Shown here: positions 1-64,000 of the stretch, piece by piece
Position numbering within the stretch: position 1 is the stretch's first letter
Layout: the number at the start of each line of letters is the position of its first letter
Assembly: GCA_027021335.1 (NCBI GenBank)
Contig: JALUUO010000111.1
Coordinates: 498 to 64,497, forward strand
Source: Nitrospirota bacterium
Lineage (GTDB): Bacteria; Nitrospirota; Thermodesulfovibrionia; SZUA-242
Direction of reading: 5' to 3'
Length of the DNA: 64,000 bases
The notes under the pieces: generated by a model
What the model saw: the letters and a program-made list of their open reading frames with translations, nothing else
Told to the model about the DNA's origin: nothing
The model's database searches: none
Translations under genes and position numbers: made by a program

Positions 1-347
1 CCGGCTTCACCAACGTTTCCTATAAGATATATTCTCGGGCTGTTTACCTCCATTACAACAACAGAAACCGAAGGTGTTTTGATATAACTTTTTAGTTCTT
101 CAGCTATAGCCTTCCGCAACTGGGATGGCGTTTTGCCTGCCGCCTGTATATCCCCACCCAACGGAAGAGATATTTTTCCGTCAGGCCTGACCGGCACTGT
201 TACTCCAAGTTCGGGGTTCCCCCATATCGAAACCTGAATAACATCCTCTGATCCTAGGATAAACTCATCAGACCAAGCTGTTCCTGCGTACAGCAATAGC
301 ACAAACAAGCAGAACACAGGGATGAAAAGCTGTTTTGGTTTCTCCAT
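1..347 (-). CDS. Polysaccharide export outer-membrane protein, Wza/EpsA-like; only the N-terminal part is in the window (partial)
   Basis: Hand translation of the minus strand from ATG (complement of 345-347): MEKPKQLFIPVFCLFVLLLYAGTAWS, then DEFILGSEDVIQVSIWGNPELGVTVPVRPDGKISLPLGGDIQAAGKTPSQL..., which matches the Poly_export signature pattern. An AAAGGA RBS lies upstream. The ORF runs off the window start. Confidence 0.55.
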   Translation of the reverse strand, partial: MEKPKQLFIPVFCLFVLLLYAGTAWSDEFILGSEDVIQVSIWGNPELGVTVPVRPDGKISLPLGGDIQAAGKTPSQLRKAIAEELKSYIKTPSVSVVVMEVNSPRIYLIGNVGEA

Positions 348-485
348 ATTAGTTATCCTTTCGTCAATATAAACATGGTTCTTGACCCTAAACTTAACAT
401 TTTTCATCAAGCTCTTTTTACGTTATTACAGTAAGACTTCTATTTAACCTAATTAAGCGTTTTTTCCGGTGAATTCGTGGTTTTA

Positions 486-3269
486 TTACAACCTGCTTAA
501 CAGTTTTTCGGCTTTTCTACGCTCATTAAACTCAGAAGTTTCAAGCGCCCGTTGCAAAGCATGCTTCGCCTCGTTATTTTTTCCTTTTTTCAGGTAAACA
601 AGGCCTAGATGATATTGAATGGAAGGATTGCCGGCACCTTCCAAAGCGGCAGCTCTTATATATTTTAACGCCTCGTCAATTTGACCATTCTTATACAGAG
701 CCCATCCAAGAGTATCTGCCACTTGTGGACGGCCTTTGGAGAGATTGAAAGCCTGCTTTGCAAGCCTGACGGCCTCATCCAGTTGGGTATCAGTATCGGC
801 GTACAGAAACGCGAGGTTGTTCAGAGATGGAACATGGTCCGGCAACACCTTCAGCGCACTGCGATAATTTTCCATCGCAGCCTTTTGATTCCCCAGCCTT
901 TCGTGAGCCGTGGCTATATTATAATAAACAACACCCGAACCAGGTAAAAGAAGCAGGGCATCTTTAAATATTTTCAAAGCCTCTTCATACCTGCCTTGCC
1001 TTATATGCAAGCCTCCCAAAGCCATTAAAACCTGCCCGTTTTTCGGAGCAAGCTTCCTGGCCTTCAGCAAAAGTTTCATGGTTTCACTCTGCCGGGCCTT
1101 ATCCCTGTTACCAGAGATATATGCCAAGGCCTTAAGGTAATACCCAAGACCGCTGGCAGAATCCATCTTAATAATAGAATCGGCAGTCAATATAGCCGAT
1201 GAAAAATCCTTCTTCTTAATCTGCAAACCGGCCAGTTGGGCCAGCACCAGCTTATTTTCAGGCGCCTTTGCAACAGCCTGCCTTAACTCCGACAAAGCGG
1301 CCTCATAGTCTCCAGAAGCCTCATAAGCAGCAGCCAGTCTTATATATCCTGCAACCAGGTCCGGCCGGGCTCTCTTTATCTTTTCATACTCCTTTCGGGC
1401 CTTATCCAGTTCACGTTTTTGGAAGTAAAGCATTCCTTTGAAATTTCTTGCACTTAGGTTTTCCGGGTCTCTGCTTAAAAGTTCGTCAGCTGTCTTTTCG
1501 GCAAGATCATATTCCTTGTTTCTGGCATAGTAAGCTGCAAGCGCCAGAGAACCTTCAGGTGATCCAACACGGCCGGCCTCAAGGTATTTCTCTTTGCTCT
1601 TCTTAGAGCGGCCAAGCTTTTCTAGCAAGGCAGCAGATTTCAACAAAGCCGACACGTTTTTCGGCTCAACTGAGGTAAGGGCTTCGTACTGCAGAAGGGC
1701 CTTGTCAGGCTCATTTTTTCTAATATAATGTTTAGCCAAATTGAAATAAGGCGCAGCAAAACCAGGAGCGGCTTTTATTGCCTTTCTGAAATTATCCTCT
1801 GCCGCAGGCTCGTCTCCTGTTGCAAGCTTGGCAACACCTATTACGTTGTATAAAACAGCGTCTGAAGCCCCGCCATCAAGGCCAGTCGTGCAGATATCAA
1901 TAGCCTTTAAGTAATCTTTTTGTTTCAGATAAAAAATAGCCGCCGTCAACCGCGACCGAACAGACTGTGGGTCAACTTTTAGAGCCGTTTCAAATTCCTT
2001 TTCCGCCTCATCTCCCTTTCCAGCCTGCAAAAAGTAAACTCCACGTTTAAGATAGGTCTCTGCAATACCAGGATCCAGTTCGAGTGATTTATTGAACTCT
2101 GCAAACGCCAGGTCAAATTTCCCCTTGAGCATATATGCGCTTCCAAGCGTATGATGGGCTGTCGCGCTGCCCGGAGCTTTATTTACGGCCTTTTTAGCTT
2201 CGATAACAGCATCCTCAGCATGTCTTTTTTTCTGGTAAATCATACTCAAAAGCACATGAGGCTGGTATAAATTATTGTTCTCCTTTATCGCATGCCTTAG
2301 AGCGCTTATAGCCTGCTCGTAACTACCTTCCTCAAATAGGGCTTGCCCTAGAAAGAAGTTAGCAGCAGCATGGTTGCGCATATATTTGAGAACACTTTGA
2401 AAATCAAGAATCGCTTCGCCCGGCTCTTTCTTTCGTAAATGAACAAGGCCTCTTATATAGTAGCCCTCCGGACGGTCCTTGTTTATGACAAGCAGTTTTT
2501 CCGCTGTTTCCATAGCAGTGTCCAGTCGGCCCTGCCGGATATTAATAAGGGACATCTCGGTCATAGCATTTACCTGCTCAGAGTCTATGTCCAGTATCCG
2601 GCTGTAGTATTCAAGTGCTTTTGATCCATTGTTTGAACGTAATTCTACAAAGGCCAGACCGTAATATGATTTAAGATTCCTGGAATCCAGACTTATAGCT
2701 TTCTCAAAAGCCTTGCGGGCCTCACCCAGGTTCTCTTCTTTTACATAAAGATCACCCAGCACAAGATAAGCTGAAGCTCTCCCGGAATCTAAAGAAAGAG
2801 ATTTAGATATTAACTTATGCGCCTCTGTAAAATTGTTTTTACTTATATAAATGGCGGCAGCAGTATCAAGGGCCTCCAGGTCTTCCGGCCTGGTTTCAAG
2901 GTACCTACTTATGGTTTCAAGCGCCTCATCAAGTTTGTTCCCAAAGTGCAGAGCTTTGGCCAGAGGCAGAAGCGCTTCTTTAAAATCCGGGTTGAGCTTC
3001 AAAACCTTTTTGAGCTCACGCTCTGCCGACTCTATCTTGCCTGTCTTTAAGTATGTCCGGCCAAGATAGAACCTTGCCTCAAAATAGTTTGGATCTTTGC
3101 TTACAGCATTTTTCAGCTCTATTACGGCTACATTAAACTTAGCATCATTAAAAGCCGAAACTCCTTTTTCATAGTGTTTCAGCTTGCTCTTGGTTGCATC
3201 TCCACAACCTATAGAAATCAGAACAATAAGAAAAAGCAGCCACAGTTTACGATTATTGTAAATAGCCAT
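486..3269 (-). CDS. Large TPR-repeat lipoprotein (PrsT-like, PEP-CTERM/EPS-associated type)
   Basis: A ~930-aa protein made almost entirely of TPR-like helical repeats, with a lipobox (LISIGCGD). The likely start is the ATG at 3269, which has a GGAGG RBS 8 nt upstream; the ORF track extends to 3338. It sits immediately upstream of the Wza-like export gene. Confidence 0.6.
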   Translation of the reverse strand: MAIYNNRKLWLLFLIVLISIGCGDATKSKLKHYEKGVSAFNDAKFNVAVIELKNAVSKDPNYFEARFYLGRTYLKTGKIESAERELKKVLKLNPDFKEALLPLAKALHFGNKLDEALETISRYLETRPEDLEALDTAAAIYISKNNFTEAHKLISKSLSLDSGRASAYLVLGDLYVKEENLGEARKAFEKAISLDSRNLKSYYGLAFVELRSNNGSKALEYYSRILDIDSEQVNAMTEMSLINIRQGRLDTAMETAEKLLVINKDRPEGYYIRGLVHLRKKEPGEAILDFQSVLKYMRNHAAANFFLGQALFEEGSYEQAISALRHAIKENNNLYQPHVLLSMIYQKKRHAEDAVIEAKKAVNKAPGSATAHHTLGSAYMLKGKFDLAFAEFNKSLELDPGIAETYLKRGVYFLQAGKGDEAEKEFETALKVDPQSVRSRLTAAIFYLKQKDYLKAIDICTTGLDGGASDAVLYNVIGVAKLATGDEPAAEDNFRKAIKAAPGFAAPYFNLAKHYIRKNEPDKALLQYEALTSVEPKNVSALLKSAALLEKLGRSKKSKEKYLEAGRVGSPEGSLALAAYYARNKEYDLAEKTADELLSRDPENLSARNFKGMLYFQKRELDKARKEYEKIKRARPDLVAGYIRLAAAYEASGDYEAALSELRQAVAKAPENKLVLAQLAGLQIKKKDFSSAILTADSIIKMDSASGLGYYLKALAYISGNRDKARQSETMKLLLKARKLAPKNGQVLMALGGLHIRQGRYEEALKIFKDALLLLPGSGVVYYNIATAHERLGNQKAAMENYRSALKVLPDHVPSLNNLAFLYADTDTQLDEAVRLAKQAFNLSKGRPQVADTLGWALYKNGQIDEALKYIRAAALEGAGNPSIQYHLGLVYLKKGKNNEAKHALQRALETSEFNERRKAEKLLSRL

Positions 3270-3432
3270 AATATTATTGCCTCCAAAAAATATAATAAGC
3301 TGATTGAGATAACTTATTATATACTTTATTTTGGACATAAGGTAAAAAAATCTTCAACAAATACTCTAAGTTATGCTAGTTTATATAAGTATGGATTAAC
3401 TGAAAAGACTTTAGCCTTTGGCAAATGGTCCA

Positions 3433-3519
3433 GCCGGAGTGGTGAAATTGGTAGACGCGCCGGACTCAAAATCCGGTGAAGGCAACTTCGTGGGGGTTCG
3501 ACTCCCCCCTCCGGCACCA
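3433..3519 (+). tRNA. tRNA-Leu (anticodon CAA)
   Basis: GCCGGAGTGGTGAAATTGGTAGACGCGCCGGACTCAAAATCCGG...GGTTCGACTCCCCCCTCCGGCACCA has a cloverleaf with a long variable arm, a CAA anticodon in a 7-nt loop, a T-loop GGTTCGA and a 3' CCA. Confidence 0.85.
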
Positions 3520-3579
3520 GTAAATTCAGGTACAAACCATGTTTGATTCATGTATCAACGAATTAAGGAAACAAACCAG

Positions 3580-4110
3580 ATGAAACCAGCTCAACTATTA
3601 ATACTTGTTTTAATGTTAGGAGCCTCCCATGTATGGGCGGTTCCACCGGTTCCATTGGAAGCCGATGAGTTAATCGGTAGTGAGGCCCCGGATTTCACCC
3701 TGCCGGACTTGGATGGCGCTGAGGTTTCTCTCAAGCAGTTCAGAGGAAAAGTTATCCTTTTAAATTTCTGGGCCACATGGTGTCCGCCATGCAAAGCCGA
3801 GATGCCATCCATGAATAAGTTAAACCAGATGTTTAAGGATAAAGGCCTGGTGGTTATTGCCATATCATCAGATCGTTCCAAGAAACAGGTAAAGCGTTTT
3901 CTTAAAAAAACTCCGGTGAGTTTCACTATTCTCTATGATCCAAAAAACAAAATATCAAATATATACAAAGTATTTGCATTGCCAACCAGCCTAGTAATAG
4001 ATCGTGATGGAACTATCGTAAAAAAGGTCTTAGGCGGCTACGATTGGAGCTCTACAAAAGCCCTGGACATCTTCCGTCCGCTTCTAAACGTAGTAAACAA
4101 TAAGGAATGA
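3580..4110 (+). CDS. TlpA/ResA-family periplasmic thiol:disulfide oxidoreductase (thioredoxin fold)
   Basis: Signal peptide followed by the WATWCPPCKAEMP active-site motif. The ATG at 3580 is preceded by AAGGAAAC; the ORF track start is 3550. Confidence 0.8.
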   Translation: MKPAQLLILVLMLGASHVWAVPPVPLEADELIGSEAPDFTLPDLDGAEVSLKQFRGKVILLNFWATWCPPCKAEMPSMNKLNQMFKDKGLVVIAISSDRSKKQVKRFLKKTPVSFTILYDPKNKISNIYKVFALPTSLVIDRDGTIVKKVLGGYDWSSTKALDIFRPLLNVVNNKE

Positions 4111-4167
4111 TCTCTTGTCTTTTATTTTTTCACCCTCCACTCTTTCGTCTCTCACACTATACGGTGT

Positions 4168-5517
4168 ATGGCAAAACCCAGGTTAACCTATCAGTGCCAG
4201 GGTTGCGGCCACGTATCGCCAAAATGGATGGGCAAATGTCCGGACTGCGGCTCATGGAACAGCTTTGTTGAAGAGCTGGAAACAAGGTCAGGCCGGGCAC
4301 CTGCAGAACCCACAGCAGAGGCTGTCAGGCTCTGTGATATCAAGCATGTAGATAACCCACGACATAAGACCGGAATAGGCGAACTGGACAGGGTGCTTGG
4401 CGGTGGTATTGTTCCAGGATCGGTCATCCTGATAGGTGGAGACCCTGGAATCGGCAAATCCACACTGGTGCTTCAAGCACTTACCAAAATGAATGACGAC
4501 AGGGACATGCTGTACATTTCAGCCGAAGAATCTCCAAACCAGATAAAGCTCCGGGCAGATAGAATGCAGATTCAGTCTCAGGATTTACTTGTCCTGCCCG
4601 TGACCTCTTTGGAAGAAATCCTTCGAGTTGCAGCCACAATCTCCCCGGCTCTTGTTGTTATAGACTCGATACAGATGATCCATAACGAAATGCTCCCGTC
4701 GGCACCTGGTTCGGTAGGCCAGGTCAGGGAGGCGGCTGCAAAACTCACAGCCTATGCAAAAAAAACCGGTGTCCCGGTAATTATTATCGGCCATGTCACA
4801 AAAGACGGGGCAATCGCAGGACCCAGAGTTCTGGAACATATAGTGGATACTGTCCTTTACTTCGAAGGCCACAGTGGCAGAGCCTTCCGCATACTGCGCG
4901 CGGTAAAAAACAGATTTGGGTCCACCAACGAAATAGGCGTCTTTACCATGACAAGCGATGGACTTATAGAGGTAAGCAATCCATCAGAGCTGTTTATTTC
5001 CGAGCACTCGCTGAATGTGCCGGGTGCCGTCGTTACAGCTTCGGTGGAAGGAAGCCGTCCCCTTATAGTCGAAATCCAGTCTCTTGCCTCGCCCTCGGCG
5101 CTGGGCATTCCACGTCGTACGGCCCTCGGTATCGACTCCAACCGCAGCAACCTGCTTTTTGCCGTTATGGAAAAAAGGGCTGGCATTCAGATAGTTGGCA
5201 TGGATGTATATATTAACGTGGTAGGCGGCATAAAGCTGGATGATACAGCCACCGACCTGGGTATAACAGTCGCCACCGCCTCCAGCCTGAAAGACCGGCC
5301 TATACCTCCAGATACGGTCGTCTTTGGAGAAATCGGTCTTTCTGGTGAATTAAGAGCAGTGCCTCAAGCCGAAGCACGAATAAAAGAGGCAGCCAAACTT
5401 GGCTTTAAAAAGGTTATCATACCTCAGAACAACTTGAGCAGGTTGAATGAAACTTATGGGCTTGATATTATCGGACTTCAGAGAATTGACGAGGCATTGG
5501 AAGCAGTTCTCGCTTAA
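4168..5517 (+). CDS. radA: DNA repair protein RadA/Sms
   Basis: N-terminal C4 zinc finger (CQGCGHVSPKWMGKCPDCGSWNS), Walker A GDPGIGKST, KNRFG motif and a C-terminal Lon-protease-like domain. Confidence 0.9.
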   Translation: MAKPRLTYQCQGCGHVSPKWMGKCPDCGSWNSFVEELETRSGRAPAEPTAEAVRLCDIKHVDNPRHKTGIGELDRVLGGGIVPGSVILIGGDPGIGKSTLVLQALTKMNDDRDMLYISAEESPNQIKLRADRMQIQSQDLLVLPVTSLEEILRVAATISPALVVIDSIQMIHNEMLPSAPGSVGQVREAAAKLTAYAKKTGVPVIIIGHVTKDGAIAGPRVLEHIVDTVLYFEGHSGRAFRILRAVKNRFGSTNEIGVFTMTSDGLIEVSNPSELFISEHSLNVPGAVVTASVEGSRPLIVEIQSLASPSALGIPRRTALGIDSNRSNLLFAVMEKRAGIQIVGMDVYINVVGGIKLDDTATDLGITVATASSLKDRPIPPDTVVFGEIGLSGELRAVPQAEARIKEAAKLGFKKVIIPQNNLSRLNETYGLDIIGLQRIDEALEAVLA

Positions 5518-5550
5518 AGCTTCTCTGCCATAAAGCGCAACAGGTAAAAC

Positions 5551-5571
5551 TTATAACCTTTAAGGTTATAA
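5551..5571. promoter_or_regulatory. Perfect 10-bp-arm palindrome TTATAACCTT-t-AAGGTTATAA upstream of ppiC; candidate operator
   Basis: Read directly from the sequence. With a 1-nt spacer it cannot form a hairpin loop, so it looks more like a dimeric-regulator site. It lies 38 nt upstream of the ppiC start. Confidence 0.3.
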
Positions 5572-5609
5572 CAGCAAAAAAACTAATCACAAGACAAAAG
5601 GAGACAGTC

Positions 5610-5891
5610 ATGACTAAAGCCACAGCACGGCATATTCTGGTTAACACCCAGGATGCATGTGAAAGCATCAAAGAACAGATCGAAAACGGGGCTGATTTTG
5701 CCGAACTAGCCAAGGAACACTCTCAGTGTCCTTCCGGTCAACGTGGAGGTGACCTGGGTGAGTTCACCTCTGGACAGATGGTTAAGGAGTTCGACCAGGT
5801 TGTATTCAGCGAAAAAGTCGGCGAAGTTCACGGCCCGGTTCAAACTCAGTTCGGCTTTCACCTTATTGAAATTACAAGCCGAAGTGAGTAG
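5610..5891 (+). CDS. ppiC: Parvulin-type peptidyl-prolyl cis-trans isomerase (PpiC-like, 93 aa)
   Basis: ARHILV...CPSGQRGGDLGEF...GPVQTQFGFHLIE matches single-domain parvulins such as E. coli PpiC. Confidence 0.8.
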   Translation: MTKATARHILVNTQDACESIKEQIENGADFAELAKEHSQCPSGQRGGDLGEFTSGQMVKEFDQVVFSEKVGEVHGPVQTQFGFHLIEITSRSE

Positions 5892-5924
5892 ATTTCACTA
5901 GCAGGAGTGCAGGCGTCACTAATT

Positions 5925-5951
5925 CCCCCCCTTTTTTTTTGGGGGGGGGGG
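5925..5951. repeat. Homopolymer hairpin C7-T9-G11 flanked by CTAAT/ATTAG
   Basis: Read directly: ctaatt CCCCCCC TTTTTTTTT GGGGGGGGGGG attag. It lies between ppiC (+) and the convergent Big-domain lipoprotein gene (-). Confidence 0.9.
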
Positions 5952-6058
5952 ATTAGTCGATTGTACCGGAGAGATAAGCAGGAAAATCTATTCCCCATCA
6001 GCCCTGGGATAAGGGCTGATGGGGAAGGTGATTATGTTTTTTTGATGGTTAATACGAA

Positions 6059-8431
6059 TTAATCAACCAAGCCACGAATAGGATTTTCGTACTTATCACC
6101 CTTCCATGTGACAGTAACCGTTAATGTGAACGGTTTAGGGGGATCAGTGTCATCAGGAGTCTTATCCGATACGAAGAAGAACATCTCTACAGGACCAGGT
6201 GTACTGGTGTCAAGAATTTTCACCTCAGTCATACCAAATAGATCCACATCACCGGTTGCCGCCACCTTGATCGTAGTTCCTGCAAGAAGTGGATTCAGGT
6301 GACGATCAGAAACCAGAACTTTAAATTGAAACGATTCTCCATCACAAATAGTAAAAGACCCTGGAGGACTCCAAGCATTAACTATACTTGGATTCGTACA
6401 GTCACCTATGTTTTGGCCTAACACGCTAAATCTATAATAGTATGGCTTTCCTGTATAAAGAAGGGGCATCATTCTAAACAGAGTTTTTGCCTCATCCCAT
6501 TGGCCATTTACATCGTCACATACTCCATTCCCATTTTTGTCTTGATAAAGTTCAACCGGATCATTTAGTCCTGTTGCATCATCACATGTTTCATTGTCAT
6601 TGTAATCTATAAATATCTCATCAGGAGTATCTGTAAAAGGTTCAGCCTCATCAGAGGTGCCGTCTTTATCGCAGTCTACATCAGCATCATCATACACACC
6701 GTTTCCATCACAGTCAACAAAAGCCTCTTCTCCATTTATGCTTACAGTAATTGAAAGCAGACCGTCACGCGGCTGACCCGCCACCGGTTCATCAGGCATT
6801 GGATCCAGCGGAATGCATGGCAGGTCTGTCGATTCAAGATCCGGCAGCGGATCCGGCAACGGATCCGGCGGAAGACATGGAACTTTTATACCATAATCCT
6901 CTGATACATTTTTAAACAAAAGGGTTTCCCACGTTTGAGGTACAACATCTTTCGGAAATTGACGTTGCGTTCTGAACGTTACGGTAGTTATCCCATTGCT
7001 GTCAAGAGTATTAGCGCTTGGAATTGCGCCGGCTTCAGTCATAAATGACACAGTGGTTCCTTCAAGTACATTCGAATTTCCGAAGCGATCTGCAACCCCC
7101 ACAGTGATCTCCGATGTTATGTCATAAAACAATTCAAAGCCCTCAACATTAAGAGGACGTGCTGCTACAGAGAAACTAGCGTAATTTGGAATCCCACCAC
7201 CTATTGAAAGTATCGATGTAACTGATGATATTCCTGTATCAACTACAGTGGCAAGCAACGTGACCGTCCCGGCTTGTATTCCGCTGTGCAGGTATACGGT
7301 TGCTTCACCATCCACCGTGGAAACAGTGGCATGAAAAGGGCTGTCGTACCGACCGTTATCGTTTGATTCGTCATATGCCTCGCCGGTATCATAGCATCCG
7401 TTTCCGTTTGCATCTGTCCATCCCTCTATTACGTTATCATCCTCGTTAATGTACTCACCTCCGTCGACCGGAAGTAGACCTGTGAGACCGGCATCTCCAG
7501 ATGGGTGTACCAGCAAGCAGACATCTATGGCTTCTCCGTCAAGTACCGGGTAACCATTAATATCTTTAATAGCAAACTTTATAGTAGAGAATTCACCTTG
7601 TCCGACACGCTTTATGCCAATAACCGAGGGGTCAGCCGAAGTAAAAAATATACTTCCAGTCTCGGCGCCATTCACTGCAATTTGAACAGTACTGCTACGT
7701 CCGCCAGCAGTGGCTGTAACAGTAACAACACCAGCCGTACTGGAACCAGCCGTAAATGTTGCTCTTGCGATGCCGTTGTCGTCAGTGTTAGCATTGGGAG
7801 TTATGGTTCCAAGGGCAGAATTATCCACAGAAAAGGTGACCTGGGTTCCTGAAGCTACGGGTCCGCCGTCAGTGTCCAAAACAGTAGCTGAAACGCTTGA
7901 CTGCCCGGTGGCTACTATCACTTCAGCAGGAGTTGCTGTAACTTCGACCGACCCTACCGCGCCTATTACTGCAATATTTACCGTACTGCTAACATCTCCT
8001 GCAGTTGCTGTTACAACAGCCGTGCCGGCATTGGTTGAGGAAGCGGTAAATGTTACTGTAGCCTGACCACCAGACGTGGAAGCTGTTGCAGTTATGGTTC
8101 CAGGAGTATCTGATAGACTTCCATATGTTGTCTCGCCCAAGGAAAAGGTGACTACCGTACCGTCCGGGACGCTGTTTCCGTCGGTATCCAATACTGTAGC
8201 AGTCACAATTGTTGTTCCACCTACCGATACCTGGGCAGAACCTGCCGTAACTGTAACCGTGCCGACTGTTACGGTCGTCCCGCCTCCATCACCATCACTA
8301 CCTCCTAAAGCACTCTCACCAGTTGGCGCAGAGGACGAATTGTTATTGCCGCAAGCAGAGATTGCAAGAATCATCAATAAAAACAGGATTTTTTTTAGTT
8401 TATTATTAATAAATTCGCAATTATTTTGCAT
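6059..8431 (-). CDS. Large surface lipoprotein with tandem Big_1 (invasin/intimin-type Ig-like) domains, an Asp-rich Ca-binding-like region and a PD/LP linker
   Basis: Lipobox LAISACGNN. Repeated A.V.D.DGN.V..G..V.F....G....TVT.T..AGG..S.V.IAV modules (4-5 copies). DxDGNGxxDD / DCDxDG Asp-rich motifs. DPLPDPLPD linker. C-terminal ~170 aa unassigned. The AAGGAG RBS fits the start at 8431. Confidence 0.6.
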   Translation of the reverse strand: MQNNCEFINNKLKKILFLLMILAISACGNNNSSSAPTGESALGGSDGDGGGTTVTVGTVTVTAGSAQVSVGGTTIVTATVLDTDGNSVPDGTVVTFSLGETTYGSLSDTPGTITATASTSGGQATVTFTASSTNAGTAVVTATAGDVSSTVNIAVIGAVGSVEVTATPAEVIVATGQSSVSATVLDTDGGPVASGTQVTFSVDNSALGTITPNANTDDNGIARATFTAGSSTAGVVTVTATAGGRSSTVQIAVNGAETGSIFFTSADPSVIGIKRVGQGEFSTIKFAIKDINGYPVLDGEAIDVCLLVHPSGDAGLTGLLPVDGGEYINEDDNVIEGWTDANGNGCYDTGEAYDESNDNGRYDSPFHATVSTVDGEATVYLHSGIQAGTVTLLATVVDTGISSVTSILSIGGGIPNYASFSVAARPLNVEGFELFYDITSEITVGVADRFGNSNVLEGTTVSFMTEAGAIPSANTLDSNGITTVTFRTQRQFPKDVVPQTWETLLFKNVSEDYGIKVPCLPPDPLPDPLPDLESTDLPCIPLDPMPDEPVAGQPRDGLLSITVSINGEEAFVDCDGNGVYDDADVDCDKDGTSDEAEPFTDTPDEIFIDYNDNETCDDATGLNDPVELYQDKNGNGVCDDVNGQWDEAKTLFRMMPLLYTGKPYYYRFSVLGQNIGDCTNPSIVNAWSPPGSFTICDGESFQFKVLVSDRHLNPLLAGTTIKVAATGDVDLFGMTEVKILDTSTPGPVEMFFFVSDKTPDDTDPPKPFTLTVTVTWKGDKYENPIRGLVD

Positions 8432-8487
8432 GACAATCTCCTTATTTTAAAAAAACTTTAGACGCGGTAACATAAAGATGGAATCTC

Positions 8488-8979
8488 TTATCCTCCACCA
8501 CCACCTGCTGTAGCAAGAGCTTTCACATCTATCTTGGCCAGTCCACCAGCCGTACCGGATGTCGCCTCCAGCTGAAACTTATATACCATACCAGCACCGC
8601 TTAGAAGCTGGAGTCTAACCGTATATGTTCCATCATCTCCTGTACATACCGTAGCAGGATTAGAAAGATTAGAGTTGCCGGTCGTCATCATCTGGGCCAC
8701 ACCCCACTCCTGACCGTTTGCACCCACTACCAATTCAACATCATTTAGGGGCATACCATCAGCATTGTGAACACTGATAGTAAAATCCTGGGTAGTGGTG
8801 GTAACAGAACTACTGCCGTCAGAAATCTTTAAGTCTTTAGGAAATATTGTTATCTTAGATCCATCCGGAGCAACATCTCCTCCACATCCGCTGCCGCATC
8901 CTACAAAAAACACAGGCAATAAACAGAGAATAAAAACAGACGAAACAGCAAGCAACCTTTTCCCGGTTAAAAACCTCAT
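8488..8979 (-). CDS. Small lipoprotein translationally coupled to pilQ (unknown function)
   Basis: The start overlaps the pilQ stop (ATGA, 8976-8979). Signal peptide with lipobox FFVGCGS. Gly-rich C-terminus. Confidence 0.5.
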   Translation of the reverse strand: MRFLTGKRLLAVSSVFILCLLPVFFVGCGSGCGGDVAPDGSKITIFPKDLKISDGSSSVTTTTQDFTISVHNADGMPLNDVELVVGANGQEWGVAQMMTTGNSNLSNPATVCTGDDGTYTVRLQLLSGAGMVYKFQLEATSGTAGGLAKIDVKALATAGGGGG

Positions 8980-11396
8980 TTCAAGCCCCTCTCTTTCACG
9001 ATTCGTGGCGTAATAAAAATCAGCAGCTCAGTAATCTCATCAATTTTACTGCTGGACTTAAACAGCCAGCCAAACCCTGGAATATCTCCAAGAATAGGGA
9101 TTTTAGTTTCACGCTCGGTAAAGTCCTTGGTGTATATCCCTCCTATCACTATTGTATCCCCATCCTTAACCAGCGCCTGCGAGGTCACCTCGTTCAAATC
9201 AATGCTGGGACCATCTGGCGTATTAACACCAACTGCGTTGCGGGTAACAAGCAGTTTCAGTTGAATATATCCGCCTGGCGTGATCTTAGGCGTAACCTTA
9301 AGACTCAAAGTGGCATCAACAAACTCTGTCTGTGTGCCCTCCTGGGAAACCGACTTATACGGAATTTGCGTACCCTGCTTAACCTCTGCCTCTTCATTGT
9401 CCATGGTCATTATTCTGGGATTCGAAAGCGTTCTGCCTCCATTTAATTCCTCTAAAGCAGCCAGCTGTACATCCAGGGTAAGAGCATCAGCTATACTTCC
9501 AAGGGATATGGACATATTCGGGTCTATGCCTCCAAATCCCACATTGGTTGCCAGAGATCCACCTATCCTGTTTGGAAACTGCACACCGGTAGGGTTGCCA
9601 TGAGCGGCATCCAAATTCAATGTTCCAGACCAGTCGATTCCCAGATCCTTTGCAGTGCTGGTTCTTATGGTGACCATCCGGGCTTCTATCAGAACCTGCT
9701 GCTTGGGAATGTCTATTATTTTGACAAGGTCCATCAGCTTATCTATGCTTTCCTGGACATCCTGAATGATTATCATATTCATTCTTTTATCCACACTTAT
9801 ACGCCCTCTTGTTGTCATTATCTTACCCTGCCTAAGTGACGTATAAACATCCTGTGCATTTGCATAGTTTAATGCAATTGCACGCTGATATAGTTCTCCG
9901 GCTCTGAGCTTAGAGTCCCTGCTTTTGGCAACAGTATCCTGTTCACTGGCAAAAATTTCCGGTGGAGCAACCCTAAGAATGTTACCCTCGATCACCTTCT
10001 TCTGTCCGGACAACTTAAGAACAATGTCCAAAGCTTGATCCCAGGGAACATTCTTAAGATTCAAACTAGGAATTCGTCCTTTGACTTCAGGGTGAATAGC
10101 AAGGTTGTATCCCCCAACGTCAGCCAATAACCTGAGTATTTGAACCACATCGGCATCCTGAAAGTCTAGAGATATTCTCTTACCGGCATGAGTCATAGCC
10201 TTATCTGCCAGTGGCACAGCTTCTACCTGAGCGATATCTTTAGTTAGATCCTTTGGCTCTTCCACTACTGCCACTTCCGAACCTGCTTCAACCGTGGTGG
10301 CATCAAAAACTGCAGCAGGCGGAACTATAGAAACAATAATACCTGCCGGTCCTGTGCTAACATCATACTCGGTTGTTTCATAAAGGTCGATCACTACTCT
10401 TGTTTTATCCCTGTAAGCTCCAGCCCGTATTGCCTTTATAGGTGAAACTACAGACTCAACAGCACCGGTTACCGCCGGAGATGCCCCAGGAACATCCACA
10501 ATAATACGTCTTCTACCAACAGCGTAAACATCAGGCTCTACTTCTTTATCAGTAGCAATTTCCACATTAACCCGACCGTCAAAACTCCCAACCGTGATAC
10601 CTGTGATAGTAGAGACGGCCGGAGCACCGGCATTTTCAATCTCGGCTGAAGCGGCCACTTTTTCCTCTTTAACCACAGCTCCAACCTCGGCTGAAGATTG
10701 AGCATTTTCTTCGGCCGCGGCAAGATCGGCTTGTTCGGCCTGCCCGCCGTGAACACCTTGGTCGGACGAGAGACCATCGGCAGGCGAAGTCTGATCCGCC
10801 TCTTCCGTATGTTTCGGTTTTGCTGCTACAGCGACAATACCGGACAAGGCCTGAGCTTCAGTTTCAGGCGCTGGAGATTCTTCTTCTATCGCCGATACAC
10901 TTTCTATCGCTGGTACGCTCTCTGCTTCTGCTACAGGTGGAGAAGCAGGTACTGCCGCCGCAAGAGACTGAGACTTTGGTATTTCCAGTAATAGATGATT
11001 TCCCTCGATTCTGGGCGCAATATCGATAGGAGCCGTCAAGCCAATCTCAAAACGGGCCATAGGCGATGGAGTTTTAATCTGTTTAGGAACTATTTCAAAA
11101 ATGGAATCCTTGTCAACCAGGATTCTCTGCGTATGTTCACCTAAGTTGGCTGCCGTAAGTTCCACAACAACACGAAAAGGATCAGACGGCTTGTACATTG
11201 TAAAAACAAGCGGCATGTCTGCTTCTATGTCAATAATTTGTCTGTCGCTTTTGTCGATTACCTTAACGCTTTTGATCGAAGGACCTTGGGATACAACAGG
11301 AGTTTTTTCCACCTGAGCGCCTGCCGAGCCATAACCGGCAAAAGCAAAAATAAGAAAAAAAAGCAGAAAGAAAGACCGGGATCTATTCTTCATCAT
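8976..11396 (-). CDS. pilQ: Type IV pilus secretin PilQ
   Basis: N-terminal AMIN-like domains separated by an Ala/Glu/Pro-rich linker, a secretin N domain, and a C-terminal secretin domain (…ELLIFITPRIV). The gene follows pilMNOP. Confidence 0.9.
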   Translation of the reverse strand: MMKNRSRSFFLLFFLIFAFAGYGSAGAQVEKTPVVSQGPSIKSVKVIDKSDRQIIDIEADMPLVFTMYKPSDPFRVVVELTAANLGEHTQRILVDKDSIFEIVPKQIKTPSPMARFEIGLTAPIDIAPRIEGNHLLLEIPKSQSLAAAVPASPPVAEAESVPAIESVSAIEEESPAPETEAQALSGIVAVAAKPKHTEEADQTSPADGLSSDQGVHGGQAEQADLAAAEENAQSSAEVGAVVKEEKVAASAEIENAGAPAVSTITGITVGSFDGRVNVEIATDKEVEPDVYAVGRRRIIVDVPGASPAVTGAVESVVSPIKAIRAGAYRDKTRVVIDLYETTEYDVSTGPAGIIVSIVPPAAVFDATTVEAGSEVAVVEEPKDLTKDIAQVEAVPLADKAMTHAGKRISLDFQDADVVQILRLLADVGGYNLAIHPEVKGRIPSLNLKNVPWDQALDIVLKLSGQKKVIEGNILRVAPPEIFASEQDTVAKSRDSKLRAGELYQRAIALNYANAQDVYTSLRQGKIMTTRGRISVDKRMNMIIIQDVQESIDKLMDLVKIIDIPKQQVLIEARMVTIRTSTAKDLGIDWSGTLNLDAAHGNPTGVQFPNRIGGSLATNVGFGGIDPNMSISLGSIADALTLDVQLAALEELNGGRTLSNPRIMTMDNEEAEVKQGTQIPYKSVSQEGTQTEFVDATLSLKVTPKITPGGYIQLKLLVTRNAVGVNTPDGPSIDLNEVTSQALVKDGDTIVIGGIYTKDFTERETKIPILGDIPGFGWLFKSSSKIDEITELLIFITPRIVKERGLK

Positions 11397-11950
11397 TCCT
11401 CCTCTTTTCGGAGTTCCAAATACGTGGTCTGCGGTGTCACCTCTATTTCACCCCTATAATTATAATTTTCTATCATTTCGACTATCTGCACAGAATTAAG
11501 ATTTATTTTTGTCACCTCTCCATTGTTCAAGCCTATATGGGTTCCTTTTCTCACCATAAAGCCCTTTCCATCAGGGGCAACAAGCATCGCGACATTTCCA
11601 TCCTTTACTGCGACTATTCCAATAAGCTTAAAGCTGCTGATGTCGTAACTTTCAAGTGGCGAGAGCCCCTTGGTTACCCTTTTCTTTTTCCTATCAGCCG
11701 GAGCAACAGCCTTAATAAGGCTTTTAAATGGATCGCGTTTTCCGGCATGAGTGTAGGAGAGAGTTTCCCTGTTTGTTATTTCAGCTGCTCTCGCAGCCGG
11801 GTCAAACTTAAGTTCCGGCTCCATTTTTTTTGCGGCAGGCTTTACAACAGGTGTTGTTTTTTTCGCTTCGCATCCAGGAAAAAATAACGCGGATACAACT
11901 ATAATACTAAACAGGAGCAGAAGTATATCACTTTTTTTAGCCCACGCCAT
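11393..11950 (-). CDS. pilP: Type IV pilus assembly lipoprotein PilP
   Basis: Lipobox FFPGCEA, ~185 aa, position between pilO and pilQ, 4-nt overlap with pilQ. Confidence 0.75.
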   Translation of the reverse strand: MAWAKKSDILLLLFSIIVVSALFFPGCEAKKTTPVVKPAAKKMEPELKFDPAARAAEITNRETLSYTHAGKRDPFKSLIKAVAPADRKKKRVTKGLSPLESYDISSFKLIGIVAVKDGNVAMLVAPDGKGFMVRKGTHIGLNNGEVTKINLNSVQIVEMIENYNYRGEIEVTPQTTYLELRKEEE

Positions 11951-11952
11951 GC

Positions 11953-12588
11953 CTAAGGTGTACCCCCTCCACTTTGCCCTGTATTGGATGTTGCAGCAAA
12001 AGCGGTAGCTACAAACTGTACGTCAAGCAGGTTTCCGGCAGCAGCATTTTCACTCTGTTTTTTACTGTCGGAGACCTTAATTTCCGAAATGTTAACTATT
12101 CTGGTCATAGCGCTTATCTGGCTAAAAAATCTTCCCAGGTTGTGATATCCGCCTGTAACGACAACCTTTACCGGAATCTCATCATAAAGCCCGCTAGGAT
12201 TCGTCCTTTTCTGTCCCGGAATCCAGGAAATAATTTCAAGTCCTGATGCCAGACCGAGATCCGAAATCTGACGTAAAAGACCGGACACCTCTTTCTCTTC
12301 CGGCAACTGCTCCTGGAGTTCCTTCAACCGTGCCTGCAACCATTCATTTTCAGCCTTCAACACCACCAGGCGTCTCGCCTTTGTCTCCTTAATGCTGATC
12401 TCATTCTCCTGTTTTTGTATCTGCATTAACAGACTGTTTATTTTCTTATTTTTCGGCTGATACTGAACAAAGTAGAACGCTACCACAAGCAAGACCGGAG
12501 CCAGAATCACGATAATTATCTGAACCCAGCCGGGCAGTTTGTTGATAGAGTTAAGGTTGAAATCTGTTTTTAATGCCAAAGCAGCCAT
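11953..12588 (-). CDS. pilO: Type IV pilus assembly protein PilO
   Basis: Single N-terminal TM followed by a coiled-coil, ~210 aa, positioned between pilN and pilP. Confidence 0.75.
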   Translation of the reverse strand: MAALALKTDFNLNSINKLPGWVQIIIVILAPVLLVVAFYFVQYQPKNKKINSLLMQIQKQENEISIKETKARRLVVLKAENEWLQARLKELQEQLPEEKEVSGLLRQISDLGLASGLEIISWIPGQKRTNPSGLYDEIPVKVVVTGGYHNLGRFFSQISAMTRIVNISEIKVSDSKKQSENAAAGNLLDVQFVATAFAATSNTGQSGGGTP

Positions 12589-12597
12589 AAAACCCCA

Positions 12598-13137
12598 TTA
12601 AACCTTCATATGCATCATAATCTTGAAAGAGTAGACAGGCACATCCTCAATATTAATCTTCTTTGTCTCAACAAGCACAACATTCGAAAAGTACTCTGAT
12701 CCTTTCAAGCTATCCACAAAAGTTACAATCTCGGCATTTGAAAAACCTTTGCCCGAAATTTTAATCAGCCAGTTGTTTTCCTCCAGGGAGTCAAGCCAAA
12801 CACCGCCTGTTACCCTTGATACCATCTCAACCATAAGGCGGACCGGCGCGTTCTGAGTCTGTTGCAGCCGTTCTATTATATTTTTCTTTTCTTCAAATGC
12901 CTTGTTGTTCGCCTCGTAGTTTTGAACCTCTCTGATTTGTTTATCCAGTTCAGCAATCTTTTTTTGATTGTTCTGCCTTTGTACCGTATAACTTTTAATT
13001 TTTTTATTTAAATAAGAGGAAGTGTAAGCAAGCCCGATAGCAGTACAAAAAAGTATCACAACCAGAGCGCCAATAAAAGGAGGAACAGGAATGGGTTTCT
13101 TTCGCCTTTTTACAGGAAGGAGATTGATTCTGATCAT
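12598..13137 (-). CDS. pilN: Type IV pilus assembly protein PilN
   Basis: MIRINLLP N-terminus, a TM segment, ~180 aa, and a 4-nt overlap with pilM. Confidence 0.8.
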   Translation of the reverse strand: MIRINLLPVKRRKKPIPVPPFIGALVVILFCTAIGLAYTSSYLNKKIKSYTVQRQNNQKKIAELDKQIREVQNYEANNKAFEEKKNIIERLQQTQNAPVRLMVEMVSRVTGGVWLDSLEENNWLIKISGKGFSNAEIVTFVDSLKGSEYFSNVVLVETKKINIEDVPVYSFKIMMHMKV

Positions 13138-14255
13138 CTGTCCCCAATCCTCCTTACTGCCAAACCCATAGCAATTACCAGCTGGGGAGCGACTTCCCTC
13201 AGCATATCCTTATCCAGTGTCTTTCCTATTCGGACGTTACGAAATGGGTCTATCATCTCAACTTCCATGCCGGTAAGCTCAGCCAGCCTCTGCTGAAAGC
13301 CTTTTATCAAAATACATCCACCGGAAAGCATCACTTTATGAACATCCTCATGCATAAAGGTTCCTTTAAAGTAGTCAAGGGAACGCGAAATCTCGTTAAT
13401 TATGTCTTCGGATGAATTCTGGATTATCGCATCTGCATCTTCTTCCGAAACTTCCTCTATCGTTTCCCCATGCTTAAGGCGTTCCGCATCCTCAAAAGTA
13501 AGGCCCAGCTCCTTCTGGATCGCCTCTGTCTGAATATTACTGCCAACCGAACTATCACGAGTGAAAACCGAAACCCCGCTTTTTAATATATTCAAATTGA
13601 TACGACTTGCCCCCACGTTTACCAGAGCCACGTTCTGCTCCGACTCAATGTCGTAATTAATCTCGTAAGCATTCTCCAGGGCAAAAGCATCCACATCCAC
13701 AACAGCCGGGGTAAGGTCAGCCTCCTGCACAACCGATACATACTCGTTGATTTTGTCCTTTTTGACAGCGACAAGGAGAACCTCCATCTGGTCCGCCTCT
13801 TCCGTGGGACCCAGTATATGGAAGTCCAGGTTTACATCATCAATATCAAATGGAATATATTGTTCGGCTTCGAAACGGATAGATTCCGTCAACTCATCCT
13901 CTGTCATTTCAGGTAGCGTTATTCTTTTTATAATGACAGATGAATGCCCCGATACGGAAATGGTTACGTTTTTAGTCTTGATTCCGGTGTTTTGAAATAA
14001 AGCTTTAAGGCCATCAACAACTCGAAGAGAGTCAAGTATCGATCCATCAACAATCAGTTCGGGTTCTATCGGCATTATACCAAACCGCTCGACCTGAAAA
14101 CCTTTAGATGTATCTTTTATCTCTATAACCTTGATATATCGCGAGCCTATATCCAGGCCGACAATCCGCTGGCTTCTAAAAAATGAGAGCAATTCAGAGA
14201 ATGGATCTAAAATTGACATACAAACGTTTTTAACAGAATGACTGATGTTTGTCAA
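13134..14255 (-). CDS. pilM: Type IV pilus assembly ATPase-fold protein PilM
   Basis: Actin/FtsA-like fold with VGLDIGSRYIKVIE near the N-terminus. First gene of pilMNOPQ. The start may be the internal ATG at 14219. Confidence 0.85.
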   Translation of the reverse strand: MTNISHSVKNVCMSILDPFSELLSFFRSQRIVGLDIGSRYIKVIEIKDTSKGFQVERFGIMPIEPELIVDGSILDSLRVVDGLKALFQNTGIKTKNVTISVSGHSSVIIKRITLPEMTEDELTESIRFEAEQYIPFDIDDVNLDFHILGPTEEADQMEVLLVAVKKDKINEYVSVVQEADLTPAVVDVDAFALENAYEINYDIESEQNVALVNVGASRINLNILKSGVSVFTRDSSVGSNIQTEAIQKELGLTFEDAERLKHGETIEEVSEEDADAIIQNSSEDIINEISRSLDYFKGTFMHEDVHKVMLSGGCILIKGFQQRLAELTGMEVEMIDPFRNVRIGKTLDKDMLREVAPQLVIAMGLAVRRIGDR

Positions 14256-14259
14256 GCTT

Positions 14260-15420
14260 TTATTTGTCTTCTTCTTTGTTTTTTTCCTTCTCGGACTTCT
14301 TTCTAAATCTCTTTAATTCCGCCAAAGTCTCATAAGTTACGGGAGTACTTTCAAGATACAGACTACGTGAAGGAAAGGCAACAGACATGCCAAGATCTTC
14401 GACTATCTCCATAATTTTAAGGTTCACATCAGTACGAACTTTTAGGTACTCGCCCCACACTGTTGTTTTACTGAAAAAATAGAGGAATATCTCGAGAGCG
14501 CTATCACCAAAATCAGTAAATTCAACAAAAACAGTCTGTTGGTGAATCTCAGGATGCTTACGAAGCATATCTTCTATGCGATTAAGGCATTCAACCATCT
14601 GGCTCCTTTTAGTGGAGTAAGTAACGCCAAGCTTGTAAGTTATGCGCCGTTTTCCCATTCGGCTCCAATTGGTAATGCTGTCGGATGCCATCATAGAATT
14701 GGGCACTGTAACAAGCGCCTGAGCAAAAGTGCGTACACGCGTAGAACGAAATGCAATTTCTTCCACCGTGCCTTCGACATTATTCGTTTTTATCCAGTCA
14801 CCTACCACAAATGGTTTATCAACCAGAATCATCATACATCCGAAAAAGTTAGACACCGTATCTTTGGCCGCCAGGGCAAAGGCCAGGCCGCCTAAGCCCA
14901 GCCCTGCTACCAGGCCTCCCACATCGTAGCCCCACTCCTGCACCAGGATCACCACACCGAGCGCGACAACAAGTGTTCTGATGGACCTCTGAAGAATAGG
15001 CATCATGTAGTCGTCCAGAGTAGTTTCGGTCTTTCTGGCAAGACTCTCCAGCATGGAAGAAAGCACAGAGGCCGCCCTGTATGCCGCCCATATAATCGAG
15101 AAAGCCACAATAGAGCGGATTAAGTGTCTTGTAAAATCAGCCGCATCAGGAGGCAATCGAAGAATTACTCCGAAAATCCATACGGCAAGGGCTACAAAAA
15201 GAAGCCTTACAGGCGGGGTTATTGTATCAAGGAGGCTGTCGTCCAGCTTGGTTTTTGTCTTCTTGGTCCATATCCTTGCAAATCCAAAGACAATTCTGGT
15301 AAACATTCGGCGAAGAATCAGGATTCCCAGAAAGGCCAGGAAGGCAAAGGTAATTCTGCTTAGGCTTACATTCAGAAAAGAATAGTCAAACAGTGATTTT
15401 ATCTGACTTAAGATGTCCAT
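14260..15420 (-). CDS. Mechanosensitive ion channel, MscS family
   Basis: Multiple TM helices followed by an MscS beta-domain (GTVEEIAFRSTRVRTFAQALVTVPNS). The ATG at 15420 has a GAGGGA RBS, whereas the ORF track start at 15486 overlaps sirC. Confidence 0.8.
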   Translation of the reverse strand: MDILSQIKSLFDYSFLNVSLSRITFAFLAFLGILILRRMFTRIVFGFARIWTKKTKTKLDDSLLDTITPPVRLLFVALAVWIFGVILRLPPDAADFTRHLIRSIVAFSIIWAAYRAASVLSSMLESLARKTETTLDDYMMPILQRSIRTLVVALGVVILVQEWGYDVGGLVAGLGLGGLAFALAAKDTVSNFFGCMMILVDKPFVVGDWIKTNNVEGTVEEIAFRSTRVRTFAQALVTVPNSMMASDSITNWSRMGKRRITYKLGVTYSTKRSQMVECLNRIEDMLRKHPEIHQQTVFVEFTDFGDSALEIFLYFFSKTTVWGEYLKVRTDVNLKIMEIVEDLGMSVAFPSRSLYLESTPVTYETLAELKRFRKKSEKEKNKEEDK

Positions 15421-15442
15421 TAACTCCCTCTTCCACCATCTC

Positions 15443-16021
15443 TCACTTTTTTCCCCGGATTTTATCCGGCACGCACCGGGCTCCAAGAGCCTTCAGGTAG
15501 CGTTTTCTCTCAAGCGGATCGGAAATTTCTCTAAGTGCCTTTTCTCTCTTAATCTTTACTTGGCCTAGATACTTCTTGAACTCAGGACCGTAGAAATCCT
15601 CCAGTTCAAGTCGTATAGCACGCGCCAAAGCCGGACTGATACCTCCTGTGGATACCGCAATCAGAAGGGCACCCCTGTTTATGCTGGAAGGCACGATAAA
15701 ATTTGAAAGATCTGCACAATCAACCACGTTACAAAGCAGCGGTGCATCGCGCGCCACGCGCATATTAACATCCTTAGAGTCTGTGGCCGCAATAGCCAGG
15801 AAGGAACTCTTCAGATCGCCCCTGCGATAACGCCGTTTTATATGAGTTACGTTCCCCTTTTCAACATGTCTTTTCAGCCTGGCGGTAATTGCAGGACTTA
15901 TCACAACCACACTGGCCCCTGCTTTAAGAAGAGAACGCACTTTTCTCTCTGCAACACGGCCGCCGCCGACCACTACTGTTTTTTTTCCTGCCAGATCAAG
16001 GAACGCCGGGTAATAGGACAT
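15443..16021 (-). CDS. sirC: Precorrin-2 dehydrogenase / sirohydrochlorin ferrochelatase (siroheme synthase N-terminal domain, SirC/CysG-N-like)
   Basis: FLDLAGKKTVVVGGGRVAERKVRSLLKAGASVVVISP Rossmann motif resembling the CysG N-terminus; ~190 aa. Confidence 0.75.
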   Translation of the reverse strand: MSYYPAFLDLAGKKTVVVGGGRVAERKVRSLLKAGASVVVISPAITARLKRHVEKGNVTHIKRRYRRGDLKSSFLAIAATDSKDVNMRVARDAPLLCNVVDCADLSNFIVPSSINRGALLIAVSTGGISPALARAIRLELEDFYGPEFKKYLGQVKIKREKALREISDPLERKRYLKALGARCVPDKIRGKK

Positions 16022-16836
16022 TAGGGGGATAACGATAATGTATCAAGGATCTCACGGGCTCTGGCAGCCTGCTTGCTCGAAGGATACCTGGAGACCAGCA
16101 AAGACAATATTTCCCCGGCCTTGCCGGTATTGTCCATCTCTTTGTAAGCCCGTCCAAGTTTAAGCAACACATCAACTTCCACTGTGGACTCAGGAAAATC
16201 TTTAAGAAGACCTTCAAATCGGCCAATAGCCGCCCTATAGGCACCTTTTTTTAAATAGAACGACCCAACATAATCCTCGTATTCTGCAAGCAGGTTGTTA
16301 CACTTGACGATTTTTGCTAACGCAGACTTACGATACCGGTTGTTCCGGTACCTTTTTAGAAGATTATGAAACTCTCTTCTAGCGATTAAAATATTTTCGA
16401 AACTGCGATCAACAGAATCTATCTGCTCGAAATAGCTAAGAGCCAGCATATACTGGGCATAAGGAGCCTTTTTATGATAGGTATGAAGGTCCAGAAAAGC
16501 CTTGTACTCTATGGCAGCCTCCATATGTTTTCCTTGGGCAAAATAAGAGTCTGCTATCAAAATAAGAGCATTTACATAGTATTTTTTTTCAGCATCCCTG
16601 GCTTTAAGCGCCTCCAGGAGTTCCCGCGTTCTTTCGAAGTTTTTATCTTTAAACTCCTTTCTAGCCTCCTTCAGTAGTTCTGCAGGCGGCCTGTTCATCG
16701 GATCGGCCATTATGGATGCACAGCCGATGAAGAAGAGTAAAAAAGGTATTATAAAAGTAAAACGGATTATTCTCATGATTATGTTTAATACCCTTTTTAA
16801 GCATACACAGTCAACCGTAGAGCTTTTTACAGCCAT
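16021..16836 (-). CDS. bamD: TPR lipoprotein, probable outer-membrane assembly factor BamD (alternatively a pilotin-type TPR lipoprotein)
   Basis: Lipobox FFIGCAS, TPR repeats, ~250-270 aa. Start is uncertain (16836 or 16776); neither has a good RBS. Confidence 0.5.
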   Translation of the reverse strand: MAVKSSTVDCVCLKRVLNIIMRIIRFTFIIPFLLFFIGCASIMADPMNRPPAELLKEARKEFKDKNFERTRELLEALKARDAEKKYYVNALILIADSYFAQGKHMEAAIEYKAFLDLHTYHKKAPYAQYMLALSYFEQIDSVDRSFENILIARREFHNLLKRYRNNRYRKSALAKIVKCNNLLAEYEDYVGSFYLKKGAYRAAIGRFEGLLKDFPESTVEVDVLLKLGRAYKEMDNTGKAGEILSLLVSRYPSSKQAARAREILDTLSLSP

Positions 16837-16913
16837 AAGGAGATAAAACAGGATATCGAAATGGACAATAAACTCAAAATCTTAACAGAATCAGATACCT
16901 GTTCCTTAAATTA

Positions 16914-18284
16914 ATGCTGCTATCCAGGCACAACCTTCTAAAGAAGCTTCGAAATTGGAGCGAAACTCGTGGAATTTCTGAAAAATTCTATCTTGTAGGA
17001 GGCTCGGTCAGGGACCTTCTGCTTGGAAACTTCCCTTCAGACATAGACGTGGCTGTTGAAAGTGACAGCATGAGGCTGGCCCGGACATTCGCCGCCGAGG
17101 CAGGAGCCCGCCTGGTAGTTCTAAGCAAAGAGTTTCAAAGCGTCCGTGTAGTGCAGAACGGGGAACACCTGGACTTTTCCGACCTTAGAGCCGAGTCACT
17201 TGAAAATGATCTAAAGGCCAGGGATTTTACAATTGATGCCATTGCACTTCCTATCAGGGCAGTAAACCTTAATAAGCAAATAATAGACCCCTGTAACGGC
17301 CTGGCTGACTTAAACAGTGGCATTATTCGCATGATAGCTGAAAAAAACATTTGTGAAGATCCTCTAAGGCTCCTTAGGGCCTTCCGGATCGAAGCAGTAC
17401 TCGGTTTTTCAGTAGAAGAAAAAACAGCACAAGCGATCAAACGTCATGCACACCTCATAACCGGTATTGCCGGAGAGCGAATCTTCACAGAGCTAAAAGC
17501 CATCCTGGCATGCAGCAACAGCAGCCAAACAGTTGAGGCAATGGCAGAGACCGGCCTGCTGCCATGGATCTTTTCCAAAAGCGGAACCACCTGCAAACAT
17601 GTACCAAACGTTCTACCTAGAGAATCTCGACAGGCGGCCTACAGAGAAGTCGAAGGAATTCTTAGTAATCTTAATGAACATTTCGAGGACTCTTTACCAA
17701 TCGAAACTTATTTTAGAGATCCTAAACATCGTTTGCTCTTAAAGTTGGCCGTTCTTCTATATGATGTTGAAAGGCCAAAGTCATTGAGCGAAGCAGACAG
17801 CCTTGTCCGAAGAGTTGCCGCCAGGTTAAAAATCTCGCGCATAGAGATCAGTTACCTGGAACAGATCATTCCCAGACAGTCCCAGGTACAGCAACTGCTG
17901 GAAAGCCAAGACCATCAAAGAAAAACACTACTGGTTCGACTGATCCGGCAGTTGGGTAACGACATATATGCTCTTGTTGTTTTCAATCTGGCGATCACAA
18001 AGTATACAACCAAAACGCAAAAGGCCCTCTTTGCAGCGGTGCAACATCTTATGCAGATATATCACCAGGAGGTTCTTCCAAGGCTGAATAACCCTAGACT
18101 TATTACAGGAGACGATATAATTATGGAGTTTGCAATAGACCCGTCACCTGTTATTGGTGAAATTCTAGATAATGTGGACCAGGCATACCTGAAAGGATCT
18201 ATCAACTCACGGCAGGAAGCGGTAGAATTGGCAAGAAAAATTCTATCTGATAAAAAATTAGGGTATAATCAAAAAAATACATAA
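16914..18284 (+). CDS. cca: CCA tRNA nucleotidyltransferase / poly(A) polymerase family protein
   Basis: YLVGGSVRDLLLGNFPSDIDVAVE nucleotidyltransferase head motif. Confidence 0.75.
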   Translation: MLLSRHNLLKKLRNWSETRGISEKFYLVGGSVRDLLLGNFPSDIDVAVESDSMRLARTFAAEAGARLVVLSKEFQSVRVVQNGEHLDFSDLRAESLENDLKARDFTIDAIALPIRAVNLNKQIIDPCNGLADLNSGIIRMIAEKNICEDPLRLLRAFRIEAVLGFSVEEKTAQAIKRHAHLITGIAGERIFTELKAILACSNSSQTVEAMAETGLLPWIFSKSGTTCKHVPNVLPRESRQAAYREVEGILSNLNEHFEDSLPIETYFRDPKHRLLLKLAVLLYDVERPKSLSEADSLVRRVAARLKISRIEISYLEQIIPRQSQVQQLLESQDHQRKTLLVRLIRQLGNDIYALVVFNLAITKYTTKTQKALFAAVQHLMQIYHQEVLPRLNNPRLITGDDIIMEFAIDPSPVIGEILDNVDQAYLKGSINSRQEAVELARKILSDKKLGYNQKNT

Positions 18285-18372
18285 GAAACCCCTTAACTTA
18301 TGGAAATCCGGAAGAAAAAGAAAAACCGTTCTCACCACCTTACAGGCGAACATTGTATGGTTAATTCAAGCA

Positions 18373-19500
18373 GTGACAAAGATCTCAAAAACAAAGCCGC
18401 TTCGGAGCCGGCCGGCATATGTGCTAATGGAAAGTGCAAGCTCAGAAAAGAAGCGGGTGGGTGCTCCGGGTTTGAAGGCTGCCCCGGCTTCAAAGCACGA
18501 AACTAAAAGCGTGAACACGTTAAAAACAGAAGGCGCCTTAGTTATAGCGGCAGGCTTTTTCGCCTTTATTACAATATATACGTCGCTTTCGCTCCTGTAC
18601 ACCACGCCCAGGGACTCAACAGTAGATGTTAAAATTCCATCCGGTATCGGTTATCGCCGGGCTCTTTCGCTTTTTCATGAAAAAGAAGTGATCCAATCCG
18701 AGTTTCCACTTTTGATCCTCGGCCGTTTTGCAGGGGTCGAAAAAACTGTACGTCCCGGACTATACAGAATTCCTAAAAACGCCACTCCCTTGGATGTGTT
18801 TTACAAAATGAGATATGGGGAGACCGAAACCATAACCCTGACAGTGCCAGAGGGTTACAACCTGGAAGAAATTGCCATGGCAGTGGAAAAAGCCGGCTTT
18901 GCATCAAAAGATGAGTTTCTGCGCTATGCAAAGGATCAATCGTTAACCGGAAAGTTAGGATTTAATGCTCCCACGTTCGAGGGTTTTCTGTTTCCTGATA
19001 CCTACAAAATACCGGTGGATGCAGGGCCGGAAGATATAATTACAATAATGGTTAACCGCTTCCGGAAAGTATTCGGGCCGGAATTTAAAAAACAGCTAAC
19101 CGACTCTGGCATGACAACTCTTCAAGTAGTTACTCTTGCCTCGATAGTGGAGAAGGAGGCCAGAGAAAATTCCGAGCGCGGACTGATCGCAGCTGTCTAC
19201 CTTAATCGCTTAAAAAAAAGAATGCGGCTTGAAGCCGACCCTACAATTCTATACGGGGTGCGTTCCGCAGGAAAACCGATACGCCGCAGTGAAATAAGGC
19301 GCCGCACACCATATAATACATATGTTATAAAGGGTCTTCCACCCGGACCTATCGCCAACCCCGGGCTGGAGTCTATAAAGGCCGTGCTTTATCCGGCGGA
19401 TGTGGACTATCTTTACTTCGTAGCAAAAAACGACGGAACGCACCACTTTTCAAAAACCCTTAGGGAACATAACAGAGCAGTAAAAAAGTACCAACGTTGA
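18373..19500 (+). CDS. mltG: Endolytic murein transglycosylase MltG (YceG family)
   Basis: N-terminal TM then a YceG domain with LASIVEKEA, GLPPGPIANPG and YLYFVA motifs. The true start may be the downstream ATG at 18427. Confidence 0.8.
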   Translation: MTKISKTKPLRSRPAYVLMESASSEKKRVGAPGLKAAPASKHETKSVNTLKTEGALVIAAGFFAFITIYTSLSLLYTTPRDSTVDVKIPSGIGYRRALSLFHEKEVIQSEFPLLILGRFAGVEKTVRPGLYRIPKNATPLDVFYKMRYGETETITLTVPEGYNLEEIAMAVEKAGFASKDEFLRYAKDQSLTGKLGFNAPTFEGFLFPDTYKIPVDAGPEDIITIMVNRFRKVFGPEFKKQLTDSGMTTLQVVTLASIVEKEARENSERGLIAAVYLNRLKKRMRLEADPTILYGVRSAGKPIRRSEIRRRTPYNTYVIKGLPPGPIANPGLESIKAVLYPADVDYLYFVAKNDGTHHFSKTLREHNRAVKKYQR

Positions 19501-19532
19501 GATAAGTAATAGCCATTATAATTAATATCAAT

Positions 19533-19572
19533 AAAAGCTTAAAAAGGTCTTTAAAAGCTTAAAAAGGTCTTT
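19533..19572 (+). repeat. Perfect 20-bp tandem duplication (AAAAGCTTAAAAAGGTCTTT x2) in the ispG 5' leader
   Basis: Read directly. The second copy supplies the weak AAAGG RBS for the GTG start at 19574. Confidence 0.9.
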
Positions 19573-19573
19573 A

Positions 19574-20626
19574 GTGATACGTAGAAGAAGAACAAAAAGA
19601 ATTCACCTGGGCGGTCTGCCTATCGGCGGCGGAGCTCCAATTGTAGTCCAGTCCATGACAAAAACCGACACGCGTGATATAGCCGCTACAGTGAATCAGA
19701 TTCACCACCTAGAGACTGCAGGCTGCGAAGCGGTACGCCTGGCTGTGGTGGATATGGAAGCGGCTGAGGCTATTGGGGCAATAAGAGCGAGTGTATCTAT
19801 ACCAATTATCGCTGATATCCATTTTGACCACCGCCTCGCCCTTGAAGCGATGGCACAGGGCGTGGATGGCCTTCGTATAAATCCCGGCAACATAGGAGAT
19901 AAAAGCAAAGTCCGAAAAGTGGTTCAGGCAGCCAGCAGGCAGGGTATTGCCATCCGCATAGGAGTAAATGCCGGCTCACTTGAGAAAAGTATTCTAAAAA
20001 AATACGGAACTTCCAGGCCGGAAGCACTGGTTGAGAGTGCTGAAGAACATATACGAATACTAGAAGAGATGAATTTTACCGATATCAAGGTTTCGCTAAA
20101 AGCGTCTGATGTGCATAAAACAGTGGAGGCATACCGGCTTTTCTCCAAACGCTTCCGCTATCCACTTCATATAGGGATTTCAGAAGCAGGACCGGCGTTC
20201 ACCGGAACCATTAAAAGCTCTGTAGGGCTCGGTATTCTTCTTGCCCAGGGAATAGGAGATACTCTACGTGTCTCTCTCACCGCCGATCCAGTGGAGGAAG
20301 TCAGAGTAGCATACGAGATACTACAATCACTCGACATTCGCCGGCACGGGCCAGATATAGTCTCCTGCCCAACATGTGGACGTTGTCAAATACAACTTCG
20401 GGGTATCGCCTCAGAAGTCGAGGCGCGACTTAGAGGAATGAACAACCAGATCAAAGTAGCGGTTATGGGATGTGTGGTTAACGGGCCTGGAGAGGCCAAG
20501 GATGCAGACGTTGGCATAGCAGGCGGCAAAGGCATAGGCATACTTTTCAAAAAAGGCAAGGTCGTTAGAAAAGTGCCTGAGAAGGATCTACTGAACGTAC
20601 TTATGCAGGAAATAGAAAAACTTTAA
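19574..20626 (+). CDS. ispG: 4-hydroxy-3-methylbut-2-enyl diphosphate synthase IspG (GcpE)
   Basis: RRRTKRIHLGGLPIGGGAPIVVQSMTKTDTRD N-terminus like E. coli IspG, plus a C-terminal CxxC...C cluster region. GTG start. Confidence 0.9.
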   Translation: MIRRRRTKRIHLGGLPIGGGAPIVVQSMTKTDTRDIAATVNQIHHLETAGCEAVRLAVVDMEAAEAIGAIRASVSIPIIADIHFDHRLALEAMAQGVDGLRINPGNIGDKSKVRKVVQAASRQGIAIRIGVNAGSLEKSILKKYGTSRPEALVESAEEHIRILEEMNFTDIKVSLKASDVHKTVEAYRLFSKRFRYPLHIGISEAGPAFTGTIKSSVGLGILLAQGIGDTLRVSLTADPVEEVRVAYEILQSLDIRRHGPDIVSCPTCGRCQIQLRGIASEVEARLRGMNNQIKVAVMGCVVNGPGEAKDADVGIAGGKGIGILFKKGKVVRKVPEKDLLNVLMQEIEKL

Positions 20627-20657
20627 GGGTTCGCAACCAATTTTATTAATATATCTT

Positions 20658-21515
20658 ATGAACATTATTAAGTTTCCATATGAAATGCAGGCCTACTGCC
20701 GGGAGCTGCGGCAAAAAAGAGCCTCTATAGGCTTTGTTCCTACCATGGGTTTTCTACACGAGGGGCACCTGTCTCTGGTGCGTCGTGCCAAAAAGGAGAA
20801 TGACACCGTAATTGTAAGCATATTTGTCAACCCTGCCCAGTTTGGGCCTGACGAAGACCTGGAGAGATATCCGAGGAATTTTGAGAAAGATATATCTCTC
20901 CTTAAATCCGAAGGTGTTGAGCTTGTTTTTCATCCCAAAGCTTCCGATATGTATCCCGAGGGGTACGCCACATTTATTGATGTGGAACAGGTAACAAACA
21001 GGCTGTGTGGTTTAAGCCGTCCCAGCCACTTCAAAGGAGTGGCAACCATTGTTGCAAAACTCTTCAATATTGTGGGACAGTGCCGAAGCTATTTCGGCCA
21101 AAAGGATTATCAGCAGACAGTGGTAGTAAAAAAGATGGTTAGGGATTTACATCTGGATGTCGAAGTTGTGGTCTGCCCGACAGTACGTGAAGCCGATGGC
21201 CTTGCCATCAGCTCCAGGAACTCCTACCTGCAACCTGATGAAAGGACTGCTGCAACAGTCCTAATAAAAGCTCTCAGGGCCGGCGAGGCAGAAGCACTCC
21301 GGCTACGGCCCTGCGGCAAAGTTGAGGCGGCTAAAGTGACGGACGCCATGCAGAGCGTGCTTGAAAATGAGCTTATGGCAGAGGTTGAGTATGTAGAAGC
21401 CGCAGATCCAGATACTCTGGAGCGGTTAAAACAACTCAATGGTAAAGCCATCCTTGCCCTGGCAGTGCGTATAGGCAGAACCAGGCTGATAGACAACCTG
21501 ATTATGGAGATATAA
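20658..21515 (+). CDS. panC: Pantoate--beta-alanine ligase
   Basis: GFVPTMGFLHEGHLSLV HIGH-type motif; ~285 aa. Confidence 0.9.
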   Translation: MNIIKFPYEMQAYCRELRQKRASIGFVPTMGFLHEGHLSLVRRAKKENDTVIVSIFVNPAQFGPDEDLERYPRNFEKDISLLKSEGVELVFHPKASDMYPEGYATFIDVEQVTNRLCGLSRPSHFKGVATIVAKLFNIVGQCRSYFGQKDYQQTVVVKKMVRDLHLDVEVVVCPTVREADGLAISSRNSYLQPDERTAATVLIKALRAGEAEALRLRPCGKVEAAKVTDAMQSVLENELMAEVEYVEAADPDTLERLKQLNGKAILALAVRIGRTRLIDNLIMEI

Positions 21516-21628
21516 CCAAGCTTAAAAAAGTTCATAACGCTTCAAGACTAAAAAAGAACCCCTTTTCTTCTCTTTATTGTCCACGCTTTCTCTGAAAGCA
21601 ATTATTTTTTGGTTTTTTTTGAGTTTTT

Positions 21629-22432
21629 ATGAAGAAATATGTTTTTATATTATATATGGTCTCCTTCCGCATTTCTGGAGCACTTGTCTTTTTTTTAGCT
21701 ATGCCCGCCTGTTTGTCTGCCGAGATATACAAGTTTGTGGATTCAAATGGAGTTATCCATCTAACCAATGTTCCAACGGCCGGGATTTTAAAAGCGGTTG
21801 CCTCCACTAATGTGGATGTCAAAAAGAAAAAGCTCAAGGCCGGACCTGTACGCAGGGTGCCTGAGAGCTCCAAGTGCGGCAGGTACACCAGGGAGTTCTG
21901 TAATCAGATTATTGTACGAACTTCAAATTTATACGGGGTGGACCATTGGCTGGTGCGCGCCGTTGTGAAAACAGAATCTGACTATAATCCCTACGCTATT
22001 TCAAAAAAGGGGGCAAAGGGCCTTATGCAGCTCATGCCTGAGACAGCAAGTGACTTGGCGGTAACAGATACGTTCAACATTGAGCAGAACGTGGATGCAG
22101 GAGTAAGATACCTGCGCTACCTTCTGGACAGGTTCGACGGCAATGTAACATTGGCACTGGCCGCTTATAATGCCGGTCCTTCGGTGGTGGAAAGATACGG
22201 CAGCCTGCCCCCATACCCCGAGACCCGCCATTACGTAAACAAGGTATTAACCTTGTATGACCGTAGAAGAAGCAGGCTAAATCCTGCGTCCACAGAAGCG
22301 CAGCATTTATACGGCAGGACCGTTGAGGCCATTTTCCGGGTTAAACTTGAAGATGGAACGGTTCTTTATACCAATACTCCTGCTCGCCCTTACTATAAAG
22401 AGCGAAGCAAAAACAAAGGACAGACACTCTAA
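21629..22432 (+). CDS. Lytic transglycosylase (SLT domain) with an N-terminal DUF4124-like region
   Basis: [16 protein letters not shown]-terminal motif; SLT catalytic region ...[25 protein letters not shown]... with AYNAG. Confidence 0.75.
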
Positions 22433-23409
22433 TGTCGTTGGACGAACTAAGGGAAAAAATCCTGAAGCTTAAACAGAAGAAAAACGCGGTTATTTTAGCC
22501 CATAACTACCAGCGTGATGAGGTGCAGGAAATAGCCGATTTTACCGGAGACTCTCTTGAGCTCTCCAGAAGAGCCTCTACCTATGACTGCGATGTGATCG
22601 TCTTTTGCGGGGTGAATTTCATGGCAGAATCGGCATCGATTTTATCTCCTGATAAAACAGTGCTGCTTCCAGCCATGGAGGCCGACTGCCCTATGGCCGA
22701 TATGATTACGGTTGACAAGCCCCGTATACTAAGGATGAACTTCCCGGGTTATAACGATGTTACATACGAATATCCCGAAAAATTCACCCTTCGCGATATG
22801 AAGAAACGCTATCCCGGCGTGCCTGTTGTCTCATACGTAAACACCACGGCAGATGTGAAAGCCGAAAGCGACTACTGCTGCACTTCTTCAAACGGTGTAA
22901 AAATTGTGGATGGAATCGATTCCGACCGCGTTATCTGCGTTCCTGACCGTAACCTTGCGGCCTGGATAGCAAAGAATACCAAGAAAGAGATCATCACATG
23001 GGATGGATTCTGTCACGTACACGACCGCATAAGACAGGTAGACGTAGTAGCTGCAAAATCGGCGCATCCGGCAGCCGTCTTTGTCGCCCATCCTGAGTGC
23101 CGCCTGGATGTATGCGAAATGGCGGATCACGTAACCAGCACATCCGGAATGCTACGCTACTGCTGGGAATCGGATGCAAAGGAGTTTATTATAGGAACCG
23201 AGACAGGTCTTCTCTATAGGCTCAGGCTGGAAAATTCCGGCAAGAGATTTTATCCCCTCAGAAATGATATGCTCTGCCCTAATATGAAAAAAACATCCTT
23301 GAGAAGCGTTCTTTTTGCGCTCGAAAACAATACGCAAGTGATCAAGGTGCCCGAGGAAATACGGGTACCGGCTAAAAGAGCGCTGGATAGAATGCTGGAA
23401 ATAGCATAA
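22432..23409 (+). CDS. nadA: Quinolinate synthase NadA
   Basis: ILAHNYQ motif, three-fold repeated architecture with conserved Cys; ~325 aa. Confidence 0.85.
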
Positions 23410-23452
23410 ATCCTAAATATCTTTATATCTTTCACTTTCACCCGACATTTAC

Positions 23453-24616
23453 ATGGATGAGCTTGAAAAACGTATCATCGAACGAATACAACGCCACGGG
23501 CCCATAACATTCGAACGTTTCATGTCCATGGCCCTGTACGAACCCGGCCTCGGTTATTACACATCTTCCATCACAAATATAGGACAGGCTGCTGATTTTT
23601 ATACATCATCACATGTTAATTACCTTTTCGGAGCCGTTATCGCAAATCAGGTTGCCGAAATGTGGAATATCATGGGCAAACCCGATGATTTCACCTTTGT
23701 AGAACATGGAGGAGGAGTCGGCCTGTTCGCCCTGGATTTTATCCGGCATATCCATAAACGTCACAGCAAGCTCTACCATAATCTGACATACATAATTGTA
23801 GAGCTGAATCCTTTTTTAAAAAAACGCCAGGAAGCACTGCTTACAGAGCACATTGAACGTATAAAGTGGGTTACCGGCCTTGAAAATATTCTTGAAAATA
23901 TTCAACAGGGGACAGGCTGCCTGTTTTCTAACGAGCTTGTGGACTCGTTTCCCGTCCACCTGGTCGAATTTGATAAAAACGAGGAACTAAACGAAATATA
24001 CGTCACTGAAGAGGAAGGAGTGCTTGTTGAGAAATCAGGCCCGTGCTCTTCAGATGCAATTAAGGCTTTTTTTGCAAAAAACAGCATAAAACGGGCTCAG
24101 GGCTTTCGTACAGAGCTGAACCTAAGCGCAGAAAGATGGATCAAGAATGTCTCTTCGATATTCCGGGAAGGATACGTCATAACAGTGGATTACGGTTTTA
24201 ACACACATGATTACTACGCTCCGGAGCGCAGCACAGGAACACTCATCTGTTATCACAAACACAAAACCAATGAAGAGCCGCTGAAACGCGTGGGACATCA
24301 GGATATAACAGCTCATGTAAATTTTTCAGCCCTGGTGGAATGGGGAGAGGAAGCAGGACTTGAACCTCTCGGGTTTACCACACAATCCAGCTTTCTTATT
24401 AGTGCGGGAATAGACGAACTCCTGACAGAAATGCACCAAAAACTCCCGGAAAATGATTTTCTAAAGGCGGCAGCCCAGGTCCGTACCCTTGTTATGCCGA
24501 ATGCAATGGGTGAAAGTCATAAGGTGCTGATTCAGGGGAAAAAAGTGCCAAATAGCCAACTTAAAGGGCTTTTAAACCGCAACATATTAAACTACCTGGT
24601 GGATACAGGGCATTGA
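23453..24616 (+). CDS. Class I SAM-dependent methyltransferase, MidA/NDUFAF7 (DUF185) family
   Basis: N-terminus RHGPITFERFMSMALYEPGLGYY and ~390 aa typical of the DUF185 family. Confidence 0.7.
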   Translation: MDELEKRIIERIQRHGPITFERFMSMALYEPGLGYYTSSITNIGQAADFYTSSHVNYLFGAVIANQVAEMWNIMGKPDDFTFVEHGGGVGLFALDFIRHIHKRHSKLYHNLTYIIVELNPFLKKRQEALLTEHIERIKWVTGLENILENIQQGTGCLFSNELVDSFPVHLVEFDKNEELNEIYVTEEEGVLVEKSGPCSSDAIKAFFAKNSIKRAQGFRTELNLSAERWIKNVSSIFREGYVITVDYGFNTHDYYAPERSTGTLICYHKHKTNEEPLKRVGHQDITAHVNFSALVEWGEEAGLEPLGFTTQSSFLISAGIDELLTEMHQKLPENDFLKAAAQVRTLVMPNAMGESHKVLIQGKKVPNSQLKGLLNRNILNYLVDTGH

Positions 24617-24647
24617 TCATTGCAAAATTAAGAAAACAAAGTGCAAA

Positions 24648-26894
24648 ATGAAAAGAAATAAAACACCAATGATCGTGGCTTACAGGAAAAAATATTCAAT
24701 GATTAAAAAAACTATTAAACGTATCCTGCTTACAACTCTGCTATGCCTATACGGCATAAGCATTCCGGCCGGTGCAACCGAGCCCCAGAGGCAGCACGGA
24801 GATTTTGACTACAACCGCGCAAAACTGCTGGCGTATATTCTAGGTCAGCAACTTCCATGGACTCATTTCAGTCATAAAGAGATAAACGACTCTCTATCAA
24901 AGGCTGCTTTCGGTCTTTATATGAAACAGCTGGATTTCCAAAAAAGATTTCTGCTTGCAAAAGATGTGGAGAAGCTGAAAGCCTACTCTGTTCTTATAGA
25001 TGACGAGATAAACCAGGCAAAACCGGAGTTGCCGACAGTGGCTGCAAAAATCCAGGCAGAAAGGGTTGTGCAGGTGCGCGATATGGTCCGGGAGATTCTT
25101 TCCAGGGACTTTGACTTTTCGGTAAAGGAATCTTTTGAAACAGACCCGGACAAATTAAACTTCTGCAGCACCGAAGAAGAGCTGCGAAAACGTTGGAAGA
25201 ACAGCCTTAAGTTTCAGGTTTTAATAACCTATCTGGGCCTGGAGGAAGACAACTTAGATCAAGAGGACAGCAAAGACGAAGAAAATCAGGAGAAAATCAG
25301 GCCGGAAAACCTGCAGCAGGAAGCACGAAAGAAAGTGCTTAAGAGTTACGAAACTCTTTTTTCCAGGATGCTTAAAGAAACAGCACGGGATCATTACAAC
25401 AACTATTTCAACGCCATTGCCAAAGCTTTTGATCCTCATACTGGTTATATGCCGCCTGAAACGAGGGAGGATTTCTACATAAGCATGAGAGGTTCTCTTG
25501 AGGGTATTGGGGCACTGCTCCGCGAGGAAGACGGTTACATAAAAATTGTACGCATCATCCCTGGAAGCGCAGCCTACCGTCAGGGGCAACTGCATGCAGA
25601 AGATATAATACTCAAAGTGGCGGAGGCCGACTCTGAACCTGTGGATATCACCGGTATGCGCATCAGGGAAGCCGTAAGCCTTATCAGGGGTGAAAAAGGC
25701 ACGGAGGTCAGGCTGACAATTAAAAAGCCGGATGGAACAAGAACCATCGTTCCGATTATCCGTGACGTGGTTCAGATTGAGGAAACTTTTGTAAAAGCGG
25801 CAATTTTGACAGACGAAAAATCCAGCCAAAAATTCGGCTATATTAAGATTCCTTCTTTCTACAGGGACTTTGAAAAAAACGGAGCTAAAGGCAGTGGAAG
25901 AAACTCAACCGACGACGTAAAAGCAGAGCTTGTCAAGTTCAAATCCGAAGATATAAACGGCCTGATTCTAGATCTGAGAAACAACGGAGGCGGGGCACTC
26001 ACCGATGCTGTAAAAACAGCCGGTCTTTTCATAGAAACCGGCCCCATAGTACAGGTAAAAACCAGCGGTGGCAAAATAAAAGTTCTTGCGGACGACAACC
26101 CTGAGATCAGCTACAGCGGCCCTATGGTTGTTCTTGTAAACAAATTCAGTGCTTCAGCCTCCGAAATTCTGGCCGGAGCGCTTCAGGATTATGGACGGGC
26201 AATAATTATAGGCGGCCGTCATACCCATGGAAAGGGAACGGTTCAGACTTTAATAGACCTAAACAGAAGCATTCCGCTTCAAAGCATGGAAAAATACAAA
26301 CCCCTGGGAGCACTAAAGGTTACAGTTCAAAAATTCTACCGCGTAAGCGGGGAATCAACCCAGTACCGCGGCGTGGTGCCGGACATCCTGCTTCCAGACA
26401 GACTGGAGCATCTGAAAACCGGCGAGCAACAACTGGATTATTCTCTTCCATGGGATAGAATCGGTTCCGCAACCTATAGCAAATGGACTGAAACTCCTCC
26501 TATCGACCTTGCTTTTATCCGATCAAAAAGCATTCAACGCGTGCAGTCGGACCAGGACTTTATTGATATTGCCGCTGACTCTGAAAGGGCACACGAAAAG
26601 CAGGAAAATACCCGTCAGTCACTAAACATAGATGACGTTCGTAGCGAGCGCCTTGAGGCCAACCGGGCACTTGAGAAGAAAATCGAGCATACCAGTGCAA
26701 ACTCAAGCCACGGTAAGGAGCCTAAAGCCATAGAGCAGAGCGAAGAGGAGAAAAGAAAATTGTGGCTTGATGAACTAAACGACGACGCTTACGTTGAGGA
26801 AGCCATGGCAGTGCTTGAGGACCTGCTTGAAAGCCTTGCACCCATCAAGCCAAACCTTGCGATCAGCCCGGAGCTGCCTCTAGGAGTTGAGTAG
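24648..26894 (+). CDS. prc: Carboxy-terminal processing protease (tail-specific protease Prc, S41 family)
   Basis: PDZ plus S41 core (DLRNNGGG, GPMVVLVNKFSASASEILAGALQDYGRAIIIG) and a long C-terminal extension. An alternative start is the ATG at 24699 (AGGAAAA RBS). Confidence 0.85.
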   Translation: MKRNKTPMIVAYRKKYSMIKKTIKRILLTTLLCLYGISIPAGATEPQRQHGDFDYNRAKLLAYILGQQLPWTHFSHKEINDSLSKAAFGLYMKQLDFQKRFLLAKDVEKLKAYSVLIDDEINQAKPELPTVAAKIQAERVVQVRDMVREILSRDFDFSVKESFETDPDKLNFCSTEEELRKRWKNSLKFQVLITYLGLEEDNLDQEDSKDEENQEKIRPENLQQEARKKVLKSYETLFSRMLKETARDHYNNYFNAIAKAFDPHTGYMPPETREDFYISMRGSLEGIGALLREEDGYIKIVRIIPGSAAYRQGQLHAEDIILKVAEADSEPVDITGMRIREAVSLIRGEKGTEVRLTIKKPDGTRTIVPIIRDVVQIEETFVKAAILTDEKSSQKFGYIKIPSFYRDFEKNGAKGSGRNSTDDVKAELVKFKSEDINGLILDLRNNGGGALTDAVKTAGLFIETGPIVQVKTSGGKIKVLADDNPEISYSGPMVVLVNKFSASASEILAGALQDYGRAIIIGGRHTHGKGTVQTLIDLNRSIPLQSMEKYKPLGALKVTVQKFYRVSGESTQYRGVVPDILLPDRLEHLKTGEQQLDYSLPWDRIGSATYSKWTETPPIDLAFIRSKSIQRVQSDQDFIDIAADSERAHEKQENTRQSLNIDDVRSERLEANRALEKKIEHTSANSSHGKEPKAIEQSEEEKRKLWLDELNDDAYVEEAMAVLEDLLESLAPIKPNLAISPELPLGVE

Positions 26895-26936
26895 CTGACT
26901 AAAAGAGTTGATTAAAAGAAAGGAACTACTTTATTA

Positions 26937-27998
26937 ATGAGAAAAGAATCCCTTAAGTTTCTGCAAGAGCTTATCGAGGCTCCCAGTCCTTCCGGCTTTG
27001 AACAACCGGCAGCTCGTGTTGTAAGAAAGTGGATGAAAAACATAGCAGACGAAATTACGACCGATGTTCACGGCAACACAATCTGTATTTTGAACCCTGA
27101 AGGCAAGATTCGTATAATGCTTGCCGGCCACTGTGACCAGATCGGCTTCATGGTGAAGCATATTACCGACAACGGCTACATATATTTTGCCGCAATCGGA
27201 GGTTTTGATGAAAACCTTATTCCAGGTCAGAGGCTGCAGATACATACATCCAGCGGACCTGTGCTTGGTGTCGTCGGGAAAAAACCCATACACCTCATGG
27301 AGCCGGAAGAGAGAAAAAAGACCGTTACCTTAAAAAACCTCTGGATTGATATTGGTGCAAAAAACAAGAAAGAAGTCGAAAAAATCATAAGTATAGGCGA
27401 TCCGATCACATTCGAGATAACCTTCAACAGGCTCAGAAACGGCTACCTTGTAGCACCCGGCTTCGACGATAAAATGGGAACATTTGTAGTTATGGAGGCT
27501 ATGCGCCTTCTAAAAAAAGAATCTATCAGTGCTGCTGTTTATTCCGTAGCCACTGTTCAGGAAGAGATAGGTCTTCGCGGCGCAAAGACCAGCGCCTTTG
27601 GAATAGATCCACACGTTGGAATAGCCTGTGATGTGGATTTCGCCTCTGACTATCCCACCATAGAGAAAACCCATGTAGGCGATGTCTGCCTGGATAAGGG
27701 GCCGGTAATAGCACGGGGAGCAAATATAAACCATGTGGTGTTCGAAATGCTTACCAAGACGGCCAAAGCAAAAAAAATCCCCTACCAGGTCTCAGGCGCT
27801 CCACGGGCCACAGGCACCGATGCCAACTTCATCCAGCTTACCCGCTCTGGAGTAGCCGCAGGTCTGGTGAGCGTACCCAACAGATACATGCATACGCCGG
27901 TGGAAATCATAGCGATCAAAGACCTTGAAAACACAGCCAGGCTACTTGCCGAATTTGTTAAGAAGGTAAGTCCCAAGACCGATTTTATTCCAAGGTGA
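26937..27998 (+). CDS. M42 family metallopeptidase (FrvX/glutamyl aminopeptidase-like)
   Basis: ~350 aa; HCDQIGFMV and GFDDKMG motifs typical of M42 aminopeptidases. Confidence 0.75.
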   Translation: MRKESLKFLQELIEAPSPSGFEQPAARVVRKWMKNIADEITTDVHGNTICILNPEGKIRIMLAGHCDQIGFMVKHITDNGYIYFAAIGGFDENLIPGQRLQIHTSSGPVLGVVGKKPIHLMEPEERKKTVTLKNLWIDIGAKNKKEVEKIISIGDPITFEITFNRLRNGYLVAPGFDDKMGTFVVMEAMRLLKKESISAAVYSVATVQEEIGLRGAKTSAFGIDPHVGIACDVDFASDYPTIEKTHVGDVCLDKGPVIARGANINHVVFEMLTKTAKAKKIPYQVSGAPRATGTDANFIQLTRSGVAAGLVSVPNRYMHTPVEIIAIKDLENTARLLAEFVKKVSPKTDFIPR

Positions 27999-29371
27999 GA
28001 GCAGTAAAAGAAGAGCAGCTTATAAAACTCGACCAGCAGCACCTCTGGCATCCTTTCACCCAGATGAAAGACTGGGTAAAAAACGAGCCGGTAATTATTG
28101 CCGAAGGCTCCGGCGTTTACCTTACGGATACAAAAGGAAGATCCTACATAGATGGAATCTCCTCTATGTGGTGTAACATCCACGGACACAGGAAGAAGGA
28201 GCTGGACAAAGCAGCCGTTGCACAGCTTGATAAAGTCAGTCACACCACCCTGCTGGGGTTTACAAATCCGCCTGCCGCTGAGCTGGCAGGCCGGCTTGTT
28301 GATATACTACCCTCCGGTCTAAGCAAGGTTTTCTATTCCGATAACGGCTCAACCGCTGTTGAAGTGGCCTTGAAGATGGCATTTCAATTCCAACAGCATC
28401 AGGCAGCTAAAAGCCGTACAGGTTTTGTCTCTTTAAACAACGCATATCACGGGGATACGCTTGGCGCAATGGCGGTAGGCGGAGTCGATATATTCCACTC
28501 AACCTTCGCCCCTATCTTTATGCAAGGATGTTTAAAAGCACCATCTCCGTTCTGCTACCGGTGCGAACTGGGGCTTAGTCATCCAGAGTGCGCTTTGGCC
28601 TGCGCCGATCACCTTGAATGGATACTTCGCGATCACCATGAAGAGGTGGCAGGAGTTATACTTGAGCCTATGATACAAGCGGCCGGCGGCATGATTACGG
28701 CGCCCACAGGGTACTTACGCAAAGTGGCCGAAGCCTGTCGCAAGTACGATGTTCTTTTAATACTTGACGAGGTGGCGACCGGTTTCGGCAGAACCGGCCG
28801 TATGTTCGCCTGCCAGCACGAGGATGTAACCCCTGATATTATCTGCCTCTCAAAAGGCATTACAGGCGGCTACATGCCGCTTGCCGTGACTGTGGCAAGC
28901 GACCGGATATACGAGGCGTTTCTGGGCGAATTCAAAGACCTGAAAACTTTTTTCCACGGGCATACCTATACAGGCAATCCCCTGGCCTGCGCTGTAGCCC
29001 TTGCATCGCTGAATCTCTACGAAACCGAACATATTCTTGAACGGCTTCAGGAAAAAATTAAATACTTCAGGGCAAGGCTCGACAGGCTTTCATCTAATTA
29101 CCGGCAGGTTGGTGAAGCCAGAAGCGCAGGTCTTATGGCAGGTGTAGAGCTTGTACGGGATAAAGCATCAAAGGAGCCTTTTGCCTGGGACGAGATGATG
29201 GGCTGGCAGGTCTGTTACGCTGCTATGAGCAAGGGACTTATACTTCGCCCCCTCGGAAACGTACTGGTGCTGATGCCACCGCTTTCTATTTCGATGGCTG
29301 AACTTGAACAAATGATGAACATCGTTGAAGAGGCAATCGGCGACATAGCTCTATCAAAACAGGTAAAATAA
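27995..29371 (+). CDS. bioA: Adenosylmethionine-8-amino-7-oxononanoate aminotransferase BioA (class III PLP aminotransferase)
   Basis: LWHPFTQM...AEGSGVYLTDTKGRSYIDGISSMWCNIHGH...DNGSTAVEVALKMAFQ is closely collinear with E. coli BioA. PLP-Lys region LSKGITGGY. Confidence 0.8.
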   Translation: MRAVKEEQLIKLDQQHLWHPFTQMKDWVKNEPVIIAEGSGVYLTDTKGRSYIDGISSMWCNIHGHRKKELDKAAVAQLDKVSHTTLLGFTNPPAAELAGRLVDILPSGLSKVFYSDNGSTAVEVALKMAFQFQQHQAAKSRTGFVSLNNAYHGDTLGAMAVGGVDIFHSTFAPIFMQGCLKAPSPFCYRCELGLSHPECALACADHLEWILRDHHEEVAGVILEPMIQAAGGMITAPTGYLRKVAEACRKYDVLLILDEVATGFGRTGRMFACQHEDVTPDIICLSKGITGGYMPLAVTVASDRIYEAFLGEFKDLKTFFHGHTYTGNPLACAVALASLNLYETEHILERLQEKIKYFRARLDRLSSNYRQVGEARSAGLMAGVELVRDKASKEPFAWDEMMGWQVCYAAMSKGLILRPLGNVLVLMPPLSISMAELEQMMNIVEEAIGDIALSKQVK

Positions 29372-29416
29372 GATATCTGATACGCATCTCACAATAAAAA
29401 CAGATGGTAAAGGACC

Positions 29417-30373
29417 TTGGCAGGGAAAAGAAAAAAACTACTGGTATTATCTCTCAAGCTATCAATAAGCGGCTCTATCCTATATTTCGTACTGAAAAAA
29501 GCAGGAATCCAGGAGGTTTATTCAACGATTGGAAGCATGGCTCCCGCCTGTTTTTTCGGAGCGATGCTTTTGTATATAGTGACCGTCTATACATCGAGCC
29601 ACAGGTGGAAATACCTGCTTTCACTAGTAGAGGGCTCCAGCGGTTTGAGCAGTTTACGGCTGTTTTCTCTATACATCATGGGTTCTTTCTTCAGCCGTCT
29701 CTTGCCGGGCATGGTAGGGGGTGATGCGGTCAGGGCATATTACCTCTACAAAGACACCAAAAGCGGCACCATGGCTCTTGCTTCGGTCTTTGCCGATAGA
29801 TATATGGGATTTGCAGCGATGTTGAGCCTTGGCCTTGTAGCTCTTCCCTTTGGAATAAATAAAATCAGGGGAGCGGATGCCGGATGGACTATTCCACTGG
29901 AATGGATTGTTCCGCTTATAGCGTTTGTTTTTATAGTTTTCAGCTTTCTTATTTTCACCCTGCAAATAGGAAAAAGGTTTTCCAAGGTCAAAAACCTTTA
30001 TGAGTATTTTCTAAAATTAAAGAACTCTCCTTCTATACTTATAAAAAGCTTCAGCCTGTCTGTTGCCGTCCAGGTGATAGGTATATTTTCGGTCTATCTG
30101 ATATCCGTAGGTATCGGCGCAAAAACCTCCCTTATAGAATTTTTCCTCTTTGTACCCATTATAAATACTATTACAGCTCTTCCGATCTCTATGTCAGGTC
30201 TTGGTGTAAGAGAAGGGGCTTTTGTACTGCTGCTTGGGCTTACAGGCATCAAACCCGAGGTGGCTACTTCAATATCTCTTGCCTGGTTTCTAGCTTACGC
30301 GCTGGGATCCACACCGGGCATAATCGTATATCTTAAATGGAGGGTGAAAAAGGAGTTACAACAAGAATCATAA
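29417..30373 (+). CDS. Flippase-like (UPF0104 / lysylphosphatidylglycerol-synthase TM-region) membrane protein
   Basis: ~8 TM helices and the GDAVRAYYL motif typical of the family. Confidence 0.6.
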   Translation: MAGKRKKLLVLSLKLSISGSILYFVLKKAGIQEVYSTIGSMAPACFFGAMLLYIVTVYTSSHRWKYLLSLVEGSSGLSSLRLFSLYIMGSFFSRLLPGMVGGDAVRAYYLYKDTKSGTMALASVFADRYMGFAAMLSLGLVALPFGINKIRGADAGWTIPLEWIVPLIAFVFIVFSFLIFTLQIGKRFSKVKNLYEYFLKLKNSPSILIKSFSLSVAVQVIGIFSVYLISVGIGAKTSLIEFFLFVPIINTITALPISMSGLGVREGAFVLLLGLTGIKPEVATSISLAWFLAYALGSTPGIIVYLKWRVKKELQQES

Positions 30374-30613
30374 GTCATAAAAAGCTGAGTCATCTCCTGC
30401 CGTGTTTTCTTCAACGCCTCCTCGATAGCCAGATAAGATTTTCAAAACGTAACATAAAAACCCTGATTGTAACCTTAATTTTTGATCTAAAAAATTGTTC
30501 CCGCCCATCGGGAATAAATTTTCATGCCTGTGGTTACAATCATATTGTTGCCAATATGGAAATATGGATGTTATATTATCCGGATAACAATTTTGTAGTA
30601 GGAGGTCAGAGTA

Positions 30614-32080
30614 ATGATCCATGAGAATATCAGAGTCGGACTGACCTTTGACGATGTGCTGCTTATTCCCTCCAAGTCTGATGTGCTGCCTACAGAGGTT
30701 TCGGTATCCACAGAGCTGACCAAGTCCATAAAACTTAATATCCCTGTTTTAAGCGCTGCCATGGACACTGTAACCGATTCCCGCATGGCTATTGCCATGG
30801 CCCGTGAAGGAGGCATAGGCTTTATGCACAGGGCCATGACGGTTGAGCAGCAGGCCTCAGAGATTGAACTGGTGAAAAAATCGGAAAGTGGTATGATTAT
30901 TTCTCCTGTCACTATAAACCCTGACGATAAACTCTCAAAGGCCCTGGCCTTGATGGAGAGATACAGAATTTCAGGCATACCGGTTGTCAAAGGCAGAAAT
31001 AAACGGCTTGTGGGAATACTAACAAACCGCGATCTTAGGTTCGAAACAAATTTCAGCCGCAAAATTTCAGAGGTGATGACCAGCCGCAAACTTATAACTG
31101 CCAAAGCCGGAACCACCCTGGAAGAGGCCCAGTCGATTCTACATAAGCACCGCATAGAAAAATTGCCGATAGTGGACAAACAGAAACATCTTATAGGCCT
31201 TATAACGATTAAAGACCTGGAAAAGCGCCGGAAATACCCGAATTCCTGTAAAGACTCCCATGGCCGCCTTCGGGTAGGAGCCGCAGTGGGCGTCGGCAAA
31301 GAGGCTATGTTGCGGGTTGAGATGCTGGTTGAAGCCAATGTGGATGTAATAGCCATTGATACAGCACACGGACATTCAAAAGCAGTACTTCAAATTGCCA
31401 AGGATATTCGCAAACGCTACCCTGATCTCCAGATAGTTGCAGGCAACGTGGCCACGGAAGAGGCCACTAAAGATCTTATCAAAGCCGGAGTCAATGCGAT
31501 AAAAGTGGGGGTGGGGCCTGGCTCCATATGCACCACCAGAATAGTTGCCGGCTCAGGAGTGCCCCAACTTACCGCTATAATGGATTGTGTTAATGCCGCA
31601 AAAGGCAGCGATATCCGTATTATTGCGGATGGCGGAATTAAATACTCCGGGGATATAGTTAAGGCTATAGTTGCAGGCGCAGATTCGGTTATGATAGGAA
31701 GCCTTCTTGCCGGCACAGAGGAAAGCCCCGGTGAAACAATACTATCTCAGGGCCGCACGTACAAAAGTTACCGCGGCATGGGATCTCTTGGCGCCATGGA
31801 AGTGGGTGGAAAAGACCGCTACGGCCAGGATGGCGTGGAGGCTAGAAAGCTTGTTCCCGAAGGAATCGAGGGAAAGGTGCCGTACAAAGGCCTGGCTTCG
31901 GCAACAATTCATCAACTGGTGGGCGGACTTCGCTCAGGTATGGGTTACTGCGGCTGCAAAACCATCAAAGACCTGCAACGCCGTGGCAGATTTATAAAAA
32001 TAACGCCATCCGGTCTTAGGGAAAGTCATGTACATGATGTCACGGTAACCCGAGAGGCACCGAATTACAGGTTATCTTAG
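30614..32080 (+). CDS. guaB: IMP dehydrogenase
   Basis: [11 protein letters not shown], a CBS pair, catalytic [11 protein letters not shown] and GGIKYSGD motifs. Confidence 0.95.
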
Positions 32081-32092
32081 GAATTATTCTAC

Positions 32093-33631
32093 ATGCATGA
32101 TGAGACTATTTTAGTTCTGGATTTCGGTTCCCAGTACACCCAACTTATCGCTCGCCGTATCAGGGAGGGCAGGGTTTACTCGGAGATCATGCCTTTCAAC
32201 ACCCCGGTAGAGAAAATAAGATCTATGGCCCCGAAAGGGATCGTGCTGTCCGGCGGACCGGCCAGTGTTTACGATCAGGGCGCACCGGTTCCTTCATCCG
32301 AAATATTCGAGCTGGGCGTGCCTGTTCTTGGAATCTGCTATGGCATGCAGCTTATCTCCCATATGATGGGAGGCAGGGTAATGGCATCCAGACGGCATGA
32401 GTACGGAAGAGCCGAACTTCATGTTGATGATGATTCAGACCTGCTGTGGGGAGTAAGCAGTTCTTCTATCGTCTGGATGAGTCACGGTGACAGGCTGGAA
32501 AAAATGCCTGACGGCTTTAAAGGCATAGGGCATACAAGCAATGCTCCGGTTGCCGCTATTTCAAACCCGGACAAACGGCTTTATGCACTACAGTTTCATC
32601 CCGAAGTCGTGCATACGGAGGAGGGAAGCCGGATACTTCATAACTTTGCTCATAGCATATGCGGCTGCCAGGATACCTGGGAGATGTCCTCTTTTATCGA
32701 GTCGGCTTTAGAAGACATACGCAGACATACAGACGGCAAAGATGTTCTCTGTGCGCTTTCAGGCGGTGTGGATTCCTCGGTTGTAGCTCTTCTTCTGCAC
32801 CGGGCTATAGGCAAGCGGCTTACCTGTATTTTTGTGGACAACGGCCTGCTTAGAAAAGGCGAGGCAGACAAGGTGGTCGAAACCTTTGGCAACCATTTTA
32901 ATATGCGCCTTGTGCATGTCCAGGCCGCGGAACGCTTCCTGGCAAAGCTTAAAGGGGTAAGTGATCCTGAGAAAAAACGCAAAATCATAGGCGGTGAATT
33001 CATTAAGGTTTTTGAAGAAGAGGCGGAAAAACTCAAAGAGATAGAGTTTCTTGCTCAAGGAACCCTGTATCCGGATGTGATAGAGAGCGTATCTTTTAAA
33101 GGACCTTCAGCCGTGATCAAATCACATCATAACGTCGGCGGCCTGCCCGATGTGATGAAGCTTAAATTAGTAGAGCCGCTTCGTGAACTATTCAAAGACG
33201 AGGTGCGGGAGATCGGCTTTCAACTTGATTTACCGGAAGAGATCTGTCGTCGTCAACCGTTTCCGGGTCCGGGTCTCGCCATACGCTGCCTGGGTGAAGT
33301 AACCCCTGAAAGATTAACCCTGCTTCGAGAAGCTGATCAGATACTTCTGGAAGAGGTAAAAAAAGCCGGCTTGTATCATAGTATTTGGCAATCTTTTGCT
33401 GTAATACTGCCAATCAAAGCGGTAGGCGTAATGGGTGATGAGCGGACTTACGAAAATGTCGTCGCCCTTCGTGCAGTCACCAGCATTGACGGAATGACCG
33501 CAGACTGGGCCAAGGTCCCCTATGATGTTTTAAGCGCCATCTCAAATCGTATTATCAACGAGGTTCGCGGTGTAAACCGTGTTGTTTACGATATCACCAG
33601 CAAACCCCCGGGCACGATAGAATGGGAGTAA
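32093..33631 (+). CDS. guaA: GMP synthase (glutamine-hydrolysing)
   Basis: GATase domain (GICYGMQL), ATP-PPase SGGVDSSV, and C-terminal dimerisation domain ending ...GTIEWE. Confidence 0.95.
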
Positions 33632-33682
33632 CGAGGAGGGCTAAAGGTTAAGGGCGAAAATCCAAACCCTTTAGCCTAAATA

Positions 33683-34459
33683 TTGATGAAGCAGCGTTTG
33701 CAGAAGATCCTTGCGCATGCCGGTGTGGCGTCCAGGCGTAAGGTGGAGGAGATGATCGCTGAGGGTCTGGTGACTGTAAACGGCCGGGTGGCTGTTATAG
33801 GAGAAAAGGCCGATCCTGCTATAGACCACATAAAGGTGGGGCAGAAAAAAATCTCCGGTTCAGAGCCCAAGGTATACGTTGTGATGAACAAACCGCGGGG
33901 AGTGATAACTTCTCTATCAGACCCCGAGGGCCGCAAAACCGTAATGGACTTTCTTAAAGGCGTCAGGGTTCGCATATTTCCGGTCGGCCGCTTGGATTAC
34001 CACTCCGAGGGACTGCTTATTCTGACCAATGACGGAGAATTGGCCAACAGGCTTATGCATCCCTCCTCTAAAGTGGACAAGGTATATCATGTGAAGATTC
34101 GGGAGAAATTGAGCGACTCTGAAATCAGCCGTCTTCGAAGAGGAATTCGCCTTGACGATGGTATAACTGCGCCGGCGATTGTAAAGCCCCTTCCTGCAAG
34201 CGACAGGGGTTCGTGGGTCGAAATTACTATCCACGAAGGCAGGCAGCGCCAGGTGCGCCGTATGTTCGAAGCGGTTGGACACCTTGTTCAGCGGCTCCGG
34301 CGGGTGCGTATAGGACCGCTGGCCCTGGGCGGTTTAAAAGCAGGGGAGTCAAGATTAATGAGCCAGGATGAACTAACCAAGCTGAGCCGCTCAATAGGAC
34401 CGGCCCGAAAAAAAAGCAAGGTATCAAGGCAAAAGTTAGAGAAAGGTAAAAAAAGATGA
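33683..34459 (+). CDS. rluB: 23S rRNA pseudouridine synthase, RluB/RsuA family
   Basis: S4 domain ([21 protein letters not shown]) plus the catalytic [17 protein letters not shown] motif. Confidence 0.85.
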
Positions 34460-36264
34460 AACGGACACACGCCTGTGTGGATTTGAGGGCAGAACATATA
34501 GGACAGCAGGTTACCCTTGCAGGTTGGGCATGGCGGCGGCGTGATCACGGAGGTGTGATATTTATAGACCTGAGGGATCGCTCAGGCATCACACAAATTG
34601 TTTTCAACCCGGAAGGCGCCGAGGGGCATGATGCTGAGATGCACGGTACCCATGACGAGATGCACAGCATCCATGAAAGGGCGCACAGCATACGAAATGA
34701 GTTTGTGCTTCTGATAAAAGGGGTTGTCAGGCGCAGACCTGAAGGAACAGAAAATGCTTCCCTGCCGACCGGCCAGATCGAGGTGCTTGCTCATCACCTG
34801 AAGATCCTTAATGAGTCAAAACCACTGCCATTTCTTATTGATGAAGGTCCGGAGCCATCAGAGGCGCTTCGGCTTAAGCACCGTTACCTGGATCTTAGAC
34901 GTCCATCGATCCAGAAAAATCTTTTAATAAGAAATCGCGTTGTTTCCCTGGTCCGAAACTTTCTTAGCAAGCAGAACTTTATTGATATAGAAACTCCTGT
35001 TTTAAATAAATCCACCCCTGAAGGCGCAAGGGATTACCTGGTGCCAAGCAGAGTGAATCCCGGACATTTCTATGCACTGCCCCAGTCACCGCAGCTTTTT
35101 AAACAGATACTTATGGTTGCCGGCTTTGAACGTTACTATCAGGTGGTAAAGTGCTTCAGGGACGAAGACTTAAGAGCAGACCGCCAGCCCGAATTCACAC
35201 AGATCGACCTGGAGATGACCTTTGTTGACGAGGAAGACGTAATAGAACTTACCAGCGCAATGATACGCCTGGTGTTCAAGGATGTTCTTGGAGTTGAAGT
35301 TGGAGATATTGCCAACCTTTCCTATCATGAGGCAATTGAGCGTTTCGGCACGGATAAGCCGGATTTGAGGTTCGGCATGGAGCTTAAGGATATGGCGGAT
35401 ATCGTGAGGGAGAGCAGTTTTAAGGTCTTCCTGGATGCCCTCGCCTCGGGTGGAGTGGTCAAGGCTATCTGTGCTCCCGGGATTGCCGGTTACTCGCGCA
35501 AACAGATGGATGATCTTACGGCAGATGCCCAGTCTTACGGCGCAAAAGGCCTTGCCTGGATCAAGGTAAAGGATGCTGGGTTCGACTCTCCCATTGCCAA
35601 GTTTTTTCAGGCAGAAACACTAAAGGCCATGGCTGAAAGACTTGGTGCTTCGGACGGCGATATCATGCTTTTTGTCGCCGACAAAGCCGGAACCACTGCC
35701 GAAACACTCGGACGGCTTCGAGTTATGCTGGGGCAGAGGCTGAACCTTATACCGGAAAATGAATACTGTTTCACCTGGGTAACCGGTTTTCCCCTTCTTG
35801 AGTGGGACGAAGAGCTTGGCCGTTACCAAGCCATGCACCATCCCTTTACCGCACCCTTTGAAGCAGACATAGCTACTTTAATGTCGGAAAACGCTGGAGA
35901 CAACCTTGGCTCTCTGCGTGCCCGTTCCTACGACCTGGTGCTTAACGGGTGCGAAATCGGTGGAGGCAGCATACGTATTCACCAAAAAAATCTGCAACAA
36001 AAAATGCTTAAAGTTCTCGGAATCGCAGAAAAAGAGGCCGATGCAAAATTCGGATTTCTACTGGAAGCACTCGAATACGGCGCGCCACCGCACGGCGGCC
36101 TTGCACTTGGCCTGGACCGTCTTGTTATGCTTATGGTCGGGGCCTCATCAATAAGAGATGTAATTGCTTTTCCTAAAACCCAGAAGGCTGTCTGCCCTCT
36201 GACCGATGCGCCCTCGCCTGTGGATGCAAAACAGCTTCGGGAACTTAGACTGAAATCAGAATAA
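34456..36264 (+). CDS. aspS: Aspartate--tRNA ligase
   Basis: Anticodon-binding OB domain ([15 protein letters not shown]) and class II motifs ([28 protein letters not shown]). It carries a His-rich ~18-aa insertion. Confidence 0.9.
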
Positions 36265-36373
36265 CTTCACTGCTAAAATGATACGAAACTTTGAGGCTTC
36301 GACCATCTCTTTCGGTCTGCCGGATAAGACCGGACATAATTTCAGACTATTACACTTTAGCGTTCGAGGTGAG

Positions 36374-37855
36374 ATGAAAAAACTTATTGGTGGACTCATA
36401 GTGCTACTTGCAGTAGCCACGGCTTTTTATGCAGGCAATAAATTTTCCTCCGGGGGGCCCGACCCGGAAAAACCTGTATCTACATACGCTGTACCAAAAG
36501 TACCTGAACAACTTCTTGAGTCCGGCAGGGCTTTTTCAGAAATCGTAAAGGCTGTCGGGCCGGCAGTCGTTAACATATCAACCGTGAAGGTTTTTAACCA
36601 GCAACCCAGGGAACGTTCTCCTTTTTTCAGCGATCCTTTTTTCAGGGATTTTTTCGGCTCTCCTTTCCGGGAGTACAGAGAGCCAAGAAGTTACAAGGAG
36701 CAGAGCATGGGATCCGGTGTTATTGTCTCGCCCGACGGCCTGATAGTAACCAACAACCACGTAGTCAAAGATGCCGACGAAATAAAAGTAACACTATTTA
36801 ACCGAAAAGAATACCTTGCAGAGATTGTCGGCACGGATCCAAAAACGGATCTTGCAGTAATCAAGATAGAGGAAAAAGAACTTCCTACCGTACCATGGGG
36901 CAACTCTGAAAAACTCGAAGTCGGCGAGTTCGTTCTTGCCATAGGCAGTCCGTTCGGGCTTGCCCGTACAGTAACCATGGGAATTATCAGCGCCACCGGC
37001 CGTGCCAACGTAGGCATTGCGGATTACGAGGATTTCATTCAGACAGATGCTGCTATAAACCCTGGAAATTCCGGAGGCCCGCTGGTGAACATAGGTGGTG
37101 AACTTGTCGGTATAAACACTGCCATCTTCTCAAGAAGCGGCGGTTACCAGGGCATAGGTTTCGCCGTGCCCAGCAACATGGCCAAAAGAGTGATGAAGCA
37201 ACTTCTTAAAGAAGGCAGGGTCAGCCGCGGTTGGTTTGGTGTAACAATACAGGACATTACACCTGAAATCGCGGATCACTTCGGCCTTGCCGAGGTCCGT
37301 GGGGCACTTGTAGGCGATGTAATGCCCGGCAGTCCTGCTGAAAAAGCCGGAATAAGACGCGGAGACGTAGTGCTTGAATTTGATGGAAAGGTTGTTGACG
37401 ATGTCTCCTCATTCAGAAATATCGTCGCCTCCACCACTGCAGGAAGCAAAGTTAGTGTTGTGTTACTGCGTAACGGTAAGAAAAAAACCGTGGATGCGAA
37501 AATCACAGAACTCCCAATCGAGGGGCATGGGAAATTATCTCCCCGAAAATCCAAGAGGGATCTGCAGAAAGACAGCCGCCTTGGACTAAGCGTAATAGGG
37601 CTTTCACGCGATGTGCAGCGTCAGCTTGGCCTGCCGCCCGAGGAGAAAGGCGTGGTTGTTGTACGCGTAGACCCAGGTAGTCCTGCCGATGAAGCAGGCC
37701 TTAGAAAAGGCGATGTAATCCAGGAGGTAAACAGGCAGAGAACCCTGAGTGTTCGGGACTTTGACAACGCTGTCTCAGCAGGCAGAGGCGGTGGCCCCCT
37801 ACTTATGTTTGTAAACAGGCTGGGCAGAAAATTTTACGTATCGGTTGCAGAATAA
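36374..37855 (+). CDS. degP: Periplasmic serine endoprotease DegP/HtrA (Do family, two PDZ domains)
   Basis: Signal peptide, catalytic triad context (TNNHV...D...GNSGGPL), and two PDZ domains. The ATG at 36374 has a GAGGTGAG RBS. Confidence 0.9.
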   Translation: MKKLIGGLIVLLAVATAFYAGNKFSSGGPDPEKPVSTYAVPKVPEQLLESGRAFSEIVKAVGPAVVNISTVKVFNQQPRERSPFFSDPFFRDFFGSPFREYREPRSYKEQSMGSGVIVSPDGLIVTNNHVVKDADEIKVTLFNRKEYLAEIVGTDPKTDLAVIKIEEKELPTVPWGNSEKLEVGEFVLAIGSPFGLARTVTMGIISATGRANVGIADYEDFIQTDAAINPGNSGGPLVNIGGELVGINTAIFSRSGGYQGIGFAVPSNMAKRVMKQLLKEGRVSRGWFGVTIQDITPEIADHFGLAEVRGALVGDVMPGSPAEKAGIRRGDVVLEFDGKVVDDVSSFRNIVASTTAGSKVSVVLLRNGKKKTVDAKITELPIEGHGKLSPRKSKRDLQKDSRLGLSVIGLSRDVQRQLGLPPEEKGVVVVRVDPGSPADEAGLRKGDVIQEVNRQRTLSVRDFDNAVSAGRGGGPLLMFVNRLGRKFYVSVAE

Positions 37856-37911
37856 TAACTGCAACTATCATCTAAATATATAAACATCATTACTGAGGGG
37901 TTAAAACTTAC

Positions 37912-38886
37912 ATGGTTCTAAGAATAGGCTTTATCCTTGTATCGGTACTTATCGGCTACCTGGTAGGCGGCACTGGAAATGAATTAAAAGTCGGACTTTT
38001 AATCGGACTTCTGCTTCCGGTCGCAGCCATAGCTCTCGAACTGATTTTAAGACGTTTTACGGTCTGGACTTTCCTGGGTGGACTCACCGGTCTTCTGACC
38101 GGAACTTTATCGGCCTGGCTTCTCGGGCTTCCTTTTAAAAACATTCCGGGCATTCAAAACTTAAATCTGGACGTTGTCTGTTACGTGCTTCTTGGATACA
38201 CCGGCCTGGCTATAGGGGTTAATCGCGGTAAAAACTTTACTTTTGCCCGATTTTATAAATCTTTAACAGGTCGTGGCAGTGTCGAAAACGTAATGATAAT
38301 AGATACCAGCGCCATCATAGACGGCAGAATAGCTGATATTTGCGAGACAGGTTTTCTGGACGGAGCTTTTATTATTCCCCAGTTTATTCTTCACGAACTT
38401 CAGCATATTGCCGATTCCTCTGACTCGCTGAGACGCACAAGAGGGCGCCGGGGTTTGAATATGCTGCAGAGAATTCAGAAAATAGCCGACGTCAAGGTTC
38501 GTATAATAGACGACGATTTCCCCAGGATTAAAGAGGTGGATGCAAAACTTGTGGCCTTGGCCCGCACAATGAACGGCAAGGTTATAACAACAGACTTCAA
38601 TCTCAACAAAGTCTGCGACGTACAGGGTATTGCTGTACTTAACGTCAACGAACTTGCAAACGCCCTAAGGCCCGTGGCGCTTCCTGGAGAGTCAATGCAT
38701 GTTTACGTGCTGAAGGAAGGCAAGGAGGCGACTCAGGGTGTCGCCTACCTGGATGACGGCACAATGGTGGTCGTCGAAAACGGTCGGCGTATGATAGGCA
38801 AAAAGCTTGACGTGGTGGTGACCAGTGTTTTACAGACCACGGCAGGCAGAATGATTTTTGCAAAACCACGGGACGAGGAGGCCTGA
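37912..38886 (+). CDS. PIN plus TRAM domain membrane-anchored protein (YacL-like)
   Basis: N-terminal TM helices, a PIN domain (IIDTSAIIDGRI), and a C-terminal TRAM-like barrel. Conserved position upstream of ispD-ispF, as for yacL in Firmicutes. Confidence 0.7.
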   Translation: MVLRIGFILVSVLIGYLVGGTGNELKVGLLIGLLLPVAAIALELILRRFTVWTFLGGLTGLLTGTLSAWLLGLPFKNIPGIQNLNLDVVCYVLLGYTGLAIGVNRGKNFTFARFYKSLTGRGSVENVMIIDTSAIIDGRIADICETGFLDGAFIIPQFILHELQHIADSSDSLRRTRGRRGLNMLQRIQKIADVKVRIIDDDFPRIKEVDAKLVALARTMNGKVITTDFNLNKVCDVQGIAVLNVNELANALRPVALPGESMHVYVLKEGKEATQGVAYLDDGTMVVVENGRRMIGKKLDVVVTSVLQTTAGRMIFAKPRDEEA

Positions 38887-38899
38887 GGGCAGACTAAAA

Positions 38900-39595
38900 A
38901 TGATAGTTGTCGCTTTGGTTCCCGGGGCAGGTATGGGCAGGCGCATAGGGCCTTCGGCCAGGAAGCCTTTTTTTGAAATAGGCGGGTTGCCAATAATGGC
39001 ACATACGCTGAAACTGCTTCAGTCGATAACCGCCATCACCGAAATCATACCTGTTCTTAGGAACTCCGATATCGATGATACGCTTGCCCTGGTTGAACAA
39101 TACAGAATTGATAAGGTTGGAAGAATAGCCCCAGGCGGTGCCGAGCGGCAGAACTCGGTTTATAATGGATTGAAACTGCTTGGGAGTTCTACGGATATCG
39201 TGCTGGTACACGATGCCGTCAGACCCTTTGCAAGCCGAAAGATGGTTGAAGAAATTATACTGCAAGCCTCAAGAGGAATAAGCGCAGTGCCGGGTCTGCC
39301 TGTCAAGGATACCATTAAAGAAGTAAGTGGAGACGGTATCGTGATCTCCACACTTCAACGCAGCCGCCTTATGGCGGTACAGACTCCGCAGGCTTTTCCA
39401 TTTTTAACGCTTAAAAAAGCGTATGACAAAGCGGCTGCCGAAGGTTTTTTCGCCACTGATGATGCAGCCCTGGTGGAACATATGGGAGAAACTGTAAAAA
39501 TCGTGCAGGGCTCTTACGAAAACATCAAAATCACGACTGCCGGCGATCTGGCTTTGGCCGAATTCATATATAAAAACCGTGAAGGTATAACGTGA
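38900..39595 (+). CDS. ispD: 2-C-methyl-D-erythritol 4-phosphate cytidylyltransferase
   Basis: MIVVALVPGAGMGRR N-terminus and ~230 aa. Start set at the ATG at 38900. Confidence 0.85.
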   Translation: MIVVALVPGAGMGRRIGPSARKPFFEIGGLPIMAHTLKLLQSITAITEIIPVLRNSDIDDTLALVEQYRIDKVGRIAPGGAERQNSVYNGLKLLGSSTDIVLVHDAVRPFASRKMVEEIILQASRGISAVPGLPVKDTIKEVSGDGIVISTLQRSRLMAVQTPQAFPFLTLKKAYDKAAAEGFFATDDAALVEHMGETVKIVQGSYENIKITTAGDLALAEFIYKNREGIT

Positions 39596-40071
39596 GTTAC
39601 CGGATAGGCCATGGTTACGATTCTCATCGCCTGGTTGAGAAGAGAAAGCTGATTCTGGGCGGAGTGGAGATTCCATTTGAAAAGGGGCTGGCGGGACACT
39701 CTGACGCTGATGTCCTATGCCACGCAATAACCGACGCACTTATCGGGGCCCTAGGCCTTGGCGACATAGGAATGCATTTTCCTGATACCGATCCGGCCTG
39801 GAAGGGAGCCGACAGTCTTTACCTGCTTGGCAAGATGGTTGAAAAAGTGGTTGATATGGGTCTTGAAGTCACTTGGGTCGACACTACGGTAGTGGCCGAA
39901 AAACCCCGAATCGCTCCATACATAAACCGCATGAAGAAAAGGATTTCATCAGCCGGAATTTCAGAGGACAAAATTAATATAAAGGCTAAAACCGCTGAGG
40001 GCATGGGCCCGGTAGGCCGTGGTGAGGGTATGGATGCCTATGCCGTCTGTCTGCTTGAGATAATTGCTTAA
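39592..40071 (+). CDS. ispF: 2-C-methyl-D-erythritol 2,4-cyclodiphosphate synthase
   Basis: RIGHGYDSHRL and HSDADV motifs; 159 aa; 4-nt overlap with ispD. Confidence 0.9.
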   Translation: MSYRIGHGYDSHRLVEKRKLILGGVEIPFEKGLAGHSDADVLCHAITDALIGALGLGDIGMHFPDTDPAWKGADSLYLLGKMVEKVVDMGLEVTWVDTTVVAEKPRIAPYINRMKKRISSAGISEDKINIKAKTAEGMGPVGRGEGMDAYAVCLLEIIA

Positions 40072-40112
40072 TCTTTAAATGGAGTTGGTTAAAGTAAAGT
40101 TATCTGTATATC

Positions 40113-40796
40113 GTGTTTAACCTTGGGAAAAACTGTTTTTGCAATCACTGGGGAAGATCGCTTATCGAACAACTGCTTGTAGTGGCCACTATAGGCATAG
40201 TAGCAGCTGTCGGGGTGCCGGAATACAGCAAATTTGCCTCTAAAAATAGAATAAAAAGAGCTGCTAACGACCTGGTCCAGGAGATGAGACTTACCAGGAC
40301 AATCGCCATGCTGGAAAACAGGGAGTATTTAATGATTTTCGATAAAGATCCTGACTCGAACCCCGGCACTAATGATGACAGATACCTTATCGGCTTTGAC
40401 GGAGATGGAGACAAGCAACTGAAAACCCAGGGCATCGATGGATACCAAAACGGGCCTGTAAAGGTTATAAACCTTTCCGATTATGGACCAGCTGTAACGT
40501 TTGGAACGCTTTCCGAACGCAGAACAAACGGCGACCCGGTGGATAACTCTTATTGCAAAGGCAAAACCGCCTGCTTCGGCAATACCAAGCCTGCACGTGA
40601 AGTATTCAAGCCCTCCGGATCTGTTGGTTTTAGAGGATCTGTATACTTTCAAGACAACCCGGATAAGTTCAACTCAAGAGGTTTTTCCTATGCTGTTGTG
40701 GTGAGCAACTTTTCCGCAAGAATTAACCTATGGCGCTGGAACGGTGAAAAAGATAAGCCGCCTTCAAGTTTTCCGTACTGGACGGAGCTGCGTTAG
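40113..40796 (+). CDS. Type IV pilin-like minor pseudopilin, FimT/FimU (GspH) family, paralogue 1
   Basis: Prepilin cleavage/methylation motif G|RSLIEQLLVVATIGIVAAVGVP (Glu at +5), ~210-aa mature protein, and a conserved C-terminal WRWNG...W.E. GTG start; the 14-aa leader is MFNLGKNCFCNHWG. Confidence 0.7.
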   Translation: MFNLGKNCFCNHWGRSLIEQLLVVATIGIVAAVGVPEYSKFASKNRIKRAANDLVQEMRLTRTIAMLENREYLMIFDKDPDSNPGTNDDRYLIGFDGDGDKQLKTQGIDGYQNGPVKVINLSDYGPAVTFGTLSERRTNGDPVDNSYCKGKTACFGNTKPAREVFKPSGSVGFRGSVYFQDNPDKFNSRGFSYAVVVSNFSARINLWRWNGEKDKPPSSFPYWTELR

Positions 40797-40864
40797 TGCC
40801 TGATGAATATGCCAGCGCTTCCGGACACAAAAGCGTCAAAATATGTAAAGATGTTCCGTATGCT

Positions 40865-40880
40865 ATGTAATTCATTACAT
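40865..40880. promoter_or_regulatory. Inverted repeat ATGTAAT-tc-ATTACAT ~95 bp upstream of the sigma-54-like promoter; candidate enhancer-binding (bEBP) site
   Basis: Read directly; the position is consistent with an upstream activator sequence. Confidence 0.3.
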
Positions 40881-40966
40881 AATCACGGATGTCTTATGCT
40901 CTTTGCAACCTTAAAAAACACTTAAGTTTCAGCATGTTTTATCCGACCGGGAAAATACGTATATCC

Positions 40967-40982
40967 TGGCATGAAAGATGCT
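40967..40982 (+). promoter_or_regulatory. Sigma-54 (RpoN)-type promoter candidate TGGCAT-N5-ATGCT upstream of the second FimT-like gene
   Basis: GG and GC dinucleotides sit at the canonical -24/-12 spacing (TGGCATgaaagATGCT), ~75 nt upstream of the ATG at 41059. Confidence 0.4.
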
Positions 40983-41058
40983 GGCAAATCTGTAAGTGGA
41001 GGCTTGAATTATAATGTGTTTATGCTGTTTATCAAGTAAAGGGGGCGCCAAGTAAATA

Positions 41059-41793
41059 ATGTTTAGCATGAAAAGTATCTATTTCTGCAACCGGCGTGGC
41101 GTATCTCTTATCGAGCTGGCTGTTGTAATTGCGATTACAGGTTTTATAGCGGCCATAGGAATTCCTCAATACAGCAGGTTTGCTGCTAAAAACAGTGTGC
41201 AAAGATTTGCAAGCGACTTGGTCCAGAATATAAGACTTGCAAAAACAATAGCTGAAAAGGAAGACAGAGAGTATTTAATAGTTTTCGACCAGGTTAATAA
41301 CAGGTACTTATTCGGCTTTGATGGAAACGGTGACGGCGATCTTCTTGACGTTACTATTGATGGATTCGGAACCTGCCAATATGATGCAAATAATAATGGA
41401 ACCATAGAAGAAACTGAAAGAACTCCGGCTAATGATCAGGATCTTAATCTCGACGGCGTGCCTGATTGCATAAGAGTTGTGAATTTAAACGATTATGGGA
41501 ACTACGTAGCAATCGGTTATCAGGAACTAGACTCAATAATGCCGCCAAACCCTCCAGATCCAGATTATCCGCCTATTCCCGCTACCGGCCTGGATTTTCC
41601 TGGTAATACTATTGTTTTTAACAATTTAGGTGCCGTTGATAGCCCGGGGTTTATTTACCTTCAGCATGCCAACACCAACAGCGGTTACAGTTACTGCGTA
41701 GCTGTAGTCGGATTCGCAGGTGGAGTAAGCATGTGGAGATGGGATGGAGATGCGGCAAGGCCAGCTGTGACAACATGGACGGAGGTAAGATGA
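41059..41793 (+). CDS. Type IV pilin-like minor pseudopilin, FimT/FimU (GspH) family, paralogue 2
   Basis: G|VSLIELAVVIAITGFIAAIGIP prepilin motif. Clear paralogue of the 40113 gene (shared ...NRIKR/VQRFA.DLVQ..RLA/TRTIA...EYL..FD...YL.GFDG.GD... and a C-terminal WRW.G). The 14-aa leader is MFSMKSIYFCNRRG. Confidence 0.7.
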   Translation: MFSMKSIYFCNRRGVSLIELAVVIAITGFIAAIGIPQYSRFAAKNSVQRFASDLVQNIRLAKTIAEKEDREYLIVFDQVNNRYLFGFDGNGDGDLLDVTIDGFGTCQYDANNNGTIEETERTPANDQDLNLDGVPDCIRVVNLNDYGNYVAIGYQELDSIMPPNPPDPDYPPIPATGLDFPGNTIVFNNLGAVDSPGFIYLQHANTNSGYSYCVAVVGFAGGVSMWRWDGDAARPAVTTWTEVR

Positions 41794-42290
41794 AACAGGG
41801 GAGGGCAGGACAAAACGGCTTCACACTTGTCGAGGTTCTTGTGGCGCTTGTAGTGCTGATATCCGGTATGCTTGGAGTAATGGGCATGCAGTACATGTCT
41901 GTGCAGGGAAACGCTACAAGCAGAAATATGAGGGTTGCCACAAATCTTGGACAAATGCAGATGGAGATGTTACAGGCAACGCCATTTAATAATCTCGCGC
42001 AAGGCAATGACTCTCCTGTGCTGGACAATTCGACATCCGGAGGTGTTGTGTTTCAAAGAATATGGTGGGTGCAGCCAAACTGTTCTGTTCTTGCATTAGG
42101 CATAAATGATGCAAATGACAACCCCGCTGATCCATGCAACCCTGCTCTTTTAGGCACGGATATCTGTGTCGTGGATCCCGACCCCGCTGCTGCAGCGCCG
42201 GTTTCGGCCATTCGTGTAAGAACCTGCTGGACCGACCGCTTCGGCAACGCTCACTCGGTAACCTTTAACGATGCCAAGAACAATCTTTAG
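41790..42290 (+). CDS. pilV: Type IV pilus minor pilin PilV
   Basis: MKQGRAGQNG|FTLVEVLVALVVLISGMLGV is the canonical PilV N-terminus. Strong GGAGGTAAG RBS. The start overlaps the stop of the preceding gene. Confidence 0.8.
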   Translation: MKQGRAGQNGFTLVEVLVALVVLISGMLGVMGMQYMSVQGNATSRNMRVATNLGQMQMEMLQATPFNNLAQGNDSPVLDNSTSGGVVFQRIWWVQPNCSVLALGINDANDNPADPCNPALLGTDICVVDPDPAAAAPVSAIRVRTCWTDRFGNAHSVTFNDAKNNL

Positions 42291-42312
42291 ACTCTGCGAG
42301 GTGGAATATATA

Positions 42313-43320
42313 ATGCGTTATAACAGAAACAATCTTGGTTATACGCTGGTGGAATTAATGGTTGCCACAGTGGTTGGAATGGTGCTGATAGCCGGAGCTA
42401 CAGCCACTTTTATCGTGCAAAACCGCTCTTATATAAGTACGGAGAGTGTCTCGGAGCTTAATTCTCAGTCGAAAACAGCCCTTAATATCATAACGGATGA
42501 TATCAGAAACGCCGGTGCCGGGACACCGTTTAACCTTTCTACAAATCCTATAAACGGACATACATCCGTTATAGAGTTTACTGACGGGGGCAATGTCGCA
42601 CCGGACTCCATTACGGTAGTAGGTGGATTCCGGGAAATAGGTAATATTACGGTTGACCCAAATACTCCGCTACAAATAGTTAACGGCAATAATATATGGA
42701 TTGCAAATGCTGCAGATCGTATAGACATAGACGACAGGAGCAACATAAACATTGACGGAACATTTTTTAGCAGAATTGTCAACTGCAACAATACAGGTGG
42801 CGTATGCACAAGTCCCGATGATTTCACGGGTGTCCTCCTAAGCCTGCCGCCCGGAGAGCTGGTCGTAAACCGGCCGGTATATCTTGTAGAAGATGTAACC
42901 TACTGCCTAAACGGCACAAATCTGTTCAGGATCAGAAGAAATGCCAATGTAGTGATCTGTACCGGTGGAGCTCAGTCTGACACGGAGCTTATAGCCCAGA
43001 ACATAGCAGATCTTCAGTTTGCTTACGCTGTTGATAATGACAATAATAGCCGTGTGGATATTGAAAAGGGCGACCCTAATATTCTCGACGATGCTGATTT
43101 CATTAATGACGGTGCTGAACTAGCAGCGCTGCAGCTAAACCCTGATACTATAAGGGCGGTAAGAGTAAGCATACTAGGCATATCAAACAGGGCAGACCCT
43201 GACATTACCACAGGAAACCCTCCAGCTATCATAGAAAACCGAGTGCATGCGGCTACCAACGACGGCTTTAAAAGACGGCTGTGGCAGACGGTTGTAATCA
43301 TGCGAAACATGCAGGAGTAA
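42313..43320 (+). CDS. pilW: Type IV pilus assembly protein PilW (minor pilin)
   Basis: MRYNRNNLG|YTLVELMVATVVGMVLIAGATATF prepilin N-terminus, ~335 aa. GAGGTGG RBS. Confidence 0.8.
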   Translation: MRYNRNNLGYTLVELMVATVVGMVLIAGATATFIVQNRSYISTESVSELNSQSKTALNIITDDIRNAGAGTPFNLSTNPINGHTSVIEFTDGGNVAPDSITVVGGFREIGNITVDPNTPLQIVNGNNIWIANAADRIDIDDRSNINIDGTFFSRIVNCNNTGGVCTSPDDFTGVLLSLPPGELVVNRPVYLVEDVTYCLNGTNLFRIRRNANVVICTGGAQSDTELIAQNIADLQFAYAVDNDNNSRVDIEKGDPNILDDADFINDGAELAALQLNPDTIRAVRVSILGISNRADPDITTGNPPAIIENRVHAATNDGFKRRLWQTVVIMRNMQE

Positions 43321-43334
43321 AGAGGAGGAATCTT

Positions 43335-43886
43335 ATGTTTACACAAAATAAAAATAGCATACAAAGTATAAAAAACGAACGCGGCTTTGTTCTCGTGGTG
43401 GCTCTTGTCCTACTGCTTGTCCTTTCGATAATCGGTGTGATGGGTATTACATCCAGCACGGTGGAAAACATTATGGTAGGCAATACAAGGCTCAGATCTA
43501 CTCACTTTTTCGAGGCAGACAGCGGAGTTCAGATAGCTATGCCTATGGTGAATCAGGTGATGGGAGATAAAAACAATGATGGATTTGCGGGTCTGATTCC
43601 TGACTTTAACATCAACGCCTTTGTTCAGGAGTTAACACTTCAGCCCTTTGCTCCGGATTGCAGAGACGATTTCAAGTTTGAGGGCAACGACGGGCTTGTA
43701 AGCGTGGACATCGACAGGATGTATAGAAGAAGGGCTGCCGGTTGTTCTATCGAATTCGCCAGTGAGGCGGATATCGCAGGCAGATGCACCAACGTGTTTT
43801 ACAGGATAAATTCTACAAGCGCCAGCGCAGAAACAGGGGCCAAGGCAACGGTAGGCACGGTTTACCGCTACGTTCCGACCAGATAG
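43335..43886 (+). CDS. pilX: Type IV pilus assembly protein PilX (minor pilin)
   Basis: MFTQNKNSIQSIKNERGFVLVVALVLLLVLSIIGV has a PilX N-terminal domain. AGGAGG RBS before the ATG at 43335. Confidence 0.75.
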   Translation: MFTQNKNSIQSIKNERGFVLVVALVLLLVLSIIGVMGITSSTVENIMVGNTRLRSTHFFEADSGVQIAMPMVNQVMGDKNNDGFAGLIPDFNINAFVQELTLQPFAPDCRDDFKFEGNDGLVSVDIDRMYRRRAAGCSIEFASEADIAGRCTNVFYRINSTSASAETGAKATVGTVYRYVPTR

Positions 43887-43918
43887 CTTTTATAAATACA
43901 AAGAGGAGATAAACAGTT

Positions 43919-44221
43919 ATGAAGATAAAGACACTAAGAATATTTCTTTCGATATTATTTATCCTTGGAACAGCCGTGTATGCCTTTCCTGAATCCCTGG
44001 GTTCCCCTGAATGGAAAGTAGGAACAATTACCGATGTAAACAGAAACTCAATAGAAATTGACGGCAAGCTCTTCATTGTAAGCGCATTAGTCGAGATCAA
44101 AACCGTCAGAGGCGAAAAACTGGGCTCCGGCCTAGAGCTTCTCACAGGAGTTGAAAGTATCTTCTTTAAAGAAAAAGATGACAAAATCGTTGAAATTCGA
44201 ATATTTAAAAGCGCTCAATAA
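43919..44221 (+). CDS. Small secreted protein (signal peptide plus ~75 aa), unknown function, between pilX and pilY1
   Basis: Strong AAGAGGAG RBS and a signal peptide MKIKTLRIFLSILFILGTAVYA. No recognisable motif. Confidence 0.5.
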   Translation: MKIKTLRIFLSILFILGTAVYAFPESLGSPEWKVGTITDVNRNSIEIDGKLFIVSALVEIKTVRGEKLGSGLELLTGVESIFFKEKDDKIVEIRIFKSAQ

Positions 44222-44232
44222 GAGGTGACGTT

Positions 44233-47200
44233 ATGAAAGCAACTATAAATAAGACGGTTCTCAAAAGTATCTGCTTACTGATTATTGTCTGCCTGAGTGC
44301 CTTTATGCTTGCTACTGATGCCACGGCAATGGGCGGCGGCGGTGGCGGCGGCGGTGGCGGCGGCATGACCAGTCCTGCCGTCATTAATCCTTCCGGCGGC
44401 GCCCTTCCAGGCGGAGAGACAGGCACACTCTACAGCACTACGATAACTGCAAGCGGATGTGACGCAAACTACCGCTGGACCTTGACAAGCGGCAACCTGC
44501 CGCAGGGCTTATCGTTTTCCGATTTTTTCAGTCAGACCATTACGATTTCCGGAATGCCTGAACTGGTTGAAACCGCGGGATTCACCCTAGAGGTGGTGGG
44601 CGACGGATGCACCAGCACCGCAGCAACATTCACACTTAACGTAGTGCAGGGCAACAATCCGGTTATCACTACCCAAGGCCTTTTATACGGGCTTGTGGGC
44701 ACTGCCTATAGCGATACTATAACAGGAAGCTTAGGCACCACCGACTACGGCTGGAGCGTGGTTGCAGGCAGCCTGCCGGCCGGCTTGGCCCTGGATTACG
44801 ATGACGCTGTTCCGCGCGTTGCAACCACTCCGTCTGTAAATTTATCCGGAACCCCGACAGTCGCCGGACTTTACACTTTTACCGTGATGGTCACAGACAG
44901 CCTGGGCAAAACCGGTTCTAAGGATTTTACAATAGATATTCAAAACGATATTCAGATCATAACATCCTCCCCTCTTCCGGATGGAATGGAAGGAGTGCCA
45001 TACTCTCTTACTTTGCAAGGAATCGGAGGCAACAGTTCATTTTATCTATGGAATATCGTCGATTTGGGCAGCGATCCCTCTCTTCTTCCAGGCTTGGGCA
45101 TAAACGAGACAACCGGTGAACTATCGGGAATACCGACCCAGGAAGGAGACTATATTTTTACCGTTGTGCTTGAGGACACTTCTAACGGTTTTGCAGTAAC
45201 AAGGGATTTTACCCTTAAAGTCTACCCTAACGATCTCGCTTTTGATACTACCGTAATTCCGCCCGATGGTGTAGCCTGTACGACTTACACTGCAAATTTA
45301 GCAGGAACAGGTGGCACCCAGCCTTATAACTGGAGCCTGACAGCCGGCCTGCTGCCTCCGGGCCTGACACTGGCTGCCAACGGAACTCCATCCACAGTTA
45401 TATCAGGAACGCCTAGAGAGGCCGGTCTATTTGCTTTTACCGTATCCCTTACAGACAATGCCGGTGTTAACAGGCAAAGAACCTTTTCGATCTCAATAAC
45501 CGGTGATCCAAGCCCGTGCAGTGTTAATCTTGATTACAATACGGCATATCCACCGTTCATCTCGACGGCTGTAACCCCTAATGTTCTTCTTATACTGGAT
45601 AACTCCGGAAGTATGTATGAATTTGCCTATAAGGACCCTGGAACATCAAATGACAGGTCAACCCGGGATGTCAGTTACACGGCAGGCGTGCCCTATTACG
45701 GTTATTTCGAGTGCGACAAGGACGGTTTGATCACGTATACCTACAATGCCGCAGAAGGCTATTTCGAGCAGACTAACGTGGCCCTTCCGGCTGCTGACAG
45801 CTTTAACGGCTGTTTTCTCAACTGGCTTACAATGAGAAGAGTGGATATTGCAAGAAAAGTTCTAACAGGAGGTAAATACGACAGCGCCAATGGTTTACTG
45901 GTCGCTGCGGAAAGACCGAACAGAAACAGGTGGAAGGGCTACGACACCCAGACTTACAGGGTATATTATGATACAACAATAAGCAATTATGAACTGATAC
46001 GTGTCTGTACTGACGGAAGCAGCGGCAATTGCGATACCGGAGACGGCACATTTTATAACGTCAGGGTTAAAGTCAACAGCGAACCAAAAGGCATAATACA
46101 GGAAACTTACTCCCTTGTAAGGTGGGGCCTTATGTTTTTTAATACCTATGAGGGTGGATATCTAGATGTACCTTTGGATGGAGGGCCGCCGACAGAGCCT
46201 CCTCTTCCTCCAATCGATCCTGACCACTTAAACACCCTTGTTGAAGCTATACGAACCACGAACCCGACCACATGGACACCACTGGCCGAAACGCTTTACG
46301 AAGCCACAAGATATTACCAGCGTGAGGTCTCTGCCTATAACGGCGGCGTGGATTATTCCACATACCCTGATCCCATGCAGTTCGACTGCCAGAAGAACTT
46401 TGTGCTTCTGCTTACGGACGGTGAATCAAGCAAGGACGAAAATCTTCCTAACTCATGCCTGGGCGGCTCAGTCACCGACACAAATTTCGATATTCAGGAA
46501 TACATGACCAGAATCGCGGATAACGAGGGACCCTCACTTGATAACGGACTGGGCATAGGCATAACCTGGGGTGACCAGGCTTGTCAAAACGCCAACAGCA
46601 TTGACGGCACGTTTTATCTCGAAGGCGTGGCATACTATGCCAACACAAACGATATGAGACCCGATCTAGCCGGTGATCAGTTCGTTAAAACCTATACCGT
46701 TTTTGCATTCGACGAATCCCCTATCGGAGCCGGAATTCTGCAAACAGCCGCCAAGTATGGAGCTTTCAAGGATTCAAACGATAACTTACCTTATCCTATC
46801 CCTGATGTAGCAGATGAGTGGGATAAGGATGCCGATGGAATCGCGGACAGATTTTTTAAGGCTTCCGAAGGTGGATCTCTTGCCGGTAAAATCAAAATGG
46901 CCCTATTTGATATTCTTCAGAAGAAGTCCTCAGGAACATCAGCTGCCGTGCTTGCAACCACATCAAAGGGAGAAAGTGCTGCATACCAGGCCTATTTTCA
47001 ACCAACCATAATGACTGCCGAAGGAACTGCTGACTGGATAGGCGGCGTGTATGGATTGTTTCTTGATAAATACGGCAATACGCGTGAGGATGACCGTGGC
47101 GACGCGAGACTTTGCTATGATGTTAATAGTCCGCCTGGCTGCACCGCACCTAACAAAATAATTCAGATGTACTACGACAATGTTGATAATAAAACTTATG

Positions 47201-49410
47201 CCAAACGGTATCCAGGCACTGTGGTGCGTAACGGTATGGGTAACGGCATGCCTACTAGTCTTCCTGACGGAACACCTACCGGTATCCCCGAGGAAAAGAT
47301 ACCGATTGATGACGTAAAAAACCTATGGAACGGCGGCAACACGCTTTGGGCAAAAAATGCCGACACAAGAAAGATATTTACGACACTGAACGGTTACGAG
47401 TTTGTCTCAGCAGAGCTGCCCAATATCGACCCTGCTACAGGCAGCACATTTTATGATGGAAATGCAGCCGAGCTGCAAGTTAAACTCGGCGCCGGAGATG
47501 CAGCCGGATCCGCCGACATAATAAACTATATAAGAGGGGTTGATATACCGGGAAACAGGCCCCGGACAATCGGAATTGACATAACCGGCGACGGCGACTT
47601 TGACGATCCAGGAGAAATTAATGTCTGGAAGCTTGGAGACATCGTGTATTCGACTCCTGTTGTTGTGACCAGGCCTAGGGAAAACTATGATTTTCTGTAT
47701 AAGGATGCCTCTTACTTCTTCTATCTGAACAAATATTTCAGTAGAAGACATGTGGTTTATGCAGGCGCAAATGACGGAATGCTTCATGCTTTTAACGCCG
47801 GCTTCTACGATGCAAGAAATCTCAGGTACTGCAAGGGAGGCGACACTGACGCCGACAGGATAATCAGTGACACGGAATGCGCAGGCTCTGGCGAGCCTGG
47901 TCTTGGCGAAGAGCTATGGGGTTTTGTGCCGCGCGGAGTTCTGCCGACCCTTAAGCTGCTTATGAACGTAGACTACACTCATGTCTACTATGTGGACTTG
48001 AAGCCTAAAACAACCGATGTGAAAATTTTCGACTGCAACAATCCACCGGACGTTCATGTAGGAGATACTTCTGATTCAGTCTGCTGGGGAACCATCCTGA
48101 TCGGCGGATTAAGATACGGCGGAAAGGCTAATCCCGAGTACTTTGCCTTGGATATAACCGATCCGCAAAATCCCAGACTGCTCTGGACGTTTTCCGATCC
48201 TGGTATGGGCTTCAGTATGTCGCGTCCGGCAATAGCCAAGACATGTGACAACGGCGGCACTTGCAAGTGGTTTGCGATATTTGGGTCCGGAGCGACAGAC
48301 TACACACCGGACTCTGATCTTACCGGATTTTCGGCTGCAAACGGCCAAATCTATGTGCTGGATCTCTCATCAGGGGTAAATGGGGTTATAAGCAACTGGA
48401 CCGAAAACACTAATTTCTGGAAAAAAGATACTGGAAAACCGGCAACATTTATGTCCGACCCTATAACTGTTGACGGGTGGCTTGATTATGCTGTCGATGT
48501 AACCTACATCGCGGAGAATTACCAAACAGGAGGTGCATGGAGCACAAGGATCCTGAAGCTCACAACAAACCGGGGAACCCTTATCGATCCATCACTCTGG
48601 ACGCTTTCATCGCTTGCTGATGTAGCTTCCATCGATACCGGCAACCTGGATAAGATCAGAAGGATAACATCAGCGCCATCCATCTCTATGGATGAACAAG
48701 AAAATATGTGGGTCTTTTTCGGAACAGGACAGTTCCTGGGCTTACAAGATAAAAACCGTACAGACACAGGAGCCTTTTATGCTGTAAAAGATAAGAGAAA
48801 CTGCTGGGACAACAACAGCTGTCCCGAGGTGACTAACCTGTATAATGTATCCAGCGACGTTATATGCCCCGAAAAAGAGCCGGGAAGCTGTACGGCCACA
48901 ACAAGCCTGGGAAATCTGGAGCTTGATATTGAGCAAAATTACGATGGGTGGGTAATGTACTTTGAGAACCTTCTTGAAACAGTGGACTTTACAGGTGCGA
49001 CCCTTCTTCATACCGGAGAAAGAGTGCTGTCTAAGCCGCTGGTTCTTGGAGGCATTGTGACATGGACGACGTTTATACCTGGTGACGAAAAGTGTAACCC
49101 TGAAGGCGAAAGTAACATATATTCGGTCTACTATAAAACAGGTTCGTCATATAAAGATTACGTTTTCAATGCACAGGCATATAAAACCAAACAAAATAAC
49201 ACACCCGAGGCTGTTGCCAGGGTAAAAAGACTCGGCCCTGGAATGGCTTCATCTCCCAGTGTGCAGGTAACAGCAAAAGGCGCTGCAAATATAACAATAA
49301 CCGATCCAAACGGACAGCTTCTGCAGTTAAGAACTACACCGGCTTTTAGAGTTGGCGACACTCCTGTTACCTCGATAAACAAAGAAATTTATGACCCGGA
49401 TTGCAACTGA
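44233..49410 (+). CDS. pilY1: PilY1-like type IV pilus tip adhesin, 1725 aa, with N-terminal He_PIG/cadherin-like repeats, a vWA-like domain and a C-terminal PilY1 beta-propeller
   Basis: Signal peptide then a Gly11 tract; 4-5 'putative Ig' repeats (…Y..T..A.GG.....W.L..G.LP.GL.L…GT…G.Y.FTV…D); a vWA MIDAS (LLILDNSGSM); the PilY1 signature VYAGANDGMLHAFNAG and a Ca-binding-like loop DITGDGDFDDPGE. Its position after pilVWX is consistent. Confidence 0.8.
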   Translation: MKATINKTVLKSICLLIIVCLSAFMLATDATAMGGGGGGGGGGGMTSPAVINPSGGALPGGETGTLYSTTITASGCDANYRWTLTSGNLPQGLSFSDFFSQTITISGMPELVETAGFTLEVVGDGCTSTAATFTLNVVQGNNPVITTQGLLYGLVGTAYSDTITGSLGTTDYGWSVVAGSLPAGLALDYDDAVPRVATTPSVNLSGTPTVAGLYTFTVMVTDSLGKTGSKDFTIDIQNDIQIITSSPLPDGMEGVPYSLTLQGIGGNSSFYLWNIVDLGSDPSLLPGLGINETTGELSGIPTQEGDYIFTVVLEDTSNGFAVTRDFTLKVYPNDLAFDTTVIPPDGVACTTYTANLAGTGGTQPYNWSLTAGLLPPGLTLAANGTPSTVISGTPREAGLFAFTVSLTDNAGVNRQRTFSISITGDPSPCSVNLDYNTAYPPFISTAVTPNVLLILDNSGSMYEFAYKDPGTSNDRSTRDVSYTAGVPYYGYFECDKDGLITYTYNAAEGYFEQTNVALPAADSFNGCFLNWLTMRRVDIARKVLTGGKYDSANGLLVAAERPNRNRWKGYDTQTYRVYYDTTISNYELIRVCTDGSSGNCDTGDGTFYNVRVKVNSEPKGIIQETYSLVRWGLMFFNTYEGGYLDVPLDGGPPTEPPLPPIDPDHLNTLVEAIRTTNPTTWTPLAETLYEATRYYQREVSAYNGGVDYSTYPDPMQFDCQKNFVLLLTDGESSKDENLPNSCLGGSVTDTNFDIQEYMTRIADNEGPSLDNGLGIGITWGDQACQNANSIDGTFYLEGVAYYANTNDMRPDLAGDQFVKTYTVFAFDESPIGAGILQTAAKYGAFKDSNDNLPYPIPDVADEWDKDADGIADRFFKASEGGSLAGKIKMALFDILQKKSSGTSAAVLATTSKGESAAYQAYFQPTIMTAEGTADWIGGVYGLFLDKYGNTREDDRGDARLCYDVNSPPGCTAPNKIIQMYYDNVDNKTYAKRYPGTVVRNGMGNGMPTSLPDGTPTGIPEEKIPIDDVKNLWNGGNTLWAKNADTRKIFTTLNGYEFVSAELPNIDPATGSTFYDGNAAELQVKLGAGDAAGSADIINYIRGVDIPGNRPRTIGIDITGDGDFDDPGEINVWKLGDIVYSTPVVVTRPRENYDFLYKDASYFFYLNKYFSRRHVVYAGANDGMLHAFNAGFYDARNLRYCKGGDTDADRIISDTECAGSGEPGLGEELWGFVPRGVLPTLKLLMNVDYTHVYYVDLKPKTTDVKIFDCNNPPDVHVGDTSDSVCWGTILIGGLRYGGKANPEYFALDITDPQNPRLLWTFSDPGMGFSMSRPAIAKTCDNGGTCKWFAIFGSGATDYTPDSDLTGFSAANGQIYVLDLSSGVNGVISNWTENTNFWKKDTGKPATFMSDPITVDGWLDYAVDVTYIAENYQTGGAWSTRILKLTTNRGTLIDPSLWTLSSLADVASIDTGNLDKIRRITSAPSISMDEQENMWVFFGTGQFLGLQDKNRTDTGAFYAVKDKRNCWDNNSCPEVTNLYNVSSDVICPEKEPGSCTATTSLGNLELDIEQNYDGWVMYFENLLETVDFTGATLLHTGERVLSKPLVLGGIVTWTTFIPGDEKCNPEGESNIYSVYYKTGSSYKDYVFNAQAYKTKQNNTPEAVARVKRLGPGMASSPSVQVTAKGAANITITDPNGQLLQLRTTPAFRVGDTPVTSINKEIYDPDCN

Positions 49411-50398
49411 TAATTCTGTGATGACAAAGACGAAAACCGTTTACCTTCCAGTTTTGCGTATCCAGAGAGCCGCACTTGCTGCGGCCTTCTGGATGCTTGT
49501 TTTGGCACTTGCGGTTGGATGCAACAGCAATATCGATGAAGTTCCTGTCGAGACCGGCAAGAACCAACCAGGCAGTTATACTGCAACGGATGACATTTCT
49601 CAGGCAGGCGGAAATTCATCTTCTTTGTTCGATGTGAGCATCGGGCCTCCAAATGCCACAAAAGCGAGTATTATCCAATTGGATGCCGATCGATCAAAGC
49701 TTTACGGCGGAAATGTGAACTGGTATGTTAATGGCCTGCTGGTAGAGCATAACGGAGGAACTCGTTTATCGTACAAAGACATTTCCAGGGGCGATGTGAT
49801 AAAAGCGGTTATTGTCAAAGACGATGGAGAGGAAATATCGTCGAACGAGTTAGTTATTAAAAACTCTCCGCCGACTATTCAACAGGCCGAGGTGCAGCCG
49901 AAGTTCCCGATGGTCGGCAACACTCCAAAGGTTAAGGTTTGGGGCAGTGATATTGACGGGGATAAGGTTACTTTTGAATACCAGTGGTATGTAAACGGAA
50001 AACCTGACGGCAGGTGGAGTGTTCTTGAGGCGGAGTTCAAAAAGAGCGATAAAATCAAGGTTAAAATAACCCCTCATGACGGACTGGAGTATGGAAAAAG
50101 TGTAACCCTCACACCGATTATTACAAACGCCCCGCCTGTTATAAATACACACCGGGGAAGATACGACGGAAGTGTATATAGAAGTCAGCTTATGGCTGAT
50201 GACCCAGACAATGATACTCTGTTTTTCGAGCTGATTGAGGCGCCAGAAGGCATGAAAATAGATTCAGGCTCCGGCCTGATAACCTGGCGGGTTATATTAG
50301 AGGCGGAAAAAACTTATCCAATTAAAGCGCGCGTCTCTGACGGAAACGGCGGCAGCAGTGTTTACGCTTTTAAGCTGACAACACACCTGGAAAAATAA
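49391..50398 (+). CDS. Lipoprotein with internal WYVNG repeats and a C-terminal cadherin-like/He_PIG domain, immediately after pilY1
   Basis: Lipobox LALAVGCNSN. Duplicated module (NVNWYVNGLLVEHNGG.../FEYQWYVNGKPDGRW...). C-terminal PPVINT...DPDNDTLFFELIEAPEGMKIDSGSGLITWR. Overlaps the pilY1 end by 20 nt; start at 49391 or 49421. Confidence 0.5.
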   Translation: MTRIATDNSVMTKTKTVYLPVLRIQRAALAAAFWMLVLALAVGCNSNIDEVPVETGKNQPGSYTATDDISQAGGNSSSLFDVSIGPPNATKASIIQLDADRSKLYGGNVNWYVNGLLVEHNGGTRLSYKDISRGDVIKAVIVKDDGEEISSNELVIKNSPPTIQQAEVQPKFPMVGNTPKVKVWGSDIDGDKVTFEYQWYVNGKPDGRWSVLEAEFKKSDKIKVKITPHDGLEYGKSVTLTPIITNAPPVINTHRGRYDGSVYRSQLMADDPDNDTLFFELIEAPEGMKIDSGSGLITWRVILEAEKTYPIKARVSDGNGGSSVYAFKLTTHLEK

Positions 50399-50453
50399 GA
50401 CGTAGAATAAAAGCGTAACAGTTACCGCCAAGACAGAAAAAACCCGGAGTTTA

Positions 50454-51275
50454 ATGGATCCCACCTTTATCTGTATAGGCACGTACCGTGCCGGCACTAC
50501 CTGGCTATACAATGTGCTTAAAGAGCATAGTGATATTTTTCTTCCTGATGAAAAAGAGCTGATGTTCTTCAGCCATCACTATGAAAAAGGTATCCAATGG
50601 TATAAGAAGTTCTTTGAAGGCGCCTGCGGCAGCAAGTGCTCCGGAGACATATCACCCACCTATCTTAGTTCTCCTGAAGCGCCCGAACGTATTTACAGGC
50701 ATTTCCCGAATGTTAAGCTCATCCTTTCATTACGCAACCCTCCTGACCAGGTATACTCGTTATATAAACTATGGCTTGCAAGAAATTACACGGATAAAGA
50801 CATAAACAAAGTTATAGAGGAAGAGGATGAGTTTCTTAACAACATTCTCTACTGGAAACATCTCTCAAAATACCTGGAGTTTTTTGACCGAGAAAAGATA
50901 TTAGTCTTATTTTTTGAAGATCTTGGTAAAGACCCTAAGGCATATCTCGGCCAGGTCTACAGGTTTCTGGGCGTTGAGGAGAATTACCCTGAAAGTATTT
51001 ATGAAAGACGCAATCAGTACAGGGCGCCACGCAGCATGATAATCGAGAATATTATTACAGGTACGGGTGATATGCTGCGCCGTATGCGGATGCTTGGATT
51101 GAAATCTTTTTTAAACAAGCTCGGTATCAGCGAAAAAATAAAAAAAATTAATACAGCAAGTCAGCAGAAAGGTGAAATACCGATAGAGGTTCGTAAACGT
51201 ATTAATGAGTACGTAAAGCAGGACAAAAGCGGTCTTGAAAAATTCACAGGCAGGGATCTGTCCTTCTGGTATTGA
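50454..51275 (+). CDS. Sulfotransferase-family protein (PAPS-dependent)
   Basis: 5'-PSB-like motif IGTYRAGTTWLYNVL near the N-terminus and a 3'-PB-like RNP region (LSLRNPPDQVYSLY); ~270 aa, cytoplasmic. Confidence 0.65.
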   Translation: MDPTFICIGTYRAGTTWLYNVLKEHSDIFLPDEKELMFFSHHYEKGIQWYKKFFEGACGSKCSGDISPTYLSSPEAPERIYRHFPNVKLILSLRNPPDQVYSLYKLWLARNYTDKDINKVIEEEDEFLNNILYWKHLSKYLEFFDREKILVLFFEDLGKDPKAYLGQVYRFLGVEENYPESIYERRNQYRAPRSMIIENIITGTGDMLRRMRMLGLKSFLNKLGISEKIKKINTASQQKGEIPIEVRKRINEYVKQDKSGLEKFTGRDLSFWY

Positions 51276-51421
51276 GTGTTTTTTAAAAGTTCACTCAACC
51301 TCTTAAACCCCATCACCGCTGCAAAAATAGTTGCAGTCCACAGCAGGTCTGTATTAAGCTTATCTTGTGATTAATAACGTTATTTTAAAAACCCTTTTGG
51401 TTCTATCTGAAATTTTCCACA

Positions 51422-52672
51422 ATGCATAAATTAAGATTTACAACAGCCGGCGAATCACACGGCCGTACTCTTTGCGGCACCATCGAGGGAATTCCATCCA
51501 ACATGAAACTTGCAGCGGATGACATAAACCACGATCTTGCGCGCAGGCAGAAGGGCTACGGCCGGGGCGGGAGAATGAAAATCGAGTCTGACAGCGTCCA
51601 AATCCTCTCTGGCCTCAGGTGGGGAGCCACTCTTGGAAGCCCCATAAGCCTACTTATAGAGAATAAGGACTGGCCGAACTGGGAAAGAGGTATGTCAATA
51701 GATGCACTTGATACCGGGGCTATTGATCCGGTTGTACGGCCAAGGCCAGGGCATGCCGATCTTGCCGGAGCGCTTAAGTATGATCAAGATGATGTACGTA
51801 ATATACTTGAACGATCAAGCGCCCGGGAGACTGCTATGCGGGTTGCATTGGGCGCAATAGCTAAGAAGTTTCTTGCTGAAATAGGTATCAAAATCTATAG
51901 CTACGTAATTGAAATAGGACCTGAAAAGGCTTACTTGGAACCTTTTGTTACGGAGGCAAGCTCGGATAATTTTTCAGATAGCTCCTCAGATAGTTTTTCG
52001 GATAATCTTTCGGATAATCTTTCGGATAATTTTTTCGAAAAATTTTATGAAAACCTCTTTGACAGGGCTGAAGCCTCAGAGCTGCGATGTCCGGACAATG
52101 ACGCCTCGGAAAGGATGAAGTATGAGATAGATCTGGCCATTAAAAAGGGGTATTCGCTTGGAGGTGTTTTCGAAATTGCGGCCACAGGCGTTCCTCCAGG
52201 CCTTGGAAGCCATGTTCAGTGGGATAGAAGGCTGAATGCGAGACTGGGCAAAGCAATAATGAGTATCCAGGCAATAAAAGGGGTTGAGATAGGCCTTGGG
52301 TTCGAGATGGCCCGGCGTCCGGGTTCCGAGGTGATGGATGAAATATTTCACGGGCCTGGGGGTTATTACAGGGAAACAAACAACAGCGGCGGCATAGAAG
52401 GTGGAATATCGATCGGCATGCCGGTTGTTCTGCGCGCCGCCATGAAACCTATCCCGACTCTTCGGCGGCCTCTGAAATCCGTTAATATCCGCACTCATGA
52501 ACCAATGGAGGCTGCCTACGAGCGATCAGACGTTTGTGCGGTGCCGGCTGCCGCCGTTGTGGGAGAAGCAATGACAGCCTTAACACTTGCCGACGAGGTG
52601 CTTATTAAGTTCGGTGGTGACTCAATGGCGGAATTAAAAAGAAATCTGGAAGGCTACTTAAACTCTTTGTAA
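51422..52672 (+). CDS. aroC: Chorismate synthase with a ~50-aa low-complexity (SDN-repeat) insertion
   Basis: [22 protein letters not shown]-terminus and a conserved C-terminal half. The insertion …[34 protein letters not shown]… is encoded by ~12-bp tandem repeats. Confidence 0.85.
51962..52030 (+). repeat. In-frame ~12-bp tandem repeat (TCGGATAATYTT and variants, ~5 copies) inside aroC
   Basis: Read directly from the sequence; it encodes the S-D-N/S-F/L repeats. Confidence 0.85.
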
Positions 52673-52742
52673 CTCCAATACCATCGTGGCAAGCTGCAAT
52701 ACACCAAGATTTTTAGTTTCACCAAGTTAAACGATTTCTTTC

Positions 52743-54344
52743 ATGAACATTATTCTTGTCGGATTTATGGGCTCTGGAAAAACAACGATCGGCCTGGAGC
52801 TGAGCCGCCTTACGGGCCGTCCGTTTGTGGACACCGATGAAATTATCGTTGAAGTTGAAAATGACAGCATTGCATCTATCTTCAAGAAAAAAGGCGAGAA
52901 ATATTTCCGGAAGATTGAGCAGAAGGTGGTTTGCGAGGTCGCTTCGCGCACAGGTGTGATCATATCAACCGGCGGTGGTGTAATGCAAAACCCTGATAAC
53001 GTGCTGAGGCTTAAAAACAGTGGTATTCTTGTCTGGCTTAAAACCGAGCCTGAAATCATACTTAAAAGAACAATGGGCGACGGCGGAAAACGCCCGCTTC
53101 TTAACGTGGATGAACCGCTTATGGAGATAAATAAACTTCTTAGTACTCGCACTGAATCGTACAAGCTGGCCGATATATGTATAGATACCAGCTATATTAC
53201 GGTTGGCGAAGGTGTGCAGGAAATACGTGAAAAACTCGCGCTTGACTGCGAGTCTGTCCGTGTGGAGCCGGCCGGAGAAGAAAAAGAGGACAGAAGCTAC
53301 GAGATCCTAATAGGCAGGGGCACGCTGCATGGGCTCGGAGCCAGGATTCAAGGGCTTCGCCCGACGCAGGTGGCTGTTGTGTCTAACCCAAAGATTTTCG
53401 CGCTATATGGAGACCAGGTCGAAAGTTCGCTCAGCAGCCATGGAATCAAGTCCAGACGTGTTGTTATTCCGGACGGCGAAGAGTACAAGCATTTTTTGTG
53501 GCTATATAAAATTCTAAGTGAACTCCTGTCAAACCGGTTTGACCGAAAAAGTCTGATCGTGGCCCTTGGCGGAGGAGTGATTGGCGATATCTCCGGTTTT
53601 GCCGCAGCAATATACATGCGGGGGATACGATGTGTGCAGGTACCCACTACGCTTCTTGCCCAGGTGGACAGCTCTGTCGGCGGAAAAACCGGTATAAACC
53701 ATCAACTGGGCAAGAACATGATCGGAGCATTTTTTCAACCCTCCCTGGTGGTTATGGACCAGAATGTTCTAAGCAGCCTGCCCCAAAGGCAACTACGGGC
53801 CGGACTGGCCGAAATCATCAAGTATGGCGTGATTCGAGACAGAGAACTTTTCGAAACCATGAAAAGGGAAAAGGAGGATATTATTGCTCTTGGCCCATCG
53901 CTTGATAAAATAATCATAAGGTCCTGCCAAATTAAGGCGGAAGTTGTTGCAGAAGATGAACGAGAGTCAGGCCTGCGGGCGATTTTGAATTACGGCCACA
54001 CCATCGGGCATGCCATAGAAACCCTTACAGAGTACAAACGTTATCTGCACGGCGAGGCGGTGGCAATAGGAATGCGGACTGCCGCGGATCTTGCGGTCGC
54101 ACTCGAGCTGCTTGAGACAAGCGAGGCCGATTCCATACGTAGATTGATCAGCAGTTACGGACTGCCTGTGACGATTCCGGAGGAGTTGTCCCCGGAAATG
54201 CTTATAGAGGCAATGGCTCTTGACAAAAAAACCGTTGGCAACATACTGAGTTTTGTTCTTCCCAGGTCCATCGGAAGCGTCGGTATTATTAAGAACGTGC
54301 CGAAATCCACAATAAAGAAAACGCTGAAACTTGCACAAAAATAA
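52743..54344 (+). CDS. aroKB: Bifunctional shikimate kinase / 3-dehydroquinate synthase (AroK-AroB fusion)
   Basis: N-terminal P-loop MNIILVGFMGSGKTTIG (shikimate kinase, ~170 aa). C-terminal DHQ synthase motifs (GGGVIGDISGFAAAIYMRGIRCVQVPTTLLAQVDSSVGGKTGIN, HTIGHAIE...HGEAVAIGM). Confidence 0.85.
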   Translation: MNIILVGFMGSGKTTIGLELSRLTGRPFVDTDEIIVEVENDSIASIFKKKGEKYFRKIEQKVVCEVASRTGVIISTGGGVMQNPDNVLRLKNSGILVWLKTEPEIILKRTMGDGGKRPLLNVDEPLMEINKLLSTRTESYKLADICIDTSYITVGEGVQEIREKLALDCESVRVEPAGEEKEDRSYEILIGRGTLHGLGARIQGLRPTQVAVVSNPKIFALYGDQVESSLSSHGIKSRRVVIPDGEEYKHFLWLYKILSELLSNRFDRKSLIVALGGGVIGDISGFAAAIYMRGIRCVQVPTTLLAQVDSSVGGKTGINHQLGKNMIGAFFQPSLVVMDQNVLSSLPQRQLRAGLAEIIKYGVIRDRELFETMKREKEDIIALGPSLDKIIIRSCQIKAEVVAEDERESGLRAILNYGHTIGHAIETLTEYKRYLHGEAVAIGMRTAADLAVALELLETSEADSIRRLISSYGLPVTIPEELSPEMLIEAMALDKKTVGNILSFVLPRSIGSVGIIKNVPKSTIKKTLKLAQK

Positions 54345-54411
54345 CCGGCTAAAAAGCCATAAGACCAAACAAGCCAACAGGACCTATAAATAAACAAAAA
54401 TAAACAAAAAA

Positions 54412-54942
54412 CTAAGGAAGATAGCCTTTCAGCATATCATCTGTTTTTTTGGTGTTCCACTTGCGGGGACCTATGAATCTCTCAACAACAACTCCCTCGG
54501 TGTTTATAATAAATGTCTCCGGGATACCTGTAAGCCCGAAGGTCTTAGCCATTTTTCCATCCGGGTCTATAAGAACCGGAAACTTATATCCATAACCATT
54601 GACAAACGCCGCTGCCTCGCCCGGGTCGTCGTCATATAGTACGGCAAGCATCTGAAACTGTTCTGACTCCATTTTTTTGCGCAACTCCTCCATGGAAGGC
54701 ATTTCCTCACGGCAAGGCGGGCACCAGGTAGCCCAGAAGTTCAGAAAAATCACCTTTCCCTTTAACCCGGAAAGACTCCATGACTTTCCAGTTGTGTCAC
54801 TTAGCACAAAATCCGGAGCAGGCTTTCCAACCTCGGCTTTAGGTCCTTTATATTCCGCTCCCTGTTGACAGGCGCCGGCAGAAAACAGTAACGGCACAAA
54901 AATCAATACAAAAAATATAAAACGATTATAAGTATGTGTCAT
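54412..54942 (-). CDS. TlpA/ResA-family thioredoxin-like lipoprotein
   Basis: Lipobox LFSAGACQQG and active-site FLNFWATWCPPCREEMP. Confidence 0.8.
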   Translation of the reverse strand: MTHTYNRFIFFVLIFVPLLFSAGACQQGAEYKGPKAEVGKPAPDFVLSDTTGKSWSLSGLKGKVIFLNFWATWCPPCREEMPSMEELRKKMESEQFQMLAVLYDDDPGEAAAFVNGYGYKFPVLIDPDGKMAKTFGLTGIPETFIINTEGVVVERFIGPRKWNTKKTDDMLKGYLP

Positions 54943-54948
54943 TTTTTC

Positions 54949-55836
54949 TTATCTCCAAAGATCATCAAGTTTGAGATTCGTCAGGGAAAGCGGGTTGACA
55001 TTTACTCCCCAAAGCTTTGTGCCGATGTGCAGGTGCGGACCTGTAGCACGGCCGGTTGAGCCGACATATCCCACGACATCGTTTTTATCTACACTGCCGC
55101 CCGGCTCTGCGGCAAATCCATCCAGATGCATATAGAATGAGTAAAGACCATGTCCGTGGTCAATAACAATGGTTTTACCTCCAAAAAACAGGTCATCGGC
55201 CAGCACTATCTTTCCTGAGCTTATAGCATGAACAGGAGCACCGCGCTTCCCCTTAATATCTATTCCATTATGCGGACTTTTCTCTATGCCGTTAATAATA
55301 CGCCTTGAGCCAAATACGGCTCCTATTTTACCGTTAAGCGGTACAACAAAACCGCTGGTCCAGTATGCCGGTGAACCTATGCCCCATATCTTTTTCAGAC
55401 GGGCGGATTCGCGATCCGCCCTGGCTGCGTTTTTCGGACTTAATGTCACTTTATCTTCCGGCAGACTGAGCCGCTCCACGCGAAACGATGCATCCAGCAC
55501 CGTCAAGTCGACCGACCGCTTTTGGCCGTTAAACTCTACCTCAATCGGGTAACGGCCAGGGGAAAGTGACCGTTCCACAGAAGACAGCCCAAAATAAAGA
55601 CCTGTTTGTTTTTTTCTAAAATTTTTTGTGATTTTTTTTGTAAAAATTATTTTTTCTGTCTTCCGTCCGGCAAAACGGCCTACAGGCAAAGTGTTTTTGT
55701 TTCCCTGTGATTGCTCCACAATAACAAGAAATGCATCGCCCTGCGCTACTTCCGACGGCCTCAGACTTATGTTAAAAGCCGTTGCTGTTACAGGAGCTAA
55801 AAACAGTAAAAAAAGAGTAAGGGTTCGAATCCACAT
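54949..55836 (-). CDS. M23 family metallopeptidase
   Basis: Signal peptide; HNGIDIKGKRGAPVHA...GSTGRATGPHLH with HxxxD/HxH zinc ligands. Confidence 0.85.
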   Translation of the reverse strand: MWIRTLTLFLLFLAPVTATAFNISLRPSEVAQGDAFLVIVEQSQGNKNTLPVGRFAGRKTEKIIFTKKITKNFRKKQTGLYFGLSSVERSLSPGRYPIEVEFNGQKRSVDLTVLDASFRVERLSLPEDKVTLSPKNAARADRESARLKKIWGIGSPAYWTSGFVVPLNGKIGAVFGSRRIINGIEKSPHNGIDIKGKRGAPVHAISSGKIVLADDLFFGGKTIVIDHGHGLYSFYMHLDGFAAEPGGSVDKNDVVGYVGSTGRATGPHLHIGTKLWGVNVNPLSLTNLKLDDLWR

Positions 55837-55863
55837 ATTTACTACTATGTTGTAAACGCCAGA

Positions 55864-56361
55864 TCAGCGGTAATTCACAAACTCCATGTGAATACCCAGG
55901 TCTTTCTCTTTAAGCATAGACATAAATTTCTGAAGATCATCTAATTTTTTGCCCTTGATGCGGACCTGGTCTTTCTGGATCTCACCTTGAAGCTTCATTT
56001 TTGTTGTCTTTAGAAACTTAACTATCTCCTTGGCCTTATCCACCGGTATGCCCTGCTGAAGTGTTATACTCTGCCTGACGGCTCCACCTGCAGCCGGCTC
56101 CACACTGCTGTACTCCAGGGCCTTGATAGGAATCTTGCGTTTGACGAATTTTGTCTCAAGCACATCGACTACGCTTTTTAACCTGAAATCATCATCCGAA
56201 AGAATACGGATTTCATTTTTTTCCTTATCAAGCTCGATCTTTGTTTTCGTACCTTTAAAATCATAGCGGTTGTAAATCTCTTTCATCGCCTGGTTTATGG
56301 CGTTTTCAACCTCCGCAAGATCAACCTTTGATACAATATCAAACGATTTTTCACCAGCCAT
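55864..56361 (-). CDS. yajQ: YajQ-family (UPF0234) nucleotide/c-di-GMP-binding protein
   Basis: 165 aa, [26 protein letters not shown]-terminus. GGAAGGAG RBS. Confidence 0.8.
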
Positions 56362-56433
56362 ACAAATACTCCTTCCAAAGAATATGCTAAGGATTACAGA
56401 AACTAAGTTCTTGTCCCTGTGTGTTGCTGCAAA

Positions 56434-58908
56434 CTAATCAATCGGTTTTTTACGTAACCTCAAGGAATTGGTCACCACTGAAACAGAGCTAAACGCCATG
56501 GCTGCAGATGCTATCATGGGATTTAACAGCAGGTACGGACCCATAAGCGGCGAAAGCATTGCATGAAGCCATGGAAGCAGAAGCCCAAGTGGATAAAGAA
56601 GCCCTGCAGCAACCGGAATACCCACCACATTATAAAAGAAAGCCCAGAAAAGATTCTGTTTTATCGTCTGGATTGTCTGCCTCGAAAGCTGAATCGCCGC
56701 CGACACTCCACCTAAATCCCCCTGTATCAGCGTAATATCGGATGCCTCCATTGCGACGTCTGTTCCTGTTCCTATTGCCATGCCTACATCGGCCTCGGCA
56801 AGGGCTGGAGCATCGTTTATACCATCACCAACCATGGCTACGGTACTGCCTTTGCTTTTAAACTCCTTGAGAATCGACAATTTCCGGTCAGGCATAACCC
56901 CGGCATAGTAACGGTTGACACCGGTTTTTCTTGCAACAGCCGCGGCTGTGCCGTCATGATCTCCAGTCAGCATTACCACCTCAACACCCATATTTTTCAA
57001 CCTGGCCACAGCATCTAATGCTCCTTCCTTGACAGTATCGGCCAATGCAAAGACCGCCTCGATTCTGCCCGCCAGCGCCATAAAAATAGGCGTCATGCCC
57101 TCTGACGTAATTTCAGAAATGGTTTTCTCAGAGATGGGTTTTAGATCTACCGACTCTTTCCTCATAAATTCCTCGGTACCCACAACAACAGGAATATTCT
57201 CCACAACCGCCCTTATTCCACCACCGGCCACAGCCTCGAAATCTTTGGTTGAAACGGGCATCCGGATTCCCAGGGAGTCCAGATGGTTGACAAGCGCCCT
57301 TCCGTAAGGATGCTCTGAATAACGCTCGGCTCCGGCAGCTATTTTAAGCGCATCTTTCCAGGATGAAAAACGGCTATCTGCGGCAAGCTCAGTTCGTACA
57401 AGTTCGGGCTCTCCTTTTGTGATTGTACCGGTCTTATCAAGCAGCACTACATTCAACCGATGTGCCGTTTCAAGCGCCTCGGCATCCCTAATCAATATGC
57501 CTCTTTCAGCTCCGCGGCCGGTACCAACCATTATGGCGGTCGGCGTGGCAAGCCCAAGCGCGCATGGACAGGCTATGATTAAAACAGCCACCGCGTTCAT
57601 AAAAGCCATTGTAAAGGACGGTCCCAGCACCCACCACAATATAAATGTAAGCGCAGCCAGAACCATAACCGTAGGCACAAATATCGAAGCTACCTTATCA
57701 GCAAGCCTCTGTATTGGAGCCTTGCTGCCCTGTGCCTCTTCCACAAGGTGGATTATCTGCGCCAGGGCGGTTTCACTGCCTATTTTATCAGCTGTAAAAC
57801 GTATGCTTCCGGCCTTGTTAATCGTACCGCTATAAAGACGGCTTCCAGGTGTTTTTTCGACCGGAACGCTTTCGCCCGTAAGCATTGATTCATCTACGGT
57901 TGAAAACCCTTCTACGGCAATCCCGTCCACCGGAATCCGCTCACCCGGTCTTACAACCACTATCTCTCCAACCTGCACATCCTCAATCGGCACTTCCACC
58001 TCGACTCCATCCCGGATCAGCACCGCTTTCTTTGGCTGTAACCCCATAAGGCGGCGTATGGCTTCCGAGGTGCTGCCCTTAGCCCTGGCCTCTAGAAAGC
58101 GGCCAAACAGAATAAGCGTTATGATCGTGGCCGAGGTGTCAAAGTATATACCGGGTTTTATACCCGCGGCTTCGAATACTTCACTAAAAAACAGGGCAAC
58201 AAGGCTGTATATGAAAGCTGATGTAGTTCCTACAACAATCAGGGTATTCATGTTTGTCGATCCGTGACGAAGAGCCGACCAGGCAGGCCTGTAGAACCTG
58301 AGCCCGGCCCAGAACTGAACAGGCAATGCAAGAACAAGTTGAACATACGGATTTTTCAGCACGGGCAGCGAAAACATTGCGCCAAGCAGAATCGGCACAG
58401 CTAGCGAGGCACTGATGATTAAGGTCCGCTTTAAACTTCTGTACTCGGCCTCCCGGCGCTCCCGCTCCCTGTCTGCCGATTGAGTCTCTTCCAACGGCTC
58501 GACAGAGTATCCTGTCTCTTCCACTACATGTTTTAGTTTATTGAAATCCACAAGGGTGGGCACAACCTCAACAGTGGCTTTTTCAGCAGCCAGGTTCACA
58601 ACTGCAGAGCGCACTCCCTCGGTAGCAATAAGCGCACGCTCAACAGCCGAAACACAGGCGGCACATGTCATACCCCGAACCGAAAATGTAATCTTTTCGG
58701 TTTTAGGCTCGTAGCCTGCACTTTTTACTGCATTCATTAGAGAGTCCAGGGGAGTATCTTCCATCGTCTCCACAGCCGCCTTTTCAGCCAGAAGGTTTAC
58801 ACTTGCCGATGTCACCCCCTTTACGGCTTTAAGCTCCCGCTCCACGGCTGAGGAACACGCGGCACATGTCATACCGGCAATAGGTATGTCTATTCTTTTG
58901 TTACCCAT
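56434..58908 (-). CDS. copA: Copper-translocating P1B-type ATPase with two N-terminal HMA domains
   Basis: Two GMTCAACxSAVE metal-binding domains, CPC TM motif ([11 protein letters not shown]), [15 protein letters not shown]. Start set at the ATG at 58908 ([15 protein letters not shown]…); the ORF track extends to 59106 through a probable leader region. Confidence 0.9.
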
Positions 58909-58973
58909 AACATAAATTATACAATATATGTTCGTCTTTAGCCTTAGCTGTTTTGCTATAATTGTTATGCGAT

Positions 58974-60380
58974 ATGCCTGATAAAAATACAGAGAAAAAA
59001 CTTGCGGCCCTTCCGTCGGTGGATGAGCTTTTAAGAACCTCGTCCGGAAGCGATTGGCTGGAGCTGTATCCAAGGAGCCTGGTGCTTCTTGTAATCCGTG
59101 AAACACTAAACAATATCAGGCGCAGAATGCTGGACGGTAAAACAGACTCCGTAGATTCACATGTTATTAATAAAACAATTTCCGAAAACCTCTACAGACT
59201 TTCCCAACCGCATTTACGCTCAGTAATAAACGCGACCGGTGTGATCCTTCACACCAACCTGGGCCGTTCACCAATCAGCCCTGCTATTTTCAAGCATGTT
59301 GCCGAAGTTTCTGCGGCTTATTCCAATCTGGAGTTTAATCTGGAACTCGGTAAGCGGGGCAAGAGATATAGTCATATAACCGGAATTCTGCGTGAGGTCA
59401 CCGGCGCCGAGGATGCACTTGTGGTTAACAACAATGCCGCAGCGGTTCTTTTGTGCCTGACCGCAATGGCTGCCGGCAAAGAGGTTATTGTCTCACGTGG
59501 AGAATTAATAGAGATAGGCGGAGCTTTTCGGATTCCTGATGTGATGAAAGCCGGCGGCGCTCTTTTAAGAGAGGTCGGCGCAACAAACAAGACCCACTTG
59601 CGTGATTACGAAAACGCCATAAGCGAGGAGACGGCTCTTCTTTTAAAGGTACATCCCAGTAACTACCGTGTGGTGGGTTTTACCCACGAAACATCTCTTG
59701 CGGAGTTGGTTGCGCTTAGCAAGTCCAGAAAGATTCCTGTAATGTACGACCTGGGAAGCGGCTCGCTTATCAACTTATCAAAGTACGGGATACCAGGCGA
59801 ACCCAGCGTGCGTGACGTTGTTTCATCCGATGTTGATCTTATAACCTTCAGCGGAGATAAGCTGCTTGGCGGCCCTCAGGGTGGAATAATCGTCGGCAAG
59901 AAAAAATACATTCAACAAATACAGCATCACCCACTAACCCGCGCCGTGCGTATTGACAAGATGACCCTGGCCGCGCTCGAAGCCACGCTCATGCTTTACC
60001 GTGATGAAGAGACAGCCATCAAAAAGATTCCCGTTCTTGCCATGCTTACCGCTCAAACTCCTGCGCTTCGCCGCCGAGCCAACCGCTTGGCTCGCAGCCT
60101 GCGTGATAAATTGGGAGAAAAAGCCACGGTTTCGGTTGTTAAGGAAACCTCTCAATCAGGCGGCGGCTCTCTTCCGGAACAGAACATGGAAACCTTTGCT
60201 GTTACCGTACGGCCGCAAAAACAGACTGTTTCTTCCCTGGAGAAAAAGCTCCGTCTTGGCAAGCCTCCGGTTGTGGCCAGGGTTAAAGACGACGCTGTTA
60301 TTCTTGATGTTCGTACTTTGCTGGATGATGAATTTTATCTGCTTGTTTCAGCCCTGAATTCAGCGATACCAGAAGAATAG
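58974..60380 (+). CDS. selA: L-seryl-tRNA(Sec) selenium transferase (selenocysteine synthase)
   Basis: LPSVDELL N-terminal motif like E. coli LPAIDRLL; PLP-Lys region [21 protein letters not shown]. The ORF track starts at the TTG at 58962; the ATG at 58974 is preferred. Confidence 0.85.
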
Positions 60381-60467
60381 TTGTTTGCTTTTTTTGTGTG
60401 TTTGAAAACTTTGTTTTTTTGAAAATTTTTTGAAAATTTTTTGAAAAAATATTGAAGACGAGTTTAA
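60381..60467. repeat. A/T-rich tandem TTGAAAATTTT-like repeats (3-4 copies) in the selA-radC intergenic region
   Basis: Read directly: …tttgaaaactttgtttttttgaaaattttttgaaaattttttgaaaaaatattgaag…. Confidence 0.8.
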
Positions 60468-61148
60468 ATGAAAAGCACTCCTGATCATACAAAGCACCGA
60501 AAAAGATTGAAGGCCAGGTATCTTGAAAGCGGCCTTTCCGGTTTTGCCGATCACGAAGTTGTAGAACTTCTTCTCACCTATGCTGTGGCCCGCAAAGATA
60601 TGAAACCTGCGGCTAAACGGCTTTTAAAGGAATTCAAAAGCCTCTCGGGTGTTGTATCAGCCGATCATGAAGATTTGACTCAAGTGGAGGAAATAGGAGA
60701 ACACTCGGCTATTCTATTAAGCCTGGTGCATGCCACTGCCGAGCGGTTTCTTAAGCAGGAATCAAAAAAACTTTTTAACCTCTCATCACCGCAGGCCCTG
60801 TACGACTATTGCCGAATTTCACTAGGTAAACAAAAACGGGAACAGTTCAGAGCCTATTACCTGAATGCAAAAAACAACCTGGTTGCCGAGGAAGTTCTTC
60901 AGGAGGGCACAGTAGACCAGACAGTGGTTTATCCCAGAACAGTGCTGGAACACGCGCTTAAACACAAAGCAGTAGGCGTGCTTTTCGCCCACAATCATCC
61001 AAGCGGCAACCTAACCCCTTCAAGCCATGATCTGAAACTTACCCGTCTGCTTATCAAAACCACGGCCACTCTGGGCATAAAGGTACATGATCACCTTATT
61101 GTCACAGAAGAGGGCTACCTGAGCTTCCATGAAAAGGGGTTGTTGTGA
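60468..61148 (+). CDS. radC: RadC-like JAB/MPN-domain protein (UPF0758)
   Basis: N-terminal HhH region and a JAMM motif HNHPSGNLTPSSHD. Confidence 0.85.
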   Translation: MKSTPDHTKHRKRLKARYLESGLSGFADHEVVELLLTYAVARKDMKPAAKRLLKEFKSLSGVVSADHEDLTQVEEIGEHSAILLSLVHATAERFLKQESKKLFNLSSPQALYDYCRISLGKQKREQFRAYYLNAKNNLVAEEVLQEGTVDQTVVYPRTVLEHALKHKAVGVLFAHNHPSGNLTPSSHDLKLTRLLIKTTATLGIKVHDHLIVTEEGYLSFHEKGLL

Positions 61149-61243
61149 TCTATCCAACGGAAGTGTGGAGGGAAAAACCCTCCTCAACACTTCAGACTAA
61201 AATTTAGACTAACCTTCCACCCCATTCGTTAATATCATTATAC

Positions 61244-63514
61244 TTACTGCGTAGTAAATGTCCTTATCCGGCTCTCTGTGCTTCCTCCGTTACCGTCTTT
61301 TGCCACCACTTTCCATTTATAGGTAGTATTTGGCTGAAATCCTGTTCCCGTATATGTTTCATAGCCTTCGTCATACCCGCCGTTGCCTGTATCTTCTCCA
61401 CCACCGCATGAGATAAACAGCATACTGCTTGTTATGGCCGCGACTGCAAAAATCATTAACATCTTTCTTCTTCCATCTCCAAGAAGAGCTGCTGCCAGCA
61501 TAAATAGGCCAAAGCCGCCGCCTGCATAGTAGTAGAAGCCTTTACTTTCCAGGTAAACTACTGATTCAATTTTACAGTCTGTAAAATCACGATCTTCCTC
61601 ACATGCCAAGAACTCATAAGTAACTTTGTCTCCGTCTAAATCCGTGGAAGGCGCCCATTTGAAAGTTATTGTTTCTCCAAGCCCTGTCTGTCCATCTGAA
61701 GGATAAACAAGTTCCGGAGCGGTCGGAGGATTTCCTGGCGAAGCCGTGATTCCGTCGCAGTTGTTATCAACACCGCCATCGCCATATATTTCTGTTGCGC
61801 CGGGATTAATATCCGGATCTTTATCATTACAATCGCCGCCGCATGTGGTGTAGCCATCGCCGTCAGCATCAAATCCCTCATCAACAGTACCGTCACAGTC
61901 GTTGTCTATATCGTCACACTCTTCTGTCGCACCAGGGTAGATACCTGCGTCAGTATCATCACAGTCGCCGCCACATAGCGGAAACCCGTCGTTGTCAGCA
62001 TCAGAGTCGTCATCATTACTGCTGTTACAGTCGTTATCAATAGCGTCACCACATATTTCACGGACCCCCGGATTGATGTCCGGGTCATTGTCGTTACAAT
62101 CGCCGTCACATGTTGTGTAGCCATCACCATCAACATCAAAACCCTCATCAACAATGCCGTCACAGTTGTTGTCTCGGCCGTCGCATTCTTCTGTTGCGCC
62201 GGGATTAATGTTTGGATCGCTGTCATTGCAATCGCCGCCGCATGTTGTATAGGTATCGCCGTCATCATCCAGGTTCTCATCAACATCACCATCGCAATCG
62301 TTGTCTATAGTGTCACATATTTCTATTGCACCGGGATAAACGTCTGCGTTATTGTCATCACAGTCCACAGGCCCGCAATCTCCACCCTCGATAGCATATC
62401 CGTCACAATCCACATCCGTACATGCCGCATCAATGGTTAAAAGGCGCTGATCAAGTCCGGGTTGTGTGGCATTTGGGCTAAAACCTTTTAAGCTCGTAAG
62501 TGTTGAACGAAGATTCGTTGCAGCGCCCGACCAGATATAGGTTCCCTTTGGAAGGTGCATTTTCAGATTGTATTTATTTACTACCGTGTCGGCAGGAGTA
62601 TCAATATCAATACTTTCACATTCTCCGTAAGTTCCGGTCAAAAAGCTGTATGCACCTACACATACTTCTGTTATGTCGGCATAACCCGTAATCGGGCCGT
62701 CAAAACCGGCAGAAGGCTCCATAATTGTAATTGTAAAATTCACACATGTACTATTTAGCTCGGTAGCTCCATCTATGTCCGGCGTACGAGTAAATATCTG
62801 CGGAGGTTTTTCACCCGCCGCTATAGCCTCTGTGCGCCAGATAGGCAGTCCAAGGTAGTTGCCGTCTTTATCATCTCCTGTGTTGGGAGTGCTGTTCCAC
62901 TCTTGCATACCGCCCAGGTCATTGTCCGGAATGCCGTCACTGTCAATATTAAAAAGGTTGTTAAATGATTCCGTAGTCTTGGTTCTGGCATTGTAAAACG
63001 TCTGTAAATCCATCCATGCCGCCATATAGTAACTCCTGTAACCGGTACGGGATATCAAGTAAATCTCAGTATCAAAGTTGATTACACCGGTAGCAAGAAG
63101 TTCCTCGATAATCTCTTTTACCTCTGCGGGATTTTCCGGCTTTACGTTGCTGTTTTGTGCGTTGCCGGTAATCCACCAGGGCAGAATAATAGGCAGCTTT
63201 TTGGGATCAGGCCGATTATTGACAGATTTGCCTATCATCTTAAGTGTCGGGGTTCCACTGAATGCTCTGTCCGGATCAGGAACGTCCGGATCAGGACAGC
63301 CTGGGTTATCAGCCCATGGCGGATTGCATCCGTAATACTCATCAACCGTACGTGTATCAAACATTACTGCTGTAGAGTCAGTCGCTGTCAGTGCGGCGTA
63401 AGCGTCACCGGCAGAAATACTCGTAAAAGCAGCGTACGAAAAGCGTGGCATAAATAAAAGCAACCCGGCAAATATTAGAAACATTGTAATTGTAACCGTC
63501 TTTTTGATCTTCAT
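61244..63514 (-). CDS. Secreted protein with tandem MopE-type Cys-rich 'putative metal-binding' repeats, an FN3-like C-terminal region and atypical C-terminal hydrophobic segments
   Basis: Signal peptide. At least five repeats of DxDGDGYTTCGGDCNDxDPxINPGAxExCDGxDNDCDGxVDEG. P.LVYPSDG...TFKW...DGDKVTYEF and ...TTYKWKVVAKDGNGG.S...TFTT FN3-like strands. GGAGG RBS. Confidence 0.7.
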   Translation of the reverse strand: MKIKKTVTITMFLIFAGLLLFMPRFSYAAFTSISAGDAYAALTATDSTAVMFDTRTVDEYYGCNPPWADNPGCPDPDVPDPDRAFSGTPTLKMIGKSVNNRPDPKKLPIILPWWITGNAQNSNVKPENPAEVKEIIEELLATGVINFDTEIYLISRTGYRSYYMAAWMDLQTFYNARTKTTESFNNLFNIDSDGIPDNDLGGMQEWNSTPNTGDDKDGNYLGLPIWRTEAIAAGEKPPQIFTRTPDIDGATELNSTCVNFTITIMEPSAGFDGPITGYADITEVCVGAYSFLTGTYGECESIDIDTPADTVVNKYNLKMHLPKGTYIWSGAATNLRSTLTSLKGFSPNATQPGLDQRLLTIDAACTDVDCDGYAIEGGDCGPVDCDDNNADVYPGAIEICDTIDNDCDGDVDENLDDDGDTYTTCGGDCNDSDPNINPGATEECDGRDNNCDGIVDEGFDVDGDGYTTCDGDCNDNDPDINPGVREICGDAIDNDCNSSNDDDSDADNDGFPLCGGDCDDTDAGIYPGATEECDDIDNDCDGTVDEGFDADGDGYTTCGGDCNDKDPDINPGATEIYGDGGVDNNCDGITASPGNPPTAPELVYPSDGQTGLGETITFKWAPSTDLDGDKVTYEFLACEEDRDFTDCKIESVVYLESKGFYYYAGGGFGLFMLAAALLGDGRRKMLMIFAVAAITSSMLFISCGGGEDTGNGGYDEGYETYTGTGFQPNTTYKWKVVAKDGNGGSTESRIRTFTTQ

Positions 63515-63571
63515 AAGCTCGAACCTCCAAACCAGGTAGTCGTTAACCTACTTTATAGCTTATATCCTCAC

Positions 63572-63587
63572 ATTCGTTAAAAGCAAC
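63572..63587 (-). promoter_or_regulatory. Sigma-54 (RpoN) promoter, minus strand: TGGCAC-agacg-TTGCT, ~46 nt upstream of the MopE-repeat gene start codon
   Basis: The reverse complement of 63572-63587 is TGGCACAGACGTTGCT, a near-perfect match to the -24/-12 consensus TGGCAC-N5-TTGCW. Confidence 0.55.
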
Positions 63588-63660
63588 GTCTGTGCCAGGC
63601 TTTTAACTTATTGATTTATCAAGTTTTTTAAAATTAACATATTCTAAAAACAGTAAAAAT

Positions 63661-63814
63661 GTAAAGTTTTACGACAGTATTTTTTTTAGGCTGTTTAGTC
63701 TTTATTTACAATATGTTATAAAAAACATTTCAATATTTTGATTAAAAAATAGGCAATTATTTATAGATTTCATGGAAATACAGTCAAAAAAGTGTAAATT
63801 TTTCCGACAGGTAT
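63661..63814. promoter_or_regulatory. Two copies of a ~20-bp direct repeat (GTAAAGTTTTACGACAGTAT at 63661-63680; GTAAATTTTTCCGACAGGTAT at 63794-63814) in an AT-rich region upstream of the sigma-54 promoter; candidate enhancer sites
   Basis: Read directly. The copies are ~133 bp apart and ~75-230 bp upstream of the -24 element. Confidence 0.35.
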
Positions 63815-64000
63815 AAAAAAAGGGGAGGCAATCTTTATAAACAGCTACATGTTAAAATATATAGAAACACCATAAAAAACAAGCAGTTAAAGTACGCTTA
63901 TAAACTTTTCGCGCAAGAGATACAAACCAGTTTTCCACCTTTAAGGCGTATACGTGGTTCCATGGTTTTTTCTCCGCAGGACGAACAGTGTACAGATGGA

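Follow-up and report, generated by a model that had tools for sequence, protein, structure and literature searches.

Two lipoprotein genes conserved beside pilQ in Nitrospirota and Desulfobacterota: a predicted invasin-like surface adhesin and its small Ig-domain partner

The inventory of the type IVa pilus (T4aP) is deemed near complete and comprises PilMNOPQ, PilBTC, the pilins, PilY1, the pilotins and TsaP/FimV. Export that depends on type IV pili (TcpF of Vibrio cholerae; secretion in Francisella and Dichelobacter) provides a precedent for a pilus machine moving an operon-linked non-pilin protein over the outer membrane, although these cargoes are soluble and belong mostly to T4b or atypical systems; for T4aP machines we know of no cargo that is a lipoprotein. 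InvL of Acinetobacter baumannii, an invasin-like lipoprotein of 492 aa with three Ig domains, a lectin-like cap and no beta-barrel, is a type II secretion system (T2SS) substrate and requires the secretin GspD for surface exposure (PMC9245377). Further surface lipoproteins dependent on secretin systems are PulA, SslE and MtrC/OmcA, whose genes often lie near secretion genes (PMC9245377).

The window analysed here, a 64-kb stretch of Nitrospirota DNA, carries two lipoprotein genes at the 3' end of pilMNOPQ, referred to below as Sm (163 aa) and BIG (790 aa). All the features described for this region in the original prediction are present on the minus strand, arranged as follows:

13134..14255, minus strand: pilM, 373 aa, the first pil cistron; PilM_2/FtsA Pfam matches on the identical gene of locus L001
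12598..13137, minus strand: pilN, 179 aa, overlapping pilM by 4 nt
11953..12588, minus strand: pilO, 211 aa
11393..11950, minus strand: pilP, a 185-aa lipoprotein (PF04351 PilP, 1.2e-18), overlapping pilQ by 4 nt
8976..11396, minus strand: pilQ, type IVa pilus secretin, 806 aa (TIGR02515 IV_pilus_PilQ, 8e-116)
8993-8986, minus strand: Shine-Dalgarno-like run GAGAGGGG ahead of the Sm ATG
8976..8979, minus strand: ATGA overlap, the Sm ATG (8979-8977) over the pilQ TGA (8978-8976)
8488..8979, minus strand: Sm, a lipoprotein of 163 aa; signal peptide, lipobox C28/C32, a single invasin-type Ig domain (about residues 38-155), poly-Gly tail
8432-8487, minus strand: Sm-BIG spacer, 56 nt
8438..8443, minus strand: AAGGAG ribosome-binding site inside this spacer, 6 nt 5' of the BIG ATG
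6059..8431, minus strand: BIG, a 790-aa lipoprotein (Cys27) of invasin-like architecture
7670..8266, minus strand: BIG residues 56-254, two Big_1 Ig domains forming the variable-length stalk
6062..7660, minus strand: BIG residues 258-790, the conserved distal module that defines the family
5991..6026, minus strand: strong intrinsic terminator, a 15-bp stem with 9 GC pairs followed by a T-rich tail

The secretin gene product contains Pfam Secretin (2.5e-47), AMIN, STN and Secretin_N domains. Intergenic gaps along this run are -4 nt (pilM/N), 9 nt (pilN/O), 2 nt (pilO/P), -4 nt (pilP/Q), -4 nt (pilQ/Sm) and 56 nt (Sm/BIG). The two sequence features on which a link to pilQ had been proposed, namely a start codon of the 163-aa gene overlapping the pilQ stop codon in ATGA (8976..8979) and a canonical ribosome-binding site ahead of the 790-aa gene (AAGGAG, 8443-8438), were both read directly. 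A scan of the pilQ/Sm and Sm/BIG junctions found neither terminator-like nor promoter-like sites; an independent signal there would have counted against the original prediction. The terminator closing the transcription unit begins 33 nt 3' of the BIG stop codon. With the overlap of 4 nt and this one terminator, both genes fall within the pil operon here, and they are predicted to be its final two cistrons, after pilMNOPQ. Both open reading frames have conserved homologues and are therefore real genes; of the named metagenome-assembled genomes (MAGs) recovered, those of Nitrospirota come closest, with BIG and Sm about 42-46% identical.

BIG carries the lipobox ...LAISA-C27-GNNN, and its first Ig domain starts about 30 residues past Cys27. 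Tandem invasin-type Ig domains had been recognized in this protein and were recovered as Pfam matches to Big_1 (1.1e-18) and Invasin_D3 (3.7e-15), domains that BIG shares with the inverse autotransporters (T5eSS) invasin, intimin and FdeC. Tests for other T5eSS features in BIG gave no Pfam match to a 12-stranded beta-barrel or to LysM, the protein being anchored by lipid instead, and detected no C-type-lectin-like tip. In homologues the stalk ranges from 1 to more than 25 Big_1 domains and total length from about 550 to 3,525 aa, with variation even among pilQ-adjacent members. The distal module (∼530 aa), which has invariant columns in family alignment A3, consists of two further Ig-like domains, which include ADRFGN at residues 447-452, together with a helix, a linker, an Asp/Asn-rich region and a C-terminal beta-sandwich; the distance from ADRFGN to the C-terminus is near-constant (median 300 aa). 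No Pfam or NCBIfam family covers this head, and its C-terminal 250 aa, already singled out as unassigned, returned no meaningful match either in Pfam at E-values up to 10 or in a PDB sequence search.

The DPLPDPLPD linker pointed out earlier is present, within PPDPLPDPLPD at residues 522-532, yet, like the Asp-rich insert at residues 310-365, this PDPLPD linker is clade-specific and not a family feature. The Asp-rich, calcium-binding-like motifs fared better. The pattern [DN]x[DN]x[DN]G occurs five times in BIG where 0.24 occurrences are expected, a number reached in none of 2000 shuffles (0/2000). A calcium-type motif is found in 18 of 19 homologues, and residues D573, G578, D601, D609 and D631 are conserved. 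Calcium held in the DxDxDG-type loops (residues 554-650) probably stiffens the head. Two other identities were considered for BIG and rejected. It has no match to PF05567, the C-terminal beta-propeller of PilY1, and the window encodes a separate PilY1-type pilus adhesin of 1725 aa at 44233-49410. Similarly, Foldseek comparison of its Ig array with the MG arrays of alpha-2-macroglobulin (A2M) and C3 gave TM-scores of 0.17 at most, with no A2M-family Pfam match, and the likeness is generic Ig-array similarity.

By architecture, InvL appears to be the closest precedent for BIG: both combine a lipoprotein signal and an invasin-type Ig array with a distinct distal domain, and neither has a beta-barrel. 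They differ in that InvL is tied by function to a type IV filament machine built on a secretin, whereas the tie of BIG is genomic and involves the T4aP genes pilMNOPQ; unlike BIG, InvL has no reported small partner lipoprotein, nor is it reported to be encoded in a secretin operon. Also, the head of BIG differs from the InvL cap in having Ig domains, a novel beta-sandwich and loops of the DxDxDG type. PulA, SslE and MtrC/OmcA, in turn, are enzymes or cytochromes, whereas BIG is an Ig-rod protein. The residue at position +2 is Gly in BIG, as opposed to Asp (Lol avoidance) in PulA. According to the E. coli rule, Gly or Ser at +2 directs Lol sorting to the outer membrane, on its periplasmic side. 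The +2 residues of Sm and BIG would fit such plain Lol delivery, and sequence does not by itself prove surface exposure.

The distribution of the pair was analyzed in species-representative genomes carrying BIG, using the best 80 loci, 68 of which were informative. In 53 of these 68, pilQ lies upstream of BIG on the same strand and within 8 kb, either directly (32 loci) or at 0.9-2.8 kb (12) or 2.8-8 kb (9). Three more (L031, L035, L055) have pilMNOPQ close by in another orientation, and three adjoin a different type IV filament cluster. The latter are a BIG paralogue next to a secretin-MshE-T2SSF-MshM-pseudopilin cluster (L046/L087), Desulfonema magnum 4be13 (L080), where BIG is followed directly by AAA_22, MshEN/T2SSE and T2SSF genes, and L053, with a T2SSE-family ATPase 2 kb away. 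The remaining nine encode BIG alone among unrelated genes and lack Sm. Carriers belong to Nitrospirota (Thermodesulfovibrionia, Nitrospiria), Desulfobacterota (Desulfobacterales, Desulfuromonadales, Syntrophales) and a few Pseudomonadota-like MAGs (Acidiferrobacterales/Muproteobacteria-like). Among the carriers, MAG L027 is assigned to Desulfosudis/Desulfococcus oleivorans. A check of pilQ linkage had been suggested for Desulfobacterota and Myxococcota; it is present in the former, and no Myxococcota occur among the best 80 loci. The strong linkage in other genomes runs counter to the case that would have refuted the original prediction, namely homologues unlinked to pilQ. At least eight distinct gene orders hold the cassette near type IV filament clusters. 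Judged by gene order, Sm and BIG are a conserved two-lipoprotein cassette kept beside secretin-containing type IV filament clusters, chiefly pilMNOPQ.

Taken together with the architecture of BIG, this neighbourhood suggests that the cassette is probably a surface adhesin that acts with the pilus machinery or is exported through it. We assign a probability of about 0.5 to the joint reading that the cassette belongs to the pil operon, that BIG would be a surface adhesin and that Sm would be its partner and not a pilotin of PilQ. A pilus-related or adhesive function, as the original prediction had suggested, is what we infer; a literature search for the two families returned no paper on either. 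The presence of a PilY1-type pilus adhesin elsewhere in the window counts against this reading.

The synteny is strong but not absolute, given that aroC/K/B/D, pepP, accB and accC may intervene between pilQ and the cassette and that nine lineages carry BIG alone. To our knowledge, pilMNOPQ-aroKB is a conserved synteny in itself whose functional meaning is not known, so adjacency alone is no proof of function. Sm and BIG could, then, be unremarkable lipoproteins of the envelope or surface, carried along in this ancient pilMNOPQ-aro block in the manner of aroK and aroB, with no mechanistic link to the pilus. In Nitrospiria, Geopsychrobacteraceae, L018 and L065, aro and acc genes intervene between pilQ and the cassette; this, an order relative to the aro genes that flips among lineages, and the solitary BIG genes all speak for this explanation. 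However, proximity to type IV filament clusters survives many independent rearrangements, a second paralogue sits beside the MSH-like secretin cluster and the Desulfonema gene beside mshE/T2SSF genes, and the overlap and single terminator put both genes within the pil operon in the window. Synteny devoid of function is regarded as doubtful, although it is to be taken seriously.

If BIG is an adhesin coupled to the pilus, Sm and BIG would be exported by Sec, lipidated and then sorted to the outer membrane. BIG would consist, from its acylated N-terminal Cys outwards, of a flexible Gly/Ser linker, the variable Big_1 stalk and the constant ∼530-aa distal head, and may confer short-range, durable attachment that complements long-range capture and retraction by the pilus. 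Once displayed on the cell surface, it could either have been simply co-expressed with the pilus secretin or have needed the secretin/T4aP machine for its passage over the outer membrane, in a possible parallel to the dependence of InvL and PulA on the T2SS. Sm, which resembles the anchor and first domain of BIG, may serve as its membrane-proximal base or as an assembly or targeting factor. A stronger version, in which the T4aP machine doubles as a surface-display route for lipoproteins, with BIG as cargo moved through or aided by PilQ and the pilus piston and Sm as targeting or docking adaptor, is tentative and on balance unlikely.

BIG could also be a T2SS substrate like InvL and PulA, placed beside pilQ for historical reasons because T4aP and T2SS clusters were once contiguous. 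InvL itself is a T2SS case, and gspC-gspD-gspE(-F-G...) genes directly follow BIG in three loci (L011, L058/L089 and L096, the last with a secreted-type S8 protease gene between BIG and the gsp genes), so that the relevant secretin could be GspD rather than PilQ. Nevertheless, a downstream T2SS is seen in only 3 of about 70 loci, no T2SS genes occur within the 64-kb window, and the conserved neighbour of BIG is pilQ, all of which makes this origin quite improbable.

Sm has the lipobox FFVG-C28-GSG-C32-GG, in which C32 is invariant across the family, followed by a single invasin-type Ig domain with an all-beta Ig fold. Alignment with hhalign matches it to the lipobox and first Ig domain of BIG (E 9.5e-6). 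Profile searching of the PDB with the Sm family found no match, and no Pfam or NCBIfam family covers Sm. The claim that the 163-aa lipoprotein is coupled to pilQ did not extend beyond the immediate relatives of the window. The ATGA overlap is limited to the window, L002 and L005; elsewhere the pilQ-to-Sm gap is 43-222 nt or several kb (up to 5.9 kb), as aroK-aroB or 4-6 kb of other genes lie in between in some loci while the proximity of Sm to BIG persists. In 28 of 30 loci Sm and BIG are spaced by -105 to +151 nt, Sm is missing from 16 loci in which pilQ runs straight into BIG, and whole orders do without it. Sm is thus, as far as its distribution indicates, a dedicated partner of BIG that tracks BIG rather than pilQ, and a classical pilotin role is unlikely.

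As suggested previously, neither lipoprotein resembles the known PilQ partners: neither protein has a match to the TPR repeats of the outer-membrane lipoproteins PilF/PilW/Tgl or to LysM, hence neither is PilF/Tgl, TsaP or FimV. Like secretin pilotins and accessories such as PulS, AspS, MxiM and ExsB-YscW, Sm is a small outer-membrane-type lipoprotein (163 aa, lipobox, Gly at +2) encoded right after a secretin gene. It differs from this group in its Ig fold and in a distribution that follows BIG, and it shows neither co-distribution with the secretin nor structural likeness to a known pilotin; as a pilotin candidate it was rejected on distribution and fold. A variant in which Sm acts on PilQ as a new kind of pilotin without TPRs, or as a stabiliser, kept at a fixed ratio by translational coupling, and BIG is a separate passenger, would draw on the small size of Sm and its predicted outer-membrane location, on the ATGA overlap seen in the window, L002 and L005, and on the lack of a PilF/Tgl-like gene in the operon, to which this check was confined. 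Some pilotins, e.g. ExsB/YscW, are moreover beta-sandwich lipoproteins. Since Sm follows BIG and not pilQ, is lacking wherever pilQ abuts BIG (16 loci) and is separated from pilQ by aroK-aroB in Nitrospiria, this variant is very unlikely. Finally, the idea that Sm and BIG face the periplasm as structural parts added to the T4aP machine, e.g. a collar round the PilQ N-domains, scarcely merits credence, for although they share an operon with the alignment subcomplex genes and are lipoproteins like PilP, the length range of BIG up to 3,525 aa, even when pilQ-adjacent, is ill-suited to a fixed periplasmic span and favours a surface adhesin over a periplasmic machine part, and whole orders dispense with Sm.

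The cassette lies beside the secretin operon in two phyla, Nitrospirota and Desulfobacterota, that are important in nitrogen, sulfur and metal cycling and in biofilms. A pilus-coupled adhesin would supply the missing 'holdfast' step of pilus-mediated colonisation in these phyla. Should BIG require PilQ to reach the surface, the T4aP system would be capable of T2SS-like lipoprotein display, with BIG as the first such cargo of any type IVa pilus and as a mechanistic bridge between T4aP and T2SS, and the finding would bear on how secretin systems handle lipidated cargo such as PulA and InvL (PMC9245377).

Both families are sizeable and merit domain-model curation; that of Sm comprises 432 clusters at 50% identity and carries no annotation. 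A search for a 'Rosetta stone' fusion of Sm and BIG found none, the longer proteins with an Sm domain being other multi-Ig proteins, and a metagenome scan with a narrow Sm alignment recovered three loci only. Members of the Sm family also occur without BIG in L093 and L094, and beside a different multi-Ig protein in L095.

On the reverse strand of the window, a tightly packed row of pilM, pilN, pilO and pilP leads into pilQ and the genes of the small (Sm) and the large, invasin-like (BIG) lipoprotein:

14255..13134 (-), pilM
13137..12598 (-), pilN
12588..11953 (-), pilO
11950..11393 (-), pilP
11396..8976 (-), pilQ (TIGR02515, 8e-116; Secretin, AMIN, STN and Secretin_N)
8979..8488 (-), Sm, 163-aa ORF
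8431..6059 (-), BIG, 790-aa ORF, 56 nt after Sm
6026..5991 (-), terminator with a 15-bp stem, 33 nt past the BIG stop codon (consensus scan)

Its profile matches identify pilQ unambiguously as a type IVa secretin gene. As originally predicted, the Sm start overlaps the pilQ stop (ATGA, formed by the Sm ATG and the pilQ TGA), with a GAGAGGGG run just 5' of the ATG, and BIG has a canonical ribosome-binding site (AAGGAG, 6 nt 5' of its ATG). A consensus scan for promoters and terminators found neither in the pilQ/Sm or Sm/BIG junction. These empty junctions and the terminator after BIG confirm the observation and make a single transcription unit of pil genes, Sm and BIG, ending past BIG, the simplest reading of the sequence. 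We infer co-transcription and translational coupling; the ATGA coupling to pilQ is limited to the window, L002 and L005, the last two being its closest relatives. Genes for BamD (YfiO), a sirohaem-synthase-like NAD_binding_7 protein and an MscS-family channel lie directly 5' of pilM on the same strand (14260-16836, -), an order repeated in L002. The mscS gene stops just 4 nt short of the pilM start codon, suggesting that the unit may start 5' of pilM. In the intergenic stretch that parts the BIG terminator from a ppiC-like gene (5610-5891, +), an odd homopolymer palindrome (TAATT-C7-T9-G11-ATTAG, 5920-5956) may terminate transcription in both directions or be prone to slippage.

The BIG lipobox (LAISA-C27-G) is followed by a Gly/Ser/Asn linker of about 28 residues. 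Next come two Big_1 domains, spanning residues 56-254, and then a conserved distal module (258-790) comprising two further Ig-like domains, one bearing an ADRFGN motif, a helix, an Asp/Asn-rich stretch and a C-terminal beta-sandwich. The tandem invasin-type Ig-like domains of the original prediction are thus present; its proline-aspartate linker (PPDPLPDPLPD) also exists, in the distal module, and is restricted to the window's clade. Five [DN]x[DN]x[DN]G motifs were found against 0.24 expected, a number reached in 0 of 2000 shuffles, and 18 of 19 homologues carry such motifs at aligned positions, which makes "calcium-binding-like" a reasonable description at the level of motifs. The full architecture is common to more than 200 homologues. 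In a set of 86 loci the spacing between ADRFGN and the C-terminus hardly varies (median 300 aa), and the N-terminal part ranges from about 250 to 3,190 aa; complete ORFs span about 550 to 3,525 aa, including members encoded directly 3' of pilQ. Anchor, variable stalk and constant head are, as read from sequence, the design of a surface adhesin.

Sm has a signal peptide and the lipobox FFVG-C28-GSG-C32, with Gly at +2 and C32 at the aligned position of the family's invariant lipobox Cys. A word-seeded search gave only 5 close relatives. Once small ORFs from distant loci, located 3' of pilQ and sharing 46% and 25% identity, had been added, the Sm profile recovered 17 proteins. An exhaustive HMMER scan with it gave 432 clusters at 50% identity, of which 193 reach E<=1e-10; almost all are single-domain proteins of 145-170 aa. 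Searches against Pfam, NCBIfam and PDB sequences returned no match. Profile-profile comparison aligns Sm with the BIG lipobox and first Big_1 domain (E 9.5e-6), and Sm therefore consists of a lipid anchor and a single invasin-type Ig domain. It is established that Sm and BIG are real genes, both encoding lipoproteins with invasin-type Ig folds, packed into the pil operon in the window.

Linkage to pilQ was checked in related genomes, where the homologues proved clearly linked. Exact protein look-up found three distant loci, one from a Nitrospirae MAG, all with the order pilMNOPQ, small ORF, BIG (76%, 42% and 42% identity to the window BIG). In a survey of one genome per species, all loci were scored with HMMs and phmmer; among the best 80, carriers were Nitrospirota (Thermodesulfovibrionia, Nitrospiria), Desulfobacterota (Desulfobacterales, Desulfuromonadales/Geopsychrobacteraceae, Syntrophales), a few Acidiferrobacterales/Muproteobacteria-like MAGs and one Nitrospinota MAG. 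Twelve of the 80, with BIG at a contig edge, were uninformative. In 32 of the 68 informative loci, pilQ lies immediately upstream on the same strand with Sm or nothing between. In 12 the upstream pilQ is 0.9-2.8 kb away, with aroK-aroB or another lipoprotein intervening, and in 9 it lies 2.8-8 kb upstream (aroB-TPR-pepP-accB-accC-mqnA-like or aroC/K/B/D between). Three have pilMNOPQ nearby in another orientation (L031, L035 and L055, the last with pilM divergent from ponA, then a 214-aa ORF and Sm-BIG), 3 have BIG beside another type IV filament cluster, and in 9 BIG stands alone among seemingly unrelated neighbours (such as an apparent UvrB, judged from N-terminal sequence alone), with neither filament genes nor Sm.

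The 3 loci beside another filament cluster include a second BIG copy from one Desulfuromonadales genome (L046/L087), after which come a divergent He_PIG protein, a pseudopilin and the MshM-like, T2SSF, MshE and secretin genes, and L053, with a T2SSE-family ATPase 2 kb from BIG. In the third, from Desulfonema magnum 4be13 (L080 9755-21257, chromosome), a 1624-aa BIG homologue directly precedes two ATPases, AAA_22 (MshM/ExeA-like) and MshEN+T2SSE, and then a T2SSF platform protein and a sigma-54 activator; this cultured, gliding sulfate reducer could be an experimental system. A type II secretion system (T2SS; gspC-D-E...) starts right 3' of BIG in L011, L058/L089 and L096, the last with an S8 protease (subtilisin) between. 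In the Nitrospirota L089 (4265-22328) and L096 (2-10068) a complete gspC-D-E-F-G... set follows pilMNOPQ-(Sm)-BIG, so that two secretin systems are contiguous with BIG at their boundary.

Extra lipoproteins lie between pilQ (or Sm) and BIG in L006 (8206-9942; 578 aa, no Pfam match) and L037 (7790-9817; 675 aa, Big_1-like), and lipoproteins of the Ig type appear to have a hotspot in the slot 3' of pilQ. In Geopsychrobacteraceae (L022/L023/L029/L044, about 3.3-10 kb) pilQ and BIG are parted by a conserved block of aroB, a TPR protein, a roadblock/LC7-like small protein, pepP, accB, accC and an mqnA-like gene, placed after BIG in Trichloromonas L045. The aroC/K/B genes directly follow pilQ-Sm-BIG in L005 and L006; in the window, aroC and an aroK-aroB fusion of 533 aa occupy 51422-54344 (+), just 3' of the PilY1 cluster, so that the widespread pilQ-aro synteny is split and relocated here.

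Sm belongs with BIG, not with pilQ. Sm end and BIG start are -105 to +151 nt apart in 28 of 30 loci with an Sm HMM match, the distance from pilQ to Sm running from overlap to 5.9 kb, and the Nitrospiria order is pilQ-aroK-aroB-Sm-BIG. In 16 loci, mainly Desulfobacterales, Syntrophales and Trichloromonas, pilQ runs straight into BIG with no space for Sm; more divergent small lipoproteins fill its position in L072, L077, L078 and L086. Family members also occur after pilQ ahead of a different multi-Ig protein (L095), as a lone tandem-Sm gene adjoining minor-pilin genes (L093) and, weakly matching, 5.6 kb from pilMNOP (L094).

The two-lipoprotein cassette Sm-BIG is genuine, conserved and unannotated, and it is associated with the secretin clusters of type IV filaments. 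As the best-supported mechanism, we give a probability of about 0.5 to BIG being a surface-displayed adhesin functionally coupled to the type IVa pilus (T4aP) secretin operon: its lipid would anchor it on the cell surface, calcium would stiffen it, Sm would act as its partner, and BIG would either depend on PilQ (or GspD) for its passage across the outer membrane or merely share regulation with it. Proximity to pilQ as pure synteny with no function behind it, favoured by the interleaved aro genes and the 9 unlinked loci, is doubtful; that the cassette was kept near secretin-type clusters across phyla, through at least eight gene orders, is established. Display of BIG as lipoprotein cargo by the T4aP machine, with Sm as adaptor, is rather unlikely. 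By analogy, the closest experimental precedent for BIG is InvL of A. baumannii, an invasin-like lipoprotein without a beta-barrel whose surface exposure requires the T2SS secretin; PulA, SslE and MtrC/OmcA are further surface lipoproteins dependent on secretin systems (PMC9245377). BIG fits the sequence-level definition of InvL-type lipoproteins, whereas its head, its partner lipoprotein and its T4aP rather than T2SS context differ; that it is a T2SS substrate whose adjacency to pilQ is historical is unlikely. A non-TPR pilotin role for Sm is improbable; tested as PilF/Tgl, TsaP/FimV, PilP or a known pilotin fold, Sm was rejected each time, in agreement with the predicted dissimilarity to PilF/Tgl, TsaP and FimV. 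The length pattern of BIG is difficult to square with a fixed structural role in the periplasm, and a periplasmic machine component is very improbable.

Without barrel and lectin tip, BIG was rejected as a member of the intimin/invasin T5eSS family, and may by analogy work like the passenger domain of that family. It was also rejected as a pilus-tip adhesin, because a separate cluster in the window supplies type IV minor pilins and PilY1. That cluster (40113-49410, +) lies on the other strand, some 30 kb away from pilMNOPQ, and encodes a GspH/FimU-like protein, two N_methyl pseudopilins, PilW and PilX. Next in the cluster is a PilY1 homologue of 1725 aa with He_PIG and PKD Ig domains before the PilY1 beta-propeller. 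A 950-aa protein made up wholly of TPRs, with a weak TPR_Slam match among many TPR families, is encoded at 486-3338 (-) beside Poly_export/GNVR polysaccharide-export genes (gene calls from the matching public contig, L001). It probably belongs to an EPS or PEP-CTERM-type system and not to the pilus.

Follow-up and report, generated by a model that had tools for sequence, protein, structure and literature searches.

Contact between a type IV pilus and its surroundings is made by PilY1, whose variable N-terminal half is believed to determine what the pilus adheres to and senses. In the accepted model for vWFA-type PilY1 proteins, a priming complex turns into the complex at the tip, where the N-terminal domain lies outermost (PMC7541494, PMC13190605). 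AlphaFold-Multimer places the components in the order PilA-FimU-PilW-PilV-PilX-PilY1, with PilY1's N-terminal domain at the very tip (PMC13190605). A 2026 survey identified vWFA and DUF4114 as the sole conserved N-terminal domains in the PilY1 proteins studied and defined a calcium motif 1, Dx(D/N)xDGxxD, which is common at the propeller site without being universal, some PilY1 proteins having none (PMC13190605). Myxococcus xanthus PilY1.3 and other vWFA-type PilY1 proteins resemble the protein described here in combining a vWFA domain with a propeller, in being rich in Cys (27 residues in our protein), and in being co-encoded with minor pilins, in their case an own set of four (PMC7541494, PMC13190605). 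Pseudomonas aeruginosa PilY1 (PA4554, 1161 aa; C-terminal domain 3HX6) shares the propeller fold and family, the N-terminal vWA-type domain with a MIDAS, a gene position after fimU-pilVWX, and the conserved motifs LGDI..S.P and GANDGMLH.

The locus lies in a 64,000-nucleotide stretch of Nitrospirota contig JALUUO010000111.1 (the window). An original prediction had placed a 1725-aa PilY1 open reading frame at 44233-49410, with a He_PIG array followed by a vWA MIDAS and a PilY1 propeller, and both the frame and the order of its parts stand (Table 1). The frame is continuous from its ATG with zero internal stops, and a strong Shine-Dalgarno sequence (AAGAGGTG) is located 5 nt upstream of the ATG. 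An identical protein (P0001) is encoded on a 152-kb ENA metagenome contig. All motifs quoted in the prediction were found, with LDNSGSM at residues 455-461, GANDGMLHAF at 1178-1187, and DITGDGDFDD at 1116-1125. The product is predicted to be exported by the Sec pathway: on inspection, its N-terminus (MKATINKTVLKSICLLIIVCLSAFMLATDATA) combines a hydrophobic helix (residues 7-26) with an AxA motif, and the GFxxxE prepilin motif is absent from it.

Table 1. Features of the pilY1 locus and of the encoded protein (positions are those of the window)
Feature	Position	Strand	Basis or remark
pilM-pilN-pilO-pilP-pilQ, type IVa pilus machine	8976..14255	-	Pfam PilM_2, PilN, PilO, PilP, Secretin+AMIN
FimU/GspH-like minor pilin, first of two in tandem	40113..40796	+	Weak Pfam GspH; NCBIfam GspH/prepilin below cut-off; pilin-type N-terminus
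FimU/GspH-like minor pilin, second	41059..41793	+	N_methyl
PilV-like minor pilin	41733..42290	+	N_methyl; TIGR02523 PilV 1.9e-10, below cut-off
PilW minor pilin	42271..43320	+	Pfam PilW and N_methyl
PilX minor pilin	43281..43886	+	Pfam PilX_N 1.2e-13
100-aa secreted protein, family unassigned	43919..44221	+	Directly 5' of pilY1
pilY1	44233..49410	+	1725 aa: signal peptide, four He_PIG, vWA-like domain, beta-rich middle region, PilY1 beta-propeller
Predicted Sec-type signal peptide, aa 1-32	44233..44328	+	Sequence inspection; hydrophobic helix also in model; A-T-A cleavage motif
(GGC/GGT)11 tract encoding 11-residue poly-Gly, G34-G44	44332..44364	+	Directly past predicted cleavage site
He_PIG/Ig-like repeat 1, aa 47-138	44371..44646	+	Most distal, least conserved (mean 38% identity)
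He_PIG/Ig-like repeat 2, aa 139-238	44647..44946	+	Additional match to K319L-like PKD
He_PIG/Ig-like repeat 3, aa 239-331	44947..45225	+	Pfam, model, alignment
He_PIG/Ig-like repeat 4, aa 332-424	45226..45504	+	Most conserved repeat (mean 51%)
Linker, aa 425-449	45505..45579	+	Low-confidence in model; holds family-wide '(D)YTAYPPF' anchor, the start of the PilY1 core
vWA-fold domain (by MIDAS and model), aa ~450-900	45580..46932	+	Large beta-rich insertion ~480-620; within PF28373
MIDAS D456-N-S458-G-S460	45598..45612	+	Rest of MIDAS: T682, D729
DKDADGIAD, aa 864-872	46822..46848	+	Exact match to calcium motif 1, in vWA region
Middle region, beta-rich and helical, aa 901-1130	46933..47622	+	Joins vWA to propeller; lower model confidence
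DITGDGDFDD, aa 1116-1125	47578..47607	+	10-residue insertion, P0001-P0003 subclade only; low pLDDT
PilY1 C-terminal beta-propeller, aa ~1131-1640	47623..49152	+	Pfam PF05567; includes LGDIVYSTP, GANDGMLHAF
D1414-G-W-L-D-Y-A-V-D1422	48472..48498	+	Aligned to 3HX6 calcium site (DNNSDGVAD)
Probable lipoprotein, 335 aa, C-terminal He_PIG/Big_9	49391..50398	+	Overlaps pilY1 end

Recognition of the C-terminal half as a PilY1 beta-propeller, also part of the original prediction, is borne out by profile and structure alike. Pfam T4P_PilY1 (PF05567) scores 51.1 bits against a cut-off of 28.1, and a Foldseek search with the propeller model (pLDDT 84, pTM 0.86) retrieved 3HX6 as the best PDB match (E 4e-20, TM 0.71), 14 orders of magnitude ahead of the next one (4e-06). 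Linking the two by sequence needed a family profile (E 6.8e-49 against 3HX6) rather than a single-sequence query; phmmer with the one sequence against PDB chains missed 3HX6 and returned one marginal match, to a collagenase PKD domain (E 0.24). Propeller identity to P. aeruginosa PilY1 is only about 20%, and the Nitrospirota protein further differs in carrying ~400 aa of Ig-like domains before the vWA domain and in a much larger vWA-to-propeller region (about 680 aa). Where P. aeruginosa has its D851-D859 calcium loop, our protein reads DGWLDYAVD, and calcium motif 1 is not found at this site. At ligand position 3, where 36 of 44 relatives have D or N, Trp occurs in this protein only, and position 6 is not Gly. 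Most relatives read DVDLDYxVD. With Trp at ligand position 3, calcium regulation of the P. aeruginosa type may not apply.

The N-terminal extension gives 98.9 bits with Pfam He_PIG (PF05345; cut-off 24) over four stretches, and the structure model contains exactly four beta-sandwich domains (~47-138, 140-237, 240-331, and 335-423; pLDDT about 85-92). The repeats announced for the first ~430 residues are therefore present, and their number is four rather than the "4-5" given. The description "cadherin-like" holds for the fold, Foldseek returning tandem cadherin/Ig arrays (E 1e-18 to 1e-14; desmocollin, protocadherin, and titin at 2e-18 to 1e-14), and does not carry over to calcium binding: in eight aligned orthologues, cadherin-type linker motifs (DxNDN, DxD, or LDRE-type) are not conserved between repeats, and the inter-repeat linkers (VVQGNNPVITT, IDIQNDIQIITS, and KVYPNDLAFDTT) are not conserved as acidic motifs. 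A rigid rod is unsupported because the repeats have no conserved linker motifs of this type. Two Cys pairs are invariant across the array-bearing clusters, one within repeat 1 (Cys76/Cys126) and one bridging repeat 4 and the following linker (Cys349/Cys429). Identity falls distally along a shallow gradient, repeat 4 averaging 51% and repeat 1 only 38%; repeat 1 is also shorter and richer in indels, which qualifies the gradient. The fall would be consistent with a ligand-facing distal end. Recent internal duplication and copying from the He_PIG domain of the neighboring lipoprotein were both considered as origins of the array and dropped, BLAST finding no significant similarity either among the repeats or to that domain.

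Behind the array, the predicted MIDAS (LDNSGSM) is present and conserved in 44 relatives: D456, S458, and D729 are invariant across the 44-sequence alignment, S460 occurs in 41, and T682 in 42. The domain annotation that the original prediction had envisaged matched for He_PIG and for the propeller and not for a Pfam VWA family. The VWA families PF00092, PF13519, and PF13768 gave no match at E ≤ 1 to the whole protein, to aa 431-1110 alone, or to five relatives, and NCBIfam, VWA models included, gave none for the 1725-aa protein. The region of the vWA-like domain is instead covered by Pfam's new PF28373 'PilY1_homolog_dom'. The MIDAS motif and the alpha/beta Rossmann-like fold of the model support the vWA assignment, and the ~140-aa insertion past the first strand is probably what disrupts a match to the VWA profiles. 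The DKDADGIAD loop in this region takes the form EWDxDGDGxPD family-wide in the 44-sequence alignment. DITGDGDFDD, which had been offered as a hallmark, calcium-loop-like segment, did not survive comparison: of 44 aligned family members, 39 have a gap here, so that it is no PilY1 hallmark but an insertion confined to the subclade of the three closest relatives, and the canonical site aligns to residues 1414-1422.

The genes upstream form a minor-pilin set, the window also encodes the pilMNOPQ machine, and homologous loci show matching synteny, with pilY1 right after the minor pilins in every locus examined. NCBIfam gave no match for PilX, the 100-aa upstream protein, or the lipoprotein. Given this domain composition, PilY1 homology, and operon context, we consider it likely, taken as a whole, that the gene is the pilY1 of a chromosomal type IVa minor-pilin operon (fimU-fimU'-pilV-pilW-pilX-orf100-pilY1-lipoprotein) and that the array serves as an additional module for contact or reach, which would most likely be what first meets surfaces, polymers, or partner cells. 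Location and orientation we infer by analogy with Pseudomonas and Myxococcus: the propeller would dock on the priming complex of the minor pilins PilV/W/X and would end at the tip. Since the N-terminal half of PilY1 is outermost at the tip, the array would lie farthest out, beyond the vWA domain with its intact MIDAS. If extended, it may form a thin string of ~15-18 nm that a flexible linker connects with the vWA domain, and retraction load would run from the disulfide-stapled Ig domains through the vWA domain to the propeller. The earlier proposal of an additional binding module with a specialised adhesion target is a plausible extrapolation from PilY1 topology.

The Ig array could also be folded back onto the vWA domain. 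With a pTM of only 0.54, the N-terminal model does not define how the Ig domains are arranged relative to the vWA domain, and it shows the linker that joins repeat 4 to the vWA domain as disordered. Such a fold-back would suit an array that binds nothing and acts as a passive spacer or shield, occluding or positioning the vWA MIDAS until force or contact, or protecting the tip from proteases or phage. The tie of the most conserved repeat to the linker through Cys349/Cys429 would fit a conserved intramolecular interface of this kind, and the vWA domain of P. aeruginosa PilY1 has been implicated in mechanosensing (PMC13190605). We nevertheless judge a spacer or shield unlikely: a free N-terminal appendage would be unable to space the pilus from the vWA domain, four domains are much protein for a lid, and the arrays found inside the vWA domain in related lineages are hard to square with a specific lid geometry.

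The function as a contact module at the pilus tip also has to be weighed against a PilY1 homologue that has left the pilus, as a free or outer-membrane-anchored fibrillar adhesin exported via the pilus, a T2SS-like route, or another. The degenerate canonical calcium switch site would fit such a protein, as would the conserved He_PIG/Big_9 lipoprotein encoded with it. The lipoprotein gene, however, is conserved 3' of extended and plain PilY1 alike in Nitrospirota, and a protein of 99-119 aa sits directly 5' of pilY1 in all related loci seen, that is, also where PilY1 is unextended. In every locus examined, moreover, pilY1 still stands immediately behind pilX as part of a full minor-pilin operon, and plain PilY1 relatives share its conserved propeller and C-terminal region, which makes a role off the pilus quite improbable. 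As both accompany plain PilY1 too, the 100-aa ORF and the lipoprotein were rejected as partners of the extended form. A sulfotransferase was likewise rejected, occurring only in the two closest loci in what looks like local synteny.

Relatives were collected with the 1295-aa core alone, as a full-length homology query was swamped by unrelated giant He_PIG proteins, and the core tree was built from core-only sequences anchored at the MIDAS. Seven other 90%-identity clusters (1646-1735 aa; ENA, JGI, NCBI, and Logan contigs) are collinear with our protein repeat by repeat, and the He_PIG-array bearers form one clade on the core tree, the lone apparent exception being an N-terminally truncated partial sequence. 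The four-domain array thus dates back to the common ancestor of a small clade that seems to occur in Nitrospirota only. Judged by the taxonomy of the relatives, a Nitrospirota bacterium is also the most likely source of our protein. Unextended PilY1 proteins of Nitrospirota and Desulfobacterota (for example P0121-P0141, 1215-1300 aa; PF28373 + PF05567) are 39-45% identical over 96-99% of the 1295-aa core and share the MIDAS, the EWDxDGDGxPD loop, and the operon with a ~100-aa upstream ORF and a ~330-aa He_PIG/Big_9 downstream gene; they differ in that the signal peptide is followed by the YTAYPPF anchor and MIDAS strand, with no Ig array between. That the long frame might be an assembly or annotation artefact joining a He_PIG gene to a separate pilY1, as could be suspected from the metagenomic source, the abundance of He_PIG genes (one directly downstream), and the slightly higher G+C of the He_PIG part (51.6% vs about 47.5% in the remainder of the gene), is already refuted by the recurrence of the collinear array and its junction, with the Cys pair, in those seven clusters from independent contigs and four data sources, and hardly credible given the continuous frame with its strong Shine-Dalgarno sequence, a signal peptide at the extreme N-terminus only, the monophyly of the bearers, and the position of the signal peptide in unextended relatives directly before 'YTAYPPF', which is internal here.

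The term "oversized" is apt insofar as the Ig extension adds ~400 aa, on top of a core that already measures ~1290 aa. The supposed norm of ~1000-1200 aa fails for this clade, in which unextended relatives reach 1215-1330 aa. Among the 150 best family representatives, the median is 1373 aa and the maximum 2252 aa, and 13 equal or exceed 1725 aa, so this length is not exceptional.

Ig arrays have joined PilY1 repeatedly and independently in related lineages. Other Nitrospirota have He_PIG repeats inserted inside the PilY1 vWA domain, and PilY1 of the Geobacter lineage carries Big_5 arrays at the corresponding N-terminal position. The Geobacteraceae proteins (for example P0191 from Geobacter sp. 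DSM 9736, 1582 aa; P0195 from G. pelophilus, 1713 aa) are of comparable length and likewise proceed from a signal peptide through a tandem Ig-like array of ~370-405 aa to a vWA/PilY1 core. In contrast to ours, their array consists of Big_5 (PF13205), sometimes with PF19078, and the Pfam propeller model often stays below threshold; the Big_5 clade is separate on the core tree, which indicates an independent gain. Outside type IV pili, Porphyromonas gingivalis Mfa5 (type V) and RrgA, GBS104, SpaC, and PitA (sortase pili) also combine a tip vWA domain and MIDAS with Ig-like domains; neither the pilus systems nor the assembly chemistry are related to those of type IV pili. There the Ig-like stalk carries the vWA head, whereas here the array lies on the side of the vWA domain opposite the propeller attachment.

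Because the survey lists only vWFA and DUF4114 (PMC13190605), the He_PIG array is an additional module type undescribed there and adds a third class of N-terminal module; our literature search found no paper linking PilY1 with He_PIG, Big_5, or bacterial Ig-like domains. The recurrent arrays support the idea of a pilus tip that evolves by domain grafting. It is tempting, if rather doubtful, to see in them a convergent, lineage-specific route to a long-reach grappling adhesin, with distal Ig domains separate from the MIDAS. If so, the distal Ig domains would add binding specificity (mineral surfaces, extracellular polymers, or partner cells of sediment and subsurface anaerobes), the tip would have two independent binding sites in array and MIDAS, and in this protein the Trp in the canonical site would mean that extension and retraction are no longer calcium-gated, unlike in Pseudomonas. 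Functional follow-up is hard because the organisms are uncultured. The gain is incremental, as the working model of PilY1 is unchanged and the architecture was already visible in automatic Pfam annotation; the He_PIG-extended PilY1 is genuine, yet it departs only modestly from an adhesin already known.

The sequence has two further small features. The poly-Gly stretch G34-G44 is unique to this protein and missing in all seven He_PIG-bearing homologues aligned. An RGD occurs at residue 955, and the RGD of P. aeruginosa PilY1 lies in another region.

The pilY1 reading frame is as originally predicted, with 1725 codons from an ATG, no internal stop and a strong ribosome-binding site (AAGAGGTG) 5 nt upstream, and every motif quoted for it is present (LDNSGSM, residues 455-461; DITGDGDFDD, 1116-1125; GANDGMLHAF, 1178-1187). 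An identical protein (cluster P0001) is found on the 152-kb ENA metagenome contig ERZ27262676 k141_269257. Pfam profiles matched He_PIG in four stretches (2.3e-28, 98.9 bits), a region also matched by the K319L-like PKD family, as well as the PilY1 beta-propeller family PF05567 (1.3e-13, 51.1 bits against a cut-off of 28.1), and precomputed annotation assigns the middle of the protein to the newer family PF28373 ("PilY1_homolog_dom"). An NCBIfam search returned no match, and the Pfam VWA models returned none even at E <= 1.

An alignment of 44 family sequences served to build two AlphaFold2 models. The first (residues 1-1110; pLDDT 81, pTM 0.54) comprises a signal-peptide helix (7-26), a disordered stretch including an 11-residue poly-Gly run, four beta-sandwich domains (~47-138, 140-237, 240-331 and 335-423), a disordered linker (430-445) and an alpha/beta domain that opens with the strand (450-455) of the metal-ion-dependent adhesion site (MIDAS). 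Foldseek relates this model to tandem cadherin/Ig arrays such as desmocollin EC2-5 (2e-18), titin and protocadherins. The second (residues 1101-1725; pLDDT 84, pTM 0.86) is a beta-propeller whose top Foldseek match is the C-terminal domain of Pseudomonas aeruginosa PilY1 (3HX6; E 4e-20, TM 0.71 on target; runner-up 4e-06), and the family profile matches 3HX6 at 6.8e-49. MIDAS residues D456, S458 and D729 are invariant among the 44 relatives, with S460 kept in 41 and T682 in 42. The profile, fold and MIDAS results therefore confirm the proposed build of He_PIG array, vWA domain and PilY1 propeller. Where four to five repeats had been claimed, four sandwiches and four He_PIG stretches are seen and no fifth, and the vWA assignment stands on fold and motif, without a sequence-family match.

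The locus is a chromosomal operon of minor-pilin genes and pilY1, ordinary for a type IVa pilus, with housekeeping genes (ispDF, aspS, guaAB, htrA, aroC and aroKB) on its flanks. The protein has the defining features of PilY1: its propeller is homologous to 3HX6, its gene belongs to a minor-pilin operon and it starts with a Sec signal peptide. That it acts as an adhesin independent of the pilus is a less likely reading. Related loci carry a single GspH/FimU-like minor pilin, versus two at the head of this operon. An ORF of 99-119 aa occupies the slot directly before pilY1 in all six related loci examined. Its 100-aa counterpart here could be a PilY1 accessory protein, resembling TfcP of Myxococcus xanthus cluster 1 in position only. 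Each Nitrospirota locus examined has a He_PIG protein of ~290-340 aa after or next to pilY1, with extended and unextended PilY1 alike; the probable lipoprotein in this place holds the slot that pilY2/pilE take in Pseudomonas. The sulfotransferase recurs in the locus of the closest relative (L002) and is absent from more distant loci, and its neighbourhood probably reflects local synteny and not a functional link. Beside the pilMNOPQ genes lies another Ig-domain surface protein, of the Big_1/Invasin_D3 type.

Features of the pilus genes and of PilY1 (nucleotide positions in the window; residues of the 1725-aa protein)
Feature	Position	Strand	Residues	Remark
163-aa ORF without family; 790-aa protein with Big_1/Invasin_D3 domains	6059-8979	-		after pilMNOPQ
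pilMNOPQ, complete	8976-14255	-		AMIN-domain secretin
GspH/FimU-like minor pilin	40113-40796	+		head of operon
GspH/FimU-like minor pilin	41059-41793	+		262-nt gap from the preceding pilin
PilV-like pilin, PilW, PilX		+		upstream of pilY1
100-aa secreted protein	43919-44221	+		signal peptide, no family match; directly 5' of pilY1
pilY1	44233-49410	+		
(GGC/GGT)11 tract	44332-44364			unbroken
DKDADGIAD	46822-46848		864-872	C-terminal part of vWA-like domain
RGD	47095-47103		955-957	single
Equivalent of P. aeruginosa calcium site	48472-48498		1414-1422	
Probable lipoprotein, 335 aa	49391-50398	+		…LALAVGC…; C-terminal He_PIG/Big_9; 20-nt overlap with pilY1 end
Sulfotransferase (Sulfotransfer_1/3)	50454-51275	+		next after lipoprotein

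A search with the full-length protein gave six full-length relatives, most matches being unrelated giant He_PIG proteins, and the core (residues 431-1725, without the array) retrieved 828. Among the closest unextended relatives (1215-1330 aa, 39-45% identity across 96-99% of the core), most belong to Nitrospirota/Thermodesulfovibrionales or "Deltaproteobacteria" MAGs, and JGI labels several of them PilY1. When extensions were scored from the MIDAS motif as anchor in the best 120 of the 828, ~91 had none, eight including the query carried a He_PIG extension (~430-450 aa ahead of the MIDAS), and 14, named Geobacter proteins among them, carried a Big_5 Ig-like extension of ~370-405 aa, with or without PF19078. 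In an exhaustive HMMER scan against 1.84 billion representatives clustered at 50% identity, the family numbered 5,999 at E <= 1e-3, of which 1,403 reached E <= 1e-30. Among the best 150, the N-terminal He_PIG form occurs in two only (P0002 and P0009) and Big_5 arrays in at least three (P0199, P0316 and P0349). The description of the protein as oversized did not hold: lengths in this set have a median of 1373 aa and a maximum of 2252 aa, with 27 representatives of at least 1600 aa and 13 of at least 1725 aa, and the query is therefore no length outlier. Its architecture is rare and phylogenetically confined; the He_PIG part is matched in three of the 80 best loci from GTDB species representatives, all Nitrospirota MAGs. 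The longest members, P0293 (2189 aa), P0343 (2252 aa) and P0374 (2065 aa), have ~775-880 extra residues before the core. These are candidate tip modules, and P0293 and P0343, the two largest of the best 150, have no Pfam match at E <= 1e-4.

A neighbour-joining tree restricted to the core groups the eight He_PIG-bearing proteins in a single clade, joined by a partial, N-terminally truncated sequence (P0138), and the Big_5 bearers in a separate one. The eight He_PIG N-termini align collinearly, repeat by repeat, and share two invariant Cys pairs, C76/C126 within repeat 1 and C349/C429 spanning repeat 4 and the linker. Collinearity, cysteines and tree dispose of the fusion artefact that had been raised as a possibility. 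BLAST detected no similarity among the repeats or to the He_PIG domain of the adjacent lipoprotein, which rules out recent internal duplication or local copying from that gene; the array is therefore old and was already four-domain in the ancestor of the clade. In two distant Nitrospirota PilY1 relatives, both MAG-derived GTDB representatives (L084, 1834 aa, L084:2405-7909; L076, 1680 aa, L076:2408-7450), the MIDAS strand lies at ~residue 49 and He_PIG/PKD repeats sit inside, not before, the vWA-like domain; L076 has DNSVDM and no recognizable DxSxS motif. N-terminal He_PIG, N-terminal Big_5 and He_PIG within the vWA domain thus represent at least three graftings of Ig-type arrays onto PilY1. 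The general point is that lineages of sediments and the subsurface added such arrays repeatedly and independently to a pilus-tip adhesin. A 2026 survey of PilY1 diversity identified vWFA and DUF4114 as the sole conserved N-terminal domains in the PilY1 proteins studied (PMC13190605), and our literature search found no paper linking PilY1 to He_PIG, Big_5 or bacterial Ig-like domains. Automated Pfam domain calls on public sequences already show the He_PIG-PilY1 architecture.

Pilus assembly is primed by a complex of PilY1 with the minor pilins PilV/W/X, which afterwards occupies the tip of the pilus, and multimer models give the order PilA-FimU-PilW-PilV-PilX-PilY1 with the PilY1 N-terminal domain outermost (PMC13190605). 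In such an arrangement the propeller would anchor the protein, the vWA domain, whose MIDAS is intact, would serve as the conventional head for adhesion and mechanosensing, and the four Ig domains would be suspended from the free end. Ig-like domains typically measure ~4-4.5 nm, dimensions from which the array would reach ~15-18 nm if extended; its inter-domain geometry is undefined in the N-terminal model. Conservation declines from 51% in repeat 4 to 38% in repeat 1, a gradient that is shallow but consistent with a ligand-facing distal end. The array is most likely an added contact or reach module; a role in shielding or regulation is less likely.

The segment DITGDGDFDD, put forward as a calcium loop and PilY1 hallmark, proved to be a 10-residue insertion confined to P0001-P0003, gapped in 39 of the 44 relatives and lying ahead of the propeller in a low-confidence part of the model. 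The counterpart of the P. aeruginosa calcium site (DNNSDGVAD) lies elsewhere, at the family consensus DVDLDYxVD, for which the query reads D1414-G-W-L-D-Y-A-V-D1422. At ligand position 3, 36 of the 44 aligned sequences have D or N and the query alone has Trp; judged from sequence, the calcium switch may be lost or altered in this protein alone. Its propeller has no canonical calcium motif, a motif that is not universal among PilY1 proteins (PMC13190605). The vWA-like domain contains DKDADGIAD, an exact instance of calcium motif 1, Dx(D/N)xDGxxD (PMC13190605). This loop is kept family-wide as EWDxDGDGxPD, is better conserved than the canonical propeller site and may be the main, putative calcium site of the family.

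The RGD tripeptide falls in the middle region, within a conserved "REDxxGD" stretch whose R951, E952 and D953 do not vary across the family. It is probably coincidental, and P. aeruginosa PilY1 has its integrin-binding RGD at another position. The poly-Gly run immediately following the predicted cleavage site of the signal peptide is absent from all seven orthologues, and the underlying in-frame trinucleotide repeat could vary in length by slippage or be sensitive to assembly.

Follow-up and report, generated by a model that had tools for sequence, protein, structure and literature searches.

Two genes downstream of pilY1 in a Nitrospirota type IV pilus cluster: a cadherin-like lipoprotein and a predicted sulfotransferase of probably different histories

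Whether a type IV pilus (T4P) tip operon extends beyond pilY1, and whether the two genes that follow pilY1 serve the pilus, is the question raised by a Nitrospirota locus on contig JALUUO010000111.1, of which a stretch of 64,000 nucleotides (the window) was analyzed. The first of these genes encodes a lipoprotein, LP, and the second a predicted cytoplasmic PAPS-type sulfotransferase, ST. Our reading, which we hold to be rather probable, is that the histories of the two genes differ, LP being an accessory of the T4P tip and ST a glycan sulfotransferase present as a lineage-specific passenger.

The pilus genes upstream of LP, all on the forward strand, were assigned through Pfam matches among N_methyl, GspH, PilW, and PilX_N. 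The minor-pilin block (40113..43886) comprises two FimU/GspH-like genes (40113-40796 and 41059-41793), a pilV-like gene (41733-42290), pilW (42271-43320), and pilX (43281-43886). The interval between pilX and pilY1 holds an open reading frame of 100 aa with a signal peptide (43919..44221, + strand), for which a Pfam search returned no match and no homologue was detectable in the fetched loci. The product of pilY1 (44233..49410; 1725 aa) is composed of a signal peptide, a run of 11 Gly residues, four He_PIG repeats, a vWA-like DNSGS motif, and a C-terminal PilY1 beta-propeller (Pfam He_PIG, 2.3e-28 over four stretches; T4P_PilY1, 1.3e-13). Downstream of LP and ST, aroC (51422-52672), which the initial annotation had described as following immediately, begins 146 nt past the end of ST. 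The adjacency of aro and pil genes in the window is likewise observed in L109 and L110.

The LP gene (49391..50398, + strand) encodes 335 aa if translation starts at ATG 49391 and 325 aa if it starts at the in-frame ATG 49421. The overlap with pilY1 that had been claimed for it measures 20 nt and depends on the former start codon; the latter lies 10 nt past the pilY1 stop and yields a more usual signal peptide, so that the overlap holds for one of the two starts. Under either, pilY1 and LP are tightly packed. Direct reading from 49421 to 49522 (+ strand) identified a lipoprotein signal peptide that ends in the lipobox LAVG-C, in agreement with the pattern [LVI][ASTVI][GAS]-C and with its Cys codon at 49520-49522. 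Of 21 aligned LP homologues, at least 90% have this Cys, and a lipobox is present in 12 of 13 distant LP loci, thus bearing out the earlier assignment of LP as a lipoprotein. PilE is the usual occupant of the operon position held by LP, and a minor pilin of PilE type was considered and rejected; LP carries a lipobox and no N_methyl (PF07963) match, whereas the upstream genes do match this profile, and the dissimilarity to PilE that had been noted is therefore upheld.

The AF2 model of LP (pLDDT 83.8) consists of a helix (residues 12-32), a disordered stretch (residues 35-67), and three beta-sandwiches, the lipid-modified Cys being followed by a predicted disordered tether of approximately 35 residues. 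Module 1 (49622..49870, + strand; AF2 pLDDT >90) carries the motif NWYVNG and the conserved residues W101 and N104, while module 2 (49871..50134, + strand; AF2 model) carries the motifs DIDGD and QWYVNG, is flanked on both sides by NxPP linkers, and has D177, D179, W189, D220, N236, and P239 invariant in the 21-homologue alignment. The two are internal repeats with 29% identity (E 7e-6) and two exact WYVNG motifs, as proposed from first inspection of the locus. Module 3 (50135..50395, + strand) is a cadherin-like domain with the motif DPDND which is matched equally well by the Pfam profiles He_PIG (E 9.9e-07; 29.6 bits versus a cutoff of 24) and Big_9 (E 1.5e-06; 29.4 bits versus a cutoff of 23.6). 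The beta-sandwich fold of the AF2 model agrees with these above-threshold profiles, and the best Foldseek matches of LP were cadherin-23 and protocadherin EC repeats or triplets (E 4e-8). Across the 21 homologues, the motifs WxVNG, DxDGD, NxPP, and DPDND are conserved. The initial annotation had described this domain as being of the same type as those of PilY1, which is correct at the level of the Pfam family only, because no significant pairwise similarity was detected between the LP domain and the four He_PIG repeats of PilY1 (best E 1.2).

The LP family, which is without a name in the curated libraries searched, is an unnamed family in the T4P gene clusters of many uncultured bacteria. Its homologues, at 27 to 43% identity, occur in such clusters in three separate gene orders. 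In the first, LP follows pilY1, as in the window. In the second, it is the last gene of pilY1-fimU-pilV-pilW-pilX-LP operons, an arrangement found in at least seven complete metagenome loci (L025, L029, L035, L040, L043, L049, and L054, each encoding PilY1, GspH-like, PilV-like, PilW, PilX-like, and LP products) and seen in part in L033, L037, L038, L041, and L047. In the third, LP has pilMNOPQ on one side and, on the other, a two-component pair located after pilD; in the most distant homologue, P0064, the gene is preceded by pilD and a sigma54 two-component pair, and one small HTH gene separates it from pilMNOPQ. In approximately 14 of 15 informative metagenome loci, LP is positioned directly after pilX or pilY1, the only exception being L034, in which the homologue has no adjoining pilus genes.

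The linkage of LP to the minor-pilin/PilY1 module thus survives changes in gene order, which argues for LP being a pilus-associated accessory and supports its membership in the pilY1/minor-pilin unit, to which it had been described as appended. An alternative casts LP as an unspecialized surface adhesin or a filler lipoprotein without a specific pilus role, whose place after pilY1 would be as incidental as that of ST. Its modules are indeed ubiquitous in giant adhesins (101,487 profile hits, with giant repeat proteins at the top), the He_PIG domain of LP has no specific relationship to the PilY1 repeats, and L034 lies away from pilus genes. We nevertheless regard this alternative as very unlikely, given the T4P association in three independent gene orders among homologues down to 27% identity and the near-constant position directly after pilX or pilY1.

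As an accessory dedicated to the T4P tip and priming module (PilY1 and the minor pilins), LP would be cotranscribed, and probably translationally coupled, with pilY1. It is predicted to be anchored in the outer membrane, since the residue at position +2 is not Asp, and from there it might bind or stabilize the complex of PilY1 and minor pilins, possibly in a Ca2+-dependent manner. Such a role would resemble that of other lineage-specific accessories encoded in minor-pilin/PilY1 clusters. The broader proposal that LP represents a new and widely distributed accessory component of T4P machines is advanced tentatively, as a serious possibility that falls short of being probable.

The ST gene (50454..51275, + strand; 273 aa) is preceded by a GGAG Shine-Dalgarno sequence located 6 nt 5' of its start codon. 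Its product matches Sulfotransfer_1 (PF00685; 3.4e-20, 73.0 bits versus a cutoff of 22) and Sulfotransfer_3 (PF13469; 1.1e-16, 62.2 bits versus a cutoff of 27), and among PDB entries, 3rnl (5e-24), heparan sulfate (HS) 3-OST-1 (1.2e-16), and NDST (1e-13); direct reading of the sequence revealed neither a signal peptide nor a transmembrane segment. The 5'-phosphosulfate-binding (PSB) loop, G9-T-Y-R12-A-G-T-T-W17 (50478..50504, + strand), is of the form G-x-x-K/R-x-G-T/S-T/S and aligns with GVRKGGTRA of 3-OST-1; among 18 orthologues, G9, R12, G14, T15, and W17 do not vary, and at position 12, where the window has Arg, the majority of the more distant relatives have Lys or Arg. After the loop, the pair K34-E35 (50553..50558, + strand) is invariant in 32 homologues, E35 being aligned with the Glu of E-N-E-V-H-F-F in 3-OST-1, where this residue is the catalytic base. 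The 3'-phosphate-binding segment R94-N-P-P-D-Q-V-Y-S102 (50733..50759, + strand) aligns with LRDPSERVLS of 3-OST-1, and R94, P96, and S102 are likewise invariant in the 32 homologues. Profile, loop, and catalytic and 3'-phosphate residues together support the classification of ST as a genuine sulfotransferase of the PAPS type, and the cytoplasmic enzyme with a GTYRAGTTW loop recognized initially is confirmed at this level. A tyrosylprotein sulfotransferase (TPST/RaxST type) was rejected, as no TPST name occurs among the 22 PDB matches with an E value of ≤0.01; those that are named comprise carbohydrate, cytosolic (SULT-type), and CurM sulfotransferases, together with entries labeled only “Sulfotransferase,” and where the substrate is known, the best matches are carbohydrate sulfotransferases.

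The genomic settings of ST differ from those of LP. The order pilY1-LP-ST was found only in one monophyletic Nitrospirota subclade, comprising the window, L007, L008, and L031, and a tree of ST sequences unites the four pilY1-linked ones in one clade, sister to a surE-linked clade. The Nitrospirota orthologues of this sister clade (70 to 77% identity; L001 to L006, L012 to L017, and L023) are encoded in loci of the order HSP20, PIP-synthase-like gene, ST, surE, FAD, and pcm, with pilY1 absent within 10 kb. Relatives at 42 to 52% identity reside in Wzx/Wzy/GT4 polysaccharide clusters together with several ST paralogues or an APS kinase: L106 harbors Wzx, five GT4 genes, and three ST genes, L107 at least five ST genes plus GT4 genes, L108 four ST genes plus GT4 genes, and L019 an APS kinase and Wzy_C. 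ST was present in none of the approximately 15 distant LP loci, nor was it found beside the Nitrospirae LP homologue P0050. Linkage of ST to a pilus gene is thus confined to one monophyletic subclade rather than conserved across lineages, and a pilus role of ST is not supported. The initial annotation had suggested that ST serves the pilus and had itself named unlinked homologues elsewhere among the findings that would overturn this; such homologues were found, and the coincidental neighborhood that it had offered as an alternative is the better reading, with the caveat that each of the four members of one subclade keeps the adjacency.

ST does follow LP, as had been stated, at a measured distance of 55 nt (50399..50453, + strand) rather than 56 nt, a gap that carries no weight by itself because, between 16914 and 54344, the window consists of unrelated housekeeping genes arrayed in one direction with similarly short gaps. 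The spacer contains no stable or terminator-like hairpin and no promoter-like site, so ST is probably coexpressed with the pilus-tip genes. It is partly conserved in L007, L008, and L031, and spacers of 43 to 55 nt without a terminator occur in three of the four subclade members, while in L031 approximately 360 nt with an extra small open reading frame separate LP from ST. Downstream of ST, aroC in the window is replaced by a convergent AAA_33 gene in the other three. Some selection for coexpression is possible, since all four members retain pilY1-LP-ST despite the divergence of PilY1 (53% identity between the window and L008) and the changed flank.

This retention, the short spacers without a terminator, and the resemblance of ST to carbohydrate sulfotransferases are what a coupling of ST to the pilus within the subclade would lead one to expect, ST then sulfating a glycan on PilY1, a pilin, or LP, or making a sulfated surface glycan bound by the He_PIG/cadherin-like domains of PilY1 and LP. 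The adjacency can, however, be explained by one ancestral rearrangement, given that the four ST sequences are monophyletic, and the surE-pcm operons of the sister clade, the lack of ST beside LP or PilY1 in the distant loci and beside P0050, and the insertion in L031 all argue against coupling. Moreover, no glycosyltransferase or oligosaccharyltransferase was detected in the operon by Pfam, and a literature search found no link of PilY1 to sulfation. We consider such coupling very unlikely. Equally doubtful is its further elaboration, according to which the pilus-tip operon captured a glycan sulfotransferase and the sulfated glycan, on the surface or on PilY1 or LP, is a Ca2+-dependent ligand of the tip adhesin and LP; if true, the sulfated ligand would be made together with its adhesin, in a bacterial counterpart of heparan sulfate-binding adhesins.

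Most likely, ST is a cytoplasmic enzyme that sulfates glycans in a PAPS-dependent reaction and was placed behind LP by a lineage-specific rearrangement. It would represent an O-sulfotransferase of the HS 3-OST/NDST-like branch acting on a sugar residue of an envelope glycan (an exopolysaccharide, a lipopolysaccharide-type repeat unit, or a glycolipid) during assembly at the cytoplasmic face. A single rearrangement in the ancestor of the small Nitrospirota subclade may have brought it to its position, where, as a passenger without a pilus-specific role, it is probably transcribed by readthrough from pilY1-LP, in a manner comparable to the aro genes beside pil genes in the window and in L109 and L110.

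The saccharide nature of the acceptor is suggested by analogy with the more distant relatives in Wzx/Wzy/GT4/APS kinase clusters. Unlikely, but to be taken more seriously than coupling to the pilus, is that the acceptor of ST is a lipid head group or small molecule, such as an inositol- or sugar-containing membrane lipid, the pilus adjacency again being incidental. The gene upstream of ST in the sister clade encodes a CDP-alcohol phosphatidyltransferase most similar to (archaetidyl/phosphatidyl)inositol-phosphate synthases, a neighbor that counts against the glycan-passenger reading in that it fits a lipid head-group acceptor equally well, and ST is a singleton in all Nitrospirota loci, without GT, Wzx, or Wzy neighbors. 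Against this, the synthase-like gene scores below the curated cutoffs and lies 89 to 403 nt from ST, which is itself tightly joined to surE; the closest non-Nitrospirota relatives with an informative context (L019 and L106 to L108) are all found in glycan clusters; and the best-matching structures of known substrate, as stated above, act on carbohydrates.

Among characterized enzymes, the HS 3-OSTs and the sulfotransferase domain of NDST (1zrh, 1vkj, 1t8t, 3bd9, and 1nst) resemble residues 3 to 176 of ST (E 1e-16 to 1e-13), sharing the 5'-PSB loop, the position of the K-E catalytic pair, and the 3'-phosphate-binding R...S segment. ST differs from them in being bacterial and cytoplasmic without a membrane anchor; in addition, its PSB loop has Arg where theirs has Lys, and the His that comes after the catalytic Glu is Met in ST. 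The best match, the bacterial sulfotransferase of PDB 3rnl, extends over nearly the full length of ST, including its C-terminal third, at low overall identity, and is uninformative as to substrate because the deposit assigns no function. A published precedent for sulfotransferases in Wzx/Wzy clusters is provided by the sulfated exopolysaccharide synechan of Synechocystis (PMC8205485), whose XssA and XssE belong to the same Pfam families as ST (PF00685/PF13469), the likeness being at family level. Analogous Wzx/Wzy/GT4 clusters with multiple sulfotransferases house the ST relatives at 42 to 52% identity, whereas the ST of the window, unlike XssA and XssE, is a singleton without glycan synthesis neighbors.

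For LP, the closest parallels in position are two accessories of restricted lineages whose genes lie within minor-pilin/PilY1 clusters, namely, PilY2 (Pseudomonas aeruginosa) and TfcP (Myxococcus xanthus); like these, LP is a nonpilin gene within the fimU-pilVWXY1 unit. A cytochrome c-like protein of the periplasm, TfcP is reported to stabilize a PilY1 in a calcium-related manner, and the mechanism proposed for LP, stabilization of PilY1, would be like that of TfcP by analogy. In contrast to both, LP is a three-domain cadherin-like lipoprotein bearing no sequence or fold relationship to either. Its beta-sandwich fold and Asp-rich interdomain motifs are instead shared with the EC repeats of cadherins and protocadherins and with bacterial He_PIG/Big_9/tandem-95 adhesins; the LP homologue of L029 matches NCBIfam tandem-95 below the cutoff, and cadherin-23 EC13-15 matches LP with a Foldseek E value of 4e-8, at TM-scores that are low (0.24) because the interdomain geometry differs from that of cadherin repeats. 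While typical He_PIG/Big_9 relatives are proteins of 2,000 to 7,000 aa with many repeats, LP is lipid anchored, with three domains in approximately 300 aa.

The ORF map bore out the initially described gene order, in which pilY1 (44233-49410) is followed by a cadherin-like lipoprotein gene (LP; 49391-50398, 335 aa), a PAPS-type sulfotransferase gene (ST; 50454-51275, 273 aa) and aroC (51422-52672), with a fused aroK-aroB gene (52743-54344) located further downstream. The reported overlap of LP with the end of pilY1 depends on the start codon assigned to LP, amounting to 20 nt if ATG 49391 is used, but being lost if translation starts at ATG 49421, 10 nt past the pilY1 stop codon. Positioned 5′ of pilY1 are two FimU/GspH-like genes, pilV, pilW, pilX and an ORF specifying a secreted 100-aa product, and PilY1 itself combines four He_PIG repeats with the PilY1 propeller. 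NCBIfam holds no named family for LP, ST or PilY1, and an Rfam scan of positions 39000 to 55000 returned no matches.

The two FimU/GspH-like genes (40113-41793) are tandem minor-pilin paralogues of 227 and 244 aa which head the minor-pilin operon and are separated by an unusually long gap of 262 nt. The 100-aa ORF (43919-44221), which encodes a signal peptide and is flanked by pilX and pilY1, has no detectable homologue among the fetched loci; signal-peptide ORFs of similar size also precede pilY1 in loci L025, L040 and L054, all of which harbor LP homologues, and only those of L040 and L054 are detectably homologous to each other. Right behind the PilY1 signal peptide, 11 GGC codons (44332-44364) specify eleven consecutive glycines, a run which could be a slippage-prone tract. 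On the minus strand of the window, pilM-pilN-pilO-pilP-pilQ (8976-14255) is followed by a 163-aa ORF without a Pfam match (8488-8979) and then by a gene (6059-8431) whose 790-aa Big_1/invasin-D3-like product may represent a further Ig-domain protein attached to the pilus operon.

The designation of LP as a lipoprotein is supported by the presence of a lipobox (LAVG-C), and its duplicated WYVNG modules are genuine internal repeats (E 7e-6). Its C-terminus corresponds to a He_PIG/Big_9 domain (E about 1e-6), which had been described as being of the same type as that of PilY1; He_PIG is indeed present in both proteins, but the domains are not similar in pairwise comparison (E > 1), by which a recent copy of the PilY1 repeats is excluded. 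Common to 20 LP homologues, sharing 23 to 70% identity, are the lipobox Cys, the Trp of each WxVNG motif (W101 and W189), DxDGD and DPDND motifs, and inter-domain NxPP linkers. In the AlphaFold model derived from the alignment of these homologues (pLDDT 83.8), a signal helix is connected through a disordered tether (residues 35-67) to three beta-sandwiches, and the best matches among solved folds are fragments of cadherins and protocadherins comprising three domains (E 4e-8). The LP domains are generic, since a profile of the LP alignment retrieved 101,487 matches from 1.84 billion representatives, headed by giant multi-repeat adhesins which swamp the search, the matches thus reflecting modules rather than family size.

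Because the 21-sequence alignment contained no sufficiently conserved stretch, 11 closer sequences served as the query for a metagenome scan, and the LP loci obtained were analysed by tblastn, ORF clustering and Pfam. LP homologues sharing 28 to 43% identity were found to close an operon encoding, in order, PilY1 (He_PIG domains and propeller), a GspH-like pilin, PilV-like, PilW and PilX-like proteins and LP, this arrangement being complete in L025, L029, L035, L040, L043, L049 and L054 and partial in L033, L037, L038, L041 and L047, with L034 as the sole exception among the informative loci. The window differs from this order in that the minor pilins come first, pilY1 second and LP third. The most distant homologue, P0064 (27% identity), lies within a core type IV pilus cluster (L109/L110, 10001-18781) composed of pilS/R-like genes, two pilin genes, pilD, a sigma54 two-component pair, LP, a small HTH gene, pilMNOPQ and aroK-aroB. 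A Nitrospirae homologue at 40% identity has convergent TPR and PBP1 genes on its downstream side.

That LP occurs among pilus genes in three different arrangements argues strongly for a pilus accessory, and its initially noted position beside pilY1 is that of a real pilus-cluster component. We propose that LP, anchored through its lipid and probably located at the outer membrane, would associate with or stabilise the PilY1/minor-pilin complex in a Ca2+-dependent manner. The main alternative is that LP functions as a surface adhesin, adhesins being the proteins which head its profile matches; the arrangements described here place LP in pilus gene clusters. LP appears to be undescribed to date, as no curated family names it and a literature search combining PilY1 with "cadherin-like" found nothing. 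If LP is truly a pilus accessory, the PilY1/minor-pilin priming and tip complex gains an unnamed, lipid-anchored, cadherin-like component, which would hold for several uncultured lineages. Accessory factors that govern the stability of PilY1 or its role in adhesion have been described for only a few model organisms.

The order pilY1-LP-ST was found again in three loci, namely L007 (ST 81%, LP 60% and PilY1 about 48% identity, the last for a C-terminal fragment only), L008 (identical to L011, from the Nitrospirota MAG GCA_964462885.1; ST 84%, LP 63%, PilY1 53%) and L031 (ST 84% and LP 64%, the latter for a C-terminal fragment only, PilY1 not being on the contig). The ST products of these loci and of the window form one clade in a neighbour-joining tree. 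In the window, LP and ST are separated by a short spacer, as initially reported, but one of 55 nt rather than 56 nt, which contains a GGAG ribosome-binding site and no hairpin. When folded, the LP-ST spacers never displayed structure beyond that of shuffled controls, and a promoter and terminator consensus scan, whose counts were not above those of shuffled sequence (29 versus 24.1±6; 19 versus 16.5±4.1), placed zero sites within the spacer. In L031, LP and ST are separated by an insertion of approximately 360 nt (330-726), which the window, L007 and L008 lack. It harbors a 72-aa ORF (415-633) without a Pfam match and, behind it, a short ORF fragment, and resembles a small inserted module that may be toxin-antitoxin-like.

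The 3′ neighbour of ST is aroC in the window and a convergent AAA_33 gene in L007 (region 2552-2911), L008 (6475-10577) and L031 (1517-4381). The product of this gene is kinase-like (527-585 aa); its assignment as an APS kinase was rejected based on the lack of APS_kinase and NCBIfam matches. Beyond it, L008 and L031 carry a rhodanese gene and then a PMT_2 GT-C glycosyltransferase gene. On the minus strand of the window (51212-51310), a 33-aa match to the end of the L007 AAA_33 gene overlaps the 3′ end of ST and extends approximately 35 nt past it, and this match could be a leftover of the ancestral arrangement.

The initial annotation had suggested a functional link between ST and the pilus, with a coincidental neighbourhood as the alternative. 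Positions 16914 to 54344 form a single co-directional run of unrelated genes, including cca-like, mltG, ispG, panC, nadA, a tail-specific protease gene, guaB, guaA, aspS, htrA, ispD/F, the pilus genes and the aro genes. As most gaps in this run measure 10 to 110 nt, the LP-ST spacing is the local norm, and in so densely packed a region short spacing and shared orientation are no proof of functional coupling. Shikimate-pathway genes likewise flank pilus genes both in the window, where aroC and aroK/B follow pilY1-LP-ST, and in L109/L110, where aroK-aroB follows pilMNOPQ, a comparable case of neighbours unrelated in function. Within aroC, TCGGATAATTTT, a 12-nt unit repeated seven times (51962-52046), gives rise to an SDNF-type low-complexity insert of approximately 50 aa midway along chorismate synthase, whose NCBIfam alignment spans 390 protein residues against a 343-position profile.

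The sister clade of the pilus-linked sulfotransferases comprises orthologues at 70 to 77% identity from other Nitrospirota and Thermodesulfovibrio MAGs, which are encoded in the order HSP20, PIP-synthase-like CDP-alcohol phosphatidyltransferase, ST, surE, FAD protein and pcm (L001-L006, L012-L017 and L023), with ST 8 to 19 nt 5′ of surE. In the L004/L005 variant, this distance is 0 to 50 nt and a divergent ABC transporter replaces the genes 5′ of ST. No pilus gene was present within 10 kb in these loci. The 3′-nucleotidase SurE might serve to remove the PAP that sulfation yields as a by-product, and the neighbouring inositol-lipid synthase could point to a lipid acceptor. ST was, furthermore, sought in the distant LP/PilY1 loci and present in none. 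These surE loci and ST-free LP loci argue against the suggested link, and true coupling of ST to the pilus is judged improbable. Retention of the adjacency in four lineages, as a sign of selection on co-expression, is modest evidence at best, and a single ancestral rearrangement suffices to explain the lineage-specific position of ST, in agreement with the coincidental neighbourhood. A literature search for co-mention of PilY1 and sulfotransferase led to only two papers, in each of which either term occurs once or twice. The placement of LP in pilus clusters was thus upheld but the functional link for ST was not, and the ST result serves mainly as a caution, the same window setting aro genes beside pil genes.

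The identification of ST as a sulfotransferase with a motif resembling the 5′-PSB loop was corroborated by its Sulfotransfer_1 match (3.4e-20) and its retained motif residues, the protein opening directly with GTYRAGTTW. Its best PDB relative is the bacterial sulfotransferase 3rnl (5e-24), followed by heparan sulfate 3-O-sulfotransferases and the sulfotransferase domain of NDST (1e-16 to 1e-13). Across 32 aligned homologues, residues G9, K34, E35, R94 and S102 do not vary; their counterparts in the heparan sulfate sulfotransferase 3-OST-1 belong to the PSB loop, the catalytic Lys/Glu pair and the residues binding the 3′-phosphate. ST is very likely an active, PAPS-dependent, cytoplasmic enzyme. 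TPST-type protein sulfation was set aside, the PDB matches being carbohydrate, cytosolic or CurM-type sulfotransferases. From sequence and gene context, ST is predicted to be an ordinary glycan-type sulfotransferase with a lineage-specific pilus neighbourhood. The next relatives with an informative context are located in polysaccharide loci: a 49% relative in a Desulfobacterales MAG (L106, identical to L020) is accompanied by a Wzx flippase, five GT4 genes and three sulfotransferases, and a 52% relative in a Schekmanbacteria MAG (L019) by an APS kinase gene two genes upstream and a Wzy_C gene downstream. Metagenome contigs L107 and L108 carry GT4 genes with at least five and with four sulfotransferases, respectively; no polysaccharide-locus neighbours were detected around the relatives in L018 and L021-L022. 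Such sulfotransferases have published precedent in clusters for sulfated EPS (PMC8205485), a polymer stated to be known only from cyanobacteria (PMC8205485), and the polysaccharide clusters of L106, L107, L108 and L019, with several sulfotransferases or an APS kinase, suggest a wider distribution of sulfated envelope glycans than the cyanobacterial cases described so far would indicate.

Follow-up and report, generated by a model that had tools for sequence, protein, structure and literature searches.

C-terminal sorting signals decide which proteins remain on the bacterial surface. The characterised signals of this type all have, to our knowledge, the same build: a motif, a single helix and a basic tail, with which the protein ends. 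In the lipoprotein pathway, Lgt and LspA act on N-terminal signal peptides, and lipobox substrates that have been diacylglycerylated are cleaved by LspA. A C-terminal tag with an invariant Cys is found in the MYXO-CTERM/myxosortase system (Guo, Haft and Wall 2025), where lipidation of the Cys by an Lgt-like enzyme has been proposed (PMC11980579). That Cys is located before a single helix, has no defined lipobox, and the helix is removed by a CPBP protease (PMC11980579).

The MopE-repeat protein described here, 756 amino acids long and encoded in a window of 64,000 nucleotides (the whole stretch of DNA that was analysed), carries a C-terminal module that shares features with each of these systems. 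Sequence comparison confirmed that this odd C-terminus is a real and widespread tail module, conserved far beyond chance. It most likely tethers secreted proteins to the cell envelope via their C-terminal end. The exact protein was found on three contigs from independent sources (NCBI, JGI, Logan and ENA). The host is a diderm, with a secretin and a PilY1-like protein encoded within the window. The Cu-binding_MopE repeats (PF11617) of the passenger region scored 162 bits over five stretches in Pfam. The first 347 residues gave no PDB sequence match and belong to no Pfam family, and an earlier impression of a rhodanese-like N-terminal region is therefore unsupported. The features of the gene are collected in Table 1.

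Table 1. Features of the MopE-repeat gene and of its C-terminal module, with positions in the window
Feature	Position	Strand	Basis
Whole gene, MopE-repeat secreted protein, 756 aa, with C-terminal module; stop codon 61244-61246	61244..63514	-	ORF list and translation
Sigma-54-type promoter element TGGCAC-N5-TTGC, ~70 nt upstream of the start codon	63583..63597	-	sequence reading, scoring
N-terminal Sec-type signal peptide MKIKKTVTITMFLIFAGLLLFMPRFSYA, predicted cut after SYA	63431..63514	-	sequence reading
Passenger region, five Cys/Asp-rich MopE-type repeats, putative metal-binding	61757..62401	-	Pfam PF11617
FN3-like domain, first half, strands A, A', B, C and C', residues 597-657	61544..61726	-	AlphaFold2 and conserved columns
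Connector KGFYYY into helix 1, family motif [IV]-Y-Y-A-G	61526..61543	-	family conservation
Helix 1, AGGGFGLFMLAAALLG, residues 664-679, Gly-rich TM segment, predicted outside to inside	61478..61525	-	hydropathy, AlphaFold2 helix 668-677
Basic loop DGRRK, residues 680-684, predicted cytoplasmic	61463..61477	-	R/K conserved in three consecutive columns
Helix 2, MLMIFAVAAITSSMLFIS, residues 685-702, like a lipoprotein h-region, predicted inside to outside	61409..61462	-	hydropathy, AlphaFold2 helix 681-700
Lipobox F-I-S-C, Cys703 at 61406-61408	61406..61417	-	invariant Cys, lipobox pattern
Flexible Gly-rich acidic linker GGGEDTGNGGYDEG, residues 704-717	61364..61405	-	family composition, low AlphaFold2 pLDDT
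FN3-like domain, second half, strands E, F and G, residues 718-756, end of the protein	61247..61363	-	AlphaFold2, Foldseek, sub-threshold Pfam fn3

The last 168 residues have the structure PTAPELVYPSDGQTGLGETITFKWAPSTDLDGDKVTYEFLACEEDRDFTDCKIESVVYLES-KGFYYY-AGGGFGLFMLAAALLG-DGRRK-MLMIFAVAAITSSMLFIS-C-GGGEDTGNGGYDEG-YETYTGTGFQPNTTYKWKVVAKDGNGGSTESRIRTFTTQ and are followed by the stop codon. The segment that interrupts the FN3-like domain contains, in order, a hydrophobic helix, DGRRK, a second helix, the lipobox FISC and the Gly/acidic linker, and the two helices appear as two hydrophobic peaks in the hydropathy plot (664-679 and 685-702). In a six-frame translation of the window the combination of hairpin and lipobox occurred once. 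The initial annotation had described an atypical C-terminus with about 90 residues between the opening and the close of an FN3-like domain, and with no stop codon between RRK and a 72 amino acid stretch starting at M685. Translation and conservation agree with all of this: the ORF ends in an interrupted FN3-like domain, the distance from VTYEF to TTYKWKV is 94 residues, and the frame is open from RRK through M685-Q756. Because uninterrupted copies of the domain have about 25-30 residues at that place, the insertion proper can be estimated at about 60 residues (K658-G717).

The same sequence signature, P..L..P..G...V.F.W..S.D.DGD.V.Y ... TTYYWKV.A.D..GG...S....F.T, flanks the insertion and is found in uninterrupted bacterial FN3-like domains, and the predicted fold is the same. 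In contrast to the module, the uninterrupted copies have about 25-30 residues separating strand C from strand F, with no hydrophobic segment among them. Since such copies exist, the two halves normally belong together. In Bacteroidota the uninterrupted copies either form tandem arrays or come straight after an N-terminal lipoprotein signal (P0160, P0162). Ordinary lipoproteins exist that carry this domain near the N-terminus.

The AlphaFold2 model, made with 51 homologues, has a mean pLDDT of 81 and places both beta halves (pLDDT 89-98) in one sandwich. The first half, which holds the conserved W620 and the Cys pair C638/C647, has strands at 601-604, 609-612, 616-621, 632-639 and 648-652 (89-98), and the second half at 719-723, 731-739, 745-747 and 751-755 (94-98). 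The segments on both sides of the insertion form a seven-strand FN3-like beta sandwich in this model. The helices at 668-677 and 681-700 make a hairpin, with a pLDDT of just 53-76, in the C'-E loop of the complete sandwich. The top Foldseek matches are FN3 domains, with TM-scores of 0.65-0.72 when normalised on single FN3 chains. Pfam fn3 matched residues 719-752 below threshold (17.8 against 25 bits), and this match covers the C-terminal half only.

The module is continuous in other genomes as well. In an exhaustive HMMER search, at least 102 of the best 150 representatives of 50%-identity clusters carried it uninterrupted, as the very last part of the protein. A homologue of 749 amino acids has the same continuous reading frame and is 68% identical overall, and its tail is 71% (MAFFT) or 74% (HMMER search) identical. 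Loci were found with a search using a 5-sequence alignment. The module is present at 22 loci of named diderm genomes in several phyla, mostly Nitrospirota, together with Desulfuromonadales, Gammaproteobacteria, Myxococcota and Spirochaetales, and in 24 ORFs from the loci 0-5 residues separate it from the end of the ORF. Many other locus matches, at 23-30% identity in Flavobacteriaceae, Bacteroidales and Thermotogota, are ordinary tandem FN3 lipoproteins that lack the module. Word-indexed searches were less productive: the 168-residue tail as query gave no match, and a 51-sequence profile gave four true members among the 15 matches listed, where the exhaustive search succeeded. Comparison of orthologues had been named in the initial annotation as the deciding test, and the homologues are continuous with none stopping after the basic cluster. 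Together with the predicted position of the hairpin in the C'-E loop, this supports the suggestion of a real insertion in the FN3 domain.

Conservation was counted over 99 aligned tails. The connector has Y in 60 and F in 20 tails, and A in 89. The Gly positions of helix 1 are conserved (G86 in 86/99), and the net charge of the loop is +3 or +4 in 80/99 homologues. The last basic residue precedes the Cys by 16-19 residues in 90/99 and by exactly 17 in 57/99, and helix 2 has an almost constant length of 17 residues. The Cys itself, equivalent to Cys703, is invariant in all hairpin-bearing tails that were seen. It is preceded by S (84) or A (13) at position -1, V or I at -2, and L (53) or F (21) at -3, and it is followed by G. 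A classical lipobox fits the MopE-repeat protein itself and 94 of the 99 tails when defined as {DERK}(6)-[LIVMFWSTAG](2)-[LIVMFYSTAGCQ]-[AGS]-C, which we take to be the PROSITE pattern. The initial annotation had read the second hydrophobic segment as a lipoprotein signal peptide, a reading that is strongly supported at the sequence level by the invariant Cys and the lipobox. Cys703 is accordingly predicted to be the diacylglyceryl acceptor, with LspA cutting directly before it.

Downstream of the Cys the linker is variable in length, with 23-68 residues from the Cys to W146. Gly makes up 55% and Ser 17% of the first eight residues after the Cys in the family as a whole, and the first 20 positions have 227 acidic and 43 basic residues. 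An acidic, Gly/Ser-rich segment of variable length after the Cys resembles the tether of mature lipoproteins.

The module is partly covered by an existing profile. NF058595.1 ('invert_tail', lipo-invert putative C-terminal anchoring domain) was the sole match of the tail in NCBIfam release 20.0 (June 2026), with E=3.9e-5, when other models were sought down to E<=10. Residues 665-739 align to positions 33-98 of the 113 in the profile, a stretch that takes in both helices with the basic loop between them, the Cys, the linker and strand F. With 23.9 bits for the 168-residue tail and 19.6 bits for the whole protein, the match is below the curated cutoff of 37. The profile matched 50 of 51 homologous tails at E<=0.01, with a best value of 1e-10, estimated to correspond to about 42 bits, and 20 of 60 full-length carriers at E<=1e-5. 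All ten tails tested from named genomes score below the cutoff. The cutoff as it stands misses many members, the MopE-repeat protein among them. Compared by profile match and name, the extreme C-terminal place of NF058595 and the name itself agree with the anatomy of the module; its function is labelled 'putative'. Literature searches, and a term search in the 2023 Haft preprint, found no paper that describes the module or NF058595.

The likeness to Sec/SPII lipoprotein signals comprises the basic n-region RRK, an h-region of 18 residues, F-I-S-C, Gly after the Cys and a Gly/Ser-rich tether. The lipoprotein signal is however N-terminal, whereas its counterpart in the module occupies residues 682-703 of 756, behind a large exported passenger with its own N-terminal signal peptide and a further membrane helix. 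With the tripartite signals (GlyGly-CTERM, PEP-CTERM, LPXTG) the module shares a short motif (YYAG/GGG), a helix, a basic cluster and diverse secreted passengers, and both are found with 'choice-of-anchor' domains upstream (PMC11980579). The tripartite signals end at the basic cluster, while the module continues for 72 residues, so that its AGGG, helix and RRK lie outside the last ~25 residues where a GlyGly-CTERM signal is located. PEP and LPXTG motifs are absent, the PEP-CTERM models gave no match and no sorting enzyme was found nearby. The GlyGly-CTERM/PEP-CTERM label in the initial annotation fairly captures the shape of helix 1 plus RRK, but the segment is not C-terminal and no such NCBIfam model matched at E<=10. 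With MYXO-CTERM the module has in common an invariant Cys and, by prediction, a lipid anchor at the C-terminal end. The Cys of the module follows the second helix in canonical orientation with a lipobox, and none is found in the motif region before helix 1. Its lipidated part would be joined to the passenger through a folded domain rather than the peptide chain.

Judged by its carriers, the module behaves as a portable tail. The passenger domains are highly diverse, with 68 Pfam families across 60 carriers, and NCBIfam choice-of-anchor domains are present in 25 of the 60 (type D in 21, type Q in four). Most carriers seem to have an N-terminal signal peptide: a hydrophobic N-terminus was detected, by a crude hydropathy test, in 61 of 79 tail-bearing homologues that start with M and exceed 230 amino acids. 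Some short carriers, for example P0152 (205 amino acids), have no evident N-terminal signal peptide. When the neighbours of 23 loci were clustered, the only recurrent ones were pairs of a histidine kinase and a sigma-54 regulator, and no conserved partner gene such as a protease or acyltransferase was among them. At two loci, both in Desulfuromonadales, the regulator next to the module gene passes the PEP-CTERM-box response-regulator model. Among the multi-helix ORFs of the window are MscS, an LPG-synthase-like protein and CopA; no exosortase, rhomboid, CPBP, Lgt or LspA was found among them, with ~74 kb of the genome inspected. Of the genes that the initial annotation proposed to look for, the rhomboid and exosortase types were missing from these ORFs, and likewise from the recurrent neighbours at the 23 loci.

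The favoured explanation, held with moderate confidence, is a C-terminal membrane-anchoring module of 'lipo-invert' type, that is a two-helix hairpin inserted in the C'-E loop of an FN3-like domain and following a Sec/Lgt/LspA course. The analysis shows that each element is conserved, that the sequence features suit the topology set out below and that a single FN3 fold is predicted; lipidation, cleavage and the final location of the protein are inferred. Directed by the N-terminal signal peptide, the MopE repeats would leave through Sec together with the first FN3 half. Helix 1 would then stop the transfer, leaving DGRRK in the cytoplasm, and helix 2 would re-insert from the inside to the outside and act like a lipoprotein h-region. 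Lgt would diacylglycerylate Cys703 of FIS-C703 and LspA would probably cut before it. The lipidated fragment would begin CGGGEDTGNGGYDEGYETYTGTGFQPNTTYK, and the new N-terminus could in a diderm also be acylated by Lnt. This fragment of about 54 residues, with the Cys, the Gly-rich tether and strands E-F-G, may complete the sandwich together with strands A-C' of the passenger. The FN3 halves would clasp the passenger to the lipidated fragment, and therefore the passenger would be held to the lipid anchor through its C-terminal domain, inverting the arrangement of an ordinary lipoprotein. Action of Lgt and LspA on an internal signal peptide behind another helix is an assumption of this mechanism. 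After the LspA cut the passenger would keep the hairpin of helix 1, loop and helix 2, a point against the anchoring module because the lipid would be redundant unless the hairpin is also removed. No enzyme for its removal was identified among the ORFs of the window or in the 23 loci. The NF058595 scores below the cutoff, the low pLDDT of the hairpin and the few short carriers with no evident signal peptide also speak against the favoured explanation. A more far-reaching version is possible but doubtful. It holds that the Lgt/LspA route cuts the chain inside the FN3 domain and that strand complementation produces a non-covalent 'inverted lipoprotein'. Once an intramembrane protease had removed helix 1, this assembly could move to the outer membrane or surface, and Nitrospirota and relatives would have in the module their main system of C-terminal anchoring, in place of the PEP-CTERM, GlyGly-CTERM or T9SS tails used elsewhere.

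The next explanation, which is unlikely, is a permanent hairpin anchor in the inner membrane. The chain would stay uncut with the FN3 domain sitting on the membrane and the hairpin inserted in one of its loops, and Cys703 would be lipidated without cleavage to give an additional anchor, or conserved for another reason. Two hydrophobic helices and a basic loop suffice for a stable hairpin, and each helix has conserved small residues (G86 in the first, G/A/S at columns 108-109 in the second), as fits tight helix packing. The lack of a partner protease near the genes, in the window and in the 23 loci, also agrees with an uncut chain. On the other hand, one C-terminal helix would anchor equally well. 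The return of the chain to complete the FN3 domain, the invariant lipobox Cys and the variable Gly-rich tether are hard to explain without lipoprotein processing.

It is also conceivable, with a rather low probability, that helix 1 and RRK form a cleavable tripartite signal in addition to the lipoprotein processing of helix 2. The cut would be of rhomboid/rhombosortase, exosortase or CPBP type. The passenger would then reach the outer membrane or the surface via Lol or type II secretion, held by the lipidated FN3 fragment only. In E. coli, lipoproteins with Asp after the Cys are retained in the inner membrane. Of the 99 tails, 92 have G or S at this place and three have Asp, which by this rule indicates no retention. 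LPXTG, PEP-CTERM, GlyGly-CTERM and MYXO-CTERM signals have a common tripartite design (PMC11980579), with which the succession of motif, helix and basic cluster agrees, and the upstream choice-of-anchor domains and the two Desulfuromonadales regulators point in the same direction. However, the GlyGly-CTERM, PEP-CTERM and MYXO-CTERM models gave no match to the tail at E<=10, the PEP motif is absent, and the candidate proteases are missing from the multi-helix ORFs of the window (~74 kb of genome) and from the recurrent neighbours of the 23 loci.

A nested gene, with a start at M685 giving a separate lipoprotein of 72 amino acids, had been raised in the initial annotation and is very improbable. 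An in-frame ATG does follow a purine-rich stretch with GGAG, and the product would have a textbook lipoprotein signal peptide at its front. M685 is however not conserved: its place is taken by I, L, M, T or A (I 40, L 17 and M 8 of 99) and by Val in the closest homologue, P0008. The supposed ribosome binding site, GGAGATGGAAGAAGAAAG, consists of the codons for G-D-G-R-R-K and its GGAG is 14 nt from the ATG; at the real start codon of the ORF GGAGG is found 9 nt upstream. No promoter-like signal stands out nearby, and a promoter and terminator scan around the gene gave no sign of an internal unit of transcription or translation. Translation from M685 would yield three orphan beta strands, which could not fold alone, and would leave the upstream half-domain incomplete in more than 100 families.

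An artefact or recent accident, in which a lost stop codon, a frameshift or a chimeric assembly joined a gene for a C-terminal anchor to a small lipoprotein gene downstream of it, is hardly credible: the RRK/M junction does resemble a gene end followed by a gene start, but the protein is identical in independent assemblies, the 749 amino acid homologue is continuous, no homologue ends after the basic cluster, and conservation of the architecture in several phyla refutes it for the present-day gene. An ancient fusion may nevertheless be the evolutionary origin of the module. Genes with the module should not be split or flagged as fusions in annotation.

Compared with the characterised C-terminal signals, the module adds a second helix that amounts to a complete lipoprotein signal peptide, and its hairpin is set as a whole within a folded domain. 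If the predicted processing is true, C-terminal lipid anchoring would be achieved by the universal Lgt/LspA pathway alone with a split domain as clasp, and Lgt and LspA would accept internal signals as well, a wider range of substrates than is known. The display of proteases, adhesin-like Ig arrays and metal-binding proteins by many uncultured Nitrospirota and Desulfuromonadales would then have an explanation, and the module could serve as a portable tag for surface display.

A sigma-54 promoter as a general trait of module genes was considered and rejected, as only the gene in the window reached the threshold used. The sigma-54-type element of the MopE-repeat gene is an expression signal of that gene and lies outside the C-terminal module. 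It agrees with the consensus at 10 of 11 positions, against a background of 0.065 sites/kb with nine or more.

The last 168 residues encoded by the module gene are read in one frame without a stop codon. Their parts, whose coordinates were verified by translation, are exactly those described in the initial annotation: an FN3-like domain that opens, a hydrophobic segment with a basic cluster, a lipoprotein-signal-like segment and the closing FN3 strands. This hairpin-plus-lipobox pattern occurs once in the window. The start ATG of the 756-aa gene has GGAGG 9 nt upstream. The ~340-residue N-terminal passenger region matches neither a Pfam family nor a PDB sequence, and precedes five MopE-type Cys/Asp repeats (PF11617, 162 bits). 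The identical protein is present in assemblies from NCBI, JGI, Logan and ENA (three contigs, the longest 152 kb), and an assembly artefact is therefore dismissed.

Features of the module protein, its predicted fold and type IV pilus or secretion-related genes of the window
Feature	Position	Strand	Remarks
Module gene ORF, 756 codons	window 61244-63514	minus	module at 3' end
Sec-type signal peptide MKIKKTVTITMFLIFAGLLLFMPRFSYA	N-terminus of 756-aa protein	minus	translation
N-terminal passenger region, ~340 residues	window 62390-63430, residues 29-375	minus	between signal peptide and MopE repeats
FN3-like strands ending ...KIESVVYLES	first part of last 168 residues	minus	translation
Connector KGFYYY	between FN3-like strands and helix 1	minus	translation
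Helix 1, hydrophobic, Gly-rich, AGGGFGLFMLAAALLG	residues 664-679	minus	translation
Basic loop DGRRK	between helix 1 and helix 2	minus	translation
Helix 2, second hydrophobic segment, MLMIFAVAAITSSMLFIS	residues 685-702	minus	translation
Cys703	directly after helix 2	minus	translation
Linker GGGEDTGNGGYDEG	after Cys703	minus	translation
C-terminal end YETYTGTGFQPNTTYKWKVVAKDGNGGSTESRIRTFTTQ, then stop codon	after linker	minus	translation
First-half strands	601-604, 609-612, 616-621, 632-639, 648-652		AlphaFold2, block pLDDT 89-98
Hairpin helices	668-677, 681-700		AlphaFold2, pLDDT 53-76
Second-half strands	719-723, 731-739, 745-747, 751-755		AlphaFold2, pLDDT 94-98
Invasin/Big_1-like protein	window 6059-8431		type IV pilus or secretion-related region 6059-11396
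Secretin with AMIN domain	window 8976-11396		same region
PilY1-propeller protein, 1725 aa, with He_PIG Ig domains	window 44233-49410		region 44233-50398
Smaller Ig-domain protein	after PilY1-propeller protein		region 44233-50398

HMMER was run exhaustively over 1.84 billion cluster representatives with the 168-residue tail as query, and gave 1920 matches at E<=0.001. In at least 102 of the best 150, the complete tail aligns without a break at the very end of the protein, and both hydrophobic segments and the Cys are present; the other matches are proteins with many ordinary, uninterrupted FN3-like copies, each aligning to the first or second half of the query. The continuous architecture shared by the homologues, together with flanks that form one predicted sandwich, shows that the reading as a real insertion in an FN3 domain is right. 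The proposed internal start at M685, giving a nested 72-aa lipoprotein, is out: this column holds I in 40, L in 17 and M in 8 of 99 aligned tails, the closest homologue (P0008, 749 aa, 68% identity overall and 71% in the tail) has Val, and the purine run taken for a ribosome binding site consists of the codons of G-D-G-R-R-K, its GGAG lying 14 nt from the ATG. Fusion by loss of a stop codon is likewise out, since no aligned homologue ends after the basic cluster and the uninterrupted tail recurs in the matches; a continuous architecture in the homologues, with neither a stop nor a start at this junction, is the outcome that the initial annotation had set against both readings.

The AlphaFold2 model of the tail with 50 homologues (mean pLDDT 81) has a low-confidence coil between strand 648-652 and helix 668-677, and a disordered Gly-rich stretch after helix 681-700. 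Foldseek against PDB gave fibronectin type III domains with TM-scores of 0.65-0.72, normalised on single-domain chains such as 3n1g_D and 3d1m_D. Because of the modelled strands and these matches, both flanks are predicted to form a single FN3 sandwich with the hairpin in the C'-E loop. In uninterrupted copies of the domain (e.g. the homologues P0006 and P0160) the halves are normally joined by ~25-30 residues. A divergent subfamily in Desulfuromonadales (L061, L069, L073, P0163) differs in FN3 subtype, lacks the YYAG motif and has a longer post-Cys linker; its hairpin and lipobox occupy the corresponding position in the domain, and the insertion point is therefore conserved beyond the close family. 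Small ordinary lipoproteins of ~230 aa from Flavobacteriaceae such as Seonamhaeicola and Siansivirga (P0155-P0162; loci L019-L037) consist of an N-terminal signal and Cys, then a linker rich in Gly and Asp, then the same FN3-like domain twice without interruption. The unit of lipobox, Gly linker and FN3 thus exists alone, and the second half of the module could have evolved from it.

The only curated family matching the tail is NCBIfam NF058595.1, the lipo-invert putative C-terminal anchoring domain (E=3.9e-5; 23.9 bits, below the cutoff of 37; residues 665-739). At E<=0.01 it matches 50 of 51 homologous tails (best 1e-10; from the E-value ratio, about 42 bits and above the cutoff), while ten tails from named genomes all fall below the cutoff, with 17.7-29 bits or no match. 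The kind has therefore been recognised by curators, but the model would leave this protein and most relatives unnamed. The feature appears to belong, as a divergent member, to an anchoring domain that was curated recently and is experimentally uncharacterised. The earlier label of a GlyGly-CTERM/PEP-CTERM-type anchor holds for the look of helix 1 plus RRK, which is tripartite as in GlyGly-CTERM, PEP-CTERM and MYXO-CTERM signals (PMC11980579), but none of these three models matches the tail. No published description of the module was found in the literature, and a term search of the Haft preprint, which deals with Cys-containing sorting signals, gave no mention of it; an FN3 domain split by a lipoprotein signal hairpin is a notable structural logic, apparently undescribed.

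The lipobox Cys is invariant across the alignments (99 tails; A1, 51 tails; A3, 60 full-length proteins). In the 99 tails position -1 is S (84) or A (13), position -2 V, I, A or T and position -3 mostly L (53) or F (21). Position +1 in the alignment is G (83), and the residue after the Cys is counted as G in 81, S in 11 and D in 3. The classical lipobox pattern of PROSITE fits 94 of the 99. R/K occupy three consecutive columns preceding helix 2, the loop net charge is +3 or +4 in 80 tails, and the last basic residue lies 17 residues from the Cys in 57 tails and 16-19 in 90. The 20 residues after the Cys total 227 acidic and 43 basic, the first eight being 55% Gly and 17% Ser. The Cys lies 23 to 68 residues from the conserved Trp of strand F, and the Cys-to-end fragment has 46-92 residues (median 54). 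Under the positive-inside rule these features predict a cytoplasmic basic loop with the two FN3 halves on the outer side, and a lipobox presented in the orientation used by Lgt and LspA.

The best-supported reading is that the passenger would be exported by Sec, helix 1 would act as stop-transfer, helix 2 would re-insert, Lgt would modify Cys703 and LspA would probably cleave; an FN3 sandwich whose strands come from either side of the cut would then hold the passenger to the lipidated fragment. All processing steps are inferred from sequence. The architecture argues for cleavage, because an intact chain could do equally well with one terminal helix, and would have no need to return outside and complete a domain. 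What becomes of the hairpin left on the passenger is the weak point of this reading: it may stay, with the lipid as a further anchor, or be cut off by a second protease, which would allow transfer to the outer membrane. In E. coli the residue after the lipoprotein Cys bears on this transfer, and G or S there fits removal. The multi-helix ORFs of the window and the recurrent neighbours of module genes in 23 loci include no candidate enzyme, with ~74 kb of this genome covered.

The module behaves as a portable C-terminal tail. The 60 carriers (e.g. P0037) contain 68 different Pfam families, including HYDIN/VesB-like Ig domains (21), S8 peptidases (5), beta-propellers, FG-GAP, PKD and MopE repeats, and N-termini are hydrophobic in 61 of 79 M-started carriers above 230 aa. 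NCBIfam choice-of-anchor D is present in 21 of the 60 and choice-of-anchor Q in four; choice-of-anchor U directly precedes the module in one Gammaproteobacteria member. These families are named for preceding different kinds of C-terminal anchor in different organisms, and the module thus stands in the place of a sorting signal.

With one GTDB genome per species, the whole module is found in 22 loci: ten Nitrospirota MAGs, including Thermodesulfovibrio; Geobacteraceae, Desulfuromonadaceae and Geopsychrobacter(aceae); two Gammaproteobacteria and Ectothiorhodospiraceae; Myxococcota; Spirochaetales; and one unclassified bacterium. Three tandem paralogues in a Nitrospirota MAG (MFD02199.bin.2.126, L008 2250-8489) show that some genomes hold several module proteins side by side; each is frameshifted, which looks like long-read assembly error. 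The window belongs to an uncultured Nitrospirota bacterium. Its AspRS is 62-67% identical to proteins of named Nitrospirae/Thermodesulfovibrionia MAGs, and because a secretin and a PilY1-like protein are encoded, the host is a diderm with surface appendages.

A histidine kinase and sigma-54 response-regulator pair adjoins the module gene in five of 23 loci (L005, L009, L015, L061, L069), and histidine kinases only in L046. The regulators of the Desulfuromonadaceae and Geopsychrobacteraceae loci (L061 4026-5606, 638 bits; L069 8686-10125, 635 bits) pass the 502.6-bit cutoff of TIGR02915, the PEP-CTERM-box response regulator, which hints that the module may be co-regulated with exosortase-type surface systems. 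In the window the 756-aa gene has a near-perfect sigma-54 promoter element, TGGCAC-N5-TTGC (63583-63597, minus), ~70 nt ahead of its start codon; such a promoter is not general to module genes in the other loci. A sigma-54-dependent response regulator (L001 1038-2435) lies on the same contig, ~7.5 kb further upstream. A group II intron-type reverse transcriptase and a DDE transposase are encoded near a stand-alone module copy without evident N-terminal signal peptide (P0152, L003 9947-10615, 205 aa); this copy may be a remnant or may use N-tail translocation without a signal peptide.
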